A DNA stretch of 64,000 nt from Heterodontus francisci (Eukaryota): contig NC_090377.1 in assembly GCF_036365525.1 (NCBI RefSeq), positions 81,812,024-81,876,023 on the forward strand, written 5' to 3'. Shown piece by piece: positions 1 through 64,000 of this stretch (its first letter is position 1; every line of letters starts with the position of its first letter). The notes under the pieces were generated by a model, which worked only from the letters and a program-made list of their open reading frames with translations, was not told the origin of the DNA and ran no database searches. A program made the position numbers and the translations under genes.

Positions 1-1236
1 TAGTGTTTCTCAGCTCTACCCATACAGATTCCACATCGTCAGAGCTAATATCCTTCCTCACTATTGCGTTAATTTCCTCTTTAACCAGCAGTGCAACTCC
101 ACCGCCTTTTACTTTTTGTCTGTCCTTCCTAAATACTGAATATCCCTGGATGTTCCTTTCCCATCCCTGGTCACCCTGCAGCCATATCTTGGTAATCCCA
201 ACTATTTCATACCCATTTACATCTATTTGCGTGATTAATTCATCCATTTTATTCCGCATGCTCCTCGCATTAAGGCACAAAGCCTTAAGGCTTGTCTTCT
301 TCACATTACTTGTCCCCTTCCCACTATTTTTCACTGTGGCCCTGTTTGATTCTGGCCCTTGATTTCTCTGCCTGTCTCTTTTTTTATTCCCCTTACCGTC
401 TTTTGTTCTTGTCTTGGATCCCTCCTCCTCTGACTCCTTGCAAAGGTTCCCATCCCCCTGCCATTTTAGTTTAAACCCTCCCCAACCACTCTAGCAAATA
501 CTCTCCCTCGGACATCAGTCCTGGTCCTGCCCAGGTGTAACCCGTCCAGTTTGTACTGGTCCCCCCTCCCCCAGAACCGGTCCCAATGTCCCAGGAATCT
601 AAAACCCTCCCCCTCACACCATCTCTTCAGCCACATATTCATCCGATATATCCTGCTATTTCTACTCTGACTAGCACATGGCGCTGGTAGTAATCCTGAG
701 ATCACTACCTTTGAGGTCCCACTTTTCAACTTACTTCCGAACTCCCTAACTGCTTTTAGGACCTCATCCTTTATTTTACCTATGTTGTTTGTACCAATGT
801 GTACCACGACCACTGGCTGTTCACCCTCCCCCTTCAGAATATCCTGTAACCGCTGTGAGACATCCTTGACCCCAGCACCAGGGAGGCAACATACCATCCT
901 GGAGTCTCATTTCCGGCCACAGAAACGCCTGTCTTTTCCCCTTGCAATTGAATCCCCTATTAATATTGGATTACCACACTTTTTACTCCTCGCCTGTGTA
1001 GCAGAGCCAATGATGGTGCAACGAATTAGGCTGTTGCTGCTTTCCCCTGTGAGGCCATTCCCTCCAACAGTATCCAAGGCAGTATATCGGTTTTGCAGGG
1101 GAATAGCCACAGGAGATCCCTGCATTGCCTGCTTAGTCCGCTTCCTCTGCCTGGTGGTCAGCGATTCCCTTCCTGCCTGTGGAGTCTGAGCCTGCGGTAT
1201 GACCACCTCTCTCTACGTGCTATCCACGATACCCTC
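1..1236 (-). mobile_element. CR1 LINE, 5'-truncated within ORF1 (SGNH/GDSL esterase ORF1 plus start of the ORF2 endonuclease); runs off the window
   Basis: ORF 466..897 (CLPGAGVKDV...VVVHIGTNNIG...DGLHL) is the CR1 ORF1 esterase; 907..1206 has PLQNRYTALD and ILIGDSI; 1..310 on the minus strand encodes the APE endonuclease N-terminus. Confidence 0.9.
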
Positions 1237-1319
1237 GCTATTTTCCAATCAAACAGAACCTTGCCCGAATCTAGGGAATTTTGGAAAATTAAAACTAACG
1301 CAACAACTATCTCACTAAC

Positions 1320-1659
1320 GGGCGGCGCAGTGGTTAGCACCGCAGCCTCACAGCTCCAGCGACCCAGGTTCAATTCTGGATACTGCCTGTGCGGAGTTTG
1401 CAAGTTCTCCCTGTGACTGTGTGGGTTTTTGCCGGGTGCTCCGGTTTCCTCCCAGAGCCAAAGACTTGCAGGTTGATAGGTAAATTGGCCATTATAAATT
1501 GCCCCTAGTATAGGTAGGTGGTAGGGGAAGGTGGGGATGTGGTAGGAAAATGGGATTCGTGTAGGATTAGTATAAATGGGTGGTTGATGGTCGGCACAGA
1601 CTCGGTGGGCCGAAGGGCCTGTTTCAGTGCTGTATCTCTAAAATAAATAAATAAATAAA
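1320..1659 (+). mobile_element. HE1-type V-SINE (tRNA-derived head, V domain, CR1-derived tail, TAAA repeats)
   Basis: A/B-box-like ggcgcagtggttagc...ggttcaattc; V-domain gggtgctccggtttcctccc; tail gggccgaagggcctgtttcagtgctgta like the CR1 3' ends in this window. Confidence 0.9.
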
Positions 1660-3360
1660 CTTCTTTTCACACCCTAGGATGAAATCCATCAGGACCCGGG
1701 GACTTGTCAGCCCGCAGCTGCAACAATTTGTTCAGTACCACGTCCCTGGTGATTGTAATTTTCTTGAGTTCCTCCTTTCCTTCCATTTCCTGAATTACAG
1801 TTCATACTGGCATGTTACCTGTATCCTCAATAGTGAAGACCGATGCAACATATCTGTTCAATTAATCTACCATCTCCTTATCCATTATTAATTCCCCAGA
1901 CTCACTTTCTAACGCTCATTTTGTTAATTTTTTTCTTTTTTAAATATCTATAGAAACTCTTACTATCTGTCTTTATATTTCTCGATGGCTATCTCTCTTG
2001 CTCTGATTTTACCTTCTTTATCAATCTTTTAGTCATTCTTTTGCTGTTTTTTATATTCTGTCCAATCTTCTGACCTGCTTCTCATCTTTGCGCAGTTATA
2101 TGCTTTTTCATTAAGTTTGAAGCTGTCTTGAACTGTTTTAGCTAACCATGGATGGCGGGTCCCACCCTTGGAATTTTTCTTTCTTGTTAAAATGTATATA
2201 CTCTGTGTATTCTGAAATATCCCTTTAAATGGCTGCCACTGCATCTCTATTGACCTGTCCCTTAAGCTGATTTGGCAGTTCACTTTAGCCAGCTCTGCGT
2301 TCATGCCCTCATAATTGCCCTTATTTAAGTTTAAAATACTAGTCTTGACCCACTCTTCTCTCCCTCAAACTAAATGTAAAATTCAATCATATTATGATTG
2401 CTGCTACTGAGGGGCGCCTTAACTATGAGGTCATTAATTAATCCTATTTTGTTGCACAATAACAGCTCTCTGGCTCCATAACATATTGTTCCAAGAAATT
2501 ATCCCGAAAACATTCTGTGTACTCCTAGATTTTTTTCAGTCTATATGTAGGTTAAAATACCCCATAACTATCGCTGTACCTTTCTGACAAGCTGCCATTA
2601 TTTCTTCCTTTATACCCTCTCCTACAGTGTGCTTAATGTTAGGTGGCCTGTACACCACTCCCACAAGTGACTTCTTGCCTTTATGATTTCTCTTCTCGAC
2701 ATCCTGGTCTCCTGAACTTAGGTCATTCCTCTCTATTGCGCTAATACCATCATTAATTAACAGAGCTACCCCTCCACCTTTTTCTAGCTTCCTGTCCTTC
2801 CTAAATGCCATGTACCCTTCAATATTCAGGTCCCAATCGATGTCGTCCTGCAGCCATGTCTCTGTAATGGCTATCACATCGTACTTATTTATTTCTATTT
2901 GCGCACTGTTCATCGGTCTTACTTTGAATACTACGTGCATTCAGATACAGAGCCTTTAGTTTTGACCTTTTATTTTTGTAACCTCTAGCCTTATCACTTT
3001 GAACGCTCGATCCCTTCCTGTCACAGTCTGTTTATCATTTCCCATATTAATACCTTTCTCTCTTGCCTTGTCTCTATTCCTTGATATACCATATCTTCCC
3101 AAATTTGATCCCTTGCTCCCACTATTCAGGTTAAAACCCTTACTACTTCCCTAGTTATGTTGCTCGCTATAACACCGGCCCCAGCACAGTTCAGGTGTAG
3201 ACCATCCCAACAGTACAGCCACCACTTTCCCCAGTGCTGGTGCCAGTGCCCCACAAACTGGAACCCACTTTTACCACACCAGTCTCTGAGCCACGCATTC
3301 ATTTCTCTAATCTTATTTGCCCTTATACCAATTTGCACGTAGCTCAGGTAATAATCCAGA

Positions 3361-5752
3361 GAGTACTTTAGATGGGTCAGTTTTTGTCCAGTGTGTGCAG
3401 GAGGGTTTTCTGACACAGTATGTAGACAGGCCAACCAGGGGCGATGCCACATTGGATTTGGTACTGGGTAATGAACCCGGCCAGGTGTTAGATTTAGATG
3501 TAGGTGAGCACTTTGGTGATAGTGATCACAATTCGGTTAGGTTTACCTTAGCGATGGACAGGGACAGGTATATGCCGCAGGACAAGAATTATAGCTGGGG
3601 GAAAGGAAATTATGATGCAATTAGGCAAGATTTAGGATGCGTAGGATGGGGAAGGAAACTGCAGGGGATGGGCACAATCGAAATGTGGAGCTTATTCAAG
3701 GAGCAGCTACTGCGTGTCCTTGATAAGTATGTACCTGTCAGGCAGGGAGGAAGTTGTCGAGCGAGGGAGCTGTGGTTTACTAAAGAAGTTGAAGCGCTTG
3801 TCAAAAGGAAGAAGAAGGCTTATGTTAGGATGAGACGTGAAGGCTCAGTTAGGGCGCTTGAGAGTTACAAGCTAGCCAGGAAGGATCTAAAGGGAGAGCT
3901 AAGAAGAGCAAGGAGAGGACACGAGAAGACATTGGCGGATAGGATCAAGGAAAACCCTAAGGCTTTCTATAGGTATATCAGGAATAAAAGAATGACTAGA
4001 GTTAGATTAGGGCCAATCAAGGATCGTAGTGGGAAGTTGTGTGTGGAATCAGAGGAGATAGGGGAAGCGTTAAATGAATATTTTTTGTCAGTATTTACAG
4101 TAGAGAAAGAAAATGTTGTCGAGGAGAATACTGAGATTCAGGCTACTAGGCTAGATGGGATTGAGGTTCACAAGGAGGAGGTGTTAGCAATTTTGGAAAG
4201 TGTGAAAATAGATAAGTCCCCTGGGCCAGATGGGATTTATCCTAGGATTCTCTGGGAAGCCAGGGAGGAGATTGCAGAGCCTTTGTCCTTGATCTTTATG
4301 TCGTCATTGTCGACAGGAATAGTGCCGGAAGACTGGAGGATAGTAAATGTTGTCCCCTTGTTCAAGAAGCGGAGTAGAGACAGCCCTGGTAATTATAGAC
4401 CTGTGAGCCTTACTTCGGTTGTGGGTAAAATGTTGGAAAAGGTTATAAGAGACAGGATTTAAAATCATCTTGAAAAGAATAAGTTCATTAGCGATAGTCA
4501 GCACGGTTTTGTGACGGGTAGGTCGTGCCTCACAAACCTTATTGAGTTTTTCGAGAAGGTGACCAAACAGGTGGATGAGGGTAAAGCAGTGGATGTGGTG
4601 TATATGGATATCAGTAAGGCGTTTGATAAGGTTCCCCACGGTAGGCTATTGCAGAAAATACGGAAGTATGGGGTTGAAGGTGATTTAGAGCTTTGGATCA
4701 GAAATTGGCTAGCTGAAAGAAGACAGAGGGTGGTGGTTGATGGCAAATGTTCATCCTGGAGTTTAGTTACTAGTGGTGTACCGCAAGGATCTGTTTTGGG
4801 GCCACTGCTGTTTGTCATTTTTATAAATGACCTGGAAGAGGGTGTAGAAGGGTGGGTTAGTAAATTTGCGGATGACACGAAGGTCGGTGGAGTTGTGGAT
4901 AGTGCCGAGGATGTTGTAGGGTACAGAGGGACATAGATAGGCTGCAGAGCTGGGCTGAGAGATGGCAAATGGAGTTTAATGCGGAAAAGTGTGAGGTGAT
5001 TCACTTTGGAAGGAGTAACAGGAATGCAGAGTACTGTGCTAATGGGAAGATTCTTGGTAGTGTAGATGAACAGAGAGATCTTGATGTCCAGGTACATAAA
5101 TCCCTGAAAGTTGCTATCCAGGTTAATGGGGCTGTTAAGAAGGCATATGGTGTGTTAGCTTTTATTAGTAGGGGGATCGAGTTTCGGAGCCACGAGGTCA
5201 TGCTGCAGCTGTACAAAACTCTGGTGAGGTCGACCGCACCTGGAGTATTGCATGCAGTTCTGGTCACCGCATTAGAGGAAGGATGTGGAAGCTTTGGAAA
5301 GGGTGCAGAGGAGATTTACTAGGATGTTGCCTGGTATGGAGGGAAGGTCTTACGAGGAAAGGCTGAGGGACTTGAGGTTGTTTTCGTTGGAGAGAAGGAG
5401 GAGGAGAGGTGACTTAATAGAGACATATAAGATAATCAGAGGGTTAGATAGGGTGGATAGTGAGAGTCTTTTTCCTCGGATGGTGATGGCAAACACGAGG
5501 GGACATAGCTTTAAGTTAAGGGGTGATAGATATAGGACAGATGTCAGAGGTAGTTTCTTTACTCAGAGAGTAGTAGGGGCGTGGAACGCCCTGCCTGCAA
5601 CAGTAGTAGACTCTCCAACTTTAAGGGCATTTAAGTGGTCATTGGATAGACATATGGATGAAAATGGAATAGTGTAGGTCAGATGGTTTCACAGGTCGGC
5701 GCAACATCGAGGGCCGAAGGGCCTGTACTGTGCTGTAATGTTCTAATTCTAA
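3361..5752 (+). mobile_element. Relatively young 5'-truncated CR1 LINE (ORF2 endonuclease C-terminus, RT, 3'UTR)
   Basis: ORFs 3317..4462, 4511..4936 ([23 protein letters not shown]), 4969..5322 and 5285..5677; ends in gggccgaagggcctgtactgtgctgtaatgttctaattctaatt. Confidence 0.95.
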
Positions 5753-6640
5753 TTATTACCTTTGAGGTTCTGCTTTATAATTTGGTGCCTAGTCCTCATA
5801 CTGACTATGCAGAACCTCTTTCCTTGTCCTGCCTATGTCTTTGGTACCTATATGGATCACGACAACTGGATCCTGCCCCTCCCACTCTAAATTCCTCTCC
5901 AGCCATAAGCAGATATCCCGAACCATGGTACTGGGCAGGCAACACAGCCGTCTGGACTCTCGCTCTTTGCTGCAGAGAACGGTGTCAATCCCTCTAACTA
6001 TACTGGCCTCTACTACCACTACATTCCTTTTTTCTCCCTCCACTTGAATGGCTTGCTGTAGCATGGTGCCATGGTCAGGTTGCTCATCCACCCTGCAGCC
6101 CCCACTCTCATCTAAACAAGTTGAAAGAACGTCCGACCTGTTGGACATTCGCAAAGGCTGAGGCTCCTGCACTCTGGGTCCCCTTACCTGCCTCAGGTGG
6201 AGCCACACTCCTGTCCCTGACCACTGAGCAAATCAGTAGACCCTATCCTAAGGGTTGTGACCACCTCCTCGTACAAAATGTCCAGGTAACTTTCCCCCAC
6301 CCTGATGTGTCAGTGTCTGCAGCTTGGACTCCAGTTCAGTGAAGCTCTTCGAGCCACAAACACTTACTGCAGACACATTTGCCCTGGATCACACTGGCAT
6401 CCAAGAGCTCCCACATGCTGCAGCTGTGACACATCACCTGTCCTGCCATGCTTAATGTATTTTAATTAACTACTTAATTATTCAATTATTTATTTTATTT
6501 TCCTTTTTTATATATTTTATTAAGCTTATCACTTGTTCCTTTACTATTTTAAACATTAGGATTAGAATGGACCTTAATGACTTACCAGATACTCACCAAA
6601 CAGATAGCTTCTAAACCCAAACCAGTCAGCTACTTGATTG

Positions 6641-6989
6641 TTTAGTTTAGTTTAGAGATACAGCACTGAAACAGGCCCTTTGGCCCACCGAGTCTGTGCC
6701 GACCATCAACCACCCATTTATACTAATCCTACACTAATCCCATATTCCTACCACATCTCCACCTGTCCCTATATTTCCCTACCACCTACCTATACTAGGG
6801 GCAATTTATAATGGCCAATTAACCTATCAACCTGCAAGTCTTTGGCATGTGGGAGGAAACCGGAGCACCTGGAGAATACCCACGCAGACACAGGGAGAAC
6901 TTGCAAACTCCACACAGGCAGTACCCAGAATTGAACCCGGGTCGCTGGAGCTGTGAGGCTGCGGTGCTAACCACTGCGGCCACTGTGCC
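6641..6989 (-). mobile_element. HE1-type V-SINE
   Basis: Reverse complement of the 1320-1659 SINE, with a (CTAAA)n tail. Confidence 0.9.
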
Positions 6990-7084
6990 TATGATGTTTG
7001 ATGCTTTGTTTGATTTAAATTAAATGTTTAAATGTACAGTCACCCTGGCGGCTCTCTGTTTCCCTGCTCTCTCTGTTGATTGTG

Positions 7085-7745
7085 ACATCACCATGTCCAA
7101 CAAGAGAGCATCTAACCATCTCCCCTTGATGTTCAACAGCATTGCCATTGCTGAATCTCCCCCAATCAACATGTTGGGGGTTGATTACCATAAACTAGGA
7201 ACTGGATGAGCCACATAAATACTGTAGCTACAAGAGCAGGTCAGAGGCTTTGAATCCGCTCTGAGTACTCTCCACTTGCTTGGATAAGTGTAGTTCCAGC
7301 AACACTCCAGAAGCTCAACACCAGACAGGACAAAGCAGCCTATTTGATTGGTGGTGGATGGGGTGCCAATGTACAGTGGCAGCAGTGTGTACCATCTAGA
7401 AGCTGTACTGCAGCAACTTGCCAAGGTTGCTTCAGCAGCACTTTTCAAACCCTTGACCTCTACCACCTACAAGAAAAAGGCAGCAAACACTTTGTAACAC
7501 CACCATGTGCAAGTTCTTCTCCAAGACACTCAGCATCCTGACTTGGAACTATATTTGTTCCTTGACTTACGCTGGGTCAAAATTCTGGAACTCCCTCCCC
7601 AACAGCACTGCTGGTGTACCTACACCACACGGACACGATTCAAGAAGGTGGCTCACCAGCGCCATCTCAAGGGCAATTAGGGATGGGCACTAAATGCTGG
7701 CCTTGCTCGCAACACCCACATTCTAAGAACAATTATATTCAAAAA
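7085..7745 (+). mobile_element. 3' fragment of a second CR1/L2-group LINE family ('family B')
   Basis: SNKRASNHLPLMFNSIAIAESPPINMLGV, WNSLPNS, and 3' tail gggcaattagggatgggcactaaatgctggcc; homologous to 28740-34300, 35500-37095 and 45405-46675. Confidence 0.8.
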
Positions 7746-8899
7746 AATCGCCTCCTCCGTGGGGGTTGGCACATGCTGCTGTGTCTGCGTTCTGCTGGTC
7801 TGCTGCTGCTGCTCTCTATTATGGGCTACCTTGTCTTTGCAAAATAGAAGGAAGTATGTCTAGTCAAGATGGCAGCAAGATCTTGGTGCGGGACAGGTCA
7901 GAAACAGCAGAGTTTTGATGAGCTGAAATTGACAAATGTTTTTTATGAATTTTTCATTCTAATTGTGTGTAAAGAAATACACAATATCTGGAAGCTTCTA
8001 AATTTGAATTGATCACTTGTGATATATGAGGCATACTTTCCTGCTTATTTGCTGAAGTGATGATATTGTGGGCCTGAGGTAATGAACGTGATTAATTTTT
8101 CGAGGAAGTTGGGATTTTTTCAAATCCAAATACTCATGAAAGAATTCAATGAATTTAAGAGGACATTTTTCATCTTGTACTATGTTGGAATTTTTTTAAA
8201 ACTTTTGGTTTTAGACAGTTAGCTTAGGTGGATTTTCTTTGATATGGTCCAGAAGGTGATAAATGTCTATAATAATATGCTGATTTTGTATGTCCTCAAT
8301 TTGCTTACTGGTCCTTGGGTTGATTTGGTGGGTGGTACCTGCCTGCACTTGCAGGCTGATAGCTGCTAAATTAGATATTTTAAAACTTAATTGTAACTTT
8401 CGGATGCTGAGTATACCTAGTTCAGGGCATTCAAAAGACATGAGTGCTGAGTGCGAGTGCCAATGGTTGGTCTGTCGCTCTTCCCATGTAAAGATGGATT
8501 TTGTGAGTATGTGACGTTACGAAGGTCAGTTTTTTTTTTAGAACGAGGGTGAAAATTAACAAGAAATGCCAGGATTCATCCTTTCCTCTTGCCTTCCTTC
8601 TTGTGCTGTTTTAATTTTGGTAGCTGGGAGATAAGCATGTGCAAGCTTTATCTAGAATTACTTCAGCAACAACTGCCAGCATGTTCAGCAGTCAGGATTG
8701 CATTAGGACTGAAAGGGGAGGTACTCCTATCTCGCTGCCCGCCCTAAGTTAAGGAGTGAAGCTGAGATCTTGTTCCTGTTTTTGAGTCAGCGCTGCCTTG
8801 TGTTTATTTCGGACATAACTGATCCTATTGAATTATAATTAGATGATTTTGGAAATGTCAGCCGAGGAACAGCTGCTTGCGGGTGGTGGGGGTAGATCA

Positions 8900-9450
8900 C
8901 GGTCAATATGGAAATATGGTAGGATGGGGATGTCATGAGAGGCATGGTGGAAAGGATGAAATGGGATGGTGATGGCATTGGAGGAGTGGGAGAGAGGGGA
9001 TGGCATCTGAGGGGTGGCAAGGGAAGGATGGTATTACATGGGATGGGGATGGCATGGGAGGAGTGGAGGGAGGCGCTGGAATGGGAGGGATTACGGGAGA
9101 GGCATGGCAATAGAGGGAGTGGATGCCATCGGAGGGTGGTATGCAAAGGATGGAATGCATGGGATGGGAATAGGCATGGGAGCAATGGTATTGAAAGGCT
9201 GGAATGACATGGAAGGAGTGGATGAGATGATGAACTCGACCACGGGGTCAGTATGGATATGTGGGATGGGGATGGTATGGGAAGGATGGAATGGCGTAAG
9301 TTTGTGATGGGAGGGAGGGGTTGGCAGAGGAGGGAGGGATTGCATGGTGTGGGAAGGGGATAGCAGGGAGTGTGAGAGAGGGGATGCCAACAGAGGTGTG
9401 TCATGGGAGGGATGGAATGGCATTGGAGGGAGGGGATGAGGTGATGGACT
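8900..9450. repeat. Purine-rich low-complexity tract (degenerate GGGATGGCAT-like units)
   Basis: Recurrent ggatgg/ggcatg/gggag words; the overlapping ORFs are P/S/H- or G/W/M-rich artefacts. Confidence 0.7.
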
Positions 9451-10964
9451 TTGTTAAGTATACTAATTTGACTGCAAATGTTTTGCATGTCTTTGCTAGT
9501 TTGTGTCCTAGAGTATATTGTAGAGATGTATACCCCAGGGAGTGACAGTTATTCTACTTGCAGTAATCTGCTTGCTTGGCAACGTAGCCATGTAGTAAAC
9601 TGCCAGACTCTCTAAAATATGGCTGTTACCACATAGACCGTTGGCTTACAGGCAAAGCAATTTGCATCTTTCTTCACAATTGAGCCCTAAACGTCTGCAC
9701 CTGAACTACTACATACAAGGAGATAATCCATCAAAGGTTGTTTACTCTTGATGAGAACTTCTGAAGGAATATAATATAATCTCTGATTTCAAAACGAAGT
9801 ACTTTTTTGACTACATTAATTCTGTTGATTTTTCTCTTGCAAGATGATCTGCATTAGCAAATCATATATTGTGGTGTTACATCACATGAAAGCAAGGAGA
9901 GGAGCAAAGCCTGAGGTCTAATCAAATACCAGAATTGTTTTGTGTTGTGGTATCTAACCCCTTGGGTGTTGAAATTATCACTTAAGTAGAGCCTTTAGAG
10001 AACTGAGAGAGATTCAGAAATGTAGATTTACTTTAATCTTTTTGACCTAACTCAGAGGAATTGTATAAACTTGCCTGCATCAAACAAACAATTTACACAA
10101 CACTAAATATCTGGGCACAGTTGTAGCGAATAAGGGAGGGGTAGTTGCACAGTTGTAGAGAATAAAGAAGGGACAACCTTTTGAAAAGAATGCATTTATC
10201 TTCACTATTACAACAAAGCCAGAAACAATTCTCGCTATCTTAAAAATGGTGAGTGTTTTGCATTATGGCGTCTTTTTTTATTTCCCTCTTCACGAGCAGG
10301 CAGAATCAAAGAGCTTTCCAATACATTGGTTTGAGGTGTTTGTCGCTTCCTCAGACAAGCTCATGAATTGCTTATTGTTGTGTTTTGGGAAAAAATTATT
10401 TCCGTTTAGCACATTAACCAGCTCTTGTCTAGGTACTTGAGTGTCGTCTCAGCATCAAAAAAATGTCAGTAGAAAAATGGTCAGAACAAATCTGATGCAT
10501 GACCATGTGAAAATCAATCTCCAAGCTAAAAATTTGGACCACCTTCCCCCTACACCTGATTGATCAGCAAATCAGACTCAAACTAAGTGTAATTATAGTC
10601 TTCAAGGGTTGACTCCCAAATGGCAAAGTTGAACAGGGCTATCCTGTCTAAAATTATTACCCAATTGTCATCTCCAGGGGGAAACCCAATCTTTAAAATA
10701 CTAATGTCTACAGAATTAACAAAACTGTTTGTTCATGTATTATGACATCAGAACATTGCCACCCAAAAATTCCAAAGTATTCAGTTTATTGTTTTCAGGG
10801 TGCTAGTACTACTCGCCTTTTGAAATCCAAAGTGAAGTTTGGAGTGATTCTCTCCGATTGTGCCACAATTTAAATTATTCTGGTACGTGATATTCAATAA
10901 AAACCCGTGGATTACTGTCCTTCCAAGTGAGTTTTACAGCAGAGAAATTACATAATAATTAATA

Positions 10965-11430
10965 AAACAATGTATTTTTATAGGGCCTTTAATAAAACGT
11001 CCCCAGGTGCTTCACAGGAGCATCATAAAACAAAATGACACCAAGCCACATTAAGGAGATATTAGGTCAGATGACCAAAAGCTTGGTCAAAGAGGTAGGT
11101 TTTGAGGAATGTCTTAAGTGAGGTGGAGCGAGGGTATTCCAGAGCTTCGGGCCTAGGTAGCTGAAGGCATGGCCACTAATGATGGAGCAATTAAAATCCG
11201 GGATGCTCAAGTGGCCAGAATTTAAAAAACAGATATCTTTGAGGGTTGTGGAGCTGGAGGAGATTACAGAGATGGGGAATGGCGAGGCAATGGAGGGATT
11301 TGAAAACAAGGATGAGAATTCTAAATTCAAGATGTTGCTTGACTGGGAGCCAATGCAGTTATACGAGCACAGGGGTCATAGGTGTTAAGAGATTTGGTGC
11401 AGGTTACAACACAGGCAGCAGAGTTTTGGA
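10965..11430 (-). mobile_element. L2 LINE 3' fragment
   Basis: Minus strand reads GHAFSYLGPKLWNTL, followed by an L2/DeuSINE-type 3' tail (gaagcacctggggacgtttt). Confidence 0.75.
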
Positions 11431-11454
11431 TATATTCATATTGCTGGTGAAGTG

Positions 11455-11975
11455 GTTATATTTCAATACTGAGATTAACAGTCCATTCAGTGGCTTCAGC
11501 TGATGCAGTGTGAATGGTTGTGATGCCACTAGGAATGGATCACTCAGGGCAAGAGTTAAATATGTCGGCATTGATATGACTTGGATGGCCACAGCCACAA
11601 TTTGAACTGGTCCTTATGTTCCACTTGTGGAGCAAGTGGCCACATCCTCCCTGGCCCATCCTCAAGCAATTGAGTGTTGTCCAGATTTTCCACGGGAGGC
11701 TGAAACCTGGGATTTCACCGCTCTAGTCAGTTACTAGATTGCGGTTGGTGATGTTCGCAGTCAACCAGAAGGCCCGCTATCGAGAGGTGGGGCTGTTGTC
11801 TATCTGTCGGGTGTGGAGTGTGTTCCAGCAGGGGCTACGAGATTTTAGGCAAGTGCATGGGGTGTTTTTGAGGTCCTGTATCAGTGGGAATGCTTTGTTA
11901 GCTGTCAGCCGGCAGCATTCTTTGAGGAGAATGTTTTCCCTGCAGATGTCAAGAGGTTCGGTGTGTGCTAGCACA
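11455..11975 (-). mobile_element. Vingi/Ingi-clade LINE, 3' fragment
   Basis: Minus translation EPLDICRE...CLKSRSPCW and PGFSLPWKIWTTLNCLRMGQGGCGHLLHKWNIRTSSNCGCGHP matches the Ingi/Vingi C-terminal zinc-knuckle region as I recall it. Confidence 0.7.
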
Positions 11976-11999
11976 GTAAGCCACTTGAGCTGTGTTCCA

Positions 12000-12440
12000 G
12001 AAAGGAGGAGAGGTAGATAGATCGATGGAGAAGTTTAGTTAGCGAATTCCAGAGCTTGGGGCTTATGACAGCTTAAGACATAGTGGGGTGAATGAAATCG
12101 GGAATGCACGTGAGGCAAGAATTGGAGGATATAGAGTTACCATACAACTAGACGAAGTTAGAGATTGGGTGGGGTGGGGGGTTGTTGTTGGTAGGTGGCA
12201 GGGAAGGCTATGGAAGGATTTGAACAGGAAGATGATCTTTTTAAGTTCAGGTTGTTGATGGATCGGGAGCCAATGTAGGTCAGCAAGCACAGGGCTTTTG
12301 GATGTATGAGTCTTGGTCTAAATTAGGATATGAACAGCAGAGTTTTGGATGAGCCCATGTTTACAGAGGGTGGAAGTTAGGCAGAATTCATTTCCAGTCA
12401 AGACCTTCTGGACTTGAAATAGTGAGAAAGGGGTGGAGAC
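12000..12440 (-). mobile_element. L2 LINE fragment
   Basis: IQNSAVHIL and LADLHWLPIHQ on the minus strand are typical of the L2 ORF2 C-terminus. Confidence 0.75.
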
Positions 12441-12689
12441 TGGACTGAGTGTAGAGTAGCTACAAAGGTTCAACATAACTTGCTTACGTTTGTACCCTTG
12501 CCAAAGCGACTGATATAGCAGGAAAGAACTCCACTGACGAGGCTTTTGTATTTTTCCATTCCCCGGTTTGTTGAGTGCTGCTGAGTTGACTGATTCTTTG
12601 TGCAATGCTTTCTATCTCTTAATCTGATTGTTGTCAGTTGCTGCAGTTTCAGGTTCATAGTTCCTCTAATTTATCTCCCAAATCAAAGT

Positions 12690-13200
12690 AGTGAGTCCTG
12701 TCTCTAATAGTGGCCGGCCAATCAGCAGGCCGGCAGCTCTCAGTCCCAGTGGTGCCACCAAGATCGGTGGCTACTGCTGGGACTGCACCCAGCAAGAGGA
12801 GCAGCAATGGAGAAGACCCCGGAATGAAGCTAAGTGTGTGGGTCCTCGCCGGGCCCAATCAGCCAGGCCCTGGCAAGGCAAGGGGGTTTAGATGTTTGTT
12901 GGGGGTGGCGGTGGTGGTGTGGGAAAATGTGCTGCCATGGGGAGCCCCATCAGGAGCCCCCCACCCCACAAGAGGCCGTCTGGTTTACCGGGCAGCCTCT
13001 TGAAATCTTAAGCTGTCTGGCCACAGCAGTGGTGGAGGCCCTTAAGTGTAGATTTAATTGGCCGCTTAAGGGCCTTCATTGGCCTGGGGTGGGCCATTTG
13101 TCACCACTGCCGCCACTTGTAACATTGCAGCAGGGGCGGGAAGGCAGCATGAACGGCATCCCCTGCCTCCCTTTTTTTTTTACACCTGCCCCTGCGGGGA
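12690..13200 (-). repeat. GC-rich non-coding interspersed repeat with internal palindromes (probably non-autonomous DNA-transposon derived)
   Basis: Homologous in inverse orientation to 50695-51300; contains ggcccttaag...cttaagggcc. Confidence 0.6.
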
Positions 13201-14610
13201 TACTGCAGCTGAAAGTCCTTTCAGCAATGGATTCTGTGAAAGGAATCTTGCAGAGATCAATAAAGTGCTGCATCAAATTTTAGCTGACAACTGGACTGCA
13301 AGTTGCAAACCGTCATGGCATGGGCAGTTCATGCAAAGAATTCACACAGATGGTTGGAAGGTATAATAGCTATCACTTAGTCTATGGGCAAAATCGCAAA
13401 TTGCCTTCGGTGTTGTGCGATAGTCCTCTTGATCTAGAAGATATTAATAATTCCCATTTTTTTCCTGCATATTTGAATGCTTTACATGCAGTTAGACAGG
13501 CTTTCATCAAGGCTTAGGTCTCGGAGGAAATTTGGACAGCTCTGAAGCATTGTGCAAGACCTTCTGAGACGCAATTTAATTCATGAGATTTGGTGTGTTA
13601 TGCAAGAGAGGGTCATAGGAAATGCCAAGGCCCTGTTAAGGTAATAGGTCATGATAGTAAGACAGTACTCATCAACTATGGTAATTCAAATGTTAAGGTT
13701 CATTCCTCACATTTTGTCGGAATTAATGGCATGATTTTGAACTCTGAGCAGCTGATAGACAGAATCAAGGTGTATTGTACCTCAAGTGCTTGAGTGTTTT
13801 GTGATGAGGGTTCTGAGGAACAGAATATGATAGATCAAGGATGGATAGTGGTAACGTAAGTGATCATGATACACAGGACAGAGCTATCACATTCAAAGGC
13901 CAATTACCCAGTGTGGGTACTCGGGTGACATATATTACAGAGGAGTCTAGTGAATGGAGGGAGGCAACAATTGTGGGATGTGCAGGAAAAGCTACATAAG
14001 AAAAGTTTAAATATTGGTTCAGTGTTCAGGATGTTGGCCAAGTGAGGTCCAGGGACTGGCAGAAAGGAGAGAAAGAGTGGAGAGTAACAAAGCATTGTGC
14101 AAGTACTGATGGTGCGTCTGGAACGGACTCTTGTGTCAGAGAACAACCACATGTCAGGGAAAGACCCTCCGACAGTGCAAGAGGGAGATATCGTAGTAGT
14201 AGATGTAAAAGTGCAAGTAAAGGCCGTAGCTTCAATAGATTAGACACCGACGGTCTCAGAAGAGAACTGAAGAACTAAAATCCTAATGATCATGAACTTT
14301 TGGTGGCTGCCAATAAACTTGAAGATAAACTAATAGGCAAAACTAAGGGAGTTAGATAGGAAAAGGCAGTTTGGAGTTCATTTTGATTCACCAAATAAAG
14401 GGCTAGAAGCTTTGTCACCTAAGTTGATTTGTATTGGGAAAGTCCTTGAGGATGGAACTTATAAGGCTAAAGTGAGGCTAGTTGCTCGGAGTTTTAAGAG
14501 TGACTGGCTGATGCAGGTGTTAGAGTAATTGGAAAAGACATTTTGAAACTTTTTTTTAGCTCTTATGATCACATTTCTTGGAGTTTATATCAATTGACAT
14601 AAAAGCCTGA

Positions 14611-15713
14611 TGTCACGAAAACACGCAATGTCGAATGATGACTTTTAATCCATCGGCTGGAAAACTGCATTACATTTTTTTTAAAGGAACAGATAAAAGG
14701 TGACACTATGCTAGCAGCTAAAGATGGTCACCCCAATTTGCATCACTGTATTCCACATTCCAATGCATTGAGGTGGAGACAAATTGTCTACACCGACCCA
14801 TCAATAACAATGACCTGGGGAATCTGAGTGAACTACCTGTCCTGTTTTCCATTAGCGAGGTGTCAAGGCCATCACCTGAAAATTAGACTGGTGGAGATGA
14901 ACCAGTCAAACCTAATCACTTAAACAATGGGACCCTGGTTGTGAGAAGGGAATTCCTAGACATGGAATGATTAAGTTGCAAGAGGGAATACACACTGGTA
15001 ACCATCATGCTTGAATCACTCAGTGATGGTCATGTGACAGTCCCACCATCTGTGTGCTTAAACTGGTGTTTTCTCTGCAGCAACCAGACAAGCACCAGAT
15101 AGTGACAAGAGAAGAGCCAAGTGGGGTCCATCCTCCCTCCCTTCCCCCCCACCCCCCCCTCCCCTTTCTCATATCCACCTTACAAGCTTTGAACCCTTCC
15201 TGCTGACTGTGACCACCTGGGCATATCCTTACTGCAGACAGAAACTCCTTGAAGGACATCAGACACATTGCTATCTCCAAAAGAACCACCAAATCAGCTG
15301 TGCACATCTTCTAAACGGAAGCCTCAGGACCACCCATAGGAAAGTTGCACGACCACCGAATGCAGCCTGAAGCCAGTTGAGTCACCAACCTCCACAGACT
15401 GTATACCCCTTTTATTTCTCTGTATTTTAATCCACCCAGTCTAACCTTCCCCACTCTGTAACTCAAATGTTGTTAGTGTGAAAGATGGAGCGTATTTTAT
15501 TTTACTTAGATTGGATTAAGTACAATAAAGCTAACCTGTTTGTTTGTTGAACTCAAAACCTGTCTAATTTGGTTATTTTAATAGCCTGTTAACAGTTAAA
15601 CACTCAATTAATTGGCAAGTATATCCACTTCAAAAAGAAATAAACCGGTTGTGGTCAAACAAGGAGAGGGAAAAGAGGGGAGCTCTTCAACTCCCTCTCA
15701 CCTGATTGTAACA
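14611..15713 (+). mobile_element. Solo LTR (TGT...ACA, about 1.1 kb) inserted in the copia RT
   Basis: Splits the RT motif IDIKA/xFLQ; flanks CTGA and CTTA form a 4-bp TSD with one mismatch; AATAAA near the 3' end; related to 43619-44232. Confidence 0.8.
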
Positions 15714-16922
15714 CTTATTTCTGCAAAGCAATACTTTTCATAGAGAAGTGTTTCTGAAACTGCCTGAAGAGACAGCAGTTGCAGAAGGAAAACTATGGAA
15801 ACTAAACAAATGTGACTATGGCCTGAATGATTCTTCCAGGGTGTGGTACTTTTCTCGGTGAGTCTGTTTTGCTGAAAATAGGTTGTTCAACAAAAAGCAG
15901 AGACTACAATGTTCTGTTGGCATCATATGGAAAAGTTTCGGGCATCTCTGATGTATGTTTTTTATTTCTTATGGGGTAATACTGCAGAATTTGGGAAATG
16001 TGTTAAGATTAGAGTAGAATTTTAAATTGGAATTCAGGCTTGTGGAACTTTTAAATATATTGGTTCAGATATTATGCAGGTCTGGAATAACTTTAAATCA
16101 GCAATTCATATTTAGAGTGTTACTCCCATCCTGCTTGATTGTGCTAAGCCATCACAGAAAGATGATTATCTAAAGGGACCGAGCAGTTGCAAAGCTTGAT
16201 TGGTCAGTTGAACTGATTGGGCACTCGGGCTAGACCAGGTGCTAGTTTTGATGTATTGACGTTAAGTACTACGATGAAACACTCTGAAGTAGAGCATGTT
16301 TTTAGGCAAATAAATATTCAATCTGCAGACATGCATGCTTAAGTTCCCATCCTTAAGTGACCCAAAGATCATGCAGCTAGTCATGTTTAGTGATGCTTCA
16401 CATGCTAATCTTGCTGATGGGTATTCGAGTGCAGCTGGCTTCTTAATATTTCTTATGGGTAAAAATGAGAAGTGTTGTCCAATAGCTTGGGAAGCTGAGA
16501 AAATAAAAAGGATTGTTCTAAGTACTTGAGCTGCTGAAACACTGGTTAGGGGATTCTATATGTCAAATATTTTAAGTGAAATTCTGTGTGAGGGCATACT
16601 TAAGGTCGTATACCCATTGAATGTTATCTATATAATCATTCATTGTGGGATAATGTACACTCTACCAAGATTGTGAGTGAGAAAAGGATATGGATTGACC
16701 TTGCTCGCTTAAACCAATGCTGGAGAGAAAGAAAATCTCTCGTTAAATGGGTCGATGCAAGTCAAAGAAATGCGTGGATGGGAAAATTGTTAGGTGCCCT
16801 ACAGGAGGGTTGTTTCACAATGTAATGGTTTCTACAGAATGTGGATGTTTTTCATTTATTATGTTTTCAAATTTTGGTTGTGCACCTTAACTCATTTTTG
16901 TTTAAAGGGTGAGATTGAAATC

Positions 16923-17128
16923 TGTTGGTTGTCTATTATGTTCCATTGTATGCAGGTGGAGGGTATTAACTGGGGCTTCATTTGTGCCTCTATAAATAGA
17001 CACAGTCTAATACTGTGGTTGTTGGGTTAGGAAATGTATACTTGTCATGTGTAACTGTAAATAAACAGAAAAGTGTGTAAAGATTGTCTACAGTTCTAAC
17101 CTTCTAGCTAGCTTTCTGGAATAAAACA
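16923..17128 (+). repeat. 3' LTR of the copia element
   Basis: Follows a purine-rich PPT-like aaagggtgaga; TG...CA ends; tataaa and aataaa inside; homologous solo copy at 35834-36051. Confidence 0.7.
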
Positions 17129-17139
17129 TAAATGAACTG

Positions 17140-17310
17140 GATACAGAAACTCTGTGCAAAATTGACAAATTTGCAGATGATATCCAACCAGGAGAGGTGT
17201 AGGAGCCAGCACAGATTTAACAGAATGTGCTGGGTGAAGTATAGAAGTAGTCAGAGCAATGGTGGATAAAACTTAGTAAAGACAAGTGTCAAGTCCTGCA
17301 CATAAGTGGA
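17140..17310 (+). mobile_element. Old CR1 RT fragment
   Basis: aaatttgcagatgat (KFADD) and DKCQVLHI. Confidence 0.55.
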
Positions 17311-18097
17311 GACAAGCGTAAGGCCTGAGGGTGACATTAAAATAAACTCTGGGAGGGCAAGGGGATGTTTGATCAAGCTCTTAGGTCATTTTGGAATGAT
17401 ACTGGGAAGTTATTCATTATCGGTATTGTGGAATTATTTTCCAATTGAAAAGAGACAATAACCCTGGAATCATTTAGATAATTGAATAATACAATGGAAG
17501 AATCTTAACGCTGGACAAATTAAGATGAGCCCACTAGGCACCTTCATGCATAATTATCTTGAGATTACTGAAAAACTGCTTGGGCTTCATTAGTGCGGTT
17601 TTAAGTATTTCATCAGTCCCTTAATTGAATGCTATGTTGATGTTCACAAAGTGTGGTATGGAGCTTGCTGTCTCTTATTTCTTATTGCGAGCAATGCAAA
17701 GTAGCAAACATTGGCATGAAGCTGCATAGTTTCACACTATGTATGTGACCATTAAAGGAGTGAGCAGAACAAAATTAACAGGGGCTTGTAGATTCATTCA
17801 GATTTTGTAATCCACTGCTTTACTGTGTATGTTCCTCAATGAAGTTAAAATCGAGAGGCTTTTTCTGTGTAATATGAAAGACCAGCTTGCCATAAGGCAC
17901 CTGAAAAATGCCTTTCTTTCACTTCTCTACAGTAAAACTTTCTGTTAAATTCAATCTGAAATTTTTTGATATTCACTGTGCAACATATACGGTTCACAAT
18001 CAATAGGAGACTTTTTATGTTATTGATGATAAATCTTTGATTATATTGTTGATGGCAACCTGGCAGAGGGTGTTCTCAGGTCGGAGTGTAGTGCAAG

Positions 18098-19110
18098 CAA
18101 GCAGTTCTCAACCAGGATCAGTGAGAAGGTTTCAAGGGATCGGTCAATGTGTTGGCAAAAGCAATGCTTTTTTTTTGCCCATAAAAATATGACTGCACCC
18201 ATTCCCGAATTGGCAGAGCCCCGCAGCGCACATGTTGCTGTCACTGGAAAGTGGATGATGATTGGAAGCTATCTGCAGAATTGCAATGTTTAGAACAAGG
18301 TGAGTCATTATTAAACAGTGGAAGATTAAAGATGCACCTGGAGACAAGATAGTGGCATGTGGGGATAGTCCCAACAACTCATCTGGAGACAGTAATGCTG
18401 CAACTTCTAGGCAAATCCCAATTCCCCTCTGGTGGGGGTGTCGTTGGGTGTGATGTTGAGGTTAACTGTATGAATTACACTCCAGCCCTCAGATGTAGGT
18501 ACGGCTGGCATATATGCCCAGCCCTAGTTGGCACACCTTTATTCCATGCTGAAACTGCAGAACGTGTTCGCTGGTACGTTGCCTCTGTATGTATGGTATA
18601 ATTATTTCAGTTGGAGCAAGATAAATTATGAATAACAGGAAAATTCATTGTAAGCACACACTAAAAATATCAGACTTAGTAAAATTTTTATTTCTACCGT
18701 TAGCTTAAACTACACGCATAGAGAAATGATACAGAAGTTCATTCAAGTTCAACCGCAAGGGCTGAAGACTGAGGAGGTATAGGTGTGTGTAAAGAATGTA
18801 AGGAGGCCATTAAGCGTACAATTAAGGAAATGCGAAGACACCTACTTGAATTACGGTTTCATTAATACTGGAAGTGGAGATATAACTCAACAGCAATGTG
18901 TAATTTGTGTGCAAGTACGTCCAGTGAATCTTTGAAACCCTCCAAATTTGAGACGTTTAATAGCCAAGCATGAACTAAAAATGGATAAGCAGTGTTCATT
19001 TTTTATAATTCTGTAATGTTTGTACAGAAAGGTGACTTGTGTTATGGGAGTTTGTGGAATTTTTATAACATGGGGGGAGGTATTTCGAGCAAAAAGATTG
19101 AGAAGCTCTC
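18098..19110 (+). mobile_element. Internally deleted hAT (Charlie/Buster-like) DNA transposon
   Basis: TIR-like ends cagttctcaacc and gattgagaagctct; 18830-18970 encodes a BED-finger remnant YLNYGF...QCVICV...ESLKPSK...AKH. Confidence 0.6.
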
Positions 19111-19894
19111 CTGCAAACCACTGTCCTTGGCCTGCAGGAATTTCACTTGGCATTATTTAGTTTTGTAACAAACGAAAGAGCAGTTGCAGTATAATTTTCT
19201 CAGTCTTGAGAGTTAGGATGAAGTACTGGTTTTAAAATATTTATTCTTTGGACAATTTTTAAGTTTATGTCCTAACTTTTTATTGGTGACAAGCATATTG
19301 TGTCTGTGCTGTTCTTTGATGTGTTTGTCTTCTGTTTTGTTATCTTGCCATAGAGATTTTAATATAACTATTATAACAATTTACCACCCACCTAAAAGCT
19401 GTCCTAGCATACATTATATCACAGGGTAATATCTTTTCATGACATCAAATACACTGTATGCAGGAAATGCGAGATTTTCAGTCATTCACTGTACTTGGAA
19501 GACTTGTTCTGCATTTCTTTCTTGGTTCGTTTATTCTGTCGACAAATATCACTCTCATGAACTTCAATTGTTTGCTGTCTTTTGTTCTATAATTTGCTTA
19601 AGAAGTTTTTATAAGTGGGCATGTCATCTTTTTTTAAAGTGACTGTTGTGCCATTTTCAAGTTGCAGCAGTGTTCCCATAGCATGGATTTGATCTGCATT
19701 CCAATCTAGGTCAGTAATGAAGATTGTTAGATGGTGTTTTCTTTGGTTCTTGTATGCCAGGGTGATTTGTTGAAGGAATGCTGTTATTGGTAATGATTTC
19801 GGGACCTGCTTATTTATGGGACTGACCATTCCCAATTATATTTATCTGATGTGACAAACTTGAAAAAAAAATGTTTCTGCTTTATGTGTCACCT

Positions 19895-20295
19895 TGGATC
19901 ATTTGGTAGTACTCTTCTGTCTGAGTTGGAAGCTTGTGGGTTCAAGCCCAGGCACAGACTTGAGTACGTAATCAAGGCTGACAGTACTGAGGGAGTAGTG
20001 CATTGTTGGATGAGGTATTAAAACGAGGTCCCATCCGCTGACTGACGTGCATATAAATTATCCTATGGCGCTCTTCTAAGAACGAGCTGTTCTTTCAGAT
20101 GTCCCGGCACACATTTCTCCTTTAAAGAACAATAGGTTATCTGGCTCTTCATTTATTTTCTATTTGTGGGATCTTGGTGCGCACAAATTGATGGTCACAT
20201 TTGCCTACATGACAGTCACTGTATTCAGAAGTTTTTCATCAGCTGTAAAAGCATTTAGTGACATTGTCTGCATTTGTTAAAGCTCTGTGTAAATT
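19895..20295 (+). mobile_element. DeuSINE (SacSINE1/AmnSINE1-like)
   Basis: tRNA-like head gggttcaagccc, cagtactgagggag, Deu-domain-like tttgtgggatcttggtgcgcacaaattg, L2-type tail. Confidence 0.7.
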
Positions 20296-21184
20296 TGTTA
20301 TGAGTATCTGACGCATATCTTGTGTGAAGGACTGAACTATATGGTCATAAGCATGGTGTTTTCTAGCCTACCAGAGATCAGAAATGTACTATAGCAACTA
20401 GTACACTTTCCTGTGTTCAACCCATGTGCTCCAAGGTGGATTCTTCATCCTGACTAAATCCATTGATAGTCAATTCATGTTTATGGTTAGATTTTATATC
20501 ATGGGAGGATGATGTCTTTTGTGATCATGAATGCATAGGGAGAAATCCAAATTGTAATGGGTCTTGTATCCAAGATTGCAACTTTAGTTTAGTCTTTTTG
20601 CCTCTGCTGCAATTGAATCATTGGCACTAAATTTGATGAATGCACCATCTGATTTGTTTTTTCTGCCTACATCCATTCTTGGACATGTTTCAGGTAAGCC
20701 TCAAAAATGTGTACCAGTGAAGTGACCAGAGTACCCAATGTTTCAACCAGTGCCCGCCCACATAATTTTCCTTTACTAGGAGAGCCGTTAGGGCAGACTC
20801 CAAATGAATTTCAGACTTGCATCAGTTCACCCATCTTAAAAGACAAAAAAGCGCACCATTTAATGGAAAGCACTTGCATTTATTTAGTGCTTTTCACAAG
20901 CTCAGGATGCTTCAAAGCACTTTACAACAGTGACTGTACTTCTAAAGTATTTTGTCTGTAATGTCGGGAGATGATAAAGCCTCCCAACGTCTGCTCAACT
21001 CCACATAGGTGCTTTGAAAATTTCATTTTAGCTCTTTTTTTCAAATGATGGAATCTTGGAATAGCATACCAAGAAATATTCACTAAAATGAAATCAAAAA
21101 TTGAAGTTATTAAATTGCTGAAAATCTGTAGCTTTTTTTAATGTTGAAGCCAACTGAGGAACTGGAATTAACTTATCCACTGAT

Positions 21185-21440
21185 AAACAACAACTTGCAT
21201 TTGCATAACAGCTTCAGCATAGAAAAACAGCTTGAGGCAGTTGAGAGTTGCAATAAAACCAAAATGGGCTTTGAGCCAAAAAGGAGACATAGCTTGGCAT
21301 TACAATTGGGTTTTAAGGGAGAATGAACTAAAATGAGGAAAGGGAAGTGGAGAGGCGAGGGGGAAGGGATTATAGAAGCAACTCCAGAGCATGAGACCTA
21401 AACAGGTGAAGGGATGGCTGCCTGTGGTGGGGCAAAAAAA
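21185..21440 (-). mobile_element. L2 3' fragment
   Basis: caacttgcatttgcataac tail; similar to 10965-11200. Confidence 0.55.
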
Positions 21441-23309
21441 ACTACACAATCTTAAAATAAACATTCCCATTGAAATGGTTTGTGGCGAGGGAAACTAGCA
21501 TGTGATCACATTGGGTAAAATGTATTCCAATTATACTATGAGAGTAAATTTTTGGTGTGCTCTATACTGGAGTTGTTAAATGTCTCATTCTGCAAATAAG
21601 AATTCAGCCTGCAAAATTAACCTCGTCTTGTTTTTTTAAAAATATATTTTACCCCCAATCTGAGCATTGACCATACCAGTAAATGATTGCAGTAAGCTTG
21701 AGGAAGGCAGAGCTTACTATGTTTCCTTAAGCATATATTTTTGCTTTCTGAAAAGATGTAGCAGAAATCTGTATTGTTTAGACTCTGGGATGCGAAAGAA
21801 TATAACTTCTAGATTACAGTGCATTTTACAGAAAAGTTCAATCATGCCTGACATGCACAGACCAGGAATGTTCTATGGCCGATCACTATCTGCTGAATTA
21901 ACTGAATTTGGCTCTGCTAACAATAAGGGTACTACATTTGACTCTGCATCTCTGTTAGGAAAAAGGAAAAGCAGCCGGAATTTATGTTCTTTATTACTGT
22001 TCAGTGACATCTGCTGGAAATGCATGTATGGAGGTTTGGTGTGCACAGTTAATATTTGTGCATTACGTATGTTTTAAAATCACTGCTCTATCAGCTAAAG
22101 TTTTTATTTTGCTATCCAGATAAATTGGGCCATGATTCTGGTTAAAGGTATATGGACCAACAGTGACTTCTGTTCACGATTGGGTGACAATTTTCATTAA
22201 ATTTTGAATTTGTACACTGATCAACAGAAATTGATTGAAAAGTTTGGACCATTCTTTGTGGACTAATTTAACTGTCTGAACAATTTATTTAATCAGGCTA
22301 AGATGAATGTCCACCAGTATTGGTATCACTTTTTTTTGTTTTGTCATTGTAACAAATGTTTACAGTGATTGACAATTTGAGCAGCTGTGACAAAATCAAA
22401 TGGTTGCATTCATTTTAAAAGTTGTATTCTTCAAGTTAATGCTTTTGTTTAGTTATTTCAGCTACGTTATACCCATTTAATATCTTTGCATCTTTGAACC
22501 TGAAACATCCATATATTTCACGGTTAAACCTGAGCACCAGATGTGTCTAAATATGTATGCCAAAGTACACTTCAACTGTACAGTATGCCAGGCGACCAAA
22601 TGTGTGTTTTCCATCAAAAATGTGGGATGAAACAATGCAGAAAATGTTCTGACCCAGTAGCTGCTCTTAGACCTGTTTTTTAGATTTTTGTTTTGCAAGA
22701 TTGGTAGTGGCAGGGGGTGGGGTGAAGGGAGAGTTGGTGCGGTGGCAAATAGGTTCAGTTAAGTGTTCTCTGGCGCATTAAATCATTTTAAGATTGTGTT
22801 TGAAGCAAATAATGAGACCAGCACCATTTACCTCCTGATAGTCTCAAGCCATTACATTTCCTTTATCAATTGAAAGGACCTAACTATATCCATTGCAGAG
22901 TGTTTGTTTGGCAATTGATTGGGCTAAACGTCTAAAAATAAAAACTGGTATCCATTTCCCCTGTTCCAAAAATGCCTGTTGTAGTTGCAATTTTTTTCTA
23001 AAGTGCAGAATGCATTTGTTTCCCAGTCTGAATTTCCATTTAGGACCTGGCAGTCACACCCACTAATTGCATACTCTTTCCTAAAACCTTAGTAGCTGTG
23101 GAGCACCGGAGAGGTTGAGGTTCCTGTTAAAGACAAATTACTATAAGAGGTTTTACACGGCACTTTGGAAGAAGAAAGTTAATTTAATTACAAAGATAAG
23201 TTGGTGACATTGCAGGTAGTCATACATTTGCATTTTGCGTTAGTCTACTCTGTGGTGTGAAAGGTATTGCATTATGACAATATTTTGAAACGGTTATGTT
23301 GGTACAGTA

Positions 23310-23328
23310 TGTGTGTGTGTGTGTGTGT
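23310..23328. repeat. (TG)n microsatellite
   Basis: Seen directly. Confidence 0.95.
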
Positions 23329-24086
23329 ACAGGTTATGTTTTACGTCTTGAGTATTTGATTAGTGAGGAGAGGTGGGGAAACATTATTTGAATACATTGT
23401 AAGCTTAAATGTCATAACATTCTGAACAGTATTGAACTTAATTGTGAACTCTTGTGAACTCCATTTTATCAATGTACACAAATCAATTCATTGTGCCATT
23501 GCACAGTGTTATGGCCAGGTGGTAAAGGGTGCGTGTGGTTCCCACTGTTCACCTCCTAACTGATCACAGCAAGTGTTTTGTTTGGGTTTTAACCCCTTGT
23601 GTTTTGTTTGTCAAATAAACAGACAGTGACAGGTTTTCTTGTTGGTTTAAACAGAAGATTATTTATTAAACAATTTTCACTCCTGCACCTGCGCGCCCAC
23701 AAGAATAAATAGGAAAAAGGATGTGATTTCAAGTGGCGTTTGGGATTTCTCTTTAAGTTGCAGGCCTGAATGTTTGTAGTTTCCTGGTAGTTGAGACTTC
23801 AGTCTGGATGTGGTAGTCAATTTCAGTTCTCTGCTGCACCATGTTGAAGGGTTGAATTCACAGCAGGGGTCCTTTTTTTGGTTTTTGCTGGATCTCTCTT
23901 GGCTCTCAGTTGGACAGGCTTTTGTGATCTCTCCTCCTCTCACCAGAGTGCTGTTTTTTAAGGTAAAAATCTCTCTCATCTTGCCTCTTAGGAGACATGG
24001 GGTCTCCTCCCTGTGGTGACCCTGGGCCAGCATGTGGCTACTTCACACCTTCCTCGTTTCAGAAGAACCCATTCAATTCAGGAATA

Positions 24087-24654
24087 ACACAACAGCACAA
24101 GAAATAGGAGCAGGAGTAAACCATGGCTGATCTTAGGCTTCAACTACACTTTCCTGCATGCTCGCCATATCCCTTGATTCCAAGAGACCAAAAATCTGTC
24201 TATCCCAGCCTTAAATGTATTCAACGATGGAGCATCCACAACCCTCTGGGGTCGAGAATTTCAAAGATTCATAACCCTTTGAGTGAAGTAATTTTTCCTC
24301 ATCTCAGTCCTAAATGATCAGGCTCTTATACTGAGACTGTGCCCCCATGTTTTAGATTCCTCAACCAGCGGAAACAATCTCTTTGTCTACCCTATCCAGC
24401 CCCTTCAGAATCTTGTAAGTTTAAATGAAATCTCCTTTCATTCATGTAAACTTCAGAGATTATAGGCCCAATTTACTCAGCCTGTCATCATAGGACAGCC
24501 CCCTCATCCCAGGGACCAATTTAGTGAACCTTTGCAGTCCCGCCTCCAATGCAAGAGATCCATTCTTAAATGTGGAGACCAAAACTGCACATAGTACTCC
24601 AAATGTGGTCTCGCCGAAACCCCGTACAATAGTAGCAAGACTTCTTTATTCTCT
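24087..24654 (-). mobile_element. CR1 3' fragment
   Basis: RPHLEYYVQFWSPH on the minus strand plus a CR1 3'UTR (tcctgctcctatttcttgtg). Confidence 0.85.
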
Positions 24655-27600
24655 GAAAAGCAAAATACTGCGGATGCTGGAAATCTGAAATGAAAACAAG
24701 AAATGCTGGAAACACTCAGCAGGTCTGGCAGCATCTGTGGAGAGAGAAACAGAGTTAACGTTTAAGGTCAACGGCCCTTCTTCAGAACTGGCAATTATTA
24801 GCAATGTAAAAGGTTATAAGCAAGTAAAGTAGGGGTGGGGCAAGAGATAACAAAGGAGAAGGTGCAGATAGGACAAGGTCACAGAATAGCTGACCAGAAG
24901 GTCCTGGAGCAAAGATATGTTAATGGTGTGTTGAAAGACAAAGCATTAGTACAGAAAGGGTGTTAATGGACTGAAAATTGAACAGCCACAAGTACAAACA
25001 TGAAAAAAGCAAACTGAACAAACTAAGATGAAATAAAATAAACAAAAAAAATAACTAAAAATAAAAGTAAAATGAGTGCCCATCATGCTCTGAAATTATT
25101 GAAATCCATGTTCAGTCCGGCAGGCTGTAGTGTGCCTAATCAGTAAATGGGATGCTGTTCCTCGAGCTTGCGTTGATGTTTACTGGAACACTACAGCAAT
25201 CCCAGGACAGAGATGTGAGCATGAGAGCAGGGGGAAGTGTTGAAATGGCAAGCAAACGGAAGCTCGGGGTCCTGCTTGCGGACTGAGCGGAGGTGTTCCG
25301 CAAAGCAGTCACCCAGTCTGCGTTTGGTCTCCCCAATGTAGAGGAGACCACATTGTGAGCAGCGAATACAGTATACTGCACTGAAAGAAGTACAAGTAAA
25401 TCGCTGCTTCACTTGAAAGGAGTGTTTGGGGCCTGGGATAGTGAGGCGAGAAGAGGTAAATGGGCAGGTATTACACCTCCTGCGATTGCAGGGGAAGGTG
25501 CCATGGGAAGGGGATGAGGTGGTGGGGGTAATGTAAGAGTGGACCAGGGTGTCACGGAGGGAACGATCCCTTGCCGTGTATTCACTATACCCTCTGACCT
25601 CCCCCTCTCTGACGCTGAACGTTCTGTACTCAGGAAAGGTCTCCGTTTTATCCCCTTACGCCCCCACCTCAATGAATTTTGTGCTCGGCGTGACGTTGAG
25701 CTCTTCTTCCGTCGCCCCCGCCTCCGGGCTCACTTCTTTGACCAGGAGTCCTCCCCCCGATCAGTAGACCCATTTATCCGCCTCCAGCATTCTCCCTCTA
25801 CCTGGACCCCTCCCCCTGGCATCTTACCCGCTCTTGATCTTTTCATTGAAAACTGTCAGCGAGACATTGTTCATCTCAATTTCTCTGCCCCCCTCACTCA
25901 CTCTAACCTGTCCCCTTCTGAACTTGAGTCACTCAGTTCTCTCAGGTCTAACCCCGACATTGTCATCAAACCTGCAGACAAGGCTGGTGCTGTTGTTGTA
26001 TGGTGTACCGACCTCTACCTTGCAGAGGCTCAGCGCCAACTCTCAGACACTTCTTCCTACTTTCCCCTGGACCATGACCCCACCACCAAACATTAAGCTA
26101 CTGTCCACAGGACTGTCACTGACTTCATCTCCTCTGGAGATCTTCCCTCGACAGCTTCCAAACTCGTCCCGCAACTCCGGACAGCCCACTTCTACCTCCT
26201 TCCCAAAATCCACAAACAGGACTGTCCCGGCAGACCCATTGTGTCAGCCTGTTCCTGCCCCACTGAACTTATTTCTTCCTATCTTGACTCTATCTTTTCT
26301 CCGCTGGTCCAGTCTCTTCCCATCTACATCCGTGACTCTTCTGACGCCCTACGTCATTTTGACAATTTCCAGTTTCCTGGCCCCAACCGCCTCCTCTTCA
26401 CTATGGAAGTCCAATCTCTCTACACCTCCATCCCCCACCAGGACGGTTTGAGGACTCTCCACTTCTTCTTTGAACAGAGGCCCAACCAGTCCCCATCCAC
26501 CACCACCCTCCTCCGCCTGTCTGAACTTGTTCTCACATTGAACAACTTCTCCTTCAACTCCACTGACTTCCTTCGAGTAAAAGGTGTTGCTATGGGTACC
26601 CGCATGGGTCCCAGTTATGCCTTTCTTTTTGTGGGCTATGTCGAACATTCCTTGTTCCAGTCCTACTCGGGCCCCCTCCCTCAACTCTTTTTCCAGTACA
26701 TTGATGACTCTATTGGTGCCGTTTCCTGCTCCCGCCTCGAACTAGAAAACTTCATCAACTTTAGTTCTGATTTCCACCCTTCTCTCACCTTTACATGGTC
26801 GATCTCCGACACTTCCCTTCCTCGACTTCTCTGTTTCCATCTCTGGGGATAGGCTGTCTACTAATATCCATTATAAACCCACCGACTCCCACAGCTACCT
26901 CGACTACACTTCTTCACACCCTGCCTCCTGTAAGGACTCCATTCCATTCTCCCAGTTTCTCCGTCTCTGACACATCTGCTCTGATGCTACCTTTCATGAC
27001 AGCGCTTCTGATATGTCTTCCTGTTTTCCTCAACCGAGGATTCCCCCCCCCCCCCACTGGTTGACAGAGCCCTCAACCGTGTCCAGCCCATTTCCCGCAC
27101 CTCTACCCTCACCACTTCCCCTCCCTCCCAGAACCATGACAGGATTCCCCTTGTCCTCACTTTCCACCCCTTCAGCCTCCATATCCAAAGGATCATTCTC
27201 TGCCATTTCGCCACCTCCAGCGTGATGCCACTACCAAACGCATCTTCCCCTCCCTTCCCCGTCAGCATTCCGAAGGGATCGTTCCCTCCGTGACACCCTG
27301 GTCCACTCCTCCATTACCCCCACCATCTCATCCCCTTCCCACAGCACCTTCCCCTGCAATCGCAGGAGGTGTAATACCTGCCCACTTACCTCCTCTCTCC
27401 TCACTATCCCAAGTCCCAAACACACCTTTCAGGTGAAGCAGCGATTTACTTGTAATTCTTTCAATGTAGTATACAGTATTTGCTGCTCACAATGTGGTCT
27501 CCTCTACATTGGGGAGACCAAACGCAGACTGGGTGACTGCTTTGCGGAACACCTCCGCTCAGTCCGCAAGCAGGACCCCGAGCTTCCGTTTGCTTGCCAT

Positions 27601-28179
27601 TTCAACACTTCCCCCTGCTCTCATGCTCACATCTCTGTCCTGGGATTGCTGCAGTGTTCCAGTGAACATCAACGCAAGCTCTAGGAATAGCATCTCATTT
27701 ACCGATTAGGCACACTACAGCCTGCCGGACTGAACATTGAGTTCAATAATTTCAGAGCATGACGGGCCCCCATTTTACTTTTATTTTTAGTTATTTTTTT
27801 CTTTCTCCTTTTTTCGTTTATTTTATTTTATTTCATCTTTGTTCAGTTTGCTAACCCACTATTTTTTTCATGTTTGTATTTGCGGTTGTTCAATTTTCAG
27901 TCCATTAACACCCTTTCTGTACTAATGCTTTGTCTTTCAACACACGATTAACATATCTTTGTTCCATGACCTTCTGGTCAGCTATTCTGTTACCCTGTCC
28001 TATCTGCACCTTCTCCTTTGTTATCTCTTGCCCCACCCCCACTTTACTTGCTTATAACCTTTTACATTTCTAACATTTGCCAGTTCTGAAGAAGGGTCAC
28101 TGACCTGAAACGTTAACTCTGCTTCTCTCCACAGATGCTGCCAGACCTGCTGAGTGTTACCAGCATTTCTTGTTTTTAT
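24655..28179 (+). mobile_element. Penelope-like element (RT plus GIY-YIG) with an inverted duplicated 3' arm
   Basis: IKPADKAG, FYLLPKIHK, GVAMGTRMGP, QYIDD and GIY-YIG region VVYSICCSQCGLLYIGETKR; 24655-25572 is a minus-strand copy of about 27273-28179; 13-bp TSD ttctttattctct at 24642 and 28180. Confidence 0.92.
28082..28118 (+). ncRNA. Minimal type I hammerhead ribozyme motif in the PLE pseudo-LTR
   Basis: agtt-CTGAAGA-a-gggtc(act)gacct-GAAAC-GTT-aact: core boxes, stem II, stem I agtt/aact, loopless palindromic stem III (AACGTT). Confidence 0.7.
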
Positions 28180-29842
28180 TTCTTTATTCTCTTGATGGTT
28201 TTCGGATGTGTGTAATTGACCCCTCTTAGCTTGGAATGTATCCTTTTGTCCTTAACTGACAGTAAGACATTTTGAATGTACAGGGCCAGGTGGACTGGTT
28301 TTCAGTGGCCATTTTGAAGCACACTGTCTACATTTTTTTGAAAGGAAAAGTCAATTTTTATAACTCGTCAGTTTGGGTTCTGTATTTTCATCGCTGCATT
28401 TCTCGTGTGTGTGACAACAGGCAGATAAAATTCACCTGATTAACTGGAAACATTTCTCAATGAGTCTTGGTCTGTGTTAGCATAAGGCTTTCAATAAGGT
28501 TCTTAAACATCAAGGTCAAGTGTCAGATTTATTAAGCATATATACATGCAAGAGCATGAAGCATACACTTTGAACTTAAAATAATACCTGATGGTTTCAT
28601 TGAGGATTCAAATGCATGATTGTCCTTAACCTGGTGTACAGGCTGATCAGGCCTGAGTGAATTATAGATATCTATACAAAGTGCCACGCTCTATTAATTT
28701 CTTTCACTTAAAAAGGTCTATAATAATATAGTATCTGTAAAAGTGACCATGAAGCTGTTGGATTCGCATAGAAAACCCAACTTGTTCAATAATCTTTCTG
28801 GGGGAGGAAATCTGGTTTTCTTACCCAGTCTGTCCTATCCATGAATCCAGCCCCACACCAATGTGGTTGCTTCTTAACTGCCCTCTGAAATGACACAGCA
28901 AGTCACTCAATTGTATCACTACAAAAAAGAAACAAACCAGATGGATCACTCATCTGTGACTTGGGTGTCAAATTCTGTCATCGTGAAGGCACACTCAGCC
29001 CAATCTATTCTGCAAAGTTATCCTCACTAACATTTGGGGACTAATGCCAAAGTTGAAGAACTGTCCCACAGACTAGGCAAGCAACAGCCTGATGCATTAT
29101 CATACTCACAGAATCATGCCTATCTCAGACTCCTCCACCATCATCCCTTGGCACATCCTGACCCATCAGCAGGACAAACCCACTAGAGGCTGGGGTACAA
29201 TGGAGTACAGTCAGTTGGTAGTGGTCCTGGGATCCTCAGCGTTGACTCTAAACCCCATGAAGTCTTGTGGCTTTAGGTTAAGCATGGGCAAAGAATCCTC
29301 CTGTCAATTAGCACTTACCACCCTCCTTCAGCCAATGAATCAGTCCTCTTCCATGTTGAACACCACTTAAAGGAAGCACTGAGGGTGGTAGGACAAAGAA
29401 CGTACTGTGGGATGTCCTCTTTGATATTCTATGGCACTATGACTGTTGGGTGGGATAGATTAAGACCAGATCAAAACTCGGCTCTTGAGTGGCTCTGGTC
29501 CATCAGCAGCAGCAGAATTGGATTTTGCCATAATTAACCTCATGGCCTGGCATATCTATCACTGCTCCATTACTGTAAAGGCAGGTGGGTACTCCTGGTT
29601 TAGTGAAGAGTATACAAGAGCAGCACCAGGCATACCTTAAACTGAGGTGCCAACCTAGTGCAACACAGGACTACAAGCATGCTAAATAGCAGAACAATAT
29701 GTTATCAACAGAGCTAAGTGATCCACAGCCAACAGATCAGGTGAGAGCTCTGCAGTCCTGCCACATCCAATTGCAAATGGTGGTGAATCATTTAAGCAAT
29801 GAATTGGAGGAAGAGGTTACATGAACTTCCCCATCCTCGATA

Positions 29843-31060
29843 ATAAAAATAGAAAATGCTGGCAATACTCAGCAGATCAAGCAGCATCTGTGAGAGAGAA
29901 ACGGTTAACATTTCAGATTGGTGACTTTTCATTAGAACTGGGAAAAGTTCGAAATGTATGAGGTTTTAAGCAAGTGAAAGCGAGGAGGGTGATCAGAAGA
30001 ATAAAAGGGAAGGTTTGTGATAGGGTGGAAGGCAGGAGAAATTAGTTATCAAAAGGGTTTGTGGTCAAAGCCCAAGTGGTGATGGGACAAGTCAACAAAC
30101 AAACTATGTGGCTAGGAGAGGTGTGAATGGCAAAATGATGAAAAGCTGCTGCCTCAAAAGAAAGCGAAAAACTAGAGAGCAAAACCAGCATTTGCATGGA
30201 ATGTTGCCATGGGAAGAGAAAGGTGTGGACCAGAGTGTCTTGGAGGGAACAGCTGAAAGGGGAGGGCACGAGAAGATGCATTTGTTGATGGGGTCACGCT
30301 GAAGTTTGTAAAAATGGCGGAAGATGATCTGTTGCAGATGGACGCCAGTGGGGTGGAAGGTGAGGAAAAGGGGAATCCTATCTTGGTTCTGGGAGGGAGG
30401 GGAAGGGGTGAGAACAGAAATGTGGGAAATGCGACTGACATGGTCGAGGGCCCTATCAACCATGGTCGGGGCAGAGGAGAGGGTAATCCTCTGTTGATGA
30501 GAAAGGAAGACATATCCGAAGTGCTGGCATGGAAGGGTAGCATCATCAGAACAGATGCAATGGAGAAACTGGGAGAATGGAACAGAGTCCTTACAGGAAG
30601 CAGGGTGCAAAGGAAGTGTAGTCAAGCTAATTGAGGAAGTCAGTGGGTTTATAGTGAATATTTGTTGGGAGCCTGTCCCCAGGAATGGAGACGGAGAAGT
30701 CCGGGAGGGGAAGGGAAGAGTTGGAAATGGAACATGTAAGGGTGACAGAAGGGTGAAAATTGGAAGCAAAGTTGACTTTTGAATTTTCTAGTCTGGGGCG
30801 AGAGCAGGAAACTGCACCGATAGTCATCACTGTGCCAGGAAAAGAGGTGAGGAAGGGAGCCCTGAGTGGGATCTGAACAAGAAATGTTCCACATATCCCA
30901 CAAAAAGGCAGGCATAGCTCGGATCCATGTAGGTACACATTGCAACACCCTCTTATTTGAAGGTAGTGAGTGGAGTTGAAGAAGTTATTCAATGTGAGAA
31001 CAAGTTCAGCCAGGCAGAGGAGGGTGGTGATGGATGGAGACTAGTTTAGTCTCTTCAAGG
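29843..31060 (-). mobile_element. Older 5'-truncated Penelope-like element
   Basis: Minus strand NNFFNSTHYLQ, TNIHYKPTD, HPASCKDSVPFSQFL; pLTR with a decayed hammerhead motif (agttctaatgaaaagtc...tgaaatgttaac). Confidence 0.85.
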
Positions 31061-31174
31061 AAGAATTGCCCAGGTATGTCCTGCCCACAAAAAGCAGGAA
31101 AAATCCAATCTGGCCAATTACTGCCCCGTCATTCTATTCTCGATTGTTAACACTGTCGCGACACCTTCCATCAC

Positions 31175-32748
31175 TTGCAAAGCATTAAGGTAGATAAGTC
31201 CCCAGGGCCTGATGGGATCTACCCTAGAATACTGAGGGAGGCAAGGGAAGAAATTGCTGGGGCCTTGACAGAAATCTTTGCATCCTCATTGGCTACAGGT
31301 GAGGTCCCAGAGGACTGGAGAATAGCCAATGTTGTTCCTTTGTTTAAGAAGGGTAGCAAGGATAATCCAGGAAATTATAGGCCTGTGAGTCTTACGTCAG
31401 TGGTAGGGAAATTATTAGAGAGGATTCTTCGGGACAGAATTTACTCCCATTTGTAACAAACGAACTTATTAGCGAGAGACAGCATGGTTTTGTGAAGGGG
31501 AGGTCGTGTCTCACTAACTTGATTGAGTTTTTTGAGGAAGTGACAAAGATGATTGATGAAGGAAGGACAGTGGATGTTATCTATATGGACTTCAGTAAAG
31601 CCTTTGACTAGGTCCCTCATGGCAGACTGATACAAAAGGTGAAGTCACATGGGATCAGAGGGGCGCTGGCAAGATGGATACAGAACTGGCTCAGTCATAG
31701 AAGACAGAGGGTAGCAGTGGAAGGGTGCTTTTCTGAATGGAGGGATGTGACGAGTGTTGTCCTGCAGGGATCAGTGCTGGGACTTTTGCTGTTTGTAGTA
31801 TATATAAATGATTTGGAGGAAAATGTAGCTGGTCTGATCAGTAAGTTTGCGGACGACACAAAGGTTGGTGGAGTTGAGGACAGTGATTAGGATTGTCAGA
31901 GGATACAGCAGGATATAGATCGGTTGGGCGGAGAAATGGCAGATGGAGTTTAATCCGGACAAATATGAGGTAATGCATTTTGGAAGGTCTAATGCAGGTG
32001 GGAGGTATACAGTAAATGGCAGAACCCTTAGGAGTATTGACAGGCAGAGAGATCTGGGCGTACAGGTCACAAAGTGGCAACGCAGATGGATAAGATAGTC
32101 AAGAAGGCATATGGCATGCTTGCCTTCATCGGTCGGGGCATAGAGTATAAAAATAGGCAAGTCATGCTGCAGTTGTACAGAACTTTAGTTAGGCCACACT
32201 TAGAATATTGCGTGCAATTCTGGTCGCCACACTACCAGAAGGACGTGGAGGCTTTGGAGAGGGTTCAGAAGAGATTTGCCAGGATGTTGCCTGGTCTGGA
32301 GGGCATTAGCTATGAGGAGAGGTTGGATAAACTCTGATTGTTTTCACTGGAATGACGGAGGTGGAGGGGCGACATGATAGAGGTTTACAAAGTTATGAGC
32401 AGCATGGACAGAGTGGATAGTCAGAAGCTTTTTCCCAGGGTGGAAGAGTCAGTTACTAGGGGACATAGGTTTAAGGTGAGAGGAGCAAAGTTTAGAGGGG
32501 ATGTGCGAGGCAGGTTCTTTACACAGAGGGTGGTGAGTGCCTGGAACTTGTTGCCAGGGGAGGTGGTGGAAGCAGGTACCATAGAGACGTTTAAGAGGCA
32601 TCTTGACAAATGCATGAATAGGATGGGAATAGAGGGATACGGACCCCGGAAGTGCAGAAGGTTTTAGTTAAGGCAGGCATCAAGATCGGCACAGGCTTGG
32701 AGGGCCGAATGGCCTGTTCCTGTGCTGTACTATTCTTTGTTCTTGTTC
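31175..32748 (+). mobile_element. 5'-truncated CR1 LINE (RT and 3'UTR)
   Basis: KSPGPDGIYPRIL, KFADD, RPHLEYCVQFWSP; 3' end gggccgaatggcctgttcctgtgctgtactattctttgttcttgttct. Confidence 0.93.
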
Positions 32749-33013
32749 TATCAAGTGGCACTTACTCAGCAAACAACTGCTCATGGATACTCACTTTGGT
32801 TTCCACCAGGGCCACTTGGCTCTGTCCCCCATTACAGCCTTGGTCCAAAGCTGGACAGATGTGCTGAATTCCATGAGTGAGTGTGACTACCCTTGATATG
32901 AAGGCAGCTTTTGACTCTGTGTGGCATCATGGAACCCTTGTAAAACTGAATGCAATGGGGCTGGGGGGGAGAACTCTCCCATGACTGCAGTCATATTTTG
33001 CACAACAGAAGAT

Positions 33014-33646
33014 AGAGTGAAACCTGTATAAATGGGCACTTATTGAGAGACGCAAATAACTTGCATTGTAAAGTATACAAGTGACACTCTGGAACCATGG
33101 ACATTATCAAATTACAAACTATGGACAGTCTTCAATGCACCACCTCTAACAACTTAAAACATGGGAAACAGCATGCCACAGTTCAGAATATTCAAAGTAC
33201 ATACTGTATCTGAGTCTGAAGATGGTGATGACCAATGGATTATTAGTAGATTCCTTTTCCCATGCCAGTGTCGAGGTTTGTATCATCCCTGTTTCTAAAT
33301 GGAACCTTGTTCATTACATATGCCAAAGAAATAACTCCACATGGTATGGCTGCCTGTCATCTGAGATTGTTGTTGGGGACAGGTTCCATTATACAGGATT
33401 GTACTTGCAACATCAGTTTTTTGTTGTTGCATCTGTTCCCAAACATTTCTTAGCATTGTTTATAGCCATTTAGATGCTGATCATAATCCATTGTCTCTCG
33501 AGATAAGGAGGCCCAAAAGAAAGAAGATGCTGATCATAATCTCAGCGGGTTCGTAAAGATTGACAATTTTTACAGTATGTATAAGGACAACTCCAAAAAA
33601 AAAAGCACTTGATGCAAGTCTCTTGGGTGTCCCTATTTTACAGAAA
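33014..33646. mobile_element. Possible pogo/Tigger-like non-autonomous DNA transposon fragment
   Basis: Interrupts family B RT; left end tagagtgaaacctgtataaatgggcac with a partial inverted match gtgtccctattttacag at the right end. Confidence 0.4.
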
Positions 33647-35499
33647 GCTGCTTCATCAATGGCCTTTTCTCCGTCATAAGGTCAGATACTTAGAAATGGG
33701 ATTGTTTGCTGATGGTTGTACAGTGTTCACCTGTGTTCATAATTCCTCAGTTGATGAAACAGTCTGTGCCCATGTGCAGCAACATCAGGACAACATCCAG
33801 GATCCCAAGTAACATTTACACCCAGAGATGCCAAGCAATGACAATCTCCAACAAGAGAGATTCTCGCCACCTCCCCATGACATTCAATGGCATTGTAATT
33901 GCCAAATCCACCACTATCAACGTCCTGTGTGTTGCATTAAAACTCAACTGGACCAGATACATACTGTGTCAACAGTCTGCTGGATGTACTGCAGCAACTT
34001 GCCAAGGCTCCTTTTGACAGCATCTTCCAAACCCATGACCTGGGAGGACAGTAGCAAATGCATGGGAAAACACTCACCTCTAAGTTCCCCTCCAAGCCAC
34101 ACACCACACTGAATTGGAAATATATACTTCTTTGTTATTGAATTAGAACCTTGGAACACTCAAAGTAACAGCACTGCAGGTGTACCTTCACAACATGGAC
34201 TGCAGTGGTTCAAGAAGAAGGCTCACCATTACTTTCTCTGACAGCTAGTGATGGGCAATAAATGCTGACCTTGACAGCGATGCATTTATCCTAAGAATTT
34301 ATATTTTTTTAAATGCAGTCCCAACTCTTTTTTTTTTTAAAGCTACATTTTACTACTCTGAAATGAAGGTTAAAATAGCATTTTGCTTCACATCTCTGCC
34401 CATGATTATTGAATACAAGATTTCCAACTTATTTAGCTTTAAAAACATTTGTCATTTTTTTCAAAACTAAGGAAGCGTATTCAGTATCCCGGGTTCAGCA
34501 TCTGAGTGCATTTATGAATATATTACAGACCTGTGTCCTTTTCTACAGCAAGCGTGTCTTAATGTGAATTTCTAGTCACAGATTAATTTACTGCATTCAG
34601 TTGGATTTAAAATCGAAGTAGATATCTACCTGAGAAAATTGAATGCTGTCTGGGTCTTTATAACAGAACGCCTTTTGCTTTCAAACACCACTACTGTTTA
34701 CATGTGTTGTCCCAGACGACCAGTTATAGCAAAAGTAAGATCGATGTGAAACTATTCTGACTTCCTCCATAGCTTTCTGTCATTGCTGTAGTCACTGTGC
34801 TCCATCTTCACATTCCCTTTTTTGGGGAGAGAATCTTTTTTCCATCTCAATTTATCCCCTCAGACACAGTGTGGTTGGGCCATTCTCCTTCCTTCCTTAG
34901 GACAAAGGCGTTGGCTTCTGGACTATTGCGTCGATAATAACGCTTTGCAGTGGGGCTGTCTGTTTCACTTAGATCTTTGGTTCTGGATGAACCTACCGTA
35001 CACACAAATGACTGTGAGCTGGCTTTCCTCTCAACTTTCTTGATTTGAGATTACTTGCAATTGAATGGCACTTAATTCTGCCTGTAACAGACTGGTGAAG
35101 CTATGAGTTAGCTTCTTGCTTCTTAAAGGTACCTTGCACTAGTATGTATACCTCCTGCACCTACCAGATAAAAACCATTACGCGAGAAGAATAGAGACAA
35201 GAGGAGACTTAATTTTGCTTCTGAGTGACCCATGTGTTGGAATGACTCGCCCATTTTTGTTTGTGTCATCCCCAGTTGGTACTAAAGCACTGATCTCCTG
35301 ATAAATTGACTTCATTAACTTGCTTACCTTACAGCTTTAGTTTTAACAAAGGGACCCACAAACATATCAGGTGTTATGACCTGTTTACGCTCATTTAACT
35401 GCTTCCTCCCTCGGCCTAAACCAGGGACAATGACTGTACAATTTCGTTGTTTAAAAAAACATATTTGATTTTCCTTGGTACTCCGTTTTATAAAGTGTA

Positions 35500-37095
35500 T
35501 TCATTCTGGGGATGTGGGTATTGGTAGGCAAGGCCAGCATAATTGCCCATATCTATTTGCGCGTGATGCCACCTTTTTGAACCACTGCAAACTGTGTGGT
35601 GAAGGTACTCCCACAGTGCTATTTATAGTAAGTGCCAGGATTTTGACCCAATAATGATTAAAATGGTGGTGCATTTCCAAATCAGAAATGTGTGCAGCTT
35701 ACAAGATGGTGATGTTCCCATGCGCCTGCTGTCATGGAAGCTAAGGCAAGGTGCTGCAGTGCATCTTGCAGGTGGTACACAGTGCAGTCACAGTGCATTG
35801 GGGGTGAAGGGAGTCAATATTTAATTTGATGGATGTTAATTATGTATTAATTACACTTAATTGTATGCAGGTGGTGAGCATTAACTGAGGATTCAGTTGT
35901 GCCCTTATATAAAGGATCTCTGAAACTGTGGTTGTTTGGTAAGGAGGTGCATGTTTGTAATGTGTATCTCTGTCAATAAATGCTTCTCTAAAAGTGTGTA
36001 AAGACTGGCTACAGTTCTAACCTTACACTCCAGAAAGCCAGTTGATGAACAGGTGCGGTGCCAGCCAAGCAACCTGGATGGTGTCAAGCTTGTGTTGCTG
36101 GAGTTGCACTTACCCATACTGGCAGAGAATATTCCAACACACTGCAGACTTGTCGGTCGTGGAAAGGCTTTGGTGAGTTACTCGCCACAGAATACCCAGC
36201 ACCAGACTTGGTCTACTCTCCACAGTGTTTAGTGGCTGATCCAGTTAAGTTTCTGATCCTTGCTGCCCCCCATCATGTTGATGGATTTGACAATCCGAAT
36301 GCCATTCATTGTCAAAGGGAGGTGATTTCAACTTTCTTGCAGATGGCCATTGCCTGGAACTTGTGTTGCACAAATGTTACTTGCTACTTAGGAGCCCAAG
36401 CGTGGATGCTGTCCAAGTCTTACTGCATGTAGATACAGACTGCTTCATTATCTGAGGAATTGCAAATGAGACTGAAATTGCAATCCTCAGCAAGCATCCC
36501 CACTTCTGACCTTGTGTTGGGTAGGCGATCATTGATGAAGCAGTTGAAGATGGGGCTAGGACACTGCCTTGAGGAACTCCTCCAGGGATGTCCTGGGGCT
36601 GAGATGATTGATCTCCAATAACTGCAAACAAATTCCTTTTATACTGGCTATGACTGCAGCTAGTGGAAAGTTTTCCCCTTGATTCCCAATAACTTCAGTT
36701 TTACTAGCTCTGCTTGATGCCACACTCAGTAAAATCCTGCCTTGATGCCTCACTCTTTTGTCCATGTTTGAACCATGATCTGGAGCTGACTGGCTCGGGT
36801 GGAACCCAAACTGAACATCGGTGAGCAGGTTGTTGGTACCCAAATGCCACTTGATAGCACTAGCGACTACTCCTTCCATTACTTCGCTGATGATTAAAAG
36901 TGGGCAGGTGGGGCAGTAATTGGCTGGATTAGATATTTTCTGTGTTTTGTGAACAGGACATACCTGGGTAATTATTCACTTCGTCAGGTAGATGTCAGCA
37001 TTGTAGCTGTACTGGAACAACTTGGGTAGAAATATGGCAAGTCTTCACTACAGCGGGATGTTGTTGGGATCCAGCGGCTTTGCTGTATCCAGTGA
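35500..37095 (-). mobile_element. Family B LINE, 3' part
   Basis: Minus ORFs with NNLLTDVQFGF and GVPQGSVL; family tail revcomp aaggccagcataattgcccat. Confidence 0.8.
35834..36051 (+). mobile_element. Solo LTR of the GalEa-like copia family
   Basis: Aligns to 16923-17128 (ttgtatgcaggtgg...attaactg...tgtgcc...ctgtggttgtt...aaagtgtgtaaaga...ctacagttctaacctt); TG...CA ends. Confidence 0.8.
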
Positions 37096-37489
37096 CTGGA
37101 CAGTTTCTTAACTTCTGAGTTTCATGTGGTATGATCATCCTCTAGAAACTTGCAAGGTATTTCGCTTTTGAATCTCAAAGGTAATTTCAGGCAATTTTAC
37201 TAGGCATGCTTTATTCAAGACCCATCTGCAGCTAGCACCAGAGGACAATACTGATCAGAATCCTCAGAATATCTTTTAAAAAAAATTAATTTTGCCACTA
37301 GGAAGGATGGCAAGCCAGGTTCTCCCTGTGGAAACTTGCAAGTGGCTGACCTGCCCATGCTCACAATGTGCAGTGGGCCAGAACACCACCCTTCTGCACT
37401 TGACTTCTTCAGCTGAATAAGGTACTAATTTAGGAGGGACAGCATGTAATGCACATGGGAGCAGGAGGTTGCAAGGGAATATGGAGATT

Positions 37490-38095
37490 AAGTGAACGGG
37501 CACAGCTATGGCAGATGGAATTTACATTGGGCAAGTGCAAGGTCATTTACTAAGGACCTAAAGAAAAATCAAGCAGAGTATTTTCTAAAGGGAGAGATCT
37601 AAGGAACTGTAGAGGAGCAAAGAGAGATTTGAAAGTCCAAGTACACAAATCATTTTTAAAAGCTAGTAGACAGGTACCAAAGCAATCAAAAAGCCCAATG
37701 GAATGTTGGTCTTTATCTCGGAGGCTGGATTACACAAGAGGAAGTCACGCTTCAGTTGTATAGACCCTTGGTCAGACTCCATTTGGAGTACTGCATTAAG
37801 TTGTGGGTACTGGACCTAGTGGGTGCACTGCAGATTCACCAGAATGTTGCAGGGTCAAATTTTATGGACAGGTTGTGTGAACTAGGCTTGTATTGCCTTA
37901 AGTATATAAGATTAAAGGGTGACATGAATTGTTTTCATATTTTGAACAAATTAATCAATAGGGATTACGTAGAAGAGATTTCCTTTGGTGGGGAAAATCG
38001 AGAACGAGACAGCATAATAAAATTAGAGCTTGGCCATTTATGGAAATCAGGAAACACTTTCACATAAACATAGAAATCTGGAATTAACTCTTCTC
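37490..38095 (+). mobile_element. Old CR1 3' fragment
   Basis: WQMEF and LYRPLVRLHLEYCI. Confidence 0.75.
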
Positions 38096-38623
38096 TTTCC
38101 GCTCAAAACAATATCCAAAACGAAACCGACTCTTGACCAACATAATGTGTTAGTTCTCTGCAAACAACTCCGTGAGTCAGAAGGCTCCTGCTGTTTACTT
38201 AGCTGAAGACATGCGACTTCCAGTAAGTGTATTTTTAAACCAAGTCCCAAGTCCTTCCAGTGATTTTTTAAAAAAATGTTCATCTATGGAATCTCTTCAG
38301 TCTTACAAATGAATAAATTTCCACAATTTTTAAACACGAGTCCTCAAAAAAAATTTAAAAACTGAAGCATTTTCATAACAGTTGGTAAAATTTGCTGAAA
38401 GTGCAAAGCACTTCTATCCTTGGTTTTCTGTTGCTTCCATCAAATTGTAATTATAGATAGCTTTGATGTGTGAAAACACCAATTTTTTAGGATTAAATGC
38501 ATTTTGTCTGATTATTGCATTATTTAAAACAGCTGTTTCTAGAATGTATCCAAGTATTTGACTTCTGCCCACATCACTTCTGGGATTGTAAGTATAAATC
38601 CTTTAGTTGCAAAAATAAGCTAG

Positions 38624-39531
38624 TGTCGCATTCAAGAAGTGCAGCGATGAAAATATCGGAACAAAAATTCATAAATTGATTCTTCCTTTAAAAAGTCGAC
38701 TGTATCCTGCAAAATGGCTGTTGAATGTCAGGCTGACTTGGCCTCTATATTCAAACGGACTCACTGTCTGTTAAGGACAAAAGGATACATTCTAAGTAAG
38801 AGGTGTCAATTATACCCATCCTGAAACCATCAAGAGACGTTCTGAATTTAATGGGTTCTTCTGAAACAAAGAAGCTGTGAAGCCGTCACATCCTGGTTCA
38901 TTGTTGGTCACCACCGGGAGGAGGCCATGTGTCTCCTAACAGGCAAATGTGAGAGATTTTTACCTTTTTTAAAAAGTATCTCTGTAGACAGAGAGGGGCG
39001 GGGGGGGCGGAGAGAGATCACAAAAAGCCTGTCCAGCCAAGAGCTGTGAAGGATCCAGCAAAAACCAAAGAAGGAGATCTACTGCGAATTCTGCACTTGA
39101 ACTTGGTGCAGCAGAGAACTGAAAGTGACCACTGCCTCCAGACTGAAGTCTTAACCACTAGAAAGTCTAGAAACAACCCAGGCCTGCAACTTAAAAAGAG
39201 AAACTGTCCTCTGAGAAGATTCAGCATGTTTACCGTGAACCCTGAACACCTACCTCACTTCAAACTGCTTACCCTTCCTCTCTATCTATCTATTCTTATG
39301 CATGTGTGTGCGAGTAAATGCGTGCATGGGTGCGGTTGCAACCATTTCAGGAATGTTGTTCGATAAATACTTGATGATCTGTTTTAAACCTACAAGAAAA
39401 CCTGTCGCTGTCTGTTTATTTGATAAATAAAATACAAGGGGTTAAAACCCTAGTAACAGAACCACTTGCTGTGGTCAGTTGGGAGGTGAACAGTGGGAAC
39501 CAGCCACACCCCTTATCACCTGGCCGTAACA
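38624..39531 (+). mobile_element. Uninterrupted solo LTR (908 bp) with CTAG TSD
   Basis: TGTC...TAACA; CTAG at 38620-38623 and 39532-39535; AATAAA near 39426. Confidence 0.88.
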
Positions 39532-39629
39532 CTAGATTTGGCCCAAAATTTACTTTATCTTTGCCAGTAAATCTGCTGAGTTGTCAGATTCTGAAATAGC
39601 TCTGGAGTGTTACCAGAAACGTCTATAAA

Positions 39630-40025
39630 TAAAGAAGGAAATTGCATTTATTTAGCACCTTCACAGACATGGGATGTCAAATTCTTCACATCTGACTAAT
39701 GACTAAGTCACTATTTCGTAGGCAATTGCGGTAGGCGATTTGTGCATAGCAAGGTCCTACAAACAGCAATGACTATTAGATCAGGTTTTGTTGAGGGATG
39801 ACACTAAGACAACTTCTGGCTATTTTTCTAAGAAATGTCTTTGGATTTCTTGCATCCACTTGAGCAGGCAGACAAGGTCTTGGTTCAAAATTTTATCGGA
39901 AAGATGACCCCTTCGATAACACAACACTCCTGAAGTGTCAGTCTAGGTGTTGTGGTGGAGTGAGGCTTGAACCAGTAGCCTTCTGATTCAAAGATAGGAA
40001 TACCACCATTGGGCCAAGCTGACAT
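39630..40025 (-). mobile_element. Degenerate DeuSINE
   Basis: Reverse-complement similarity to 19895-20295 (gatttgtgcatagcaaggtcctacaaacagc; aggcttgaacc). Confidence 0.6.
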
Positions 40026-40305
40026 TGAGCAAAAAACTAATAATTGATCATCTTGATATTTATGCTCACTTTTCTCACTCACCCACTCACTTAGCACAAA
40101 CGTCTGGTGGCAAAAGAGAAATCAATTGCATAGGAATACACTATGACTGAATATTTTGTGTCTATGTATTCTGCATGTCCTTTTTTTTTTAGAGCAGCTG
40201 AGAGGAGGGGAATATATATCTTCATGGAATCACTTGTGTTAAGTCAAATAGTGTAGTGAATTGGTAACTGGATAATCAGAACAGTTAAGTGTATGTAAAA
40301 CTTAT

Positions 40306-41869
40306 GGCCTGGATTTTGCAGTTTTACGACCAGGTGAAAGAGGTGTCGAGGGGTCTATTACTGCCTTCATCTGGTCTTTTTTTTAACAGGGTTTATTTTT
40401 CACACACTCTGTTTTGAGTACCCCCTTTGTGAATCCTTGTCCACTGCTTTCCAATTATAAGGCAAAGAAATGAGCATAAACAGGCGTTCTTCAGTTTAAA
40501 GAAGGAAAGTGACATTTATGAAACCTTAAACTTAAACTCGAATACGGTTAACGCCTACGGATGTACGATACGCCCATGCTAGCATGCACACGTGGTACAC
40601 ACATGCAAATAGGTGCAGAAAAGAGCAGAAGAAAAAATTAAATGGAGTTGTTTGAGGCAATATCAGAAGAGTTTATTGTTTACTGTGCTGTGTTTCCAGC
40701 ACGCTGTAGAGTCCTTGATTGTAGACAGCTCTTAATTTTCATTGGGGCCCAGTATTCTTCTTAAACCTTGTTCACTGTAGGAAACTTTTCTCTCTCGGTG
40801 TTTATATGTCTTCAGTGGTTTCCAAAGCTGGTGAGAGTGAGATGAGAGTAGACAGGAGAGAGATGTTCTCAGTCCAGGAGAAAAGTGCCTTCTGATTTTT
40901 CTTTCCCTATTGGAAGTTCAAATTCAAAAAAACTTCCAATAATCAGTGCGTCAGTCATATGACTAAAACTGGTCTGACCATTTCTATGTATTGGGGAAGC
41001 AACGACTGAGTCCCCTTGTTCCAACATTGTCTGTTACTGTGCAAATGTCTTTCCAGTCAGGGGCTTGCAATTTTAAGTTTTAATGTTCATGTGGCGAAAT
41101 AATGTGTGCCTCAGTCTTGGCAGGTGGGGGGCTAGCCTGACCGCAGTCAGTGGTGAATGAGCACAGCCACTGTTAATTATGCTTGCAGCTGCCCACAAAC
41201 GTTTAGTGGACTTTTGCATGGCAACTTAAGTAGTTGGTGAGCCATTTCAGCATGCGCGATCTGCAGTGATCTTAGGACCTGTGTGAACAAGGTAAGCAAC
41301 AGTGTCTCTTCAATTAGATTGAAGGATCCTTACTGAGATGTGCAGAGTCTAAACCAGGAAGTGTAAGTTAGAATATTTAATTCAATGTAAAATCACGGAC
41401 AGAAAGCAAAATAAGTAAGATGGGATTGATTTATGAGACAGGAAAAATATGTTTTTTTTTTAAAGTCTTTTTTTAAAATCTCCAATAATTAAAATCAGAA
41501 GGATTGATACTCCACACTAGTAAAAGTAAATTTTCAGTGCCAGAAAGGTTGTTTGGTATACATTAAAATTTATCACACCGTTTAAAAACTCACTTTTGAA
41601 TAGACAAGCCCCAACCTTTTCTGGCATGTTTGGTGGATATCTAGTGGGTAAGTACCGCATCTTCATTCCCTTCATATATTTTAATGTCGAGTCTCTAGGC
41701 AAGGTATCTGTGCAGCAAAGCTTGTGGAAGTACATGCCAACTCGGTCAGCAGCTTCCTGATTGCGCATTTAACTGCACACTTGTGGACTCTGTAATTTGC
41801 CGTCCGATTTATTCTTTAATAACGGTGACTGTTGACACACACTCTTACTATTACTGTAATATCCAAGCC
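40306..41869 (+). mobile_element. Non-autonomous TIR DNA transposon (PIF/Harbinger-like) containing a solo LTR
   Basis: TIRs ggcctggattttgcagt and actgtaatatccaagcc; interior homologous in inverse orientation to 45304-50267. Confidence 0.6.
40322..41142 (-). mobile_element. Solo LTR with GCAG TSD
   Basis: ttacgaccaggtga start resembles the other LTR ends; GCAG at 40318-40321 and 41143-41146; terminal TG/CA mutated. Confidence 0.7.
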
Positions 41870-42348
41870 ATTATTTCTAGAACACACGCTTATCCATACT
41901 AGTGGAAATGAGGCAATGTCACTGAAGCTGGTAGCAGTTAACTATTAATAAGAGTATTTTTGGCTTTTGTGCTCGACTTAAACATACGCTATTGCTTATT
42001 GTATTTGGACCTCAGCCGGTTGGTGTCTGTCTGTGTGCAACCTCCATGCATTTACAGTGCTAAAACCAATTCCCTAATCCTGGCTTGTGAACTAACGCTG
42101 CTCCCCACTGTTCCAAGGTAAACCGGTGCCAGGGCACAAGTACTGCTGTAGTTTGTTTCAGCTTGCACCATTTCTCTTTGTTTGAATAATGCTATTGCAT
42201 AATCTCTCTTTTGACCTCTCCTTTTAAGTACTATGTAAAATACAAACACATTCTACCCTTACAATTGCAGTTCTTGGGAGCCCAAGCATTTATTATATGC
42301 TGTAGTAAATGCTTTATGGTTGCTAAGCTGGGAGCTAAGGTACAGTAA

Positions 42349-42653
42349 GCGGCACAGTGGCGCAGTGGTTAGCATCGCAGCCTCACAGCTCCAGGGACCC
42401 GGGTTTGATTCTGGGTACTGCCTGTGCGAGTTTGCAAGTTCTCCCTGTGACTGCGTGGGTTTTCGCCGGGTACTCCGGTTTCCTCCCACAGCCAAAGACT
42501 TGCAGGTGATAGGTAAATTGCCCCTAGTGTAGGTAGATGGTAGGGAATATGGGATTACTGTAGGGTTAGTATAAATGGGTGTTTGTTGGTCGGCACAGAC
42601 TCGGTGGGCCGAAGGGCCTGTTTCAGTGCTGTATCTCTAAATAAATAAATAAA
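42349..42653 (+). mobile_element. HE1-type V-SINE
   Basis: Near-identical to 1320-1659 apart from short internal deletions; (TAAA)n tail. Confidence 0.9.
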
Positions 42654-42726
42654 CTATATGGCTGAGAAATTTAAGAGTTGGAATATGTTTAAAAAGACAC
42701 AACTGAGTATAGATGGAAATAACTGA

Positions 42727-43297
42727 TGTCATGCACACTGTAAGTGCGATTGGCCTTTTGTGTATTCAAGGAGTCTGACAAAGACAAAGGACAAATCTTG
42801 AAAGCCAAAAGGTGTTAATGAAACCCATCTTATCCCTATCCTAAAAACATTCCAGAATTGAATGTCTTCTGAAACAAAGTAGGTATGAAGTAGCCATGTC
42901 CTGGGCCATTGTGCAGTCCCATGGGGAAGAGAAAAGAACATCTGCTACCAGGAGGTGAGAGATGAGACAGTTCTATCTTTTTAAAAAAAAGACAGGCAAA
43001 GAGAGAGAGGGAGACTGACCCAGAAGGTGAAGCTACTTGTAACAGCTGGTGTGCCAGCAAGCCAGAAAGCACAGTGCCCTGCTGAAAAAATCTGACATGT
43101 ACAGTATACAGCAGTGAGAGCTAGAGGTAACCCACCATCTTCAACAAAACCTCCAATCAAGAGAAATCTACAATCAACTCAGGCCTGCAACCATCCAGAA
43201 CTTGATTCTCAAGAGAATTCAACAGCTTTATCATAACCTCTTCTCCCTCTCTCCCCCCACTAAAAAAAACACTTTCCCCTTTCCTTTGCTATCTGTT

Positions 43298-43342
<45 letters not shown>

Positions 43343-43572
43343 GAGCGTGAGCAAATGCACGAGTGGATGCGGTTAAAATAATTTCAGGATAAGGCATATC
43401 GATTAATAAACAATTGACTTCCTATTACTTTTAAACCTACGAGAAAACCTATCGCTGTTTGTTTGAGAACTAAAACACCAGGGGGCTAAACTCCAATACA
43501 AATACACGTGATGCAGTCAGGTGGGGAGTTGCACAGTGGGAACCATCCACATCACACCATGTGGCCGTAACA
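42727..43572 (+). mobile_element. Solo LTR related to 38624-39531, containing (TG)n at 43304-43338
   Basis: TGTCA...ggccgtaACA; shares ttttaaacctac.agaaaacct and cagtgggaacc blocks; no clear TSD. Confidence 0.75.
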
Positions 43573-43618
43573 CATAATTTCTCACTATAATAGAAACTAG
43601 TAATTATTGGTATAGTAG

Positions 43619-44232
43619 TGTCATGAAAACCCTATATGCCAAAGGGGAAATGTTAATTTCATCGGTTGAAACCTTACATTAGACTTTTAATGGGGAAATC
43701 CTACAAGTGACTTTTTAAAGAAACTGGCAGCAAAGATGGCCACTGCAACTTACATTTGAAACTCCAAAAGATCAGCTGGAGACGACAAGTCTCATCCAGC
43801 CGAGCCAGGTCAATGGGGTGCTCTCGTTGATTAAATTCCCTCGAGTGGCCTTATCAACATGGTTGTCAAAGCCATCTACACCCATTGACTTTGAAAGAGC
43901 CAACCCCCTCCAAGTGTGACTGGACAGCTTGAGATGTAGCACCTTGAATCTCAAGACTCTAGAAAAAAAATTTCATTAAAACAACAAAGGGGCTTGATAG
44001 CATTTTAACCGGGTTAGAGTTTTAAGAGTAAAAAGCTTACATCTTTCTTGCTTAAACTGAAGTAAACCTGTCTGATTTGATTCTTTTGCAATTACATTAG
44101 AGGAACAGGAGCAAGCGCTCACTGAGGTGGTAAGTTTAACCACGGTGTTAAAAAAGGATAAATCCTGATTTGGTCAAACCAGAGGAGGGGCGAAAGGGGA
44201 TCCTGAGACTCCCTCTACACCTGGCCGTAACA
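43619..44232 (+). mobile_element. Solo LTR with GTAG TSD
   Basis: TGTCA...ggccgtaACA; GTAG at 43615-43618 and 44233-44236; homologous to 14611-15713. Confidence 0.82.
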
Positions 44233-44312
44233 GTAGATTTCTTCAAACACCTAAACAAGAATGAACCTGGATTTAAGTTTGAATATGTATGCAGGATAGT
44301 GTAAAGCTGTTG

Positions 44313-45256
44313 TGTTACGACTGAGGAGGGAAGAGTGCACTGTTGGTTCTAGTTCCACTTCTGCACAGGTGACAACATATATTTAATTTTTTTCCCACTT
44401 ACCGATATGGTCAGTCAAAGCCTCTATTTTTATCCCAGCATAGAACACACCAACCAGGTTTCTTTAATAAACAGTAAAATTATCAGTTTATTATAAAACA
44501 AGTCTTAACCAGTAATGGAGCAAAGCATAAACACACAGTGAAATATAAAAGTTCCCTTTTTACCTTAGACACTCACCCCCCCCCCCCCCCCCCCCAGTTA
44601 CCTGAAAAATGAAGAGATTTACTTGTTAGAGCTGTGGTACAAAATAAAACAAAAAAAGTTGACCAAAATACTTGCTAACTCTGGAAGAAAAAAAGACAAG
44701 ATATGAAAAGATGTCAAGTCCTTTTCTGGTTTGGCGTCCCAACTATGTGCAGATGGCTGTCACTGGGATATTCCGAGAACAGTTATTGTCGGGCGACGTT
44801 GAAAATCAGTTTGGGCAGGCTTTCCAGGGAAAATGCAGTAATGGGTTTCATGCAGTTTCTTACACTTGCTTCTCGTGATGGAAAACTGGCAGGCTTTTTC
44901 CAAGAACTGAAACAGACTGAGTTGGGGTTTTGCTCCCTTGGCAAGTTTCTCCAACTGTCTTTTCAAACCATTGTCCATATCCCAAACCACTGTCCAAATT
45001 AAAACCAAAAACAATGTCACCAGAGTCGAACCTCCTCACCCCTATAAATCTTGACCTTTCACTTCTTTGTAAACATCTTTCCCCAAGTCAAAAACAACCC
45101 CTGCTGGGTAATTATTTGAAGACAGGTGCCTTCTAGTAACTGTTTTGCAATCCAAATCACCTGACACTTATTCAAAAAAAGATCCATGGAGTCCTTTTCA
45201 GTTTTAAAACCCAAATCATCAAAATTTAATTTTAAAAAATGGAAGTACTTGTAACA
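44313..45256 (-). mobile_element. Solo LTR with an internal poly-C tract
   Basis: TGTTACGA...TGTAACA termini; caggtttctttaa block like the other minus-strand LTRs; no clear TSD. Confidence 0.65.
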
Positions 45257-45404
45257 TGTGGCATTTTGTTTACAAATAAATTTGCTATTGTGGAAGAGAG
45301 ATTGGGCCAGATTTTGTCGTTAAAAATAGTCGTACGGTTAACAGTGCTCACCATGAATAACATGTAAATTGGACAGCAACTTCCAGTGACTCCAAATTGG
45401 GAAC

Positions 45405-46675
45405 TTTTTTTTATTAATTCATGGGATATGTGATTTGCTGGCTAAGCCAGCATTTATTGCCCATCTCTAATTGCCCTTGAGAAGGTGGTGGTGAGATGCA
45501 GTCATTGGGGTAGAGGTACACCCACGATGCTGTAAGGAAGGGAGTTCCAGGATTTTGACCCAGTGACAGTGAAGGAACGGTGATAACAGTTCTAAGTCAG
45601 GATGGTGTGTAGCTTAGAGGGGAACTTGCAGGTGGTGGTGTTCCTGTGCATCAACTGCCCTTCTCCTTCTAGGTGGAAGAGGTCGCAGGTTTGGAAGGTG
45701 CTGTATAAGGAACCTTGATGAGTTGCTGAAGTGCATCTTGTAGATGGTGCACACTGCTGCCACTGTGTATCGGTGCTGAAGGGAGTGAACGTTGAAGGTG
45801 GTGGATGGGGCGCCAATCAAGTCGGCTGCTTTGTTCCTGGATGATGTCGAGCTTCTTGAGTGTTGGAGCTGCACCCATCCAGACAAGTGGAGGGTATTCC
45901 ATCACACTGCTGACTTGTGTATTTGTAGATAGTGGATAGGCATTGGGGAGACAGGAGGTGAATTACTCGCTGCAGAATTCCCAGCCTCTGACCTCCTTGT
46001 AGCCATAGCATTTATGTGGCTGGTCCAGTTCAGTTATTGGTCAATGGTAATCCCCAGGATGTTGATTATGGGGGATTCAACTATGGTATTGTCATTGAAC
46101 ATAAAGGGGAGTTGGTTAGATTCTCTCTTGTTGGAGATGGTCATTGCCTGGCACTTAAGTGTTAAGTTACATTCATGCCACACATCAGCCCAAGCCTGGA
46201 TGTTATCCTTATCTTGCTGCAACTGGACATGGGCTGCTTCATTATCTGAGGAGTTGCGAATGTTGCTGAACATTGTGCAATCATCAGCGAACATCACCAC
46301 TTCTGACCTTATGATGGAGGGAAGGTCATTGATGAAGCAGCTGAAGATGGTTGGGCCTAGGACACTACGCTGAGTAACTCCTGCAGTTATGTCCTGGGAC
46401 TGAGATGATTGATCTCCAACGATCACAGCCATTTTCCTTTGTACTAGGTATGACTCCAACCAGTGGAGAGTTTTTCCCCTGATTCCCATTGACTCCAGTT
46501 TTGCTAGGGCTCCTTGATGCAATAGTCTGTCAAATGCTGCCTTGATGTCACTCTCACCTCACCTCTTGAGTTCAGCTCTTTTTTTTCCATATTTGGACCA
46601 AGGCTGTAATGAGGTTAGGAGTTGAGTTGCCCTGGCAGAACCCAAATTGAGAGTCAGTGAGCATGTTATTGCTGA
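45405..46675 (-). mobile_element. Family B LINE, 3' part (RT C-terminus and tail)
   Basis: ORF 46034..46522 (VLGPTIFSCFINDLP...MFADD) and 45614..45886; family 3' tail followed by an A-rich end. Confidence 0.88.
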
Positions 46676-46902
46676 TTAAGTTAATTAAACTGGGAAATCA
46701 GGCAGTGGCTGTCCAAGATGCCCTGTTCCTGCAGGAGCTACAAGATAGCAGTATCTCACCAAGAGACTCACTGTTGAAATATGTAGAACGGCGTGAATGT
46801 TGTACTTGCCTCATAAATGCACTAAAGTCACAGAAAAGTTAGTGTTTGTCCATTCCAGAGTAAGTAATCTTTTAAAGGTGTGTTCAGTCTTAATTATTGC
46901 TA

Positions 46903-47698
46903 CTTCTTTCTTCATTGGCCTCCTTGTCTCGAGAGACAATTGGTAAGCACCTAGAGGTGGTCAGTGGTTTGTGAAGCAGCGCCTGGAGTGGCTATAAAGG
47001 CCAATTCTAGAGTGACCGGCTCTTCCACAGCTGCTGCAGATAAAATTGGTTGTCGGGGCTGCTACACAGTTGGCTCTCTCCTTGCACTTCTGTCTTTGTT
47101 CCTGCCAACTGCTAAGTCTCTTCCGCTCGCCACTCTTTAGCCCCGCCTTTATGGCTGTCCGCCAGCTCTGGCGATCACTGGCAACTGACTCCCACGACTT
47201 GTGGTCAATGTCACAGGACTTTATGTCGCGTTTGCAGATGTCTTTAAAGCGGAGACATGGACGGCCGGTGGGTCTGATGTCAGTGACGAGCTCACTGTAC
47301 AATGCGTCCTCGGGGATCCTGCCATCTTCTATGTGGCTCACATGGCCAAGCCATCTCAAGCGCCGCTGGCTCAGTAGGGTGTATATGCTGGGGATGTTGG
47401 CTGCCTCAAGGACTTCTGCGTTGGAGATACGGTCCTGCCACCTGATGCTAAGGATTCTCCGTAGGCAGTGAAGATGGAATGAGTTGAGACGTCGCTCTTG
47501 GCTGACGTACGTTGTCCAGGCCTCGCTACCGTAGAGCTAGGTACTGAGGACAGAGGCTTGATACGATCGGACTTTTGTGTTCCGTGTCAGTGAGCCATTT
47601 TCCCACACCCTCTTGGCCAATCTGGACATAGCAGCGGACACCTTTCCCATGCGCTTCTTGATTTCTGCATCGCGAAACAGGTTACTGATAGTTGAGCC
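46903..47698 (-). mobile_element. 5'-truncated RTE LINE
   Basis: RWLGHVSHIEDGRIP...C-x2-C...HSRIGLYSH; (GAA)n-like tail; about 12-bp imperfect TSD taattattgcta/taattactgcaa. Confidence 0.9.
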
Positions 47699-47820
47699 TA
47701 ATTACTGCAATGAAAATTATACTTAACAAGTTGGAGTTTAATTCCTTTGGATTTTAATGATTATGCAAGATTTCAAAAAAATTCCTTTTTTATCTCTCAC
47801 TCTCTCGTATGCTTTCTCAA

Positions 47821-49958
47821 TCTACAAGAAAGCCCCCAGCGAGTTAACATCCGTAGCAATTAAAGCAGCCAGAAGCACTGCACAAAGAACAGCCAGGCGC
47901 TGCGCAAATGACCCTATGCAGTCATATTCAGCTGGCCTCAGACACCGGAAACATCAGAGGAATGTATGATGGCATTAAGAGAACTTTTGGGCCAACCATC
48001 AAGAAGATCGCCCCCCCTCAAATCTAAATCAGGGGACACAATCACTGACCAACGCAAGCAAATGGACTGCTGGGTTCAGCACTACCTAGAACTGTACTCC
48101 AGGGAGAACGTTGTCACTGAGACCGCCCTCAATGCAGCCCAGCCTCTACCAGTCATGTATGAGCTGGACGTACAGCCAACAAAATCAGAACTCAGTGATG
48201 CCATTGATTCTCTAGCCAGTGGAAAAGCCCCTGGGAAGGGCGGCATTACCCCTGAAATAATCAAGAGTGCCAAGCCTGCTATACTCTCAGCACTACATGA
48301 ACTGCTTTGCCTGTGCTGGGACGAGGGAGCAGTACCTCAGGACATGCGCGATGCCAATATCATCACCCTCTATAAAAACAAAGGTGACTGCAACAACTAC
48401 CGTGGAATCTCCCTGCTCAGCATAGTGGGGAAAGTCTTTGCTCGAGTCGCTTTGAACAGGCTCCAGAAGCTGGCCGAGCGCATCTACCCTGAGGCACAGT
48501 GTGGCTTTCGTGCAGAGCGATCGACCGTTGACATGCTGCTCTCCCTTCGTCAGATACAGGAGAAATGCCGCGAACAACAGATGCCCCTCTACATTGCTTT
48601 CATTGATCTCACCAAAGCCTTTGACCTGGTCAGCAGACGTGGTCTCTTCAGACTACTAGAAAAGATCGGATGTCCACCAAAGCTACTAAGTATCATCACC
48701 TCATTCCATGACAATATGAAAGGCACAATTCAGCATAGTGGCACCACATCAGACCCCTTTCCTATCCTGAGTGGCGTGAAACAGGGCTGTGTTCTCGCAC
48801 CCACACTGTTTGGGATTTTCTTCTCCCTGCTGCTCTCACATGCGTTCAAGTCTTCAGAAGAAGGAATTTTCCTCCACACAAGATCCGGGGGCGGGTTGTT
48901 CAACCTTGCCCATCTAAGAGCGAAGACCAAAGTACGGAAAGTCCTCATCAGGGAACTCCTCTTTGCTGACTATGCTGCTTTAACATCTCACACTGAAGAG
49001 TGTCTACAAAGTCTCATCGACAGGTTTGCGGCTGCCTGCAACGAATTTGGCCTAACCATCAGCCTCAAGAAAACGAACATCATGGGACAGGACGTCAGAA
49101 CTGCTCCATCCATCAATATTGGCGACCACGCTCTGGAAGTGGTTCAAGAGTTCACTTACCTAGGCTCAACTATCACCAGTAACCTATCTCTAGATGCAGA
49201 AATCAACAAGCGCATGGGAAAGGCTTCCACTGCTATATCCAGACTGGTCAAGGGAGTGTGGGAAAATGGCGCACTGACATGGAACACAAAAGTCCGAGTG
49301 TATCAAGCCTGTGTCCTCAGTACCTTGCTCTATGGCAGCGAGGCCTGGACAACGTATGTCAGCCAAGAGCGACGTCTCAATTCATTGCATCTTCACTGCC
49401 TCCGGAGAATACTTGGCATCAGGTGGCAGGACCGTATCTCCAATACAGAAGCCCTCGAGGTGGCCAACATCCCCAGCTTGTACACCCTACTGAGTCAGCG
49501 GCGCTTGAGATGGCTTGGCCATGTGAGCCGCATGGAAGATGGCAGGATCCCCAAGGACACATTGTACAGTGAGCTCGCCACTGACATCAGACCCACTGGC
49601 CGTCCATGTCTCTGCTTTAAAGACGTCTGCAAACGCGACATGAAGTCCTGTGACATTGATCACAAGTCGTGGGAATCAGTTGCCAGCGATTGCCAGAGCT
49701 GGCGGGCAGCCATAAAGGTGGGGCTAAAGTGTGGCGAGTGGAAGAGGCTTAGCAGTTGACAGGAAAAAAGACAGAAGCGCAAGGGGAGAGCCCACTGTGT
49801 AACAGCCCCGACAAACAGATTTTTCTGCAGCGCCTGTGGAAGAGTCTGTCACTCTAGAATTGGCCTTTATAGCCACTCCAGGCGCTGCTCCACAAACCAC
49901 TGACCACCTCCAGGCGCTTACCCATTGTCTCTCGAGACATGGAGGCCAAAGAAGAAGA
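47821..49958 (+). mobile_element. 5'-truncated RTE LINE with long TSD
   Basis: RT ORF; aagaagaaga tail; TSD actctctcgtatgctttctcaatc (47799) and actctcacgtatgctctctcaatc (49958). Confidence 0.93.
47966..49759 (+). pseudogene. RTE reverse transcriptase ORF (597 aa); catalytic FADD changed to FADY, endonuclease domain missing
   Basis: NYRGISLLS, AQCGFR, FIDLTKAFD, GVKQGCVLAP, LLFADYAAL, FTYLGS. Confidence 0.9.
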
Positions 49959-50694
49959 CTCTCACGTATGCTCTCTCAATCCCATCTTTCTTTGCCTCTG
50001 TTTACTTTTTTCTTTGTACCTGATTTGACAGAGTTAAATATTCTGACACTTCCTGGTTCAGACTTGGTTCTGCTCTTTACAGTTCTTCAGTGTGATTGGT
50101 TAAGGAGAGACATGTTGCTTGCCCTTTTTACACAGGTCTCGGGTGCCTTGTAGATGGCGCTGAACTTTTTGGTAGTTGTCTGACAGGAACCTACAGTGCA
50201 AAACACTATACAAAGTGTAATCAACAGCTCTTGCCAGAGTTGCACCACAGACCCTAAAATCTGACCCTAAATCTTGAAAGTAAAGCACTTACTTTCCCCC
50301 GCCATTTTTTTTAAAAAGAACACTCTAGACAAAATACAGTTAGTGCTGGCCTATAAAAATTGCACGCTTAAAGTAAATTTCTGTGCCTGTTGCTTGGAGA
50401 TAGTTTGAAAAACTAATGTTCTAAAAATGAAATTTGTTGTATTCAAAATAAAAATCTACATTCTCAACTTAGATGTGTAGCTGTTGGTCAAATATGACAT
50501 GCCTTTACTCGAGAACCAATTTACTCCCTTGCTCCATCGATTTCTAATACTCGTGTTTGCATATTTCCCAGCCAAGAAATACTTAATGGCAGCATTAGAT
50601 TTTTTGTTTTAAAACACATGTGAACAGGATAAATAGCTGATTGTTCTAATTGGTAGTAAGAAAATTTCAGTGTTTAAATTCAGTCATGTAGCAT

Positions 50695-51300
50695 TGACTG
50701 AAATTTAACGTGCCCGCCTCTCTTTTTTCCCCGTGCCCCCCCTTCCCGGGGAGTGGGCTAGGAGGTAGGGATTAACATCAAATGGGAGATGGGTTTGCTA
50801 TGCCTGAACGCCCTGCTGCTCTTTCACCAGCAGCGGAGGAGGTAGGAGGTGGCTGGTGGCCGGCTTGCCGTTAGGCCAATTGAGGCCCTTAAGTGGCCAA
50901 TTAATTGCCTCTTGAGGGACTCTTTTCTCCACCACCACCACCCCACCCGCCGCTTGAAGGCACTTCAGCACCTGAGGAGGCACCTAGTAATGGGGAGGGT
51001 ATTGGGGGAGGCGCTGAATGCCCCATGGAGGCCCCCCAGCAGCACAGACCGCCCCAGCTGAAACAACCTCCCTTTCCCTCACCTATACTCCACCGCCCAC
51101 GCACACCACTTGGGCTGAGCCAATTGACCCAGCACGACCCCCACTTGCCTTTTTGGAGGCTCATGTCCATGGTCCCCCTCTTGCTGGGTGTAGTCCCAGC
51201 AGTGGCCACCGCTCATGGTGGCGCTGCTGGGGCAGCTCTTGGAGGTGGGACTTGCTGCCTCAGAAGTAGAAGCCTCGACTCAAGCCAGTTAAGGGCCTGA
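50695..51300 (+). repeat. GC-rich interspersed repeat with palindromes (same family as 12690-13200)
   Basis: ggcccttaagtggccaattaattg and gtcccagcagtggccacc...ggtggcgctgctggg. Confidence 0.6.
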
Positions 51301-51550
51301 GCCATACTGTCAACTAACCATTAACTAGCTTAATATTCTCAAGATGACAAGTTAATTTTGATTTGTGTGTGTGTGCGCATCTCAACATTACTGTCAAAAT
51401 GTGTTTGACATTGCTATGTGGACACTTGCCACCAGCTGACTGAAGGGATGTTTGCTTTTCGCTTTACTAAAAATATTTTGAGTTTTTTTTCTCTTGGAAA
51501 TCTGGATGATAGCCAGCAGTGACAGTGCGGTATTAGAAACTGTCAACCAT

Positions 51551-51614
51551 GTTCTGAGATCTGATTATTTTCCATGCTAGTTCTGTGATCTGATCACTAT
51601 TTTCCATGCTAGTT
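51551..51614. repeat. Two-copy tandem duplication (about 30 bp)
   Basis: gttctgagatctgat..tattttccatgcta occurs twice. Confidence 0.8.
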
Positions 51615-52849
51615 ATGAGAAGGATATTTGTACAGTTGTAATTGATCTAATCAACACAATTGCTAATAAAAATTGTCAAACTATTGAGCTGATGCAATGA
51701 AAGTACTAGCAAATACCTATTCATTAACAATCATAAAGTAAAACACTTGAATAATGGTAGTATCCTAATAGCAATTTGATTACTTCTGGTCAAAATAGTA
51801 TCATGTCATAAGTAGAGTTCTTCTATTTTGTTTTGTTCCCAATTGACATTCATTTACCTTCACTGCAAAAACAGCGATGTGCCTCAAAGGAGCAGGGTTT
51901 GGGCATTATGTGGAAATAAAAGTTTCTGTTTCATGAAAATATCCTTCAAAAACCAAAAAGAATAGTTCTGTTTTACTGCAGCCTAAAAAGGGCTTTTTCT
52001 AATGAGTATTTGAAAAAGGTTTATAATAACCAATGCAGGGCTTCAAAAATGAAATCACTAATTTACAAGGCAATGAATGCACAAACATCTCTTGAGTGAA
52101 TTGATATTACTAGAATTGAGATGGATTTCTTTACCTTAATGTAATATGTCTATTCTGATAACTTGATGTTTTAAATGTCACAATTCTGATTGTCATTACT
52201 GAATGTTCTGAAGATAAATAATCAAACGTTCATCAAAATTGTTCTATAATATTTCATATGCCTTTTTTTGGAGATTCTTATATTTAGCATTTTGGTTATA
52301 TCTTACATTGCAAAGGGAAATGTAGCTAATAGATATTTTTAGAATCCTAACTTCACAGGTGTTGTAGAAATACTATTCTTGTTGTACTTTTTAATAGTAT
52401 GAATGAAGTCTACCCTTTACTATTCTATTTTAATTTGAGATTTTTCAGTCATGATTTTTATTTAGAAGGGTTCTTCATTTAAAAGCTGTTGGCAGTGCAT
52501 CAGGAGTAAATCTGAGGCTCGATATTAAACAGAATCATAAACAAGCATACTTTATAGTCTTTCTCAGTAACTATGGTCACCCTGAAATTGCAAGAGTGGT
52601 TGTAAACTGCATCGTAAACAGAGTGTAAAAGTTGGGGATTTGATGAGAGTGGGAATTCTCTGGTAAGTAGTGGGTGAACAGTTCTCATTTACCATTTTGA
52701 ATTTAACTTAGAACTTTATAAACTGTAAAAGGCTTTAATTTTTTTTTAATCTCGTAGTGTTTCATGTAAGTTTCAGGCAGCAAGTGTCTATTTTTGTCCA
52801 GAGTTTGTGTTAAATGCTGGTGTGTGGGAAAAGAGAAAGAAAATTGCAA

Positions 52850-55800
52850 CAAACTTTAAAAAGTAGTTATAAGTATAAATAATGTAGACTAAAATATGGC
52901 AGAGCAGGTATCGTGTCTGGTCTGCAGTATATAGGAATTTGTGGGTGGCGAAACTGTCAGTGAACACCTCTACAACGGACATCTCCATCTCTAATCTTTT
53001 TGGTCCAGATTCATTGAGCTGGACTGCGAGTTGAAAAGTCACTGATGCATAAGGGAGGCAGTGAGGTATCTGCACAGTTTGCTCCAGATCTTGGGCACAT
53101 CTCATTGAGAGGTGCAGGATCGGAATGGAGTTGGTGTGACCGATTAGTATAGAGAGTAAGGGGAACCCCAGGGCAGATAGAGAACGAGGATCTAAAACTG
53201 ATCCTATCCAACAGGTACAAAGACTGTCGGAAGGATTGATGGAATATTGACCCTGGTGCACCGTGGAGGGTGAGTTGTGAGGGTGGGGCAGAAGTTGGGG
53301 AGGAAGCATAATGTGGTAGTTGTAGGGGATTCAATGATTAGGGAGACATAGCACCCTTTGTAAGCAGGATCAGGAGTTCTACATGGTATGGTGTTTACCT
53401 GGTGCCAGGTGAATGAGATCTTGAACTGGCTTTAAAGAATATTGGAGAGGGAGGAGTAGGATCCAGTTGTTATAGTCCGTTGCTGGGACCAATAACATAG
53501 GGAAGAATAAGCAAAAGGACCTGTTTGCAGAGTAACAGGAACAAGAAGATAAATTATAGAACAGGACCTCGAGGCTTATATTCTATGGAGTATTACCCAA
53601 GCCACATACAAATTGATGTAGGGATAAGCTAATTAGGGAGGTGAACATGAACATATGGTTAAAGGAGTGGTGTGGGAAAGAGATGTCCCATTTCAGTCCT
53701 AGTTAACAGCCAAACAGTACAGGGACAGGAAGGAACTGTATCATTGAGAGGGCCCCACCTGAACCAGCTGACTACAGGGTCCAAACAGTTTTAAATAGGG
53801 CACTCACAAGGACTAACTAGTAAATGGGTGTCAGGGGAGGGGGTGGAGTGTTCTCTGGTAGAAACACTACTGTAAATGGTTCCAAAGCAAATGAAAGGGA
53901 AGAGAGTAGAGTTAAGGTCAGAAATTGTTTTTTTAATGCACTACAGAGCAGGACAGGTGAGGGTGTGAAGCCCAAATAAACATTTTTTATACACGCACAG
54001 TGTTTAAGAAACAAATTGAATAAATTACAGGTAAGATTCAATTTAGAGGGTATGGTGTTGTAGCCTTTCCTGAGGCATGATTGCAAGACAGTCAAACTGG
54101 GAACTTAATATACCAGGTTATAAGGTCAACAGCATAGATGTGGGAAATGGTAGAGGGGGAGAAGTAGCCTTAGTGATTAAGGATGAAATTACTTCAATAA
54201 TAGGATAATAATAATGAGGAAGTCAGGCAGTGGAACCTTTATAGGTAGCGTTAAGAAATAGATAAGGATTTACGTCTAGTGGGAGTTGTATGTGGACCTC
54301 CTGGTGGCAGCTGTGAAGTGGCAGGTTGTATAAATGTGAATATTAGACAAGCATGTAGTAAAGGTAGTATGTTTTAAATGGGGGATTTTAACTTTGATAT
54401 AGAGTGGGATAAGCAGACTAGCACGTCAAAGTGAATTTCTTGAATGTGTCCAGGATAATTTTTTGCAGCAATATGTCCTAATAATGAGTAACGAACCAGG
54501 TTTAGAACACAGGAACTCACAAGAAATAGGAGCAGTGATGGACCATATGGCCCGTCGAGCCTGCTCTGCCATTTCATACGGTCATGGCAGATCGTAGGCT
54601 TCATTTCCAGTTTCCCACCTGCTTTCCATGTCCCTTGATTCCCTGAGATAGCAAAAATCTGTCTATCCCAGTCTTAAATATATTCAGCGATGAAGCATCC
54701 ACAACCCTCTGGGTAGAGAATTCCAAAGGTTCACAACCCTTTGAGTGAAGTAATTTCTCCTCATCTCAGTCCTAGTTAAAAGCCTAACAGTGCATGAGCT
54801 TTTATCAAATGTGATCATATGATCAAATTCAAACTAGCATTTGAAAGGTAGAAACAGCTACTATGATTCTAGATTTAGTTAAGGCTACCTTTAATGGGAT
54901 GATACAGAGACTGACCATAGTGAAGTGAGAAAATGTGTTTGTGAGCAAAACAATAGAAGATTAACTTGATACCGTACCAGTTTATACCCCTGAGGAACAA
55001 GAGCTCTACTTGCCAAAAAAACATCCATGGAGAACTGAAGAGATAAGAGACAATGTAAAAACTTGAAAAAAAAGCATACAAAATGCAAAAAACTCAAGCT
55101 GGTGAATGGGAGAGATACAAAGAACGGCAAAGGGTAACAAAATAAATAGTAAGAACTACAACAAGGAATATGAAAATAAACTTGCAAGGGATTTCAAAAT
55201 CAGCAGAATTTTTACAATTATAGGAAAAAGAGGGAAATGGCGGTCATGTTGAATAATTACTTTGAGTCAGTATTTACAGGAGAGGGAGAGCATACCAGCC
55301 ATACCAAGGAAGCTAATATTGAATCAAGGGCAGACTCACCAAAATTGACATAAGCAAAATAACACTGAAGAAAATAATGACACTAAGGAGAAGCAAATCC
55401 CCAAGACCAGATGATTTCCATCCTAGGGTTTTAAAGGAAGTTGGTGAGAACATTGCAGATACCCCAACTAAAATCAAGAGAACTTTGGAAGTTTATGAAT
55501 CATTCCTTTAGATTGTGCATGCCACTTCGCTATTCAAGAAAGGTGAGAGGGCAAAACTCGGGAATTATAGACCAGTTAGCCTAACATCTGTTGTCAGGAA
55601 ATTTCTAGAGTCTATAATTAAGGGTAGGGTGACTGAATGCCTTGAAAATTTCCAGCTGATCAGAGAGAGCCAGCACGGATTTGTAAAGGGTAGGTTATGG
55701 CTGATGAACCTGCTGGAATTTTTTGGAGAGGTGACTAAAGTAGTGTAATTTATAGAGACTTCCAGAAGGAATTTGATATATTTCCCTCATAAGAGATAGT

Positions 55801-56830
55801 TAGCTAAAGTTGAAGTGTGTGGAATTGAAGGTAAATTATGGATCAGGTTAGGAAATTGGCTGAGTGGCAGGAGACTGAGTGTAAGGATAATGGGCAGGAC
55901 TCTAATTGACAAGATGTGACTTGTGGCGTACTACAGAAATCTGTGTTGGGGTCTCAACTATTCACTTCATTAACAACTTTGGATTGGATAGAAAGCCAAA
56001 TTTGCTGTTGACACAAAGCTAAATGGCATTGTAAGCAGTTTAGATGAATGCATAAAATTAGAGATAGTGATAGATTAAGTGAATAGGCAAAATTGTGACA
56101 AATGGATTTCAGTGTAGGCAAATGTGAAGTCATCCACTTGGGATGTAAAAAGGATCAAACAGCATACTTTCTAAATGGTGAAAAGTCAGAAGCAATTGAA
56201 GTCCAAAGCGACTTGGGGGTTTAGATGTATAGACCATTAAAATGTCATGAACAGGTACAGAAAATAATGAAAAGGCTAATGGAATGCTGGCCTTTTATAT
56301 GTAGCAGACAAGAAAACAAGGGGGTAGAGGTTATGTTACAGCTATACAAAACCTTGGTTAGACCAGTACTCAGAAATTCAGGGTAACCACATCTTAATAA
56401 AGCATATATTGGTTTTAGAGGGAGTATGATGCCTGAACTCAGAGTTAAATTACAAGGGGTAATTACACAAATTAGGGCTGTATTCCCTGGAATTAAGAAG
56501 GTTAAGGGATGATATGATGGAAGAGAGAAACTATTTCCTCTGGTTGAGGATTCTAGGATTAGGGGTCATTGTCCAAAAATTAGAGCCAGACCTTTCAGGA
56601 GTGAAATTAGGAAACCCTTCACACAAAGGGTGGTAGAAGTTTGGAAATCTCTTCCATAAATGGTACTTGATGCCTGATCAGTTTTCAATTTTAAATCTGA
56701 GATTGATCGATTTTGGTTAACCAAAGGTATCAAGGGATATGGAGCAAAGGTTAGGTTACAGATCAGCCATGGTCGCATTGAATGGTGGAGCAGGCTTGAG
56801 GGGCTAAATGGGCTTCTATTGTTCCAATGT
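52850..56830 (+). mobile_element. Old near full-length CR1 (ORF1 zinc-finger/esterase, ORF2, 3'UTR), heavily decayed
   Basis: MAEQVSCLVCS; VVVVGDS; CLPGA; MGDFNF; LGNYRPVSLTSVV (ORF 55515..55748); CR1-type 3' end near 56800. Confidence 0.85.
54503..54774 (-). mobile_element. CR1 3' tail fragment nested in the CR1 above
   Basis: Highly similar to 24090-24312. Confidence 0.8.
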
Positions 56831-58620
56831 CACAAAGGAATGTTTAATGGTTAATGTCTTTGTCTGAAATTCTTCTGCTTAGCAGAAGCAATAAGTCTGC
56901 TAACAATAGGGAGGAGAGGAATTTCAGTATATCGCACAGCATAATGTAAGGCTATAATTTCAAGGTTTTTCACAAAGGTGTAATAAAACAAATGGGCACC
57001 AAGCCAAATGAGGAAATATTTGGAGTGCTAAGCTTGTCCAACAAGTTGTGTTTTAATAAGGCTCTTAAAGGAGAAAAAGGAGCTGGAGGGTCGGCAGGGT
57101 TTAGGGATGCAATTCCAGGGTGTGGTGTCAAGGCTACAGAAGGTATGGCTGCCAACAGTGGAGCAAAGAGGGGAGGGATGCAGAGGCATCGTGGGTGAGA
57201 GAAATTGAGAGCTTGGGTGGGTTGGGAGGATGATTGTAGGGTGAGAGGAATGAGGCTATGAAAGGATTTAAATGAAGATAGAAGTTTTAAATTTGAAGCT
57301 TTTGGAGTTGAGAAAAATGTAAGTCAACAAGGACAGGAATGGTAGTTGAGTGTGATTTGATGTAGGATAGGAAACGTGTCTTCCTACTTTTTGATGAGTT
57401 GAAATTTATGAAGGGTGGAAGAGGAGAGGCCAGCCAGGAGAACCTTGGAATAGTTGAATTTGGAGGTGAGAAAGGCATGGATATGTGTTCCAGAAACGGA
57501 TGGATTGAGGGAGGAGCAGAGACAGGTGATGTTACATGAGTGGATGTAGGCACTCTGATGAAGAGGGTGTGGGTTTGGAAGCTTGACTCAAGGTTGAGGT
57601 TGTGAACAGATTAATTCAACCTGAGACAGTGGCTGGAGAGAGGTTTCAATCGGCATTTTTGTAGGTGCTACGCAGTCACAGAAGGATCAGAAATGAGGTC
57701 TGAGATGTGCGAGCACATTTCAGATGGGAAGTGCACAGGCCTCCATCTAGGTAAAGGAGTTTGTGTGCGTCTAATGACTGCTGGCAACATGTAGAGTAGC
57801 AAAATTATGTTGTAAATCAGTGTGTAAAACTGATTTGATGCCAGTGTCGCCATTTTCCAACTCCCATGTTTCAGCTAATGCCCTATTTTAACCCAGCACA
57901 GTTGAACATGACATTGATTGGAATTAGGACCAGCTCTAGTTAAATGAATCATAAACTACTTACGGATAGTTGCTGGATTATGTCTTGCTGGTGCAGTTCT
58001 GTGTTTTTAGAGCTCTCCTATACTGGGCTAAAGTTTGAATACTCTGCAGGGAGGGATCTGGTTGAATTGACGTAATATTTGGTCATTTAAAGGCGTGTGC
58101 TGAAACAGGTTGTTTCTTGCTGGGCTTCCTCAGGAAGTTGAACTTGACTGGAAGAATGAAGAGAGGTCACACAGAGCAGGACAAGCTGTCAGAAGAGGGA
58201 AGACGAAGAATAGGGGAGCGATACCGAGGGTCTTCAAGGACGAATTTTCTTTCCCCCACTTCAGTGAGAACCAGCACGAGACGTCTTCATTTCACAAGAG
58301 GTTGTGACTGAAATCTGCCAACTGTTGCTGTCACATTTTCAGCCTCAAAGCAGGGCAAGGACAGCATTGCCTGCAGCTGTCAAGGTGACCTGGCTCTTAG
58401 GTTTATGCATCTAGCTCCTTCTAGGCTGCTAGTGGAGATGTATGCAATATCTTGCAGTTTGCAATACACTGATGCATAAGGGAGGCCATTGAGTCTCTGC
58501 ATGCACACACAAACGCTTTTGTTTTATTCCCTCTTGCCAGAGACCAGCAGATGGAGGGAGCACAGGGAAGTACATGGATTGCAAGCTTCCCCATAGTGCA
58601 GGGTGCCATTGACTGGAAGT

Positions 58621-58917
58621 ACAAATACACGAATAGGATGGGAATAGAGGGATACGGTCCCCGGAAGTGCAGAAGGTTTTAGTTTAGACAGGCATCAAGA
58701 TTGGCATCCAGTTCCGAAGAAGGGTCACTGACCCGAAACGTTAACTCTGCTTCTCTTTCCACAGATGCTGCCAGACCTGCTGAGTGATTCCAGCATTTCT
58801 TGTTTTTGTTTCAGATTTCCAGCATCCGCAGTATTTTGCTTTTATTTATCAAGATTGGCGCAGGCTTGGAGGGCCGAATGGCCTGTTCCTGTGCTGTACT
58901 GTTCTTCTCTTTGTTCT
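58621..58917 (+). mobile_element. CR1 3' tail inserted next to the first catalytic Asp (GAID) of the Harbinger transposase
   Basis: Near-identical to 32607-32748 once the PLE mini-insert is removed. Confidence 0.88.
58706..58847 (+). mobile_element. 142-bp Penelope pLTR-end insertion beginning with a hammerhead motif; 12-bp TSD
   Basis: atcaagattggc at 58694-58705 and 58848-58859; insert matches 28080-28179 plus the tail seen reversed at 24655-24690. Confidence 0.9.
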
Positions 58918-61900
58918 ACATTATCTTGTGTGAACTTGGCTATTTTCGTGAACTGAAAGAGATCTCACTCCCTCAATCTGCAGCTGGTGTGTGATCGCAA
59001 GCTGTGCGTCCTGCAAGTGCACAGCCGTTAACCTGCAGCAGTCATAATTCCTTCATTCTACTAGAGTCCTCTGTTTCACCTAATATTTGATGCACCATGA
59101 CAATTCAGGCTGGCTACTGGCCGCCAAGGATTATCGCTTTATGACGTGGCTTGCAGCTTATGGCTCTAGTCTGGAACCCATGCACACGTGCACAGCAGGC
59201 CTCCAGTGAAAGCCCTTCTGCCACGAGGAACATTACAGAACACACCATCAGCGTCCACTGACACTGTCTCCACTGCCTGGACTGCTCTGGGGGAGCCCTT
59301 TAGCAATTAGCTAAATAGGTGCCTAAATCGTGGTCGTAGAATGCACAATCTGGCTATAATAAGGGAACAGCCATTGCTTCCGCCTAGTATGAGAGGGAGA
59401 AAATGGAGTAGGAAAAAGAAGTACTACAAGAAGCGGAGGAAGCAATGTAGATGTGGGCTCCAAACTCTCTGATCAAATAAGTCATGAGCGATGCCACGAA
59501 CATCATCCACACCTCCCCAGTTGTCAACGGCCCACACTCCTTACCTTTCCTCTATCACTGACTACACCTCTTTCCAACAATACAAAAATGGAAAAAAACC
59601 TATTCCCATTCCACAATTGCACTCATTACATATTACCCAGTGGCTGCAACATGTGTGGTCGAAAGCTGCTGTCCGGCAGTTGAGGAGATGGCAATGCCTT
59701 GGAGGATGACCTCAAACAGCTGTGGGTCGAGAGATCCCTGCATAAGACTGCATCATCTCAGCCTGGGTTGTCTGGATGACCGGCAGCAGCAAGAAATCTG
59801 GTGGAAGGTTGGGAGCAGGAATGCTGTCACCATGAGAGAGGGCTGCAGGTTCATGTCCCAGGGTGGCATATCTCAAATCCTGCTGATCTGTTGGAGAGCA
59901 GATTGATGGACTGCTGTGATGCTGCTTTGAACAGTGCTTTCCGGAGCCACAATGGCAGCAGTCTGAGCATTTGTGCAGCTGCGACATCAACCATCAGACT
60001 CTGCATAATGTTGGGTTTCACAGGTGTGCTGAGGGAGGTAACTACCCATTCCATGTTGATTAGGATGGATTTCAAGCTCTCTGCAAACCTACTGTGCCAA
60101 GTTGATGTTGGACTCCTCCATGCTCTGTGATGTTGTGTGCAGGCTTTCTAGCGTACCAAGCATTTGGTTGTGTGCTTCCATCAATCTCTTTCTGTAAACT
60201 GGCCCATCAAAGTCCTCATCTGACTGCATTGCAACAAAACTAACATGCCCTTGGCAAGTTGGCACCTGCACTGTCCTTTCCCCTGCCCTGGCTCCTGTAC
60301 ACTTATGCCTGGTGTCTCACCTGGTGCAAATCTGTCCTTTGAGCCTCTAACAAACACACACTGTCGGTCTCTAAGTTGGTGGCTGTAGTTGTAGGTCCGA
60401 GTGACAGTGTCTCCTCTTCTTCACTGTCGTCTTCATCTGACTCAGAGATTTCCAATTCTTAGATATATGAAAGGCGAGGGGAGAGGAGAAAGTAAGAAGT
60501 GTGTGCTTACAACATCTGCAGTTTGAGAGTCAGAAGAGCTTGTGCGATAAGGGAGAAGTTGGAAGAGAGCAGGATGATTAGGTATGCAATTACTGTCATC
60601 ATTGGACCCTCCAGCCCCTCCAATGGCCAATGTCTCAGCGGTGCTCTTTCCCAAGGTGGCCAGCAATATCTCCTCCACGGTAGTTAAAACATGCAGCATG
60701 CTTGTTGTCCTTCAGTTCTTTCCTGCTGCCTCCCTTTTATGTGCTACCTTCTGCAAGAAATAGAGAAGTGTGTCAGTGAGTGTTCTGCAATATGCTGCGG
60801 TGATGTGTCTGTCGTATTTGAATAGCTGGCAGTGTGTTTGAGCTGTGAATTATAGGTGCTAGGCTTGCACCATTGCCAAGTGTCTGAGTGAGGTAAAGCA
60901 TATGAATTGTGAAGGATTGTGTACTTGTGTTGAGAGAGTTTATTGGCGGATGGGTAAAGCGGATGTAGAGAATTAAACAGTAAATGAAGCCAGTAATGCA
61001 GTTGTAGATATGCCATTTGAAAATTGAACTTATTCACCTTGACATCTCATTTCAGATTGATAAACTCCATCATTTCTTGCAACCACAATACAATGCTCCT
61101 CCCTTTTAAGAGGTGCAGGCCACCTTTTAAGTAGCATTAGTTGCTCACGATATTAAGCCCGCTGTTGATCTGTGCAGACAGTTGATCGCACGTGTAGTGC
61201 TGGCTGCATGCAGCAATAATTTAAGACAGCAAACAACATGAATATACTACCTGCTCACAGTGCAAGGGCGTGGGTTGATTGCATCTCGCAATCCCCATTA
61301 TTTTTGGGGGCTATCGAATTTAACCCCCTGAACTTGACACTTTGCCATGTTTAACTATAGGAAGTTGTGGCTATATCAAGACCAGATGTTGGATAAGCAG
61401 TCTGACAACACAAAAAGTTGGTAAAGGGAGTGTTGAAGGAGGTGATAGTGAGATGATAACAGCGGTTTTGAAAGGGAAATGAGACACAACCGGAGGAGAG
61501 AGTGAATCATTTATAAGATCTTTTGGCATGGACCATGGAAGGGAAGTTGCATGGCCAACTGTTTACAGGAAATGGGATTAAAGAAGTAGCAGGTGAGTCT
61601 CAAGATTAAGTCAGAGTTCAAGAAGGGAGGTAACAAGAGAAATATGAAAGACATGGGTTCAAGGATGAACATATGGGAGGTTTGGTTTGGGGAAGCAGCT
61701 GAAGTAGCTAAACGGATGGTATATTCCTGACAGAAGTTCTTAAACTCCAAACACCTCTTTGAGATGGAATATAAGGAGATGGTTAATAGTGGAGATTAGA
61801 AGCACAGGGTTAGTTTTGCTTTCTGGCATTATCTTGAAATAGAGGGTCATTTGGCAGATGACATTGAGGCCAGATGACTTTTGATGCAGTCCAGTCAGAC

Positions 61901-63211
61901 CTGCTGATGGATGGCGAAACCAGCTGCACATCATACATGTTTTGTGCTGTGCTCCTTGGACTTGTGGAGACGTACCAGTCTGACCTGGGTGACGGTGAAG
62001 TTTTTCTTCAGGAAAAGAGCATCCATCATGGAAATGAACAAGTCATTGAGCACACTGACCGCTCCAGAAGTATCATAGTGAATTGCAAACCAAAGGCTAA
62101 GCAGTTTGGAGTTTGAAAATGCAGCTATGAGTGGGTTGGGAGAGTTTTTTTCCCCCAGGGCTGTACCCAAAGGTGAGGGATACAAAGAGATGGTCGTAGA
62201 GAATCTGGTCAGTGATCAAGACCATGGGAGTCAAAGCCATGGGATGTGGTGGTCAATGTTGGTTTAAAAGTTTTTATGGAGGAAGATGTTTATTGAGGTT
62301 TGGGTGGCTGTAAATTCAGAGAAAAGGCAAGGGGAGCAGAGATGGAGATTGAAATCGTTGAGGATAAGGACTCAGTGCAGAGTGCTAAACGAGGAGAGGA
62401 ATGAGGATACCTTGGGGAAAGACTGGATGGGGTTTGGCGTTTAAGTAGATAATGAGCATTTTTAAAGGAGAGGGGTGGAACAAGGAGAGAGACGCAAAAG
62501 GATAAGGGTACCTTAGGAATAGAGGAAGCGATCAAGGTGTGATAATGCCCACACTACTGTTTTGGGCAAAGCAGATGTTGAAAAGCATAGCTAAATGGGG
62601 AGGCTTTGGCAAGGGGCAAGGTATTGCCACCTGTGAACAAAAATCCTTAAAGCTAGGATGTCAATGCAATCATCCACAAATAATGACAGCAAGGGTTGTT
62701 CATGAGTGAACAAACATTATGGAGGGAAATGCAGAGAGGAGTTGAAGATTTCTTGGTTTACTGCAGGATTGAGTGATTGATGAACTCCTTTTATACTGTT
62801 GATTGTAATGTAATCTGTGGAAGGGATACATAGACTGTCTAATTTGCGTCCTGAAATGAATGGTAGAGTTAGAATGATAGAGATTAGGCACATTAATGTA
62901 TCATGTCACTGCTGCCATTGAATATATTTTGATGAGTATGAGTTATCCTTATTGTGTCTTGCTACATTTTGCTTGCTATTTGATTTTTTTAATATCCAGT
63001 AGTACTTTTATCCTTTTATCCATAGTTAACCCTCAACCTGAAGTGACCAGAGCCCCATGTAATCAGTGTAGGAAATATTGTGGCCGATGCTTTAAGGATT
63101 AAGTCTATGCTTGGCTTGGGAAGGGGCTGGGTGGGGGCAGTGGGTGTTGAACCAAGAAAATGTTAATGCACACTGTGCTCATGCTTGGTCTTTGTCTCTT
63201 TCTCTTACCCT

Positions 63212-64000
63212 GGAAGTATTGTGAATTATGAGGAAGATAGCGATAGACTTCAAGAGGACATCGATAAGCTCATGGAACGGGAGGGCATGTGGCAGATGAA
63301 ATTTAATGCAGAGAAGTGTGAAGTGATACATTTTGGTCGGAAGAATGAAGAGATGCAATACAATACAAAGGGTACAATTCTAAAGGTGATGTAGGAACAG
63401 AGAGACCTGTAGTATATGTACACAAATCATTGAAGGTGGCAGGCCAGGTTAAGAAAGTGGTTGAAAAGGCATCTGGGGTCCTGGGCTTGATATATAGTGG
63501 CAAAGCATACAAAGGAAGTTATCATGATCTTTTATAAAATACTGATTTGGCCTCAACTGGAGTAATTCTGTCCCATTCTGGGCACCGCATTTTCATAAGG
63601 ATCTGAACTCTTCAGAGCGGATGCTGAAAAGATTTGAGAATTATTTCAGGAATGAGGGACTTCAGTTACGAGGATAGGTTGGGCAAGCTAGGTGGCTGTT
63701 CCCCTTGGAGAAGAGAAAGTTGAGAGGAGATTTGATAGAGGTGCTCAAAATCATGAGAGGTATTGACTGTTTCCGTTGTTGGAAGAGTCGAGAACTAGAG
63801 GACACCGATTCTAAATGATTGGCAAAAAAACCAAAGGTGACATGAGGAAAAACTTCTTTTACGCAGCAGTTGGTTAGGATCTGAAATGTACTGCCTGAAA
63901 GGGTGGTGGAGGAAGATTCAGTCAAGGCTTTCAAAAGGGAATTGGATAAGCACCTGAAGGGAAAAAGTTTACAGGGCTATGGGGACAGGGCAAGAAAGTG
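63212..64000 (+). mobile_element. CR1 3' fragment
   Basis: LQEDIDKL...WQMKFNAEKCEVIHFG; LEKRKLRGDLIEV. Confidence 0.85.

What the first reader, a model, noticed from the sequence alone, without database searches (positions are those of the whole stretch)
58694..58859. Ribozyme-headed 142-bp Penelope mini-element with a perfect 12-bp TSD
Seen: a CR1 tail is split by a 142-bp insert flanked by atcaagattggc. The sister CR1 has the empty site (atcaagatcggc, single copy, near 32680). The insert has no coding sequence and starts about 4 nt before a minimal hammerhead (agtt-CCGAAGA-agggtcactgaccc-GAAAC-GTT-aact), then runs to the PLE 3' tail. Known: PLE pseudo-LTRs carry minimal hammerheads that probably act as dimers. 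Inference: this could be a discrete non-autonomous ribozyme-bearing SINE-like or retrozyme-like unit mobilised by the PLE RT/GIY-YIG, rather than a random truncation. The core reads CCGAAGA here versus CUGAAGA at 28086.
Basis: partly seen in the sequence, partly recalled or inferred. Interest (0 to 1): 0.7.

Follow-up and report, generated by a model that had tools for sequence, protein, structure and literature searches.

The report
Penelope copies stop at RNA start
This 142-base insertion is a real, young stub of a Penelope-like jumping gene, one of thousands that begin at almost the same base, which likely marks where the element's RNA starts rather than a separate self-copying ribozyme element.

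Summary
In detail: a 142-bp insert (58706-58847), a perfect 12-bp TSD and a minimal hammerhead. The predicted 5' peak is real. In 98 genomic copies picked by the 3' tail alone, 35 begin within 6 nt at the first bases of hammerhead stem I, about 100 times the background stop rate; 2 begin near the ribozyme cut. But it is not a family of its own. CCGAAGA is also in long copies, the insert's 135-nt core is identical to two longer copies, no private allele exists, and the head is ragged. Best reading: the Penelope RT primes at the internal 'tail' site near the mRNA's 5' end and runs off that end, likely a TATA/initiator start. Evidence: TATAA at -29, a G excess before +1, and 268 copies that re-copy the head from +1. 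No RNA start data exist. Copies that already crossed the ORF rarely stop there (3 of 19), hinting at a second, endless template. The scan reached the same reading before on other DNA, in this genome and others.

The parts
58621..58705 (+). Host LINE 3' tail fragment, left half (CR1-type by recall), ending in the 5' TSD copy
   Evidence: 93% over 85 nt to the sister at 32606-32690; sister encodes RVT_1
58694..58705 (+). Target-site duplication, 5' copy (12 bp)
58706..58708 (+). 3-nt junction filler (ATC), not matching the long element's upstream TGT
58709..58847 (+). PLE-derived segment, rel 0 to +138 (rel 0 = C at 58709; inferred RNA start = A at 58710); youngest-subfamily haplotype
   Evidence: 135/135 identical to long copies L081 and L111; haplotype shared by 7 long and 9 short copies
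58710..58746 (+). Minimal type I hammerhead: stem I 58710-13/58743-46, core CCGAAGA 58714-20 (U4C), stem II 58722-34, GAAAC-GTT 58735-42; predicted cut 58742|58743
   Evidence: sequence, fold, min-HHR definition in PMC4209133; activity untested
58810..58847 (+). PLE 'tail' between the two 3' end sites (about +101 and +135-138), the inferred RT start sites
   Evidence: 74 of 100 main pieces end at +135-137 (anchored on this tail); 25 of 36 inverted pieces end at +95-105; two RT starts in PMC11167929
58848..58859 (+). Target-site duplication, 3' copy (12 bp)
58860..58918 (+). Host LINE 3' tail fragment, right half
   Evidence: 90% over 72 nt (58848-58918) to the sister
32679..32690 (+). Empty site in the sister LINE (single copy, CpG intact)
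27226..28182 (+). Longer, older-subfamily PLE copy: GIY-YIG end with a CX4CXXC linker, 3' UTR, TATAA, CTGAAGA hammerhead, ends near +101
   Evidence: GIY-YIG PF01541 weak, E 0.052
24656..25572 (-). Second long older-subfamily PLE copy (CTGAAGA), ending at +134

Best explanation
The insert is a stub copy of an ordinary endonuclease-bearing Penelope-like retrotransposon, likely made when its reverse transcriptase primed at the internal 'tail' site about 135 nt from the mRNA's 5' end and ran off that end, which is likely a TATA/initiator transcription start at the first base of the hammerhead. Shown: the stub, its TSD, its identity to long copies, the pile-up of 5' ends at rel 0 to +5, the two 3' end sites about 34 nt apart, and tandem loci in which hammerhead plus tail lead into the ORF. 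Inferred, step by step: (1) in a tandem locus the upstream unit's 3' UTR supplies TATAA at -29 and a YYAGTT initiator, so the mRNA begins at stem I; (2) the protein binds near the tail/ORF junction and starts internally, as measured in vitro for the anole PLE; (3) it copies about 135 nt to the capped end; (4) the cDNA end is joined to the second nick with microhomology, filler or re-copied head bases, giving a TSD of mostly 9-14 bp; (5) the stub lacks the upstream TATA and the downstream ORF segment, so it is likely dead on arrival. Every PLE subfamily has shed such stubs afresh. The ribozyme rides along uncut.
For: Peak: 35 of 98 tail-anchored copies start at rel 0..+5, hazard 0.113/nt against about 0.001/nt upstream of -20; 26 of 62 among non-inverted copies; 22 of 36 independent inverted pieces start at -5..+7. 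The same peak shows in diverged copies under 88% identity: 12 of 40 at -3..+7. No peak at the cut: 2 of 98 at +30..38, matching PMC11167929, where uncut RNA is the dominant substrate. Shared alleles: no significant long/short difference at 15 variable sites; no private allele. Promoter-like motif: TATAA at -29 in L082 and in that register in 43 of 59 long copies; YYAGTT at +1 in 9 of the 12 older long copies listed as TCAG/CCAG/CTAG/TTAG variants and in all young subfamilies. A TATA-Inr pair was also proposed for a rotifer pLTR (PMC3846280). End at +1: before +1, G is in about 2,500 short copies against about 1,190 A and 350 T (counts, corrected with 30-locus samples). 268 copies carry CCGA directly before +1, against about 13 by chance (GC 0.449). 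In 30 of 30 of these the re-copied piece starts at +1..+5 and never upstream. Tandem leader-to-ORF loci exist: 1,735 exact matches (L082). No spliced-junction copies for the one donor tested (0 matches).
Against: No RNA 5'-end data: all 23 runs listed were contigs, and laying 4 of them showed no start places and no clean splice joint. Of 30 copies with the tail-to-ORF junction, only 3 of the 19 that reach +5 stop at 0..+5, against 35 of 64 tail-anchored copies (Fisher p 0.0035). So a single mRNA class starting at +1 cannot make all long copies; a second template class (read-through multimers, circles, or strand transfer) must be added. A lone extra G, the clean cap mark, is seen in only 1 of 13 TSD-resolved G-headed loci; 6 have the G inside the TSD and 6 at the end of longer filler. 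The focal insert has C, not G, at rel 0. The same bases read as a 3' splice site (CTAAY...YAG), and in D. virilis the intron ends at helix I while the TSS lies about 120 nt upstream and is TATA-less (PMC4209133, PMC2377424). Older subfamilies have TTAAAA rather than TATAA. Re-copied fillers could be made by host repair; they locate the DNA end, not the enzyme.
Confidence: 0.66

Rival explanations
1. The boundary is a 3' splice site of a 5'-UTR intron, and a splicing intermediate or by-product whose 5' end lies at the acceptor (+3) is the template.
For: CTAAY, a pyrimidine run and YAG|TTC are conserved across young and old subfamilies. A donor-like TG|GTCAGC lies about 100 nt upstream. In D. 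virilis the intron end maps to the 5' end of helix I (PMC4209133). +3 ties with +1 as the commonest start, 10 of 100 each.
Against: 0 genomic copies carry the spliced junction for that donor (other donors untested). 15 of 100 copies start at 0 or +1, several with AG or CAG not explained by the TSD (L076, L113, L115). Re-copy junctions use AG microhomology, which needs +1/+2 in the template. No peak at the branch-point-like A near -8.
Confidence: 0.12
2. Discrete non-autonomous SINE-like or retrozyme-like family with its own master copies, mobilised in trans by the PLE protein.
For: Sharp 5' peak, near-uniform length, TSDs, very high copy number. All 30 best BLAST loci share the head TCCAG. A tandem 381-bp hammerhead array exists at L030.
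Against: The one search set was chosen by likeness to the query. Unbiased samples show a ragged head. All main haplotypes are shared with long copies and there is no private allele. Ends are not at the ribozyme cut. No tRNA head or Pol III A/B box. The insert is a monomer.
Confidence: 0.04
3. The RT stalls at a sequence or structure near stem I on a long RNA, so these are ordinary 5' truncations with a hot spot.
For: Stops are also somewhat raised across the hammerhead body (+6..+29: 0.009/nt, 10 of those 17 at inversion junctions) and at -20..-1 (0.012/nt). 5' truncation is the PLE norm (PMC8557442).
Against: An RT moving 3' to 5' has already unwound stems I and II when it reaches +5. The same sequence stops only 3 of 19 copies that had already crossed the ORF. 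Re-copied heads never include bases upstream of +1 (0 of 30).
Confidence: 0.08
4. An unknown nuclease, or the PLE protein itself, cuts a longer RNA (or trims the cDNA) at rel 0/+1 during integration.
For: It would give a fixed end without a promoter. The youngest subfamily has GUC just before +1.
Against: That triplet is GCC, GCT or TCC in other subfamilies that show the same peak, and no hammerhead fold places a cut there. It does not explain the G excess or the TATAA spacing.
Confidence: 0.1

Closest known systems
EN+ Penelope-like elements with pLTR, inverted 5' copy and 30-40-bp tail (Neptune/Nematis-type linker; PMC8557442 and PMC3846280, passages read)
   Same: RT (RVT_1, E 1.3e-06) then GIY-YIG (weak) with a CX4CXXC linker; partial and full tandems of about 3.29 kb; inverted upstream pieces in 36 of 98 copies; 34-nt tail; TSDs
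   Different: These papers describe variable 5' truncation and solo pLTRs ascribed to recombination or deletion. Here about a third of young copies share one 5' boundary, and many carry TSDs.
PAc (Poseidon of Anolis carolinensis) internal RT initiation (Frangieh 2024, PMC11167929; parts 1-2 of 4 read)
   Same: Two RT start sites bracketing the tail, just downstream of the hammerhead; extension from both strands; uncut RNA used as template
   Different: In vitro templates had artificial 5' ends; the text read reports no genomic 5'-end peak (its Fig. S2 was not seen). There the ORF starts inside the hammerhead, here about 170 nt downstream.
[quoted passage not shown]
   Same: No helix III, palindromic 15.2-16.2, extra nucleotide after A9, G10.1-C11.1 pair; mostly dispersed single motifs 'probably related to truncated PLEs'
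   Different: The core carries U4C (CCGAAGA), fixed in the younger subfamilies. U4C lowers activity in vitro yet allowed viroid infectivity (PMC3088659, passage).
Non-LTR retrozymes (Li, Clavereau, Pollet, bioRxiv 10.64898/2026.07.22.740005; part 1 of 5 and passages read)
   Same: Non-coding, type I hammerhead, derived from PLE pLTRs
   Different: Defined as tandem repeats with two or more hammerhead units. This insert is a monomer with a TSD. L030 (381 bp x 3.3) does fit that definition structurally.
D. virilis Penelope promoter (Schostak 2008, PMC2377424; parts 1-3 of 4 read)
   Same: Promoter and TSS lie in the pLTR of a partial tandem; 34-bp repeat at the ORF start
   Different: TATA-less Inr/DPE promoter, TSS at 371 and intron 416-491 upstream of the hammerhead; here the inferred TSS abuts stem I with a TATA-like box at -29.

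Membership tests
EN+ PLE insertion (fragment) | Sequence continuous with an RT + C-terminal GIY-YIG element | tested here: met
   core identical to long copies; L082 RVT_1 E 1.3e-06, just under the curated cut-off; GIY-YIG E 0.052 on a decayed copy
EN+ PLE insertion (fragment) | pLTR / partial tandem and optional 30-40-bp tail | tested here: met
   L082; 1,735 leader-ORF junctions; ends at about +101 and +135-137
EN+ PLE insertion (fragment) | Target-site duplication of variable length | tested here: met
   12 bp here; found in 31 of the short copies without an inversion among 76 short copies examined, 6-17 bp, mode 14 (a few 6-8-bp calls may be chance)
Neptune/Nematis clade of PLEs | CX2-5CxxC linker between RT and EN | tested here: met
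   CNRRRCNTC in 27226-27684; motif definition from PMC8557442
Neptune/Nematis clade of PLEs | RT phylogeny | not tested
   no reference PLE proteins were fetched
Minimal type I hammerhead | Core C3-U4-G5-A6-N7-G8-A9 | tested here: not met
   U4 is C (CCGAAGA); older subfamilies have CTGA
Minimal type I hammerhead | Stems I and II, GAAA, palindromic 15.2-16.2, extra nucleotide, NUH triplet | tested here: met
   4-bp stem I, 5-bp stem II, AAC-GTT, GUU
Minimal type I hammerhead | Self-cleavage as a dimer or with protein help | not testable with these tools
   no genomic peak at the cut (2 of 98)
Non-LTR retrozyme | Tandem array of two or more hammerhead units | tested here: not met
   single unit between TSDs; met only by the unrelated locus L030
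Non-LTR retrozyme | Unit-length circular RNA formed by self-cleavage | not testable with these tools
   only contigs available; a monomer with one hammerhead cannot give a unit circle
SINE / discrete non-autonomous family | Own master lineage with diagnostic variants absent from the autonomous partner | tested here: not met
   0 private alleles in 42 short vs 23 long copies; shared haplotypes
SINE / discrete non-autonomous family | Pol III head (tRNA-like, A/B boxes) | tested here: not met
   (box patterns recalled)
SINE / discrete non-autonomous family | Fixed 5' terminus | tested here: inconclusive
   a peak of 6 nt width, but ragged, with variable filler

The most novel reading that the evidence does not exclude
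The stubs are the Penelope counterpart of retroviral strong-stop DNA: RT starts near the capped 5' end, reaches +1, and then either integrates (stub), realigns on the template end like telomerase and re-copies the first 8 nt (268 copies, up to three rounds), or moves onto an endless template (the 3' pLTR repeat, or a hammerhead-made circle) and copies the ORF. That would explain how pseudo-LTRs and tandems are regenerated, why second-pass copies rarely stop at +1 (3 of 19 vs 35 of 64), and what the hammerhead is for.
Probability: 0.2. Interest if true: 0.75.

Novelty: new variant of a known kind. Interest (0 to 1): 0.42.

Why it matters
The insert itself is one of very many dead stubs. [quoted passage not shown] Tens of thousands of near-identical copies give an in vivo read-out: RT starts at two tail sites, templates are uncut by the ribozyme, one template class likely ends at a promoter start, and another does not. 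This makes a direct test possible (map caps, look for circles, run TPRT on both). It also warns annotators that such stubs will look like a ribozyme SINE or retrozyme monomer. I did not find the 5'-end peak described in seven searches (Creative Commons PMC and bioRxiv only) or in the parts of seven papers read; supplements were not read. Other agents of this scan reported the same pattern.

Tried and rejected
BLAST of the insert against the genome: all 30 loci shared the exact head, but the set is selected by likeness to the query, so it was not used for the breakpoint test. CCG as a private variant: rejected. CTG at 28086 as mere CpG decay: possible for single copies, but it travels with other old-subfamily alleles. 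Ribozyme cut as the 5' end: rejected. Spliced cDNA from the donor near -100: 0 matches. Branch-point stop: no peak. RNA evidence: 23 runs listed, all contigs; 4 laid on L082, with no start places and no GT-AG joint among the 15 joints shown, 14 more not shown; uninformative either way. Rfam: no hammerhead hit, four chance matches. Folding z-scores near zero, expected for a minimal motif. Linkage of upstream and tail markers in 59 long copies is mostly tight, so frequent switching between subfamilies is not seen, but subfamilies of different age would rarely meet. A first regex found nothing through my error and was corrected. Look-up of earlier findings by sequence was empty.

Full report
Observation. 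The 12-mer ATCAAGATTGGC occurs twice in the window, at 58694-58705 and 58848-58859, around a 142-bp insert. The host is a 157-bp 3' fragment of a LINE whose sister at about 31150-32750 has the site once and encodes an RT (the name CR1 is recalled). Both TSD copies carry T where the sister has a CpG, so that change predates the insertion. I number the element from the C at 58709 (rel 0). The hammerhead runs from +1 to +37 and its predicted cut is +33|+34. The 42-mer folds into stems I and II but no better than shuffles; Rfam has no hit. The window lies in a 6.0-Gb genome; that it is a cartilaginous fish is my impression from recalled repeat types and comes from no call.

Parent element. Long copies lead through a 3' UTR to an ORF with RT (RVT_1, E 1.3e-06) and a GIY-YIG end (weak hit) preceded by a CX4CXXC linker, the Neptune/Nematis mark in PMC8557442 (passages). 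At L082 a pLTR (from -389) runs through hammerhead and tail into the ORF. That junction has 1,735 exact matches, and lists show tandems spaced about 3.29 kb. So hammerhead plus tail is both the element's 3' end and the 5' leader of the next unit, as in the anole and rotifer PLEs (PMC11167929; PMC3846280 passages).

Unbiased breakpoint test. BLAST with the insert returned 30 loci that all share its head, but that is selection by likeness. I therefore anchored on a 35-nt piece of the 3' tail: 33,969 exact matches. I took the first 100 in positional order on contig C1 and dropped two segmental duplicates (L047, L127). Of 98 copies, 35 start at rel 0..+5, 6 at -20..-1, 23 further upstream (five of these run off a 1.5-kb flank), and 34 at +6..+99. 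The stop rate is 0.113 per nt in the peak and about 0.001 upstream of -20. Two copies start at +30..38. Among 62 copies without an inversion, 26 are in the peak and 1 near the cut. Inverted upstream pieces give a second sample: 22 of 36 start at -5..+7, and 25 of 36 end at +95..105, about 34 nt before the main 3' ends (+135..137 in 74 of 100). Diverged copies under 88% identity show the peak too, 12 of 40. Caveats: one chromosome arm, young copies ending at the outer tail site, and a few nt of uncertainty from microhomology.

Not a family of its own. CCGAAGA is in 21 of 24 long copies and 25 of 36 short ones with that base; none of 15 variable sites differs between long and short. The insert's core is 135/135 identical to L081 (5' end at -1303) and L111. 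No allele is in 3 or more of 42 short copies and absent from 23 long ones. Markers in 59 long copies (a set enriched for CCG by my patterns) sort into an old CTGA series, a middle CCGA series and a young CCGA series, to which the insert belongs. Genome-wide, the 29-nt head has 32,398 exact matches; 14,653 continue 12 nt upstream in the young long form, about 1,600 more are other long forms by extrapolation from 30-locus samples, which leaves roughly 10,000-15,000 young stubs (estimate). Only 1,362 matches have CCAG; of 30 sampled, 13 were long and 6 of the 17 short ones had the insert's TCCAG. No tRNA head or Pol III box was found.

Why the ends pile up there. TATAA starts 29 nt before the A at +1 and sits in that register in 43 of 59 long copies; older families have TTAAAA. 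+1 lies in YYAGTT, an initiator-like word (consensus recalled). Before +1, G has 2,585 matches (29 of 30 sampled are short), A or T together 2,579 (about 46 A and 54 T in the 100 listed; 12 of 16 sampled T copies are a long subfamily). G is thus about twice A and several times T, as a reverse-transcribed cap would give, but a lone extra G appears in only 1 of 13 TSD-resolved loci, and the focal insert has none. 268 copies have CCGA directly before +1, about 20 times chance. In 30 of 30 the re-copied piece starts at +1..+5, in 18 it extends beyond the four letters demanded, and L261 has three rounds. This is what realignment through an AG microhomology at a template end gives. Host repair could write the same fillers, but the cDNA end would still be at +1. 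Junctions such as L253 (0..290 joined to 0..104) and L243 look like jumps from that end.

Result against the simple model. Among 30 copies with the leader-ORF junction, 11 end downstream of +5, 3 stop at 0..+5 and 16 continue upstream. That is 3 of 19 against 35 of 64 (p 0.0035; 3 of 18 and p 0.0065 without a tandem duplicate). This argues against a sequence stall, since the sequence is the same. It also shows that long copies mostly come from a template without an end at +1: read-through multimers, circles as proposed in PMC4209133, or strand transfer. I cannot tell these apart.

Splice rival. The same bases look like a branch point and acceptor, and in D. virilis the intron ends at helix I with the TSS about 120 nt upstream (PMC4209133; PMC2377424). 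Against it: no copy with the spliced junction for the best donor, starts that keep AG or CAG outside the TSD, and no branch-point peak. RNA runs were contigs only and decided nothing.

Ribozyme. U4C departs from the core; it lowers activity in vitro but allowed viroid infectivity (PMC3088659 passage). It is fixed in the recently most prolific subfamilies, and templates appear uncut, which fits the finding that cleavage is not needed for insertion in vitro (PMC11167929).

Literature and earlier notes. Read: PMC11167929 parts 1-2 of 4; PMC4209133 parts 1-2 of 4; PMC2377424 parts 1-3 of 4; bioRxiv 10.64898/2026.07.22.740005 part 1 of 5 and passages; passages of PMC8557442, PMC3846280 and PMC3088659. 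No supplements were read; Fig. S2 of PMC11167929 (genomic ends) could already show such a peak. Seven searches did not show a report of it. After forming my reading (stated) I found that other agents of this scan reached the same one in this and other genomes; these notes are not independent evidence.

Verdict. Real feature; a dead PLE stub with a non-random 5' boundary, not a SINE or retrozyme. RNA-start run-off 0.66. Interest 0.42, resting on what the population says about PLE replication.

Noticed in passing
L030:391-1639 (G000:C16:9650527-9651775): Tandem array of a 381-bp unit x 3.3 (98% matches) inside a 32-bp satellite: promoter-like region from about -105, hammerhead, tail and first ~105 nt of ORF. 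It fits the structural definition of a non-LTR retrozyme and starts at rel 0.
   Followed up: partly
L030, L228, L229, L241, L245, L253: Junctions cluster at ORF position about +260 to +290, joined to the pLTR or to the head; may mark an RNA 3' end or protein footprint.
   Followed up: no
L082 (G000:C1:8645130-8649964, minus strand): A pLTR-ORF copy in which ORF position about -776 is joined directly to the head at +2, lacking the GIY-YIG part and 3' UTR; looks like a jump from the template end.
   Followed up: partly
window 58765-58847: ATG frame after a pyrimidine-CAG; in the long element it closes after 30 codons, and several acceptor-like words precede the main ORF start near +172.
   Followed up: no
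3' junctions of L031-L130: Many copies carry short A/T additions (ATT, ATTAT, ATATT) between tail and TSD that do not match the element's continuation.
   Followed up: no
window 24656-28182: Two long older PLE copies in head-to-head arrangement spanning about 3.5 kb, one ending at +134 and the other near +101, the usual inverted structure at large scale.
   Followed up: partly
window 29842-29941 (-): Diverged PLE family copy (75%) with a decayed hammerhead (CTAATGA) and TTAAAA upstream.
   Followed up: no
window 46908-47687 and 49177-49956: 780-bp inverted repeat, 91% complementary, 1,489 nt apart; not examined.
   Followed up: no
window 1297-1657, 6634-7007, 42359-42656: Three copies of a SINE-like repeat with a LINE-like tail similar to the host tail.
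   Followed up: no
G000:C1:23221473-23228093, C1:104038118-104044740, C2:19305760-19309085: Full tandems with a period of about 3.29 kb, candidate multimer templates.
   Followed up: no
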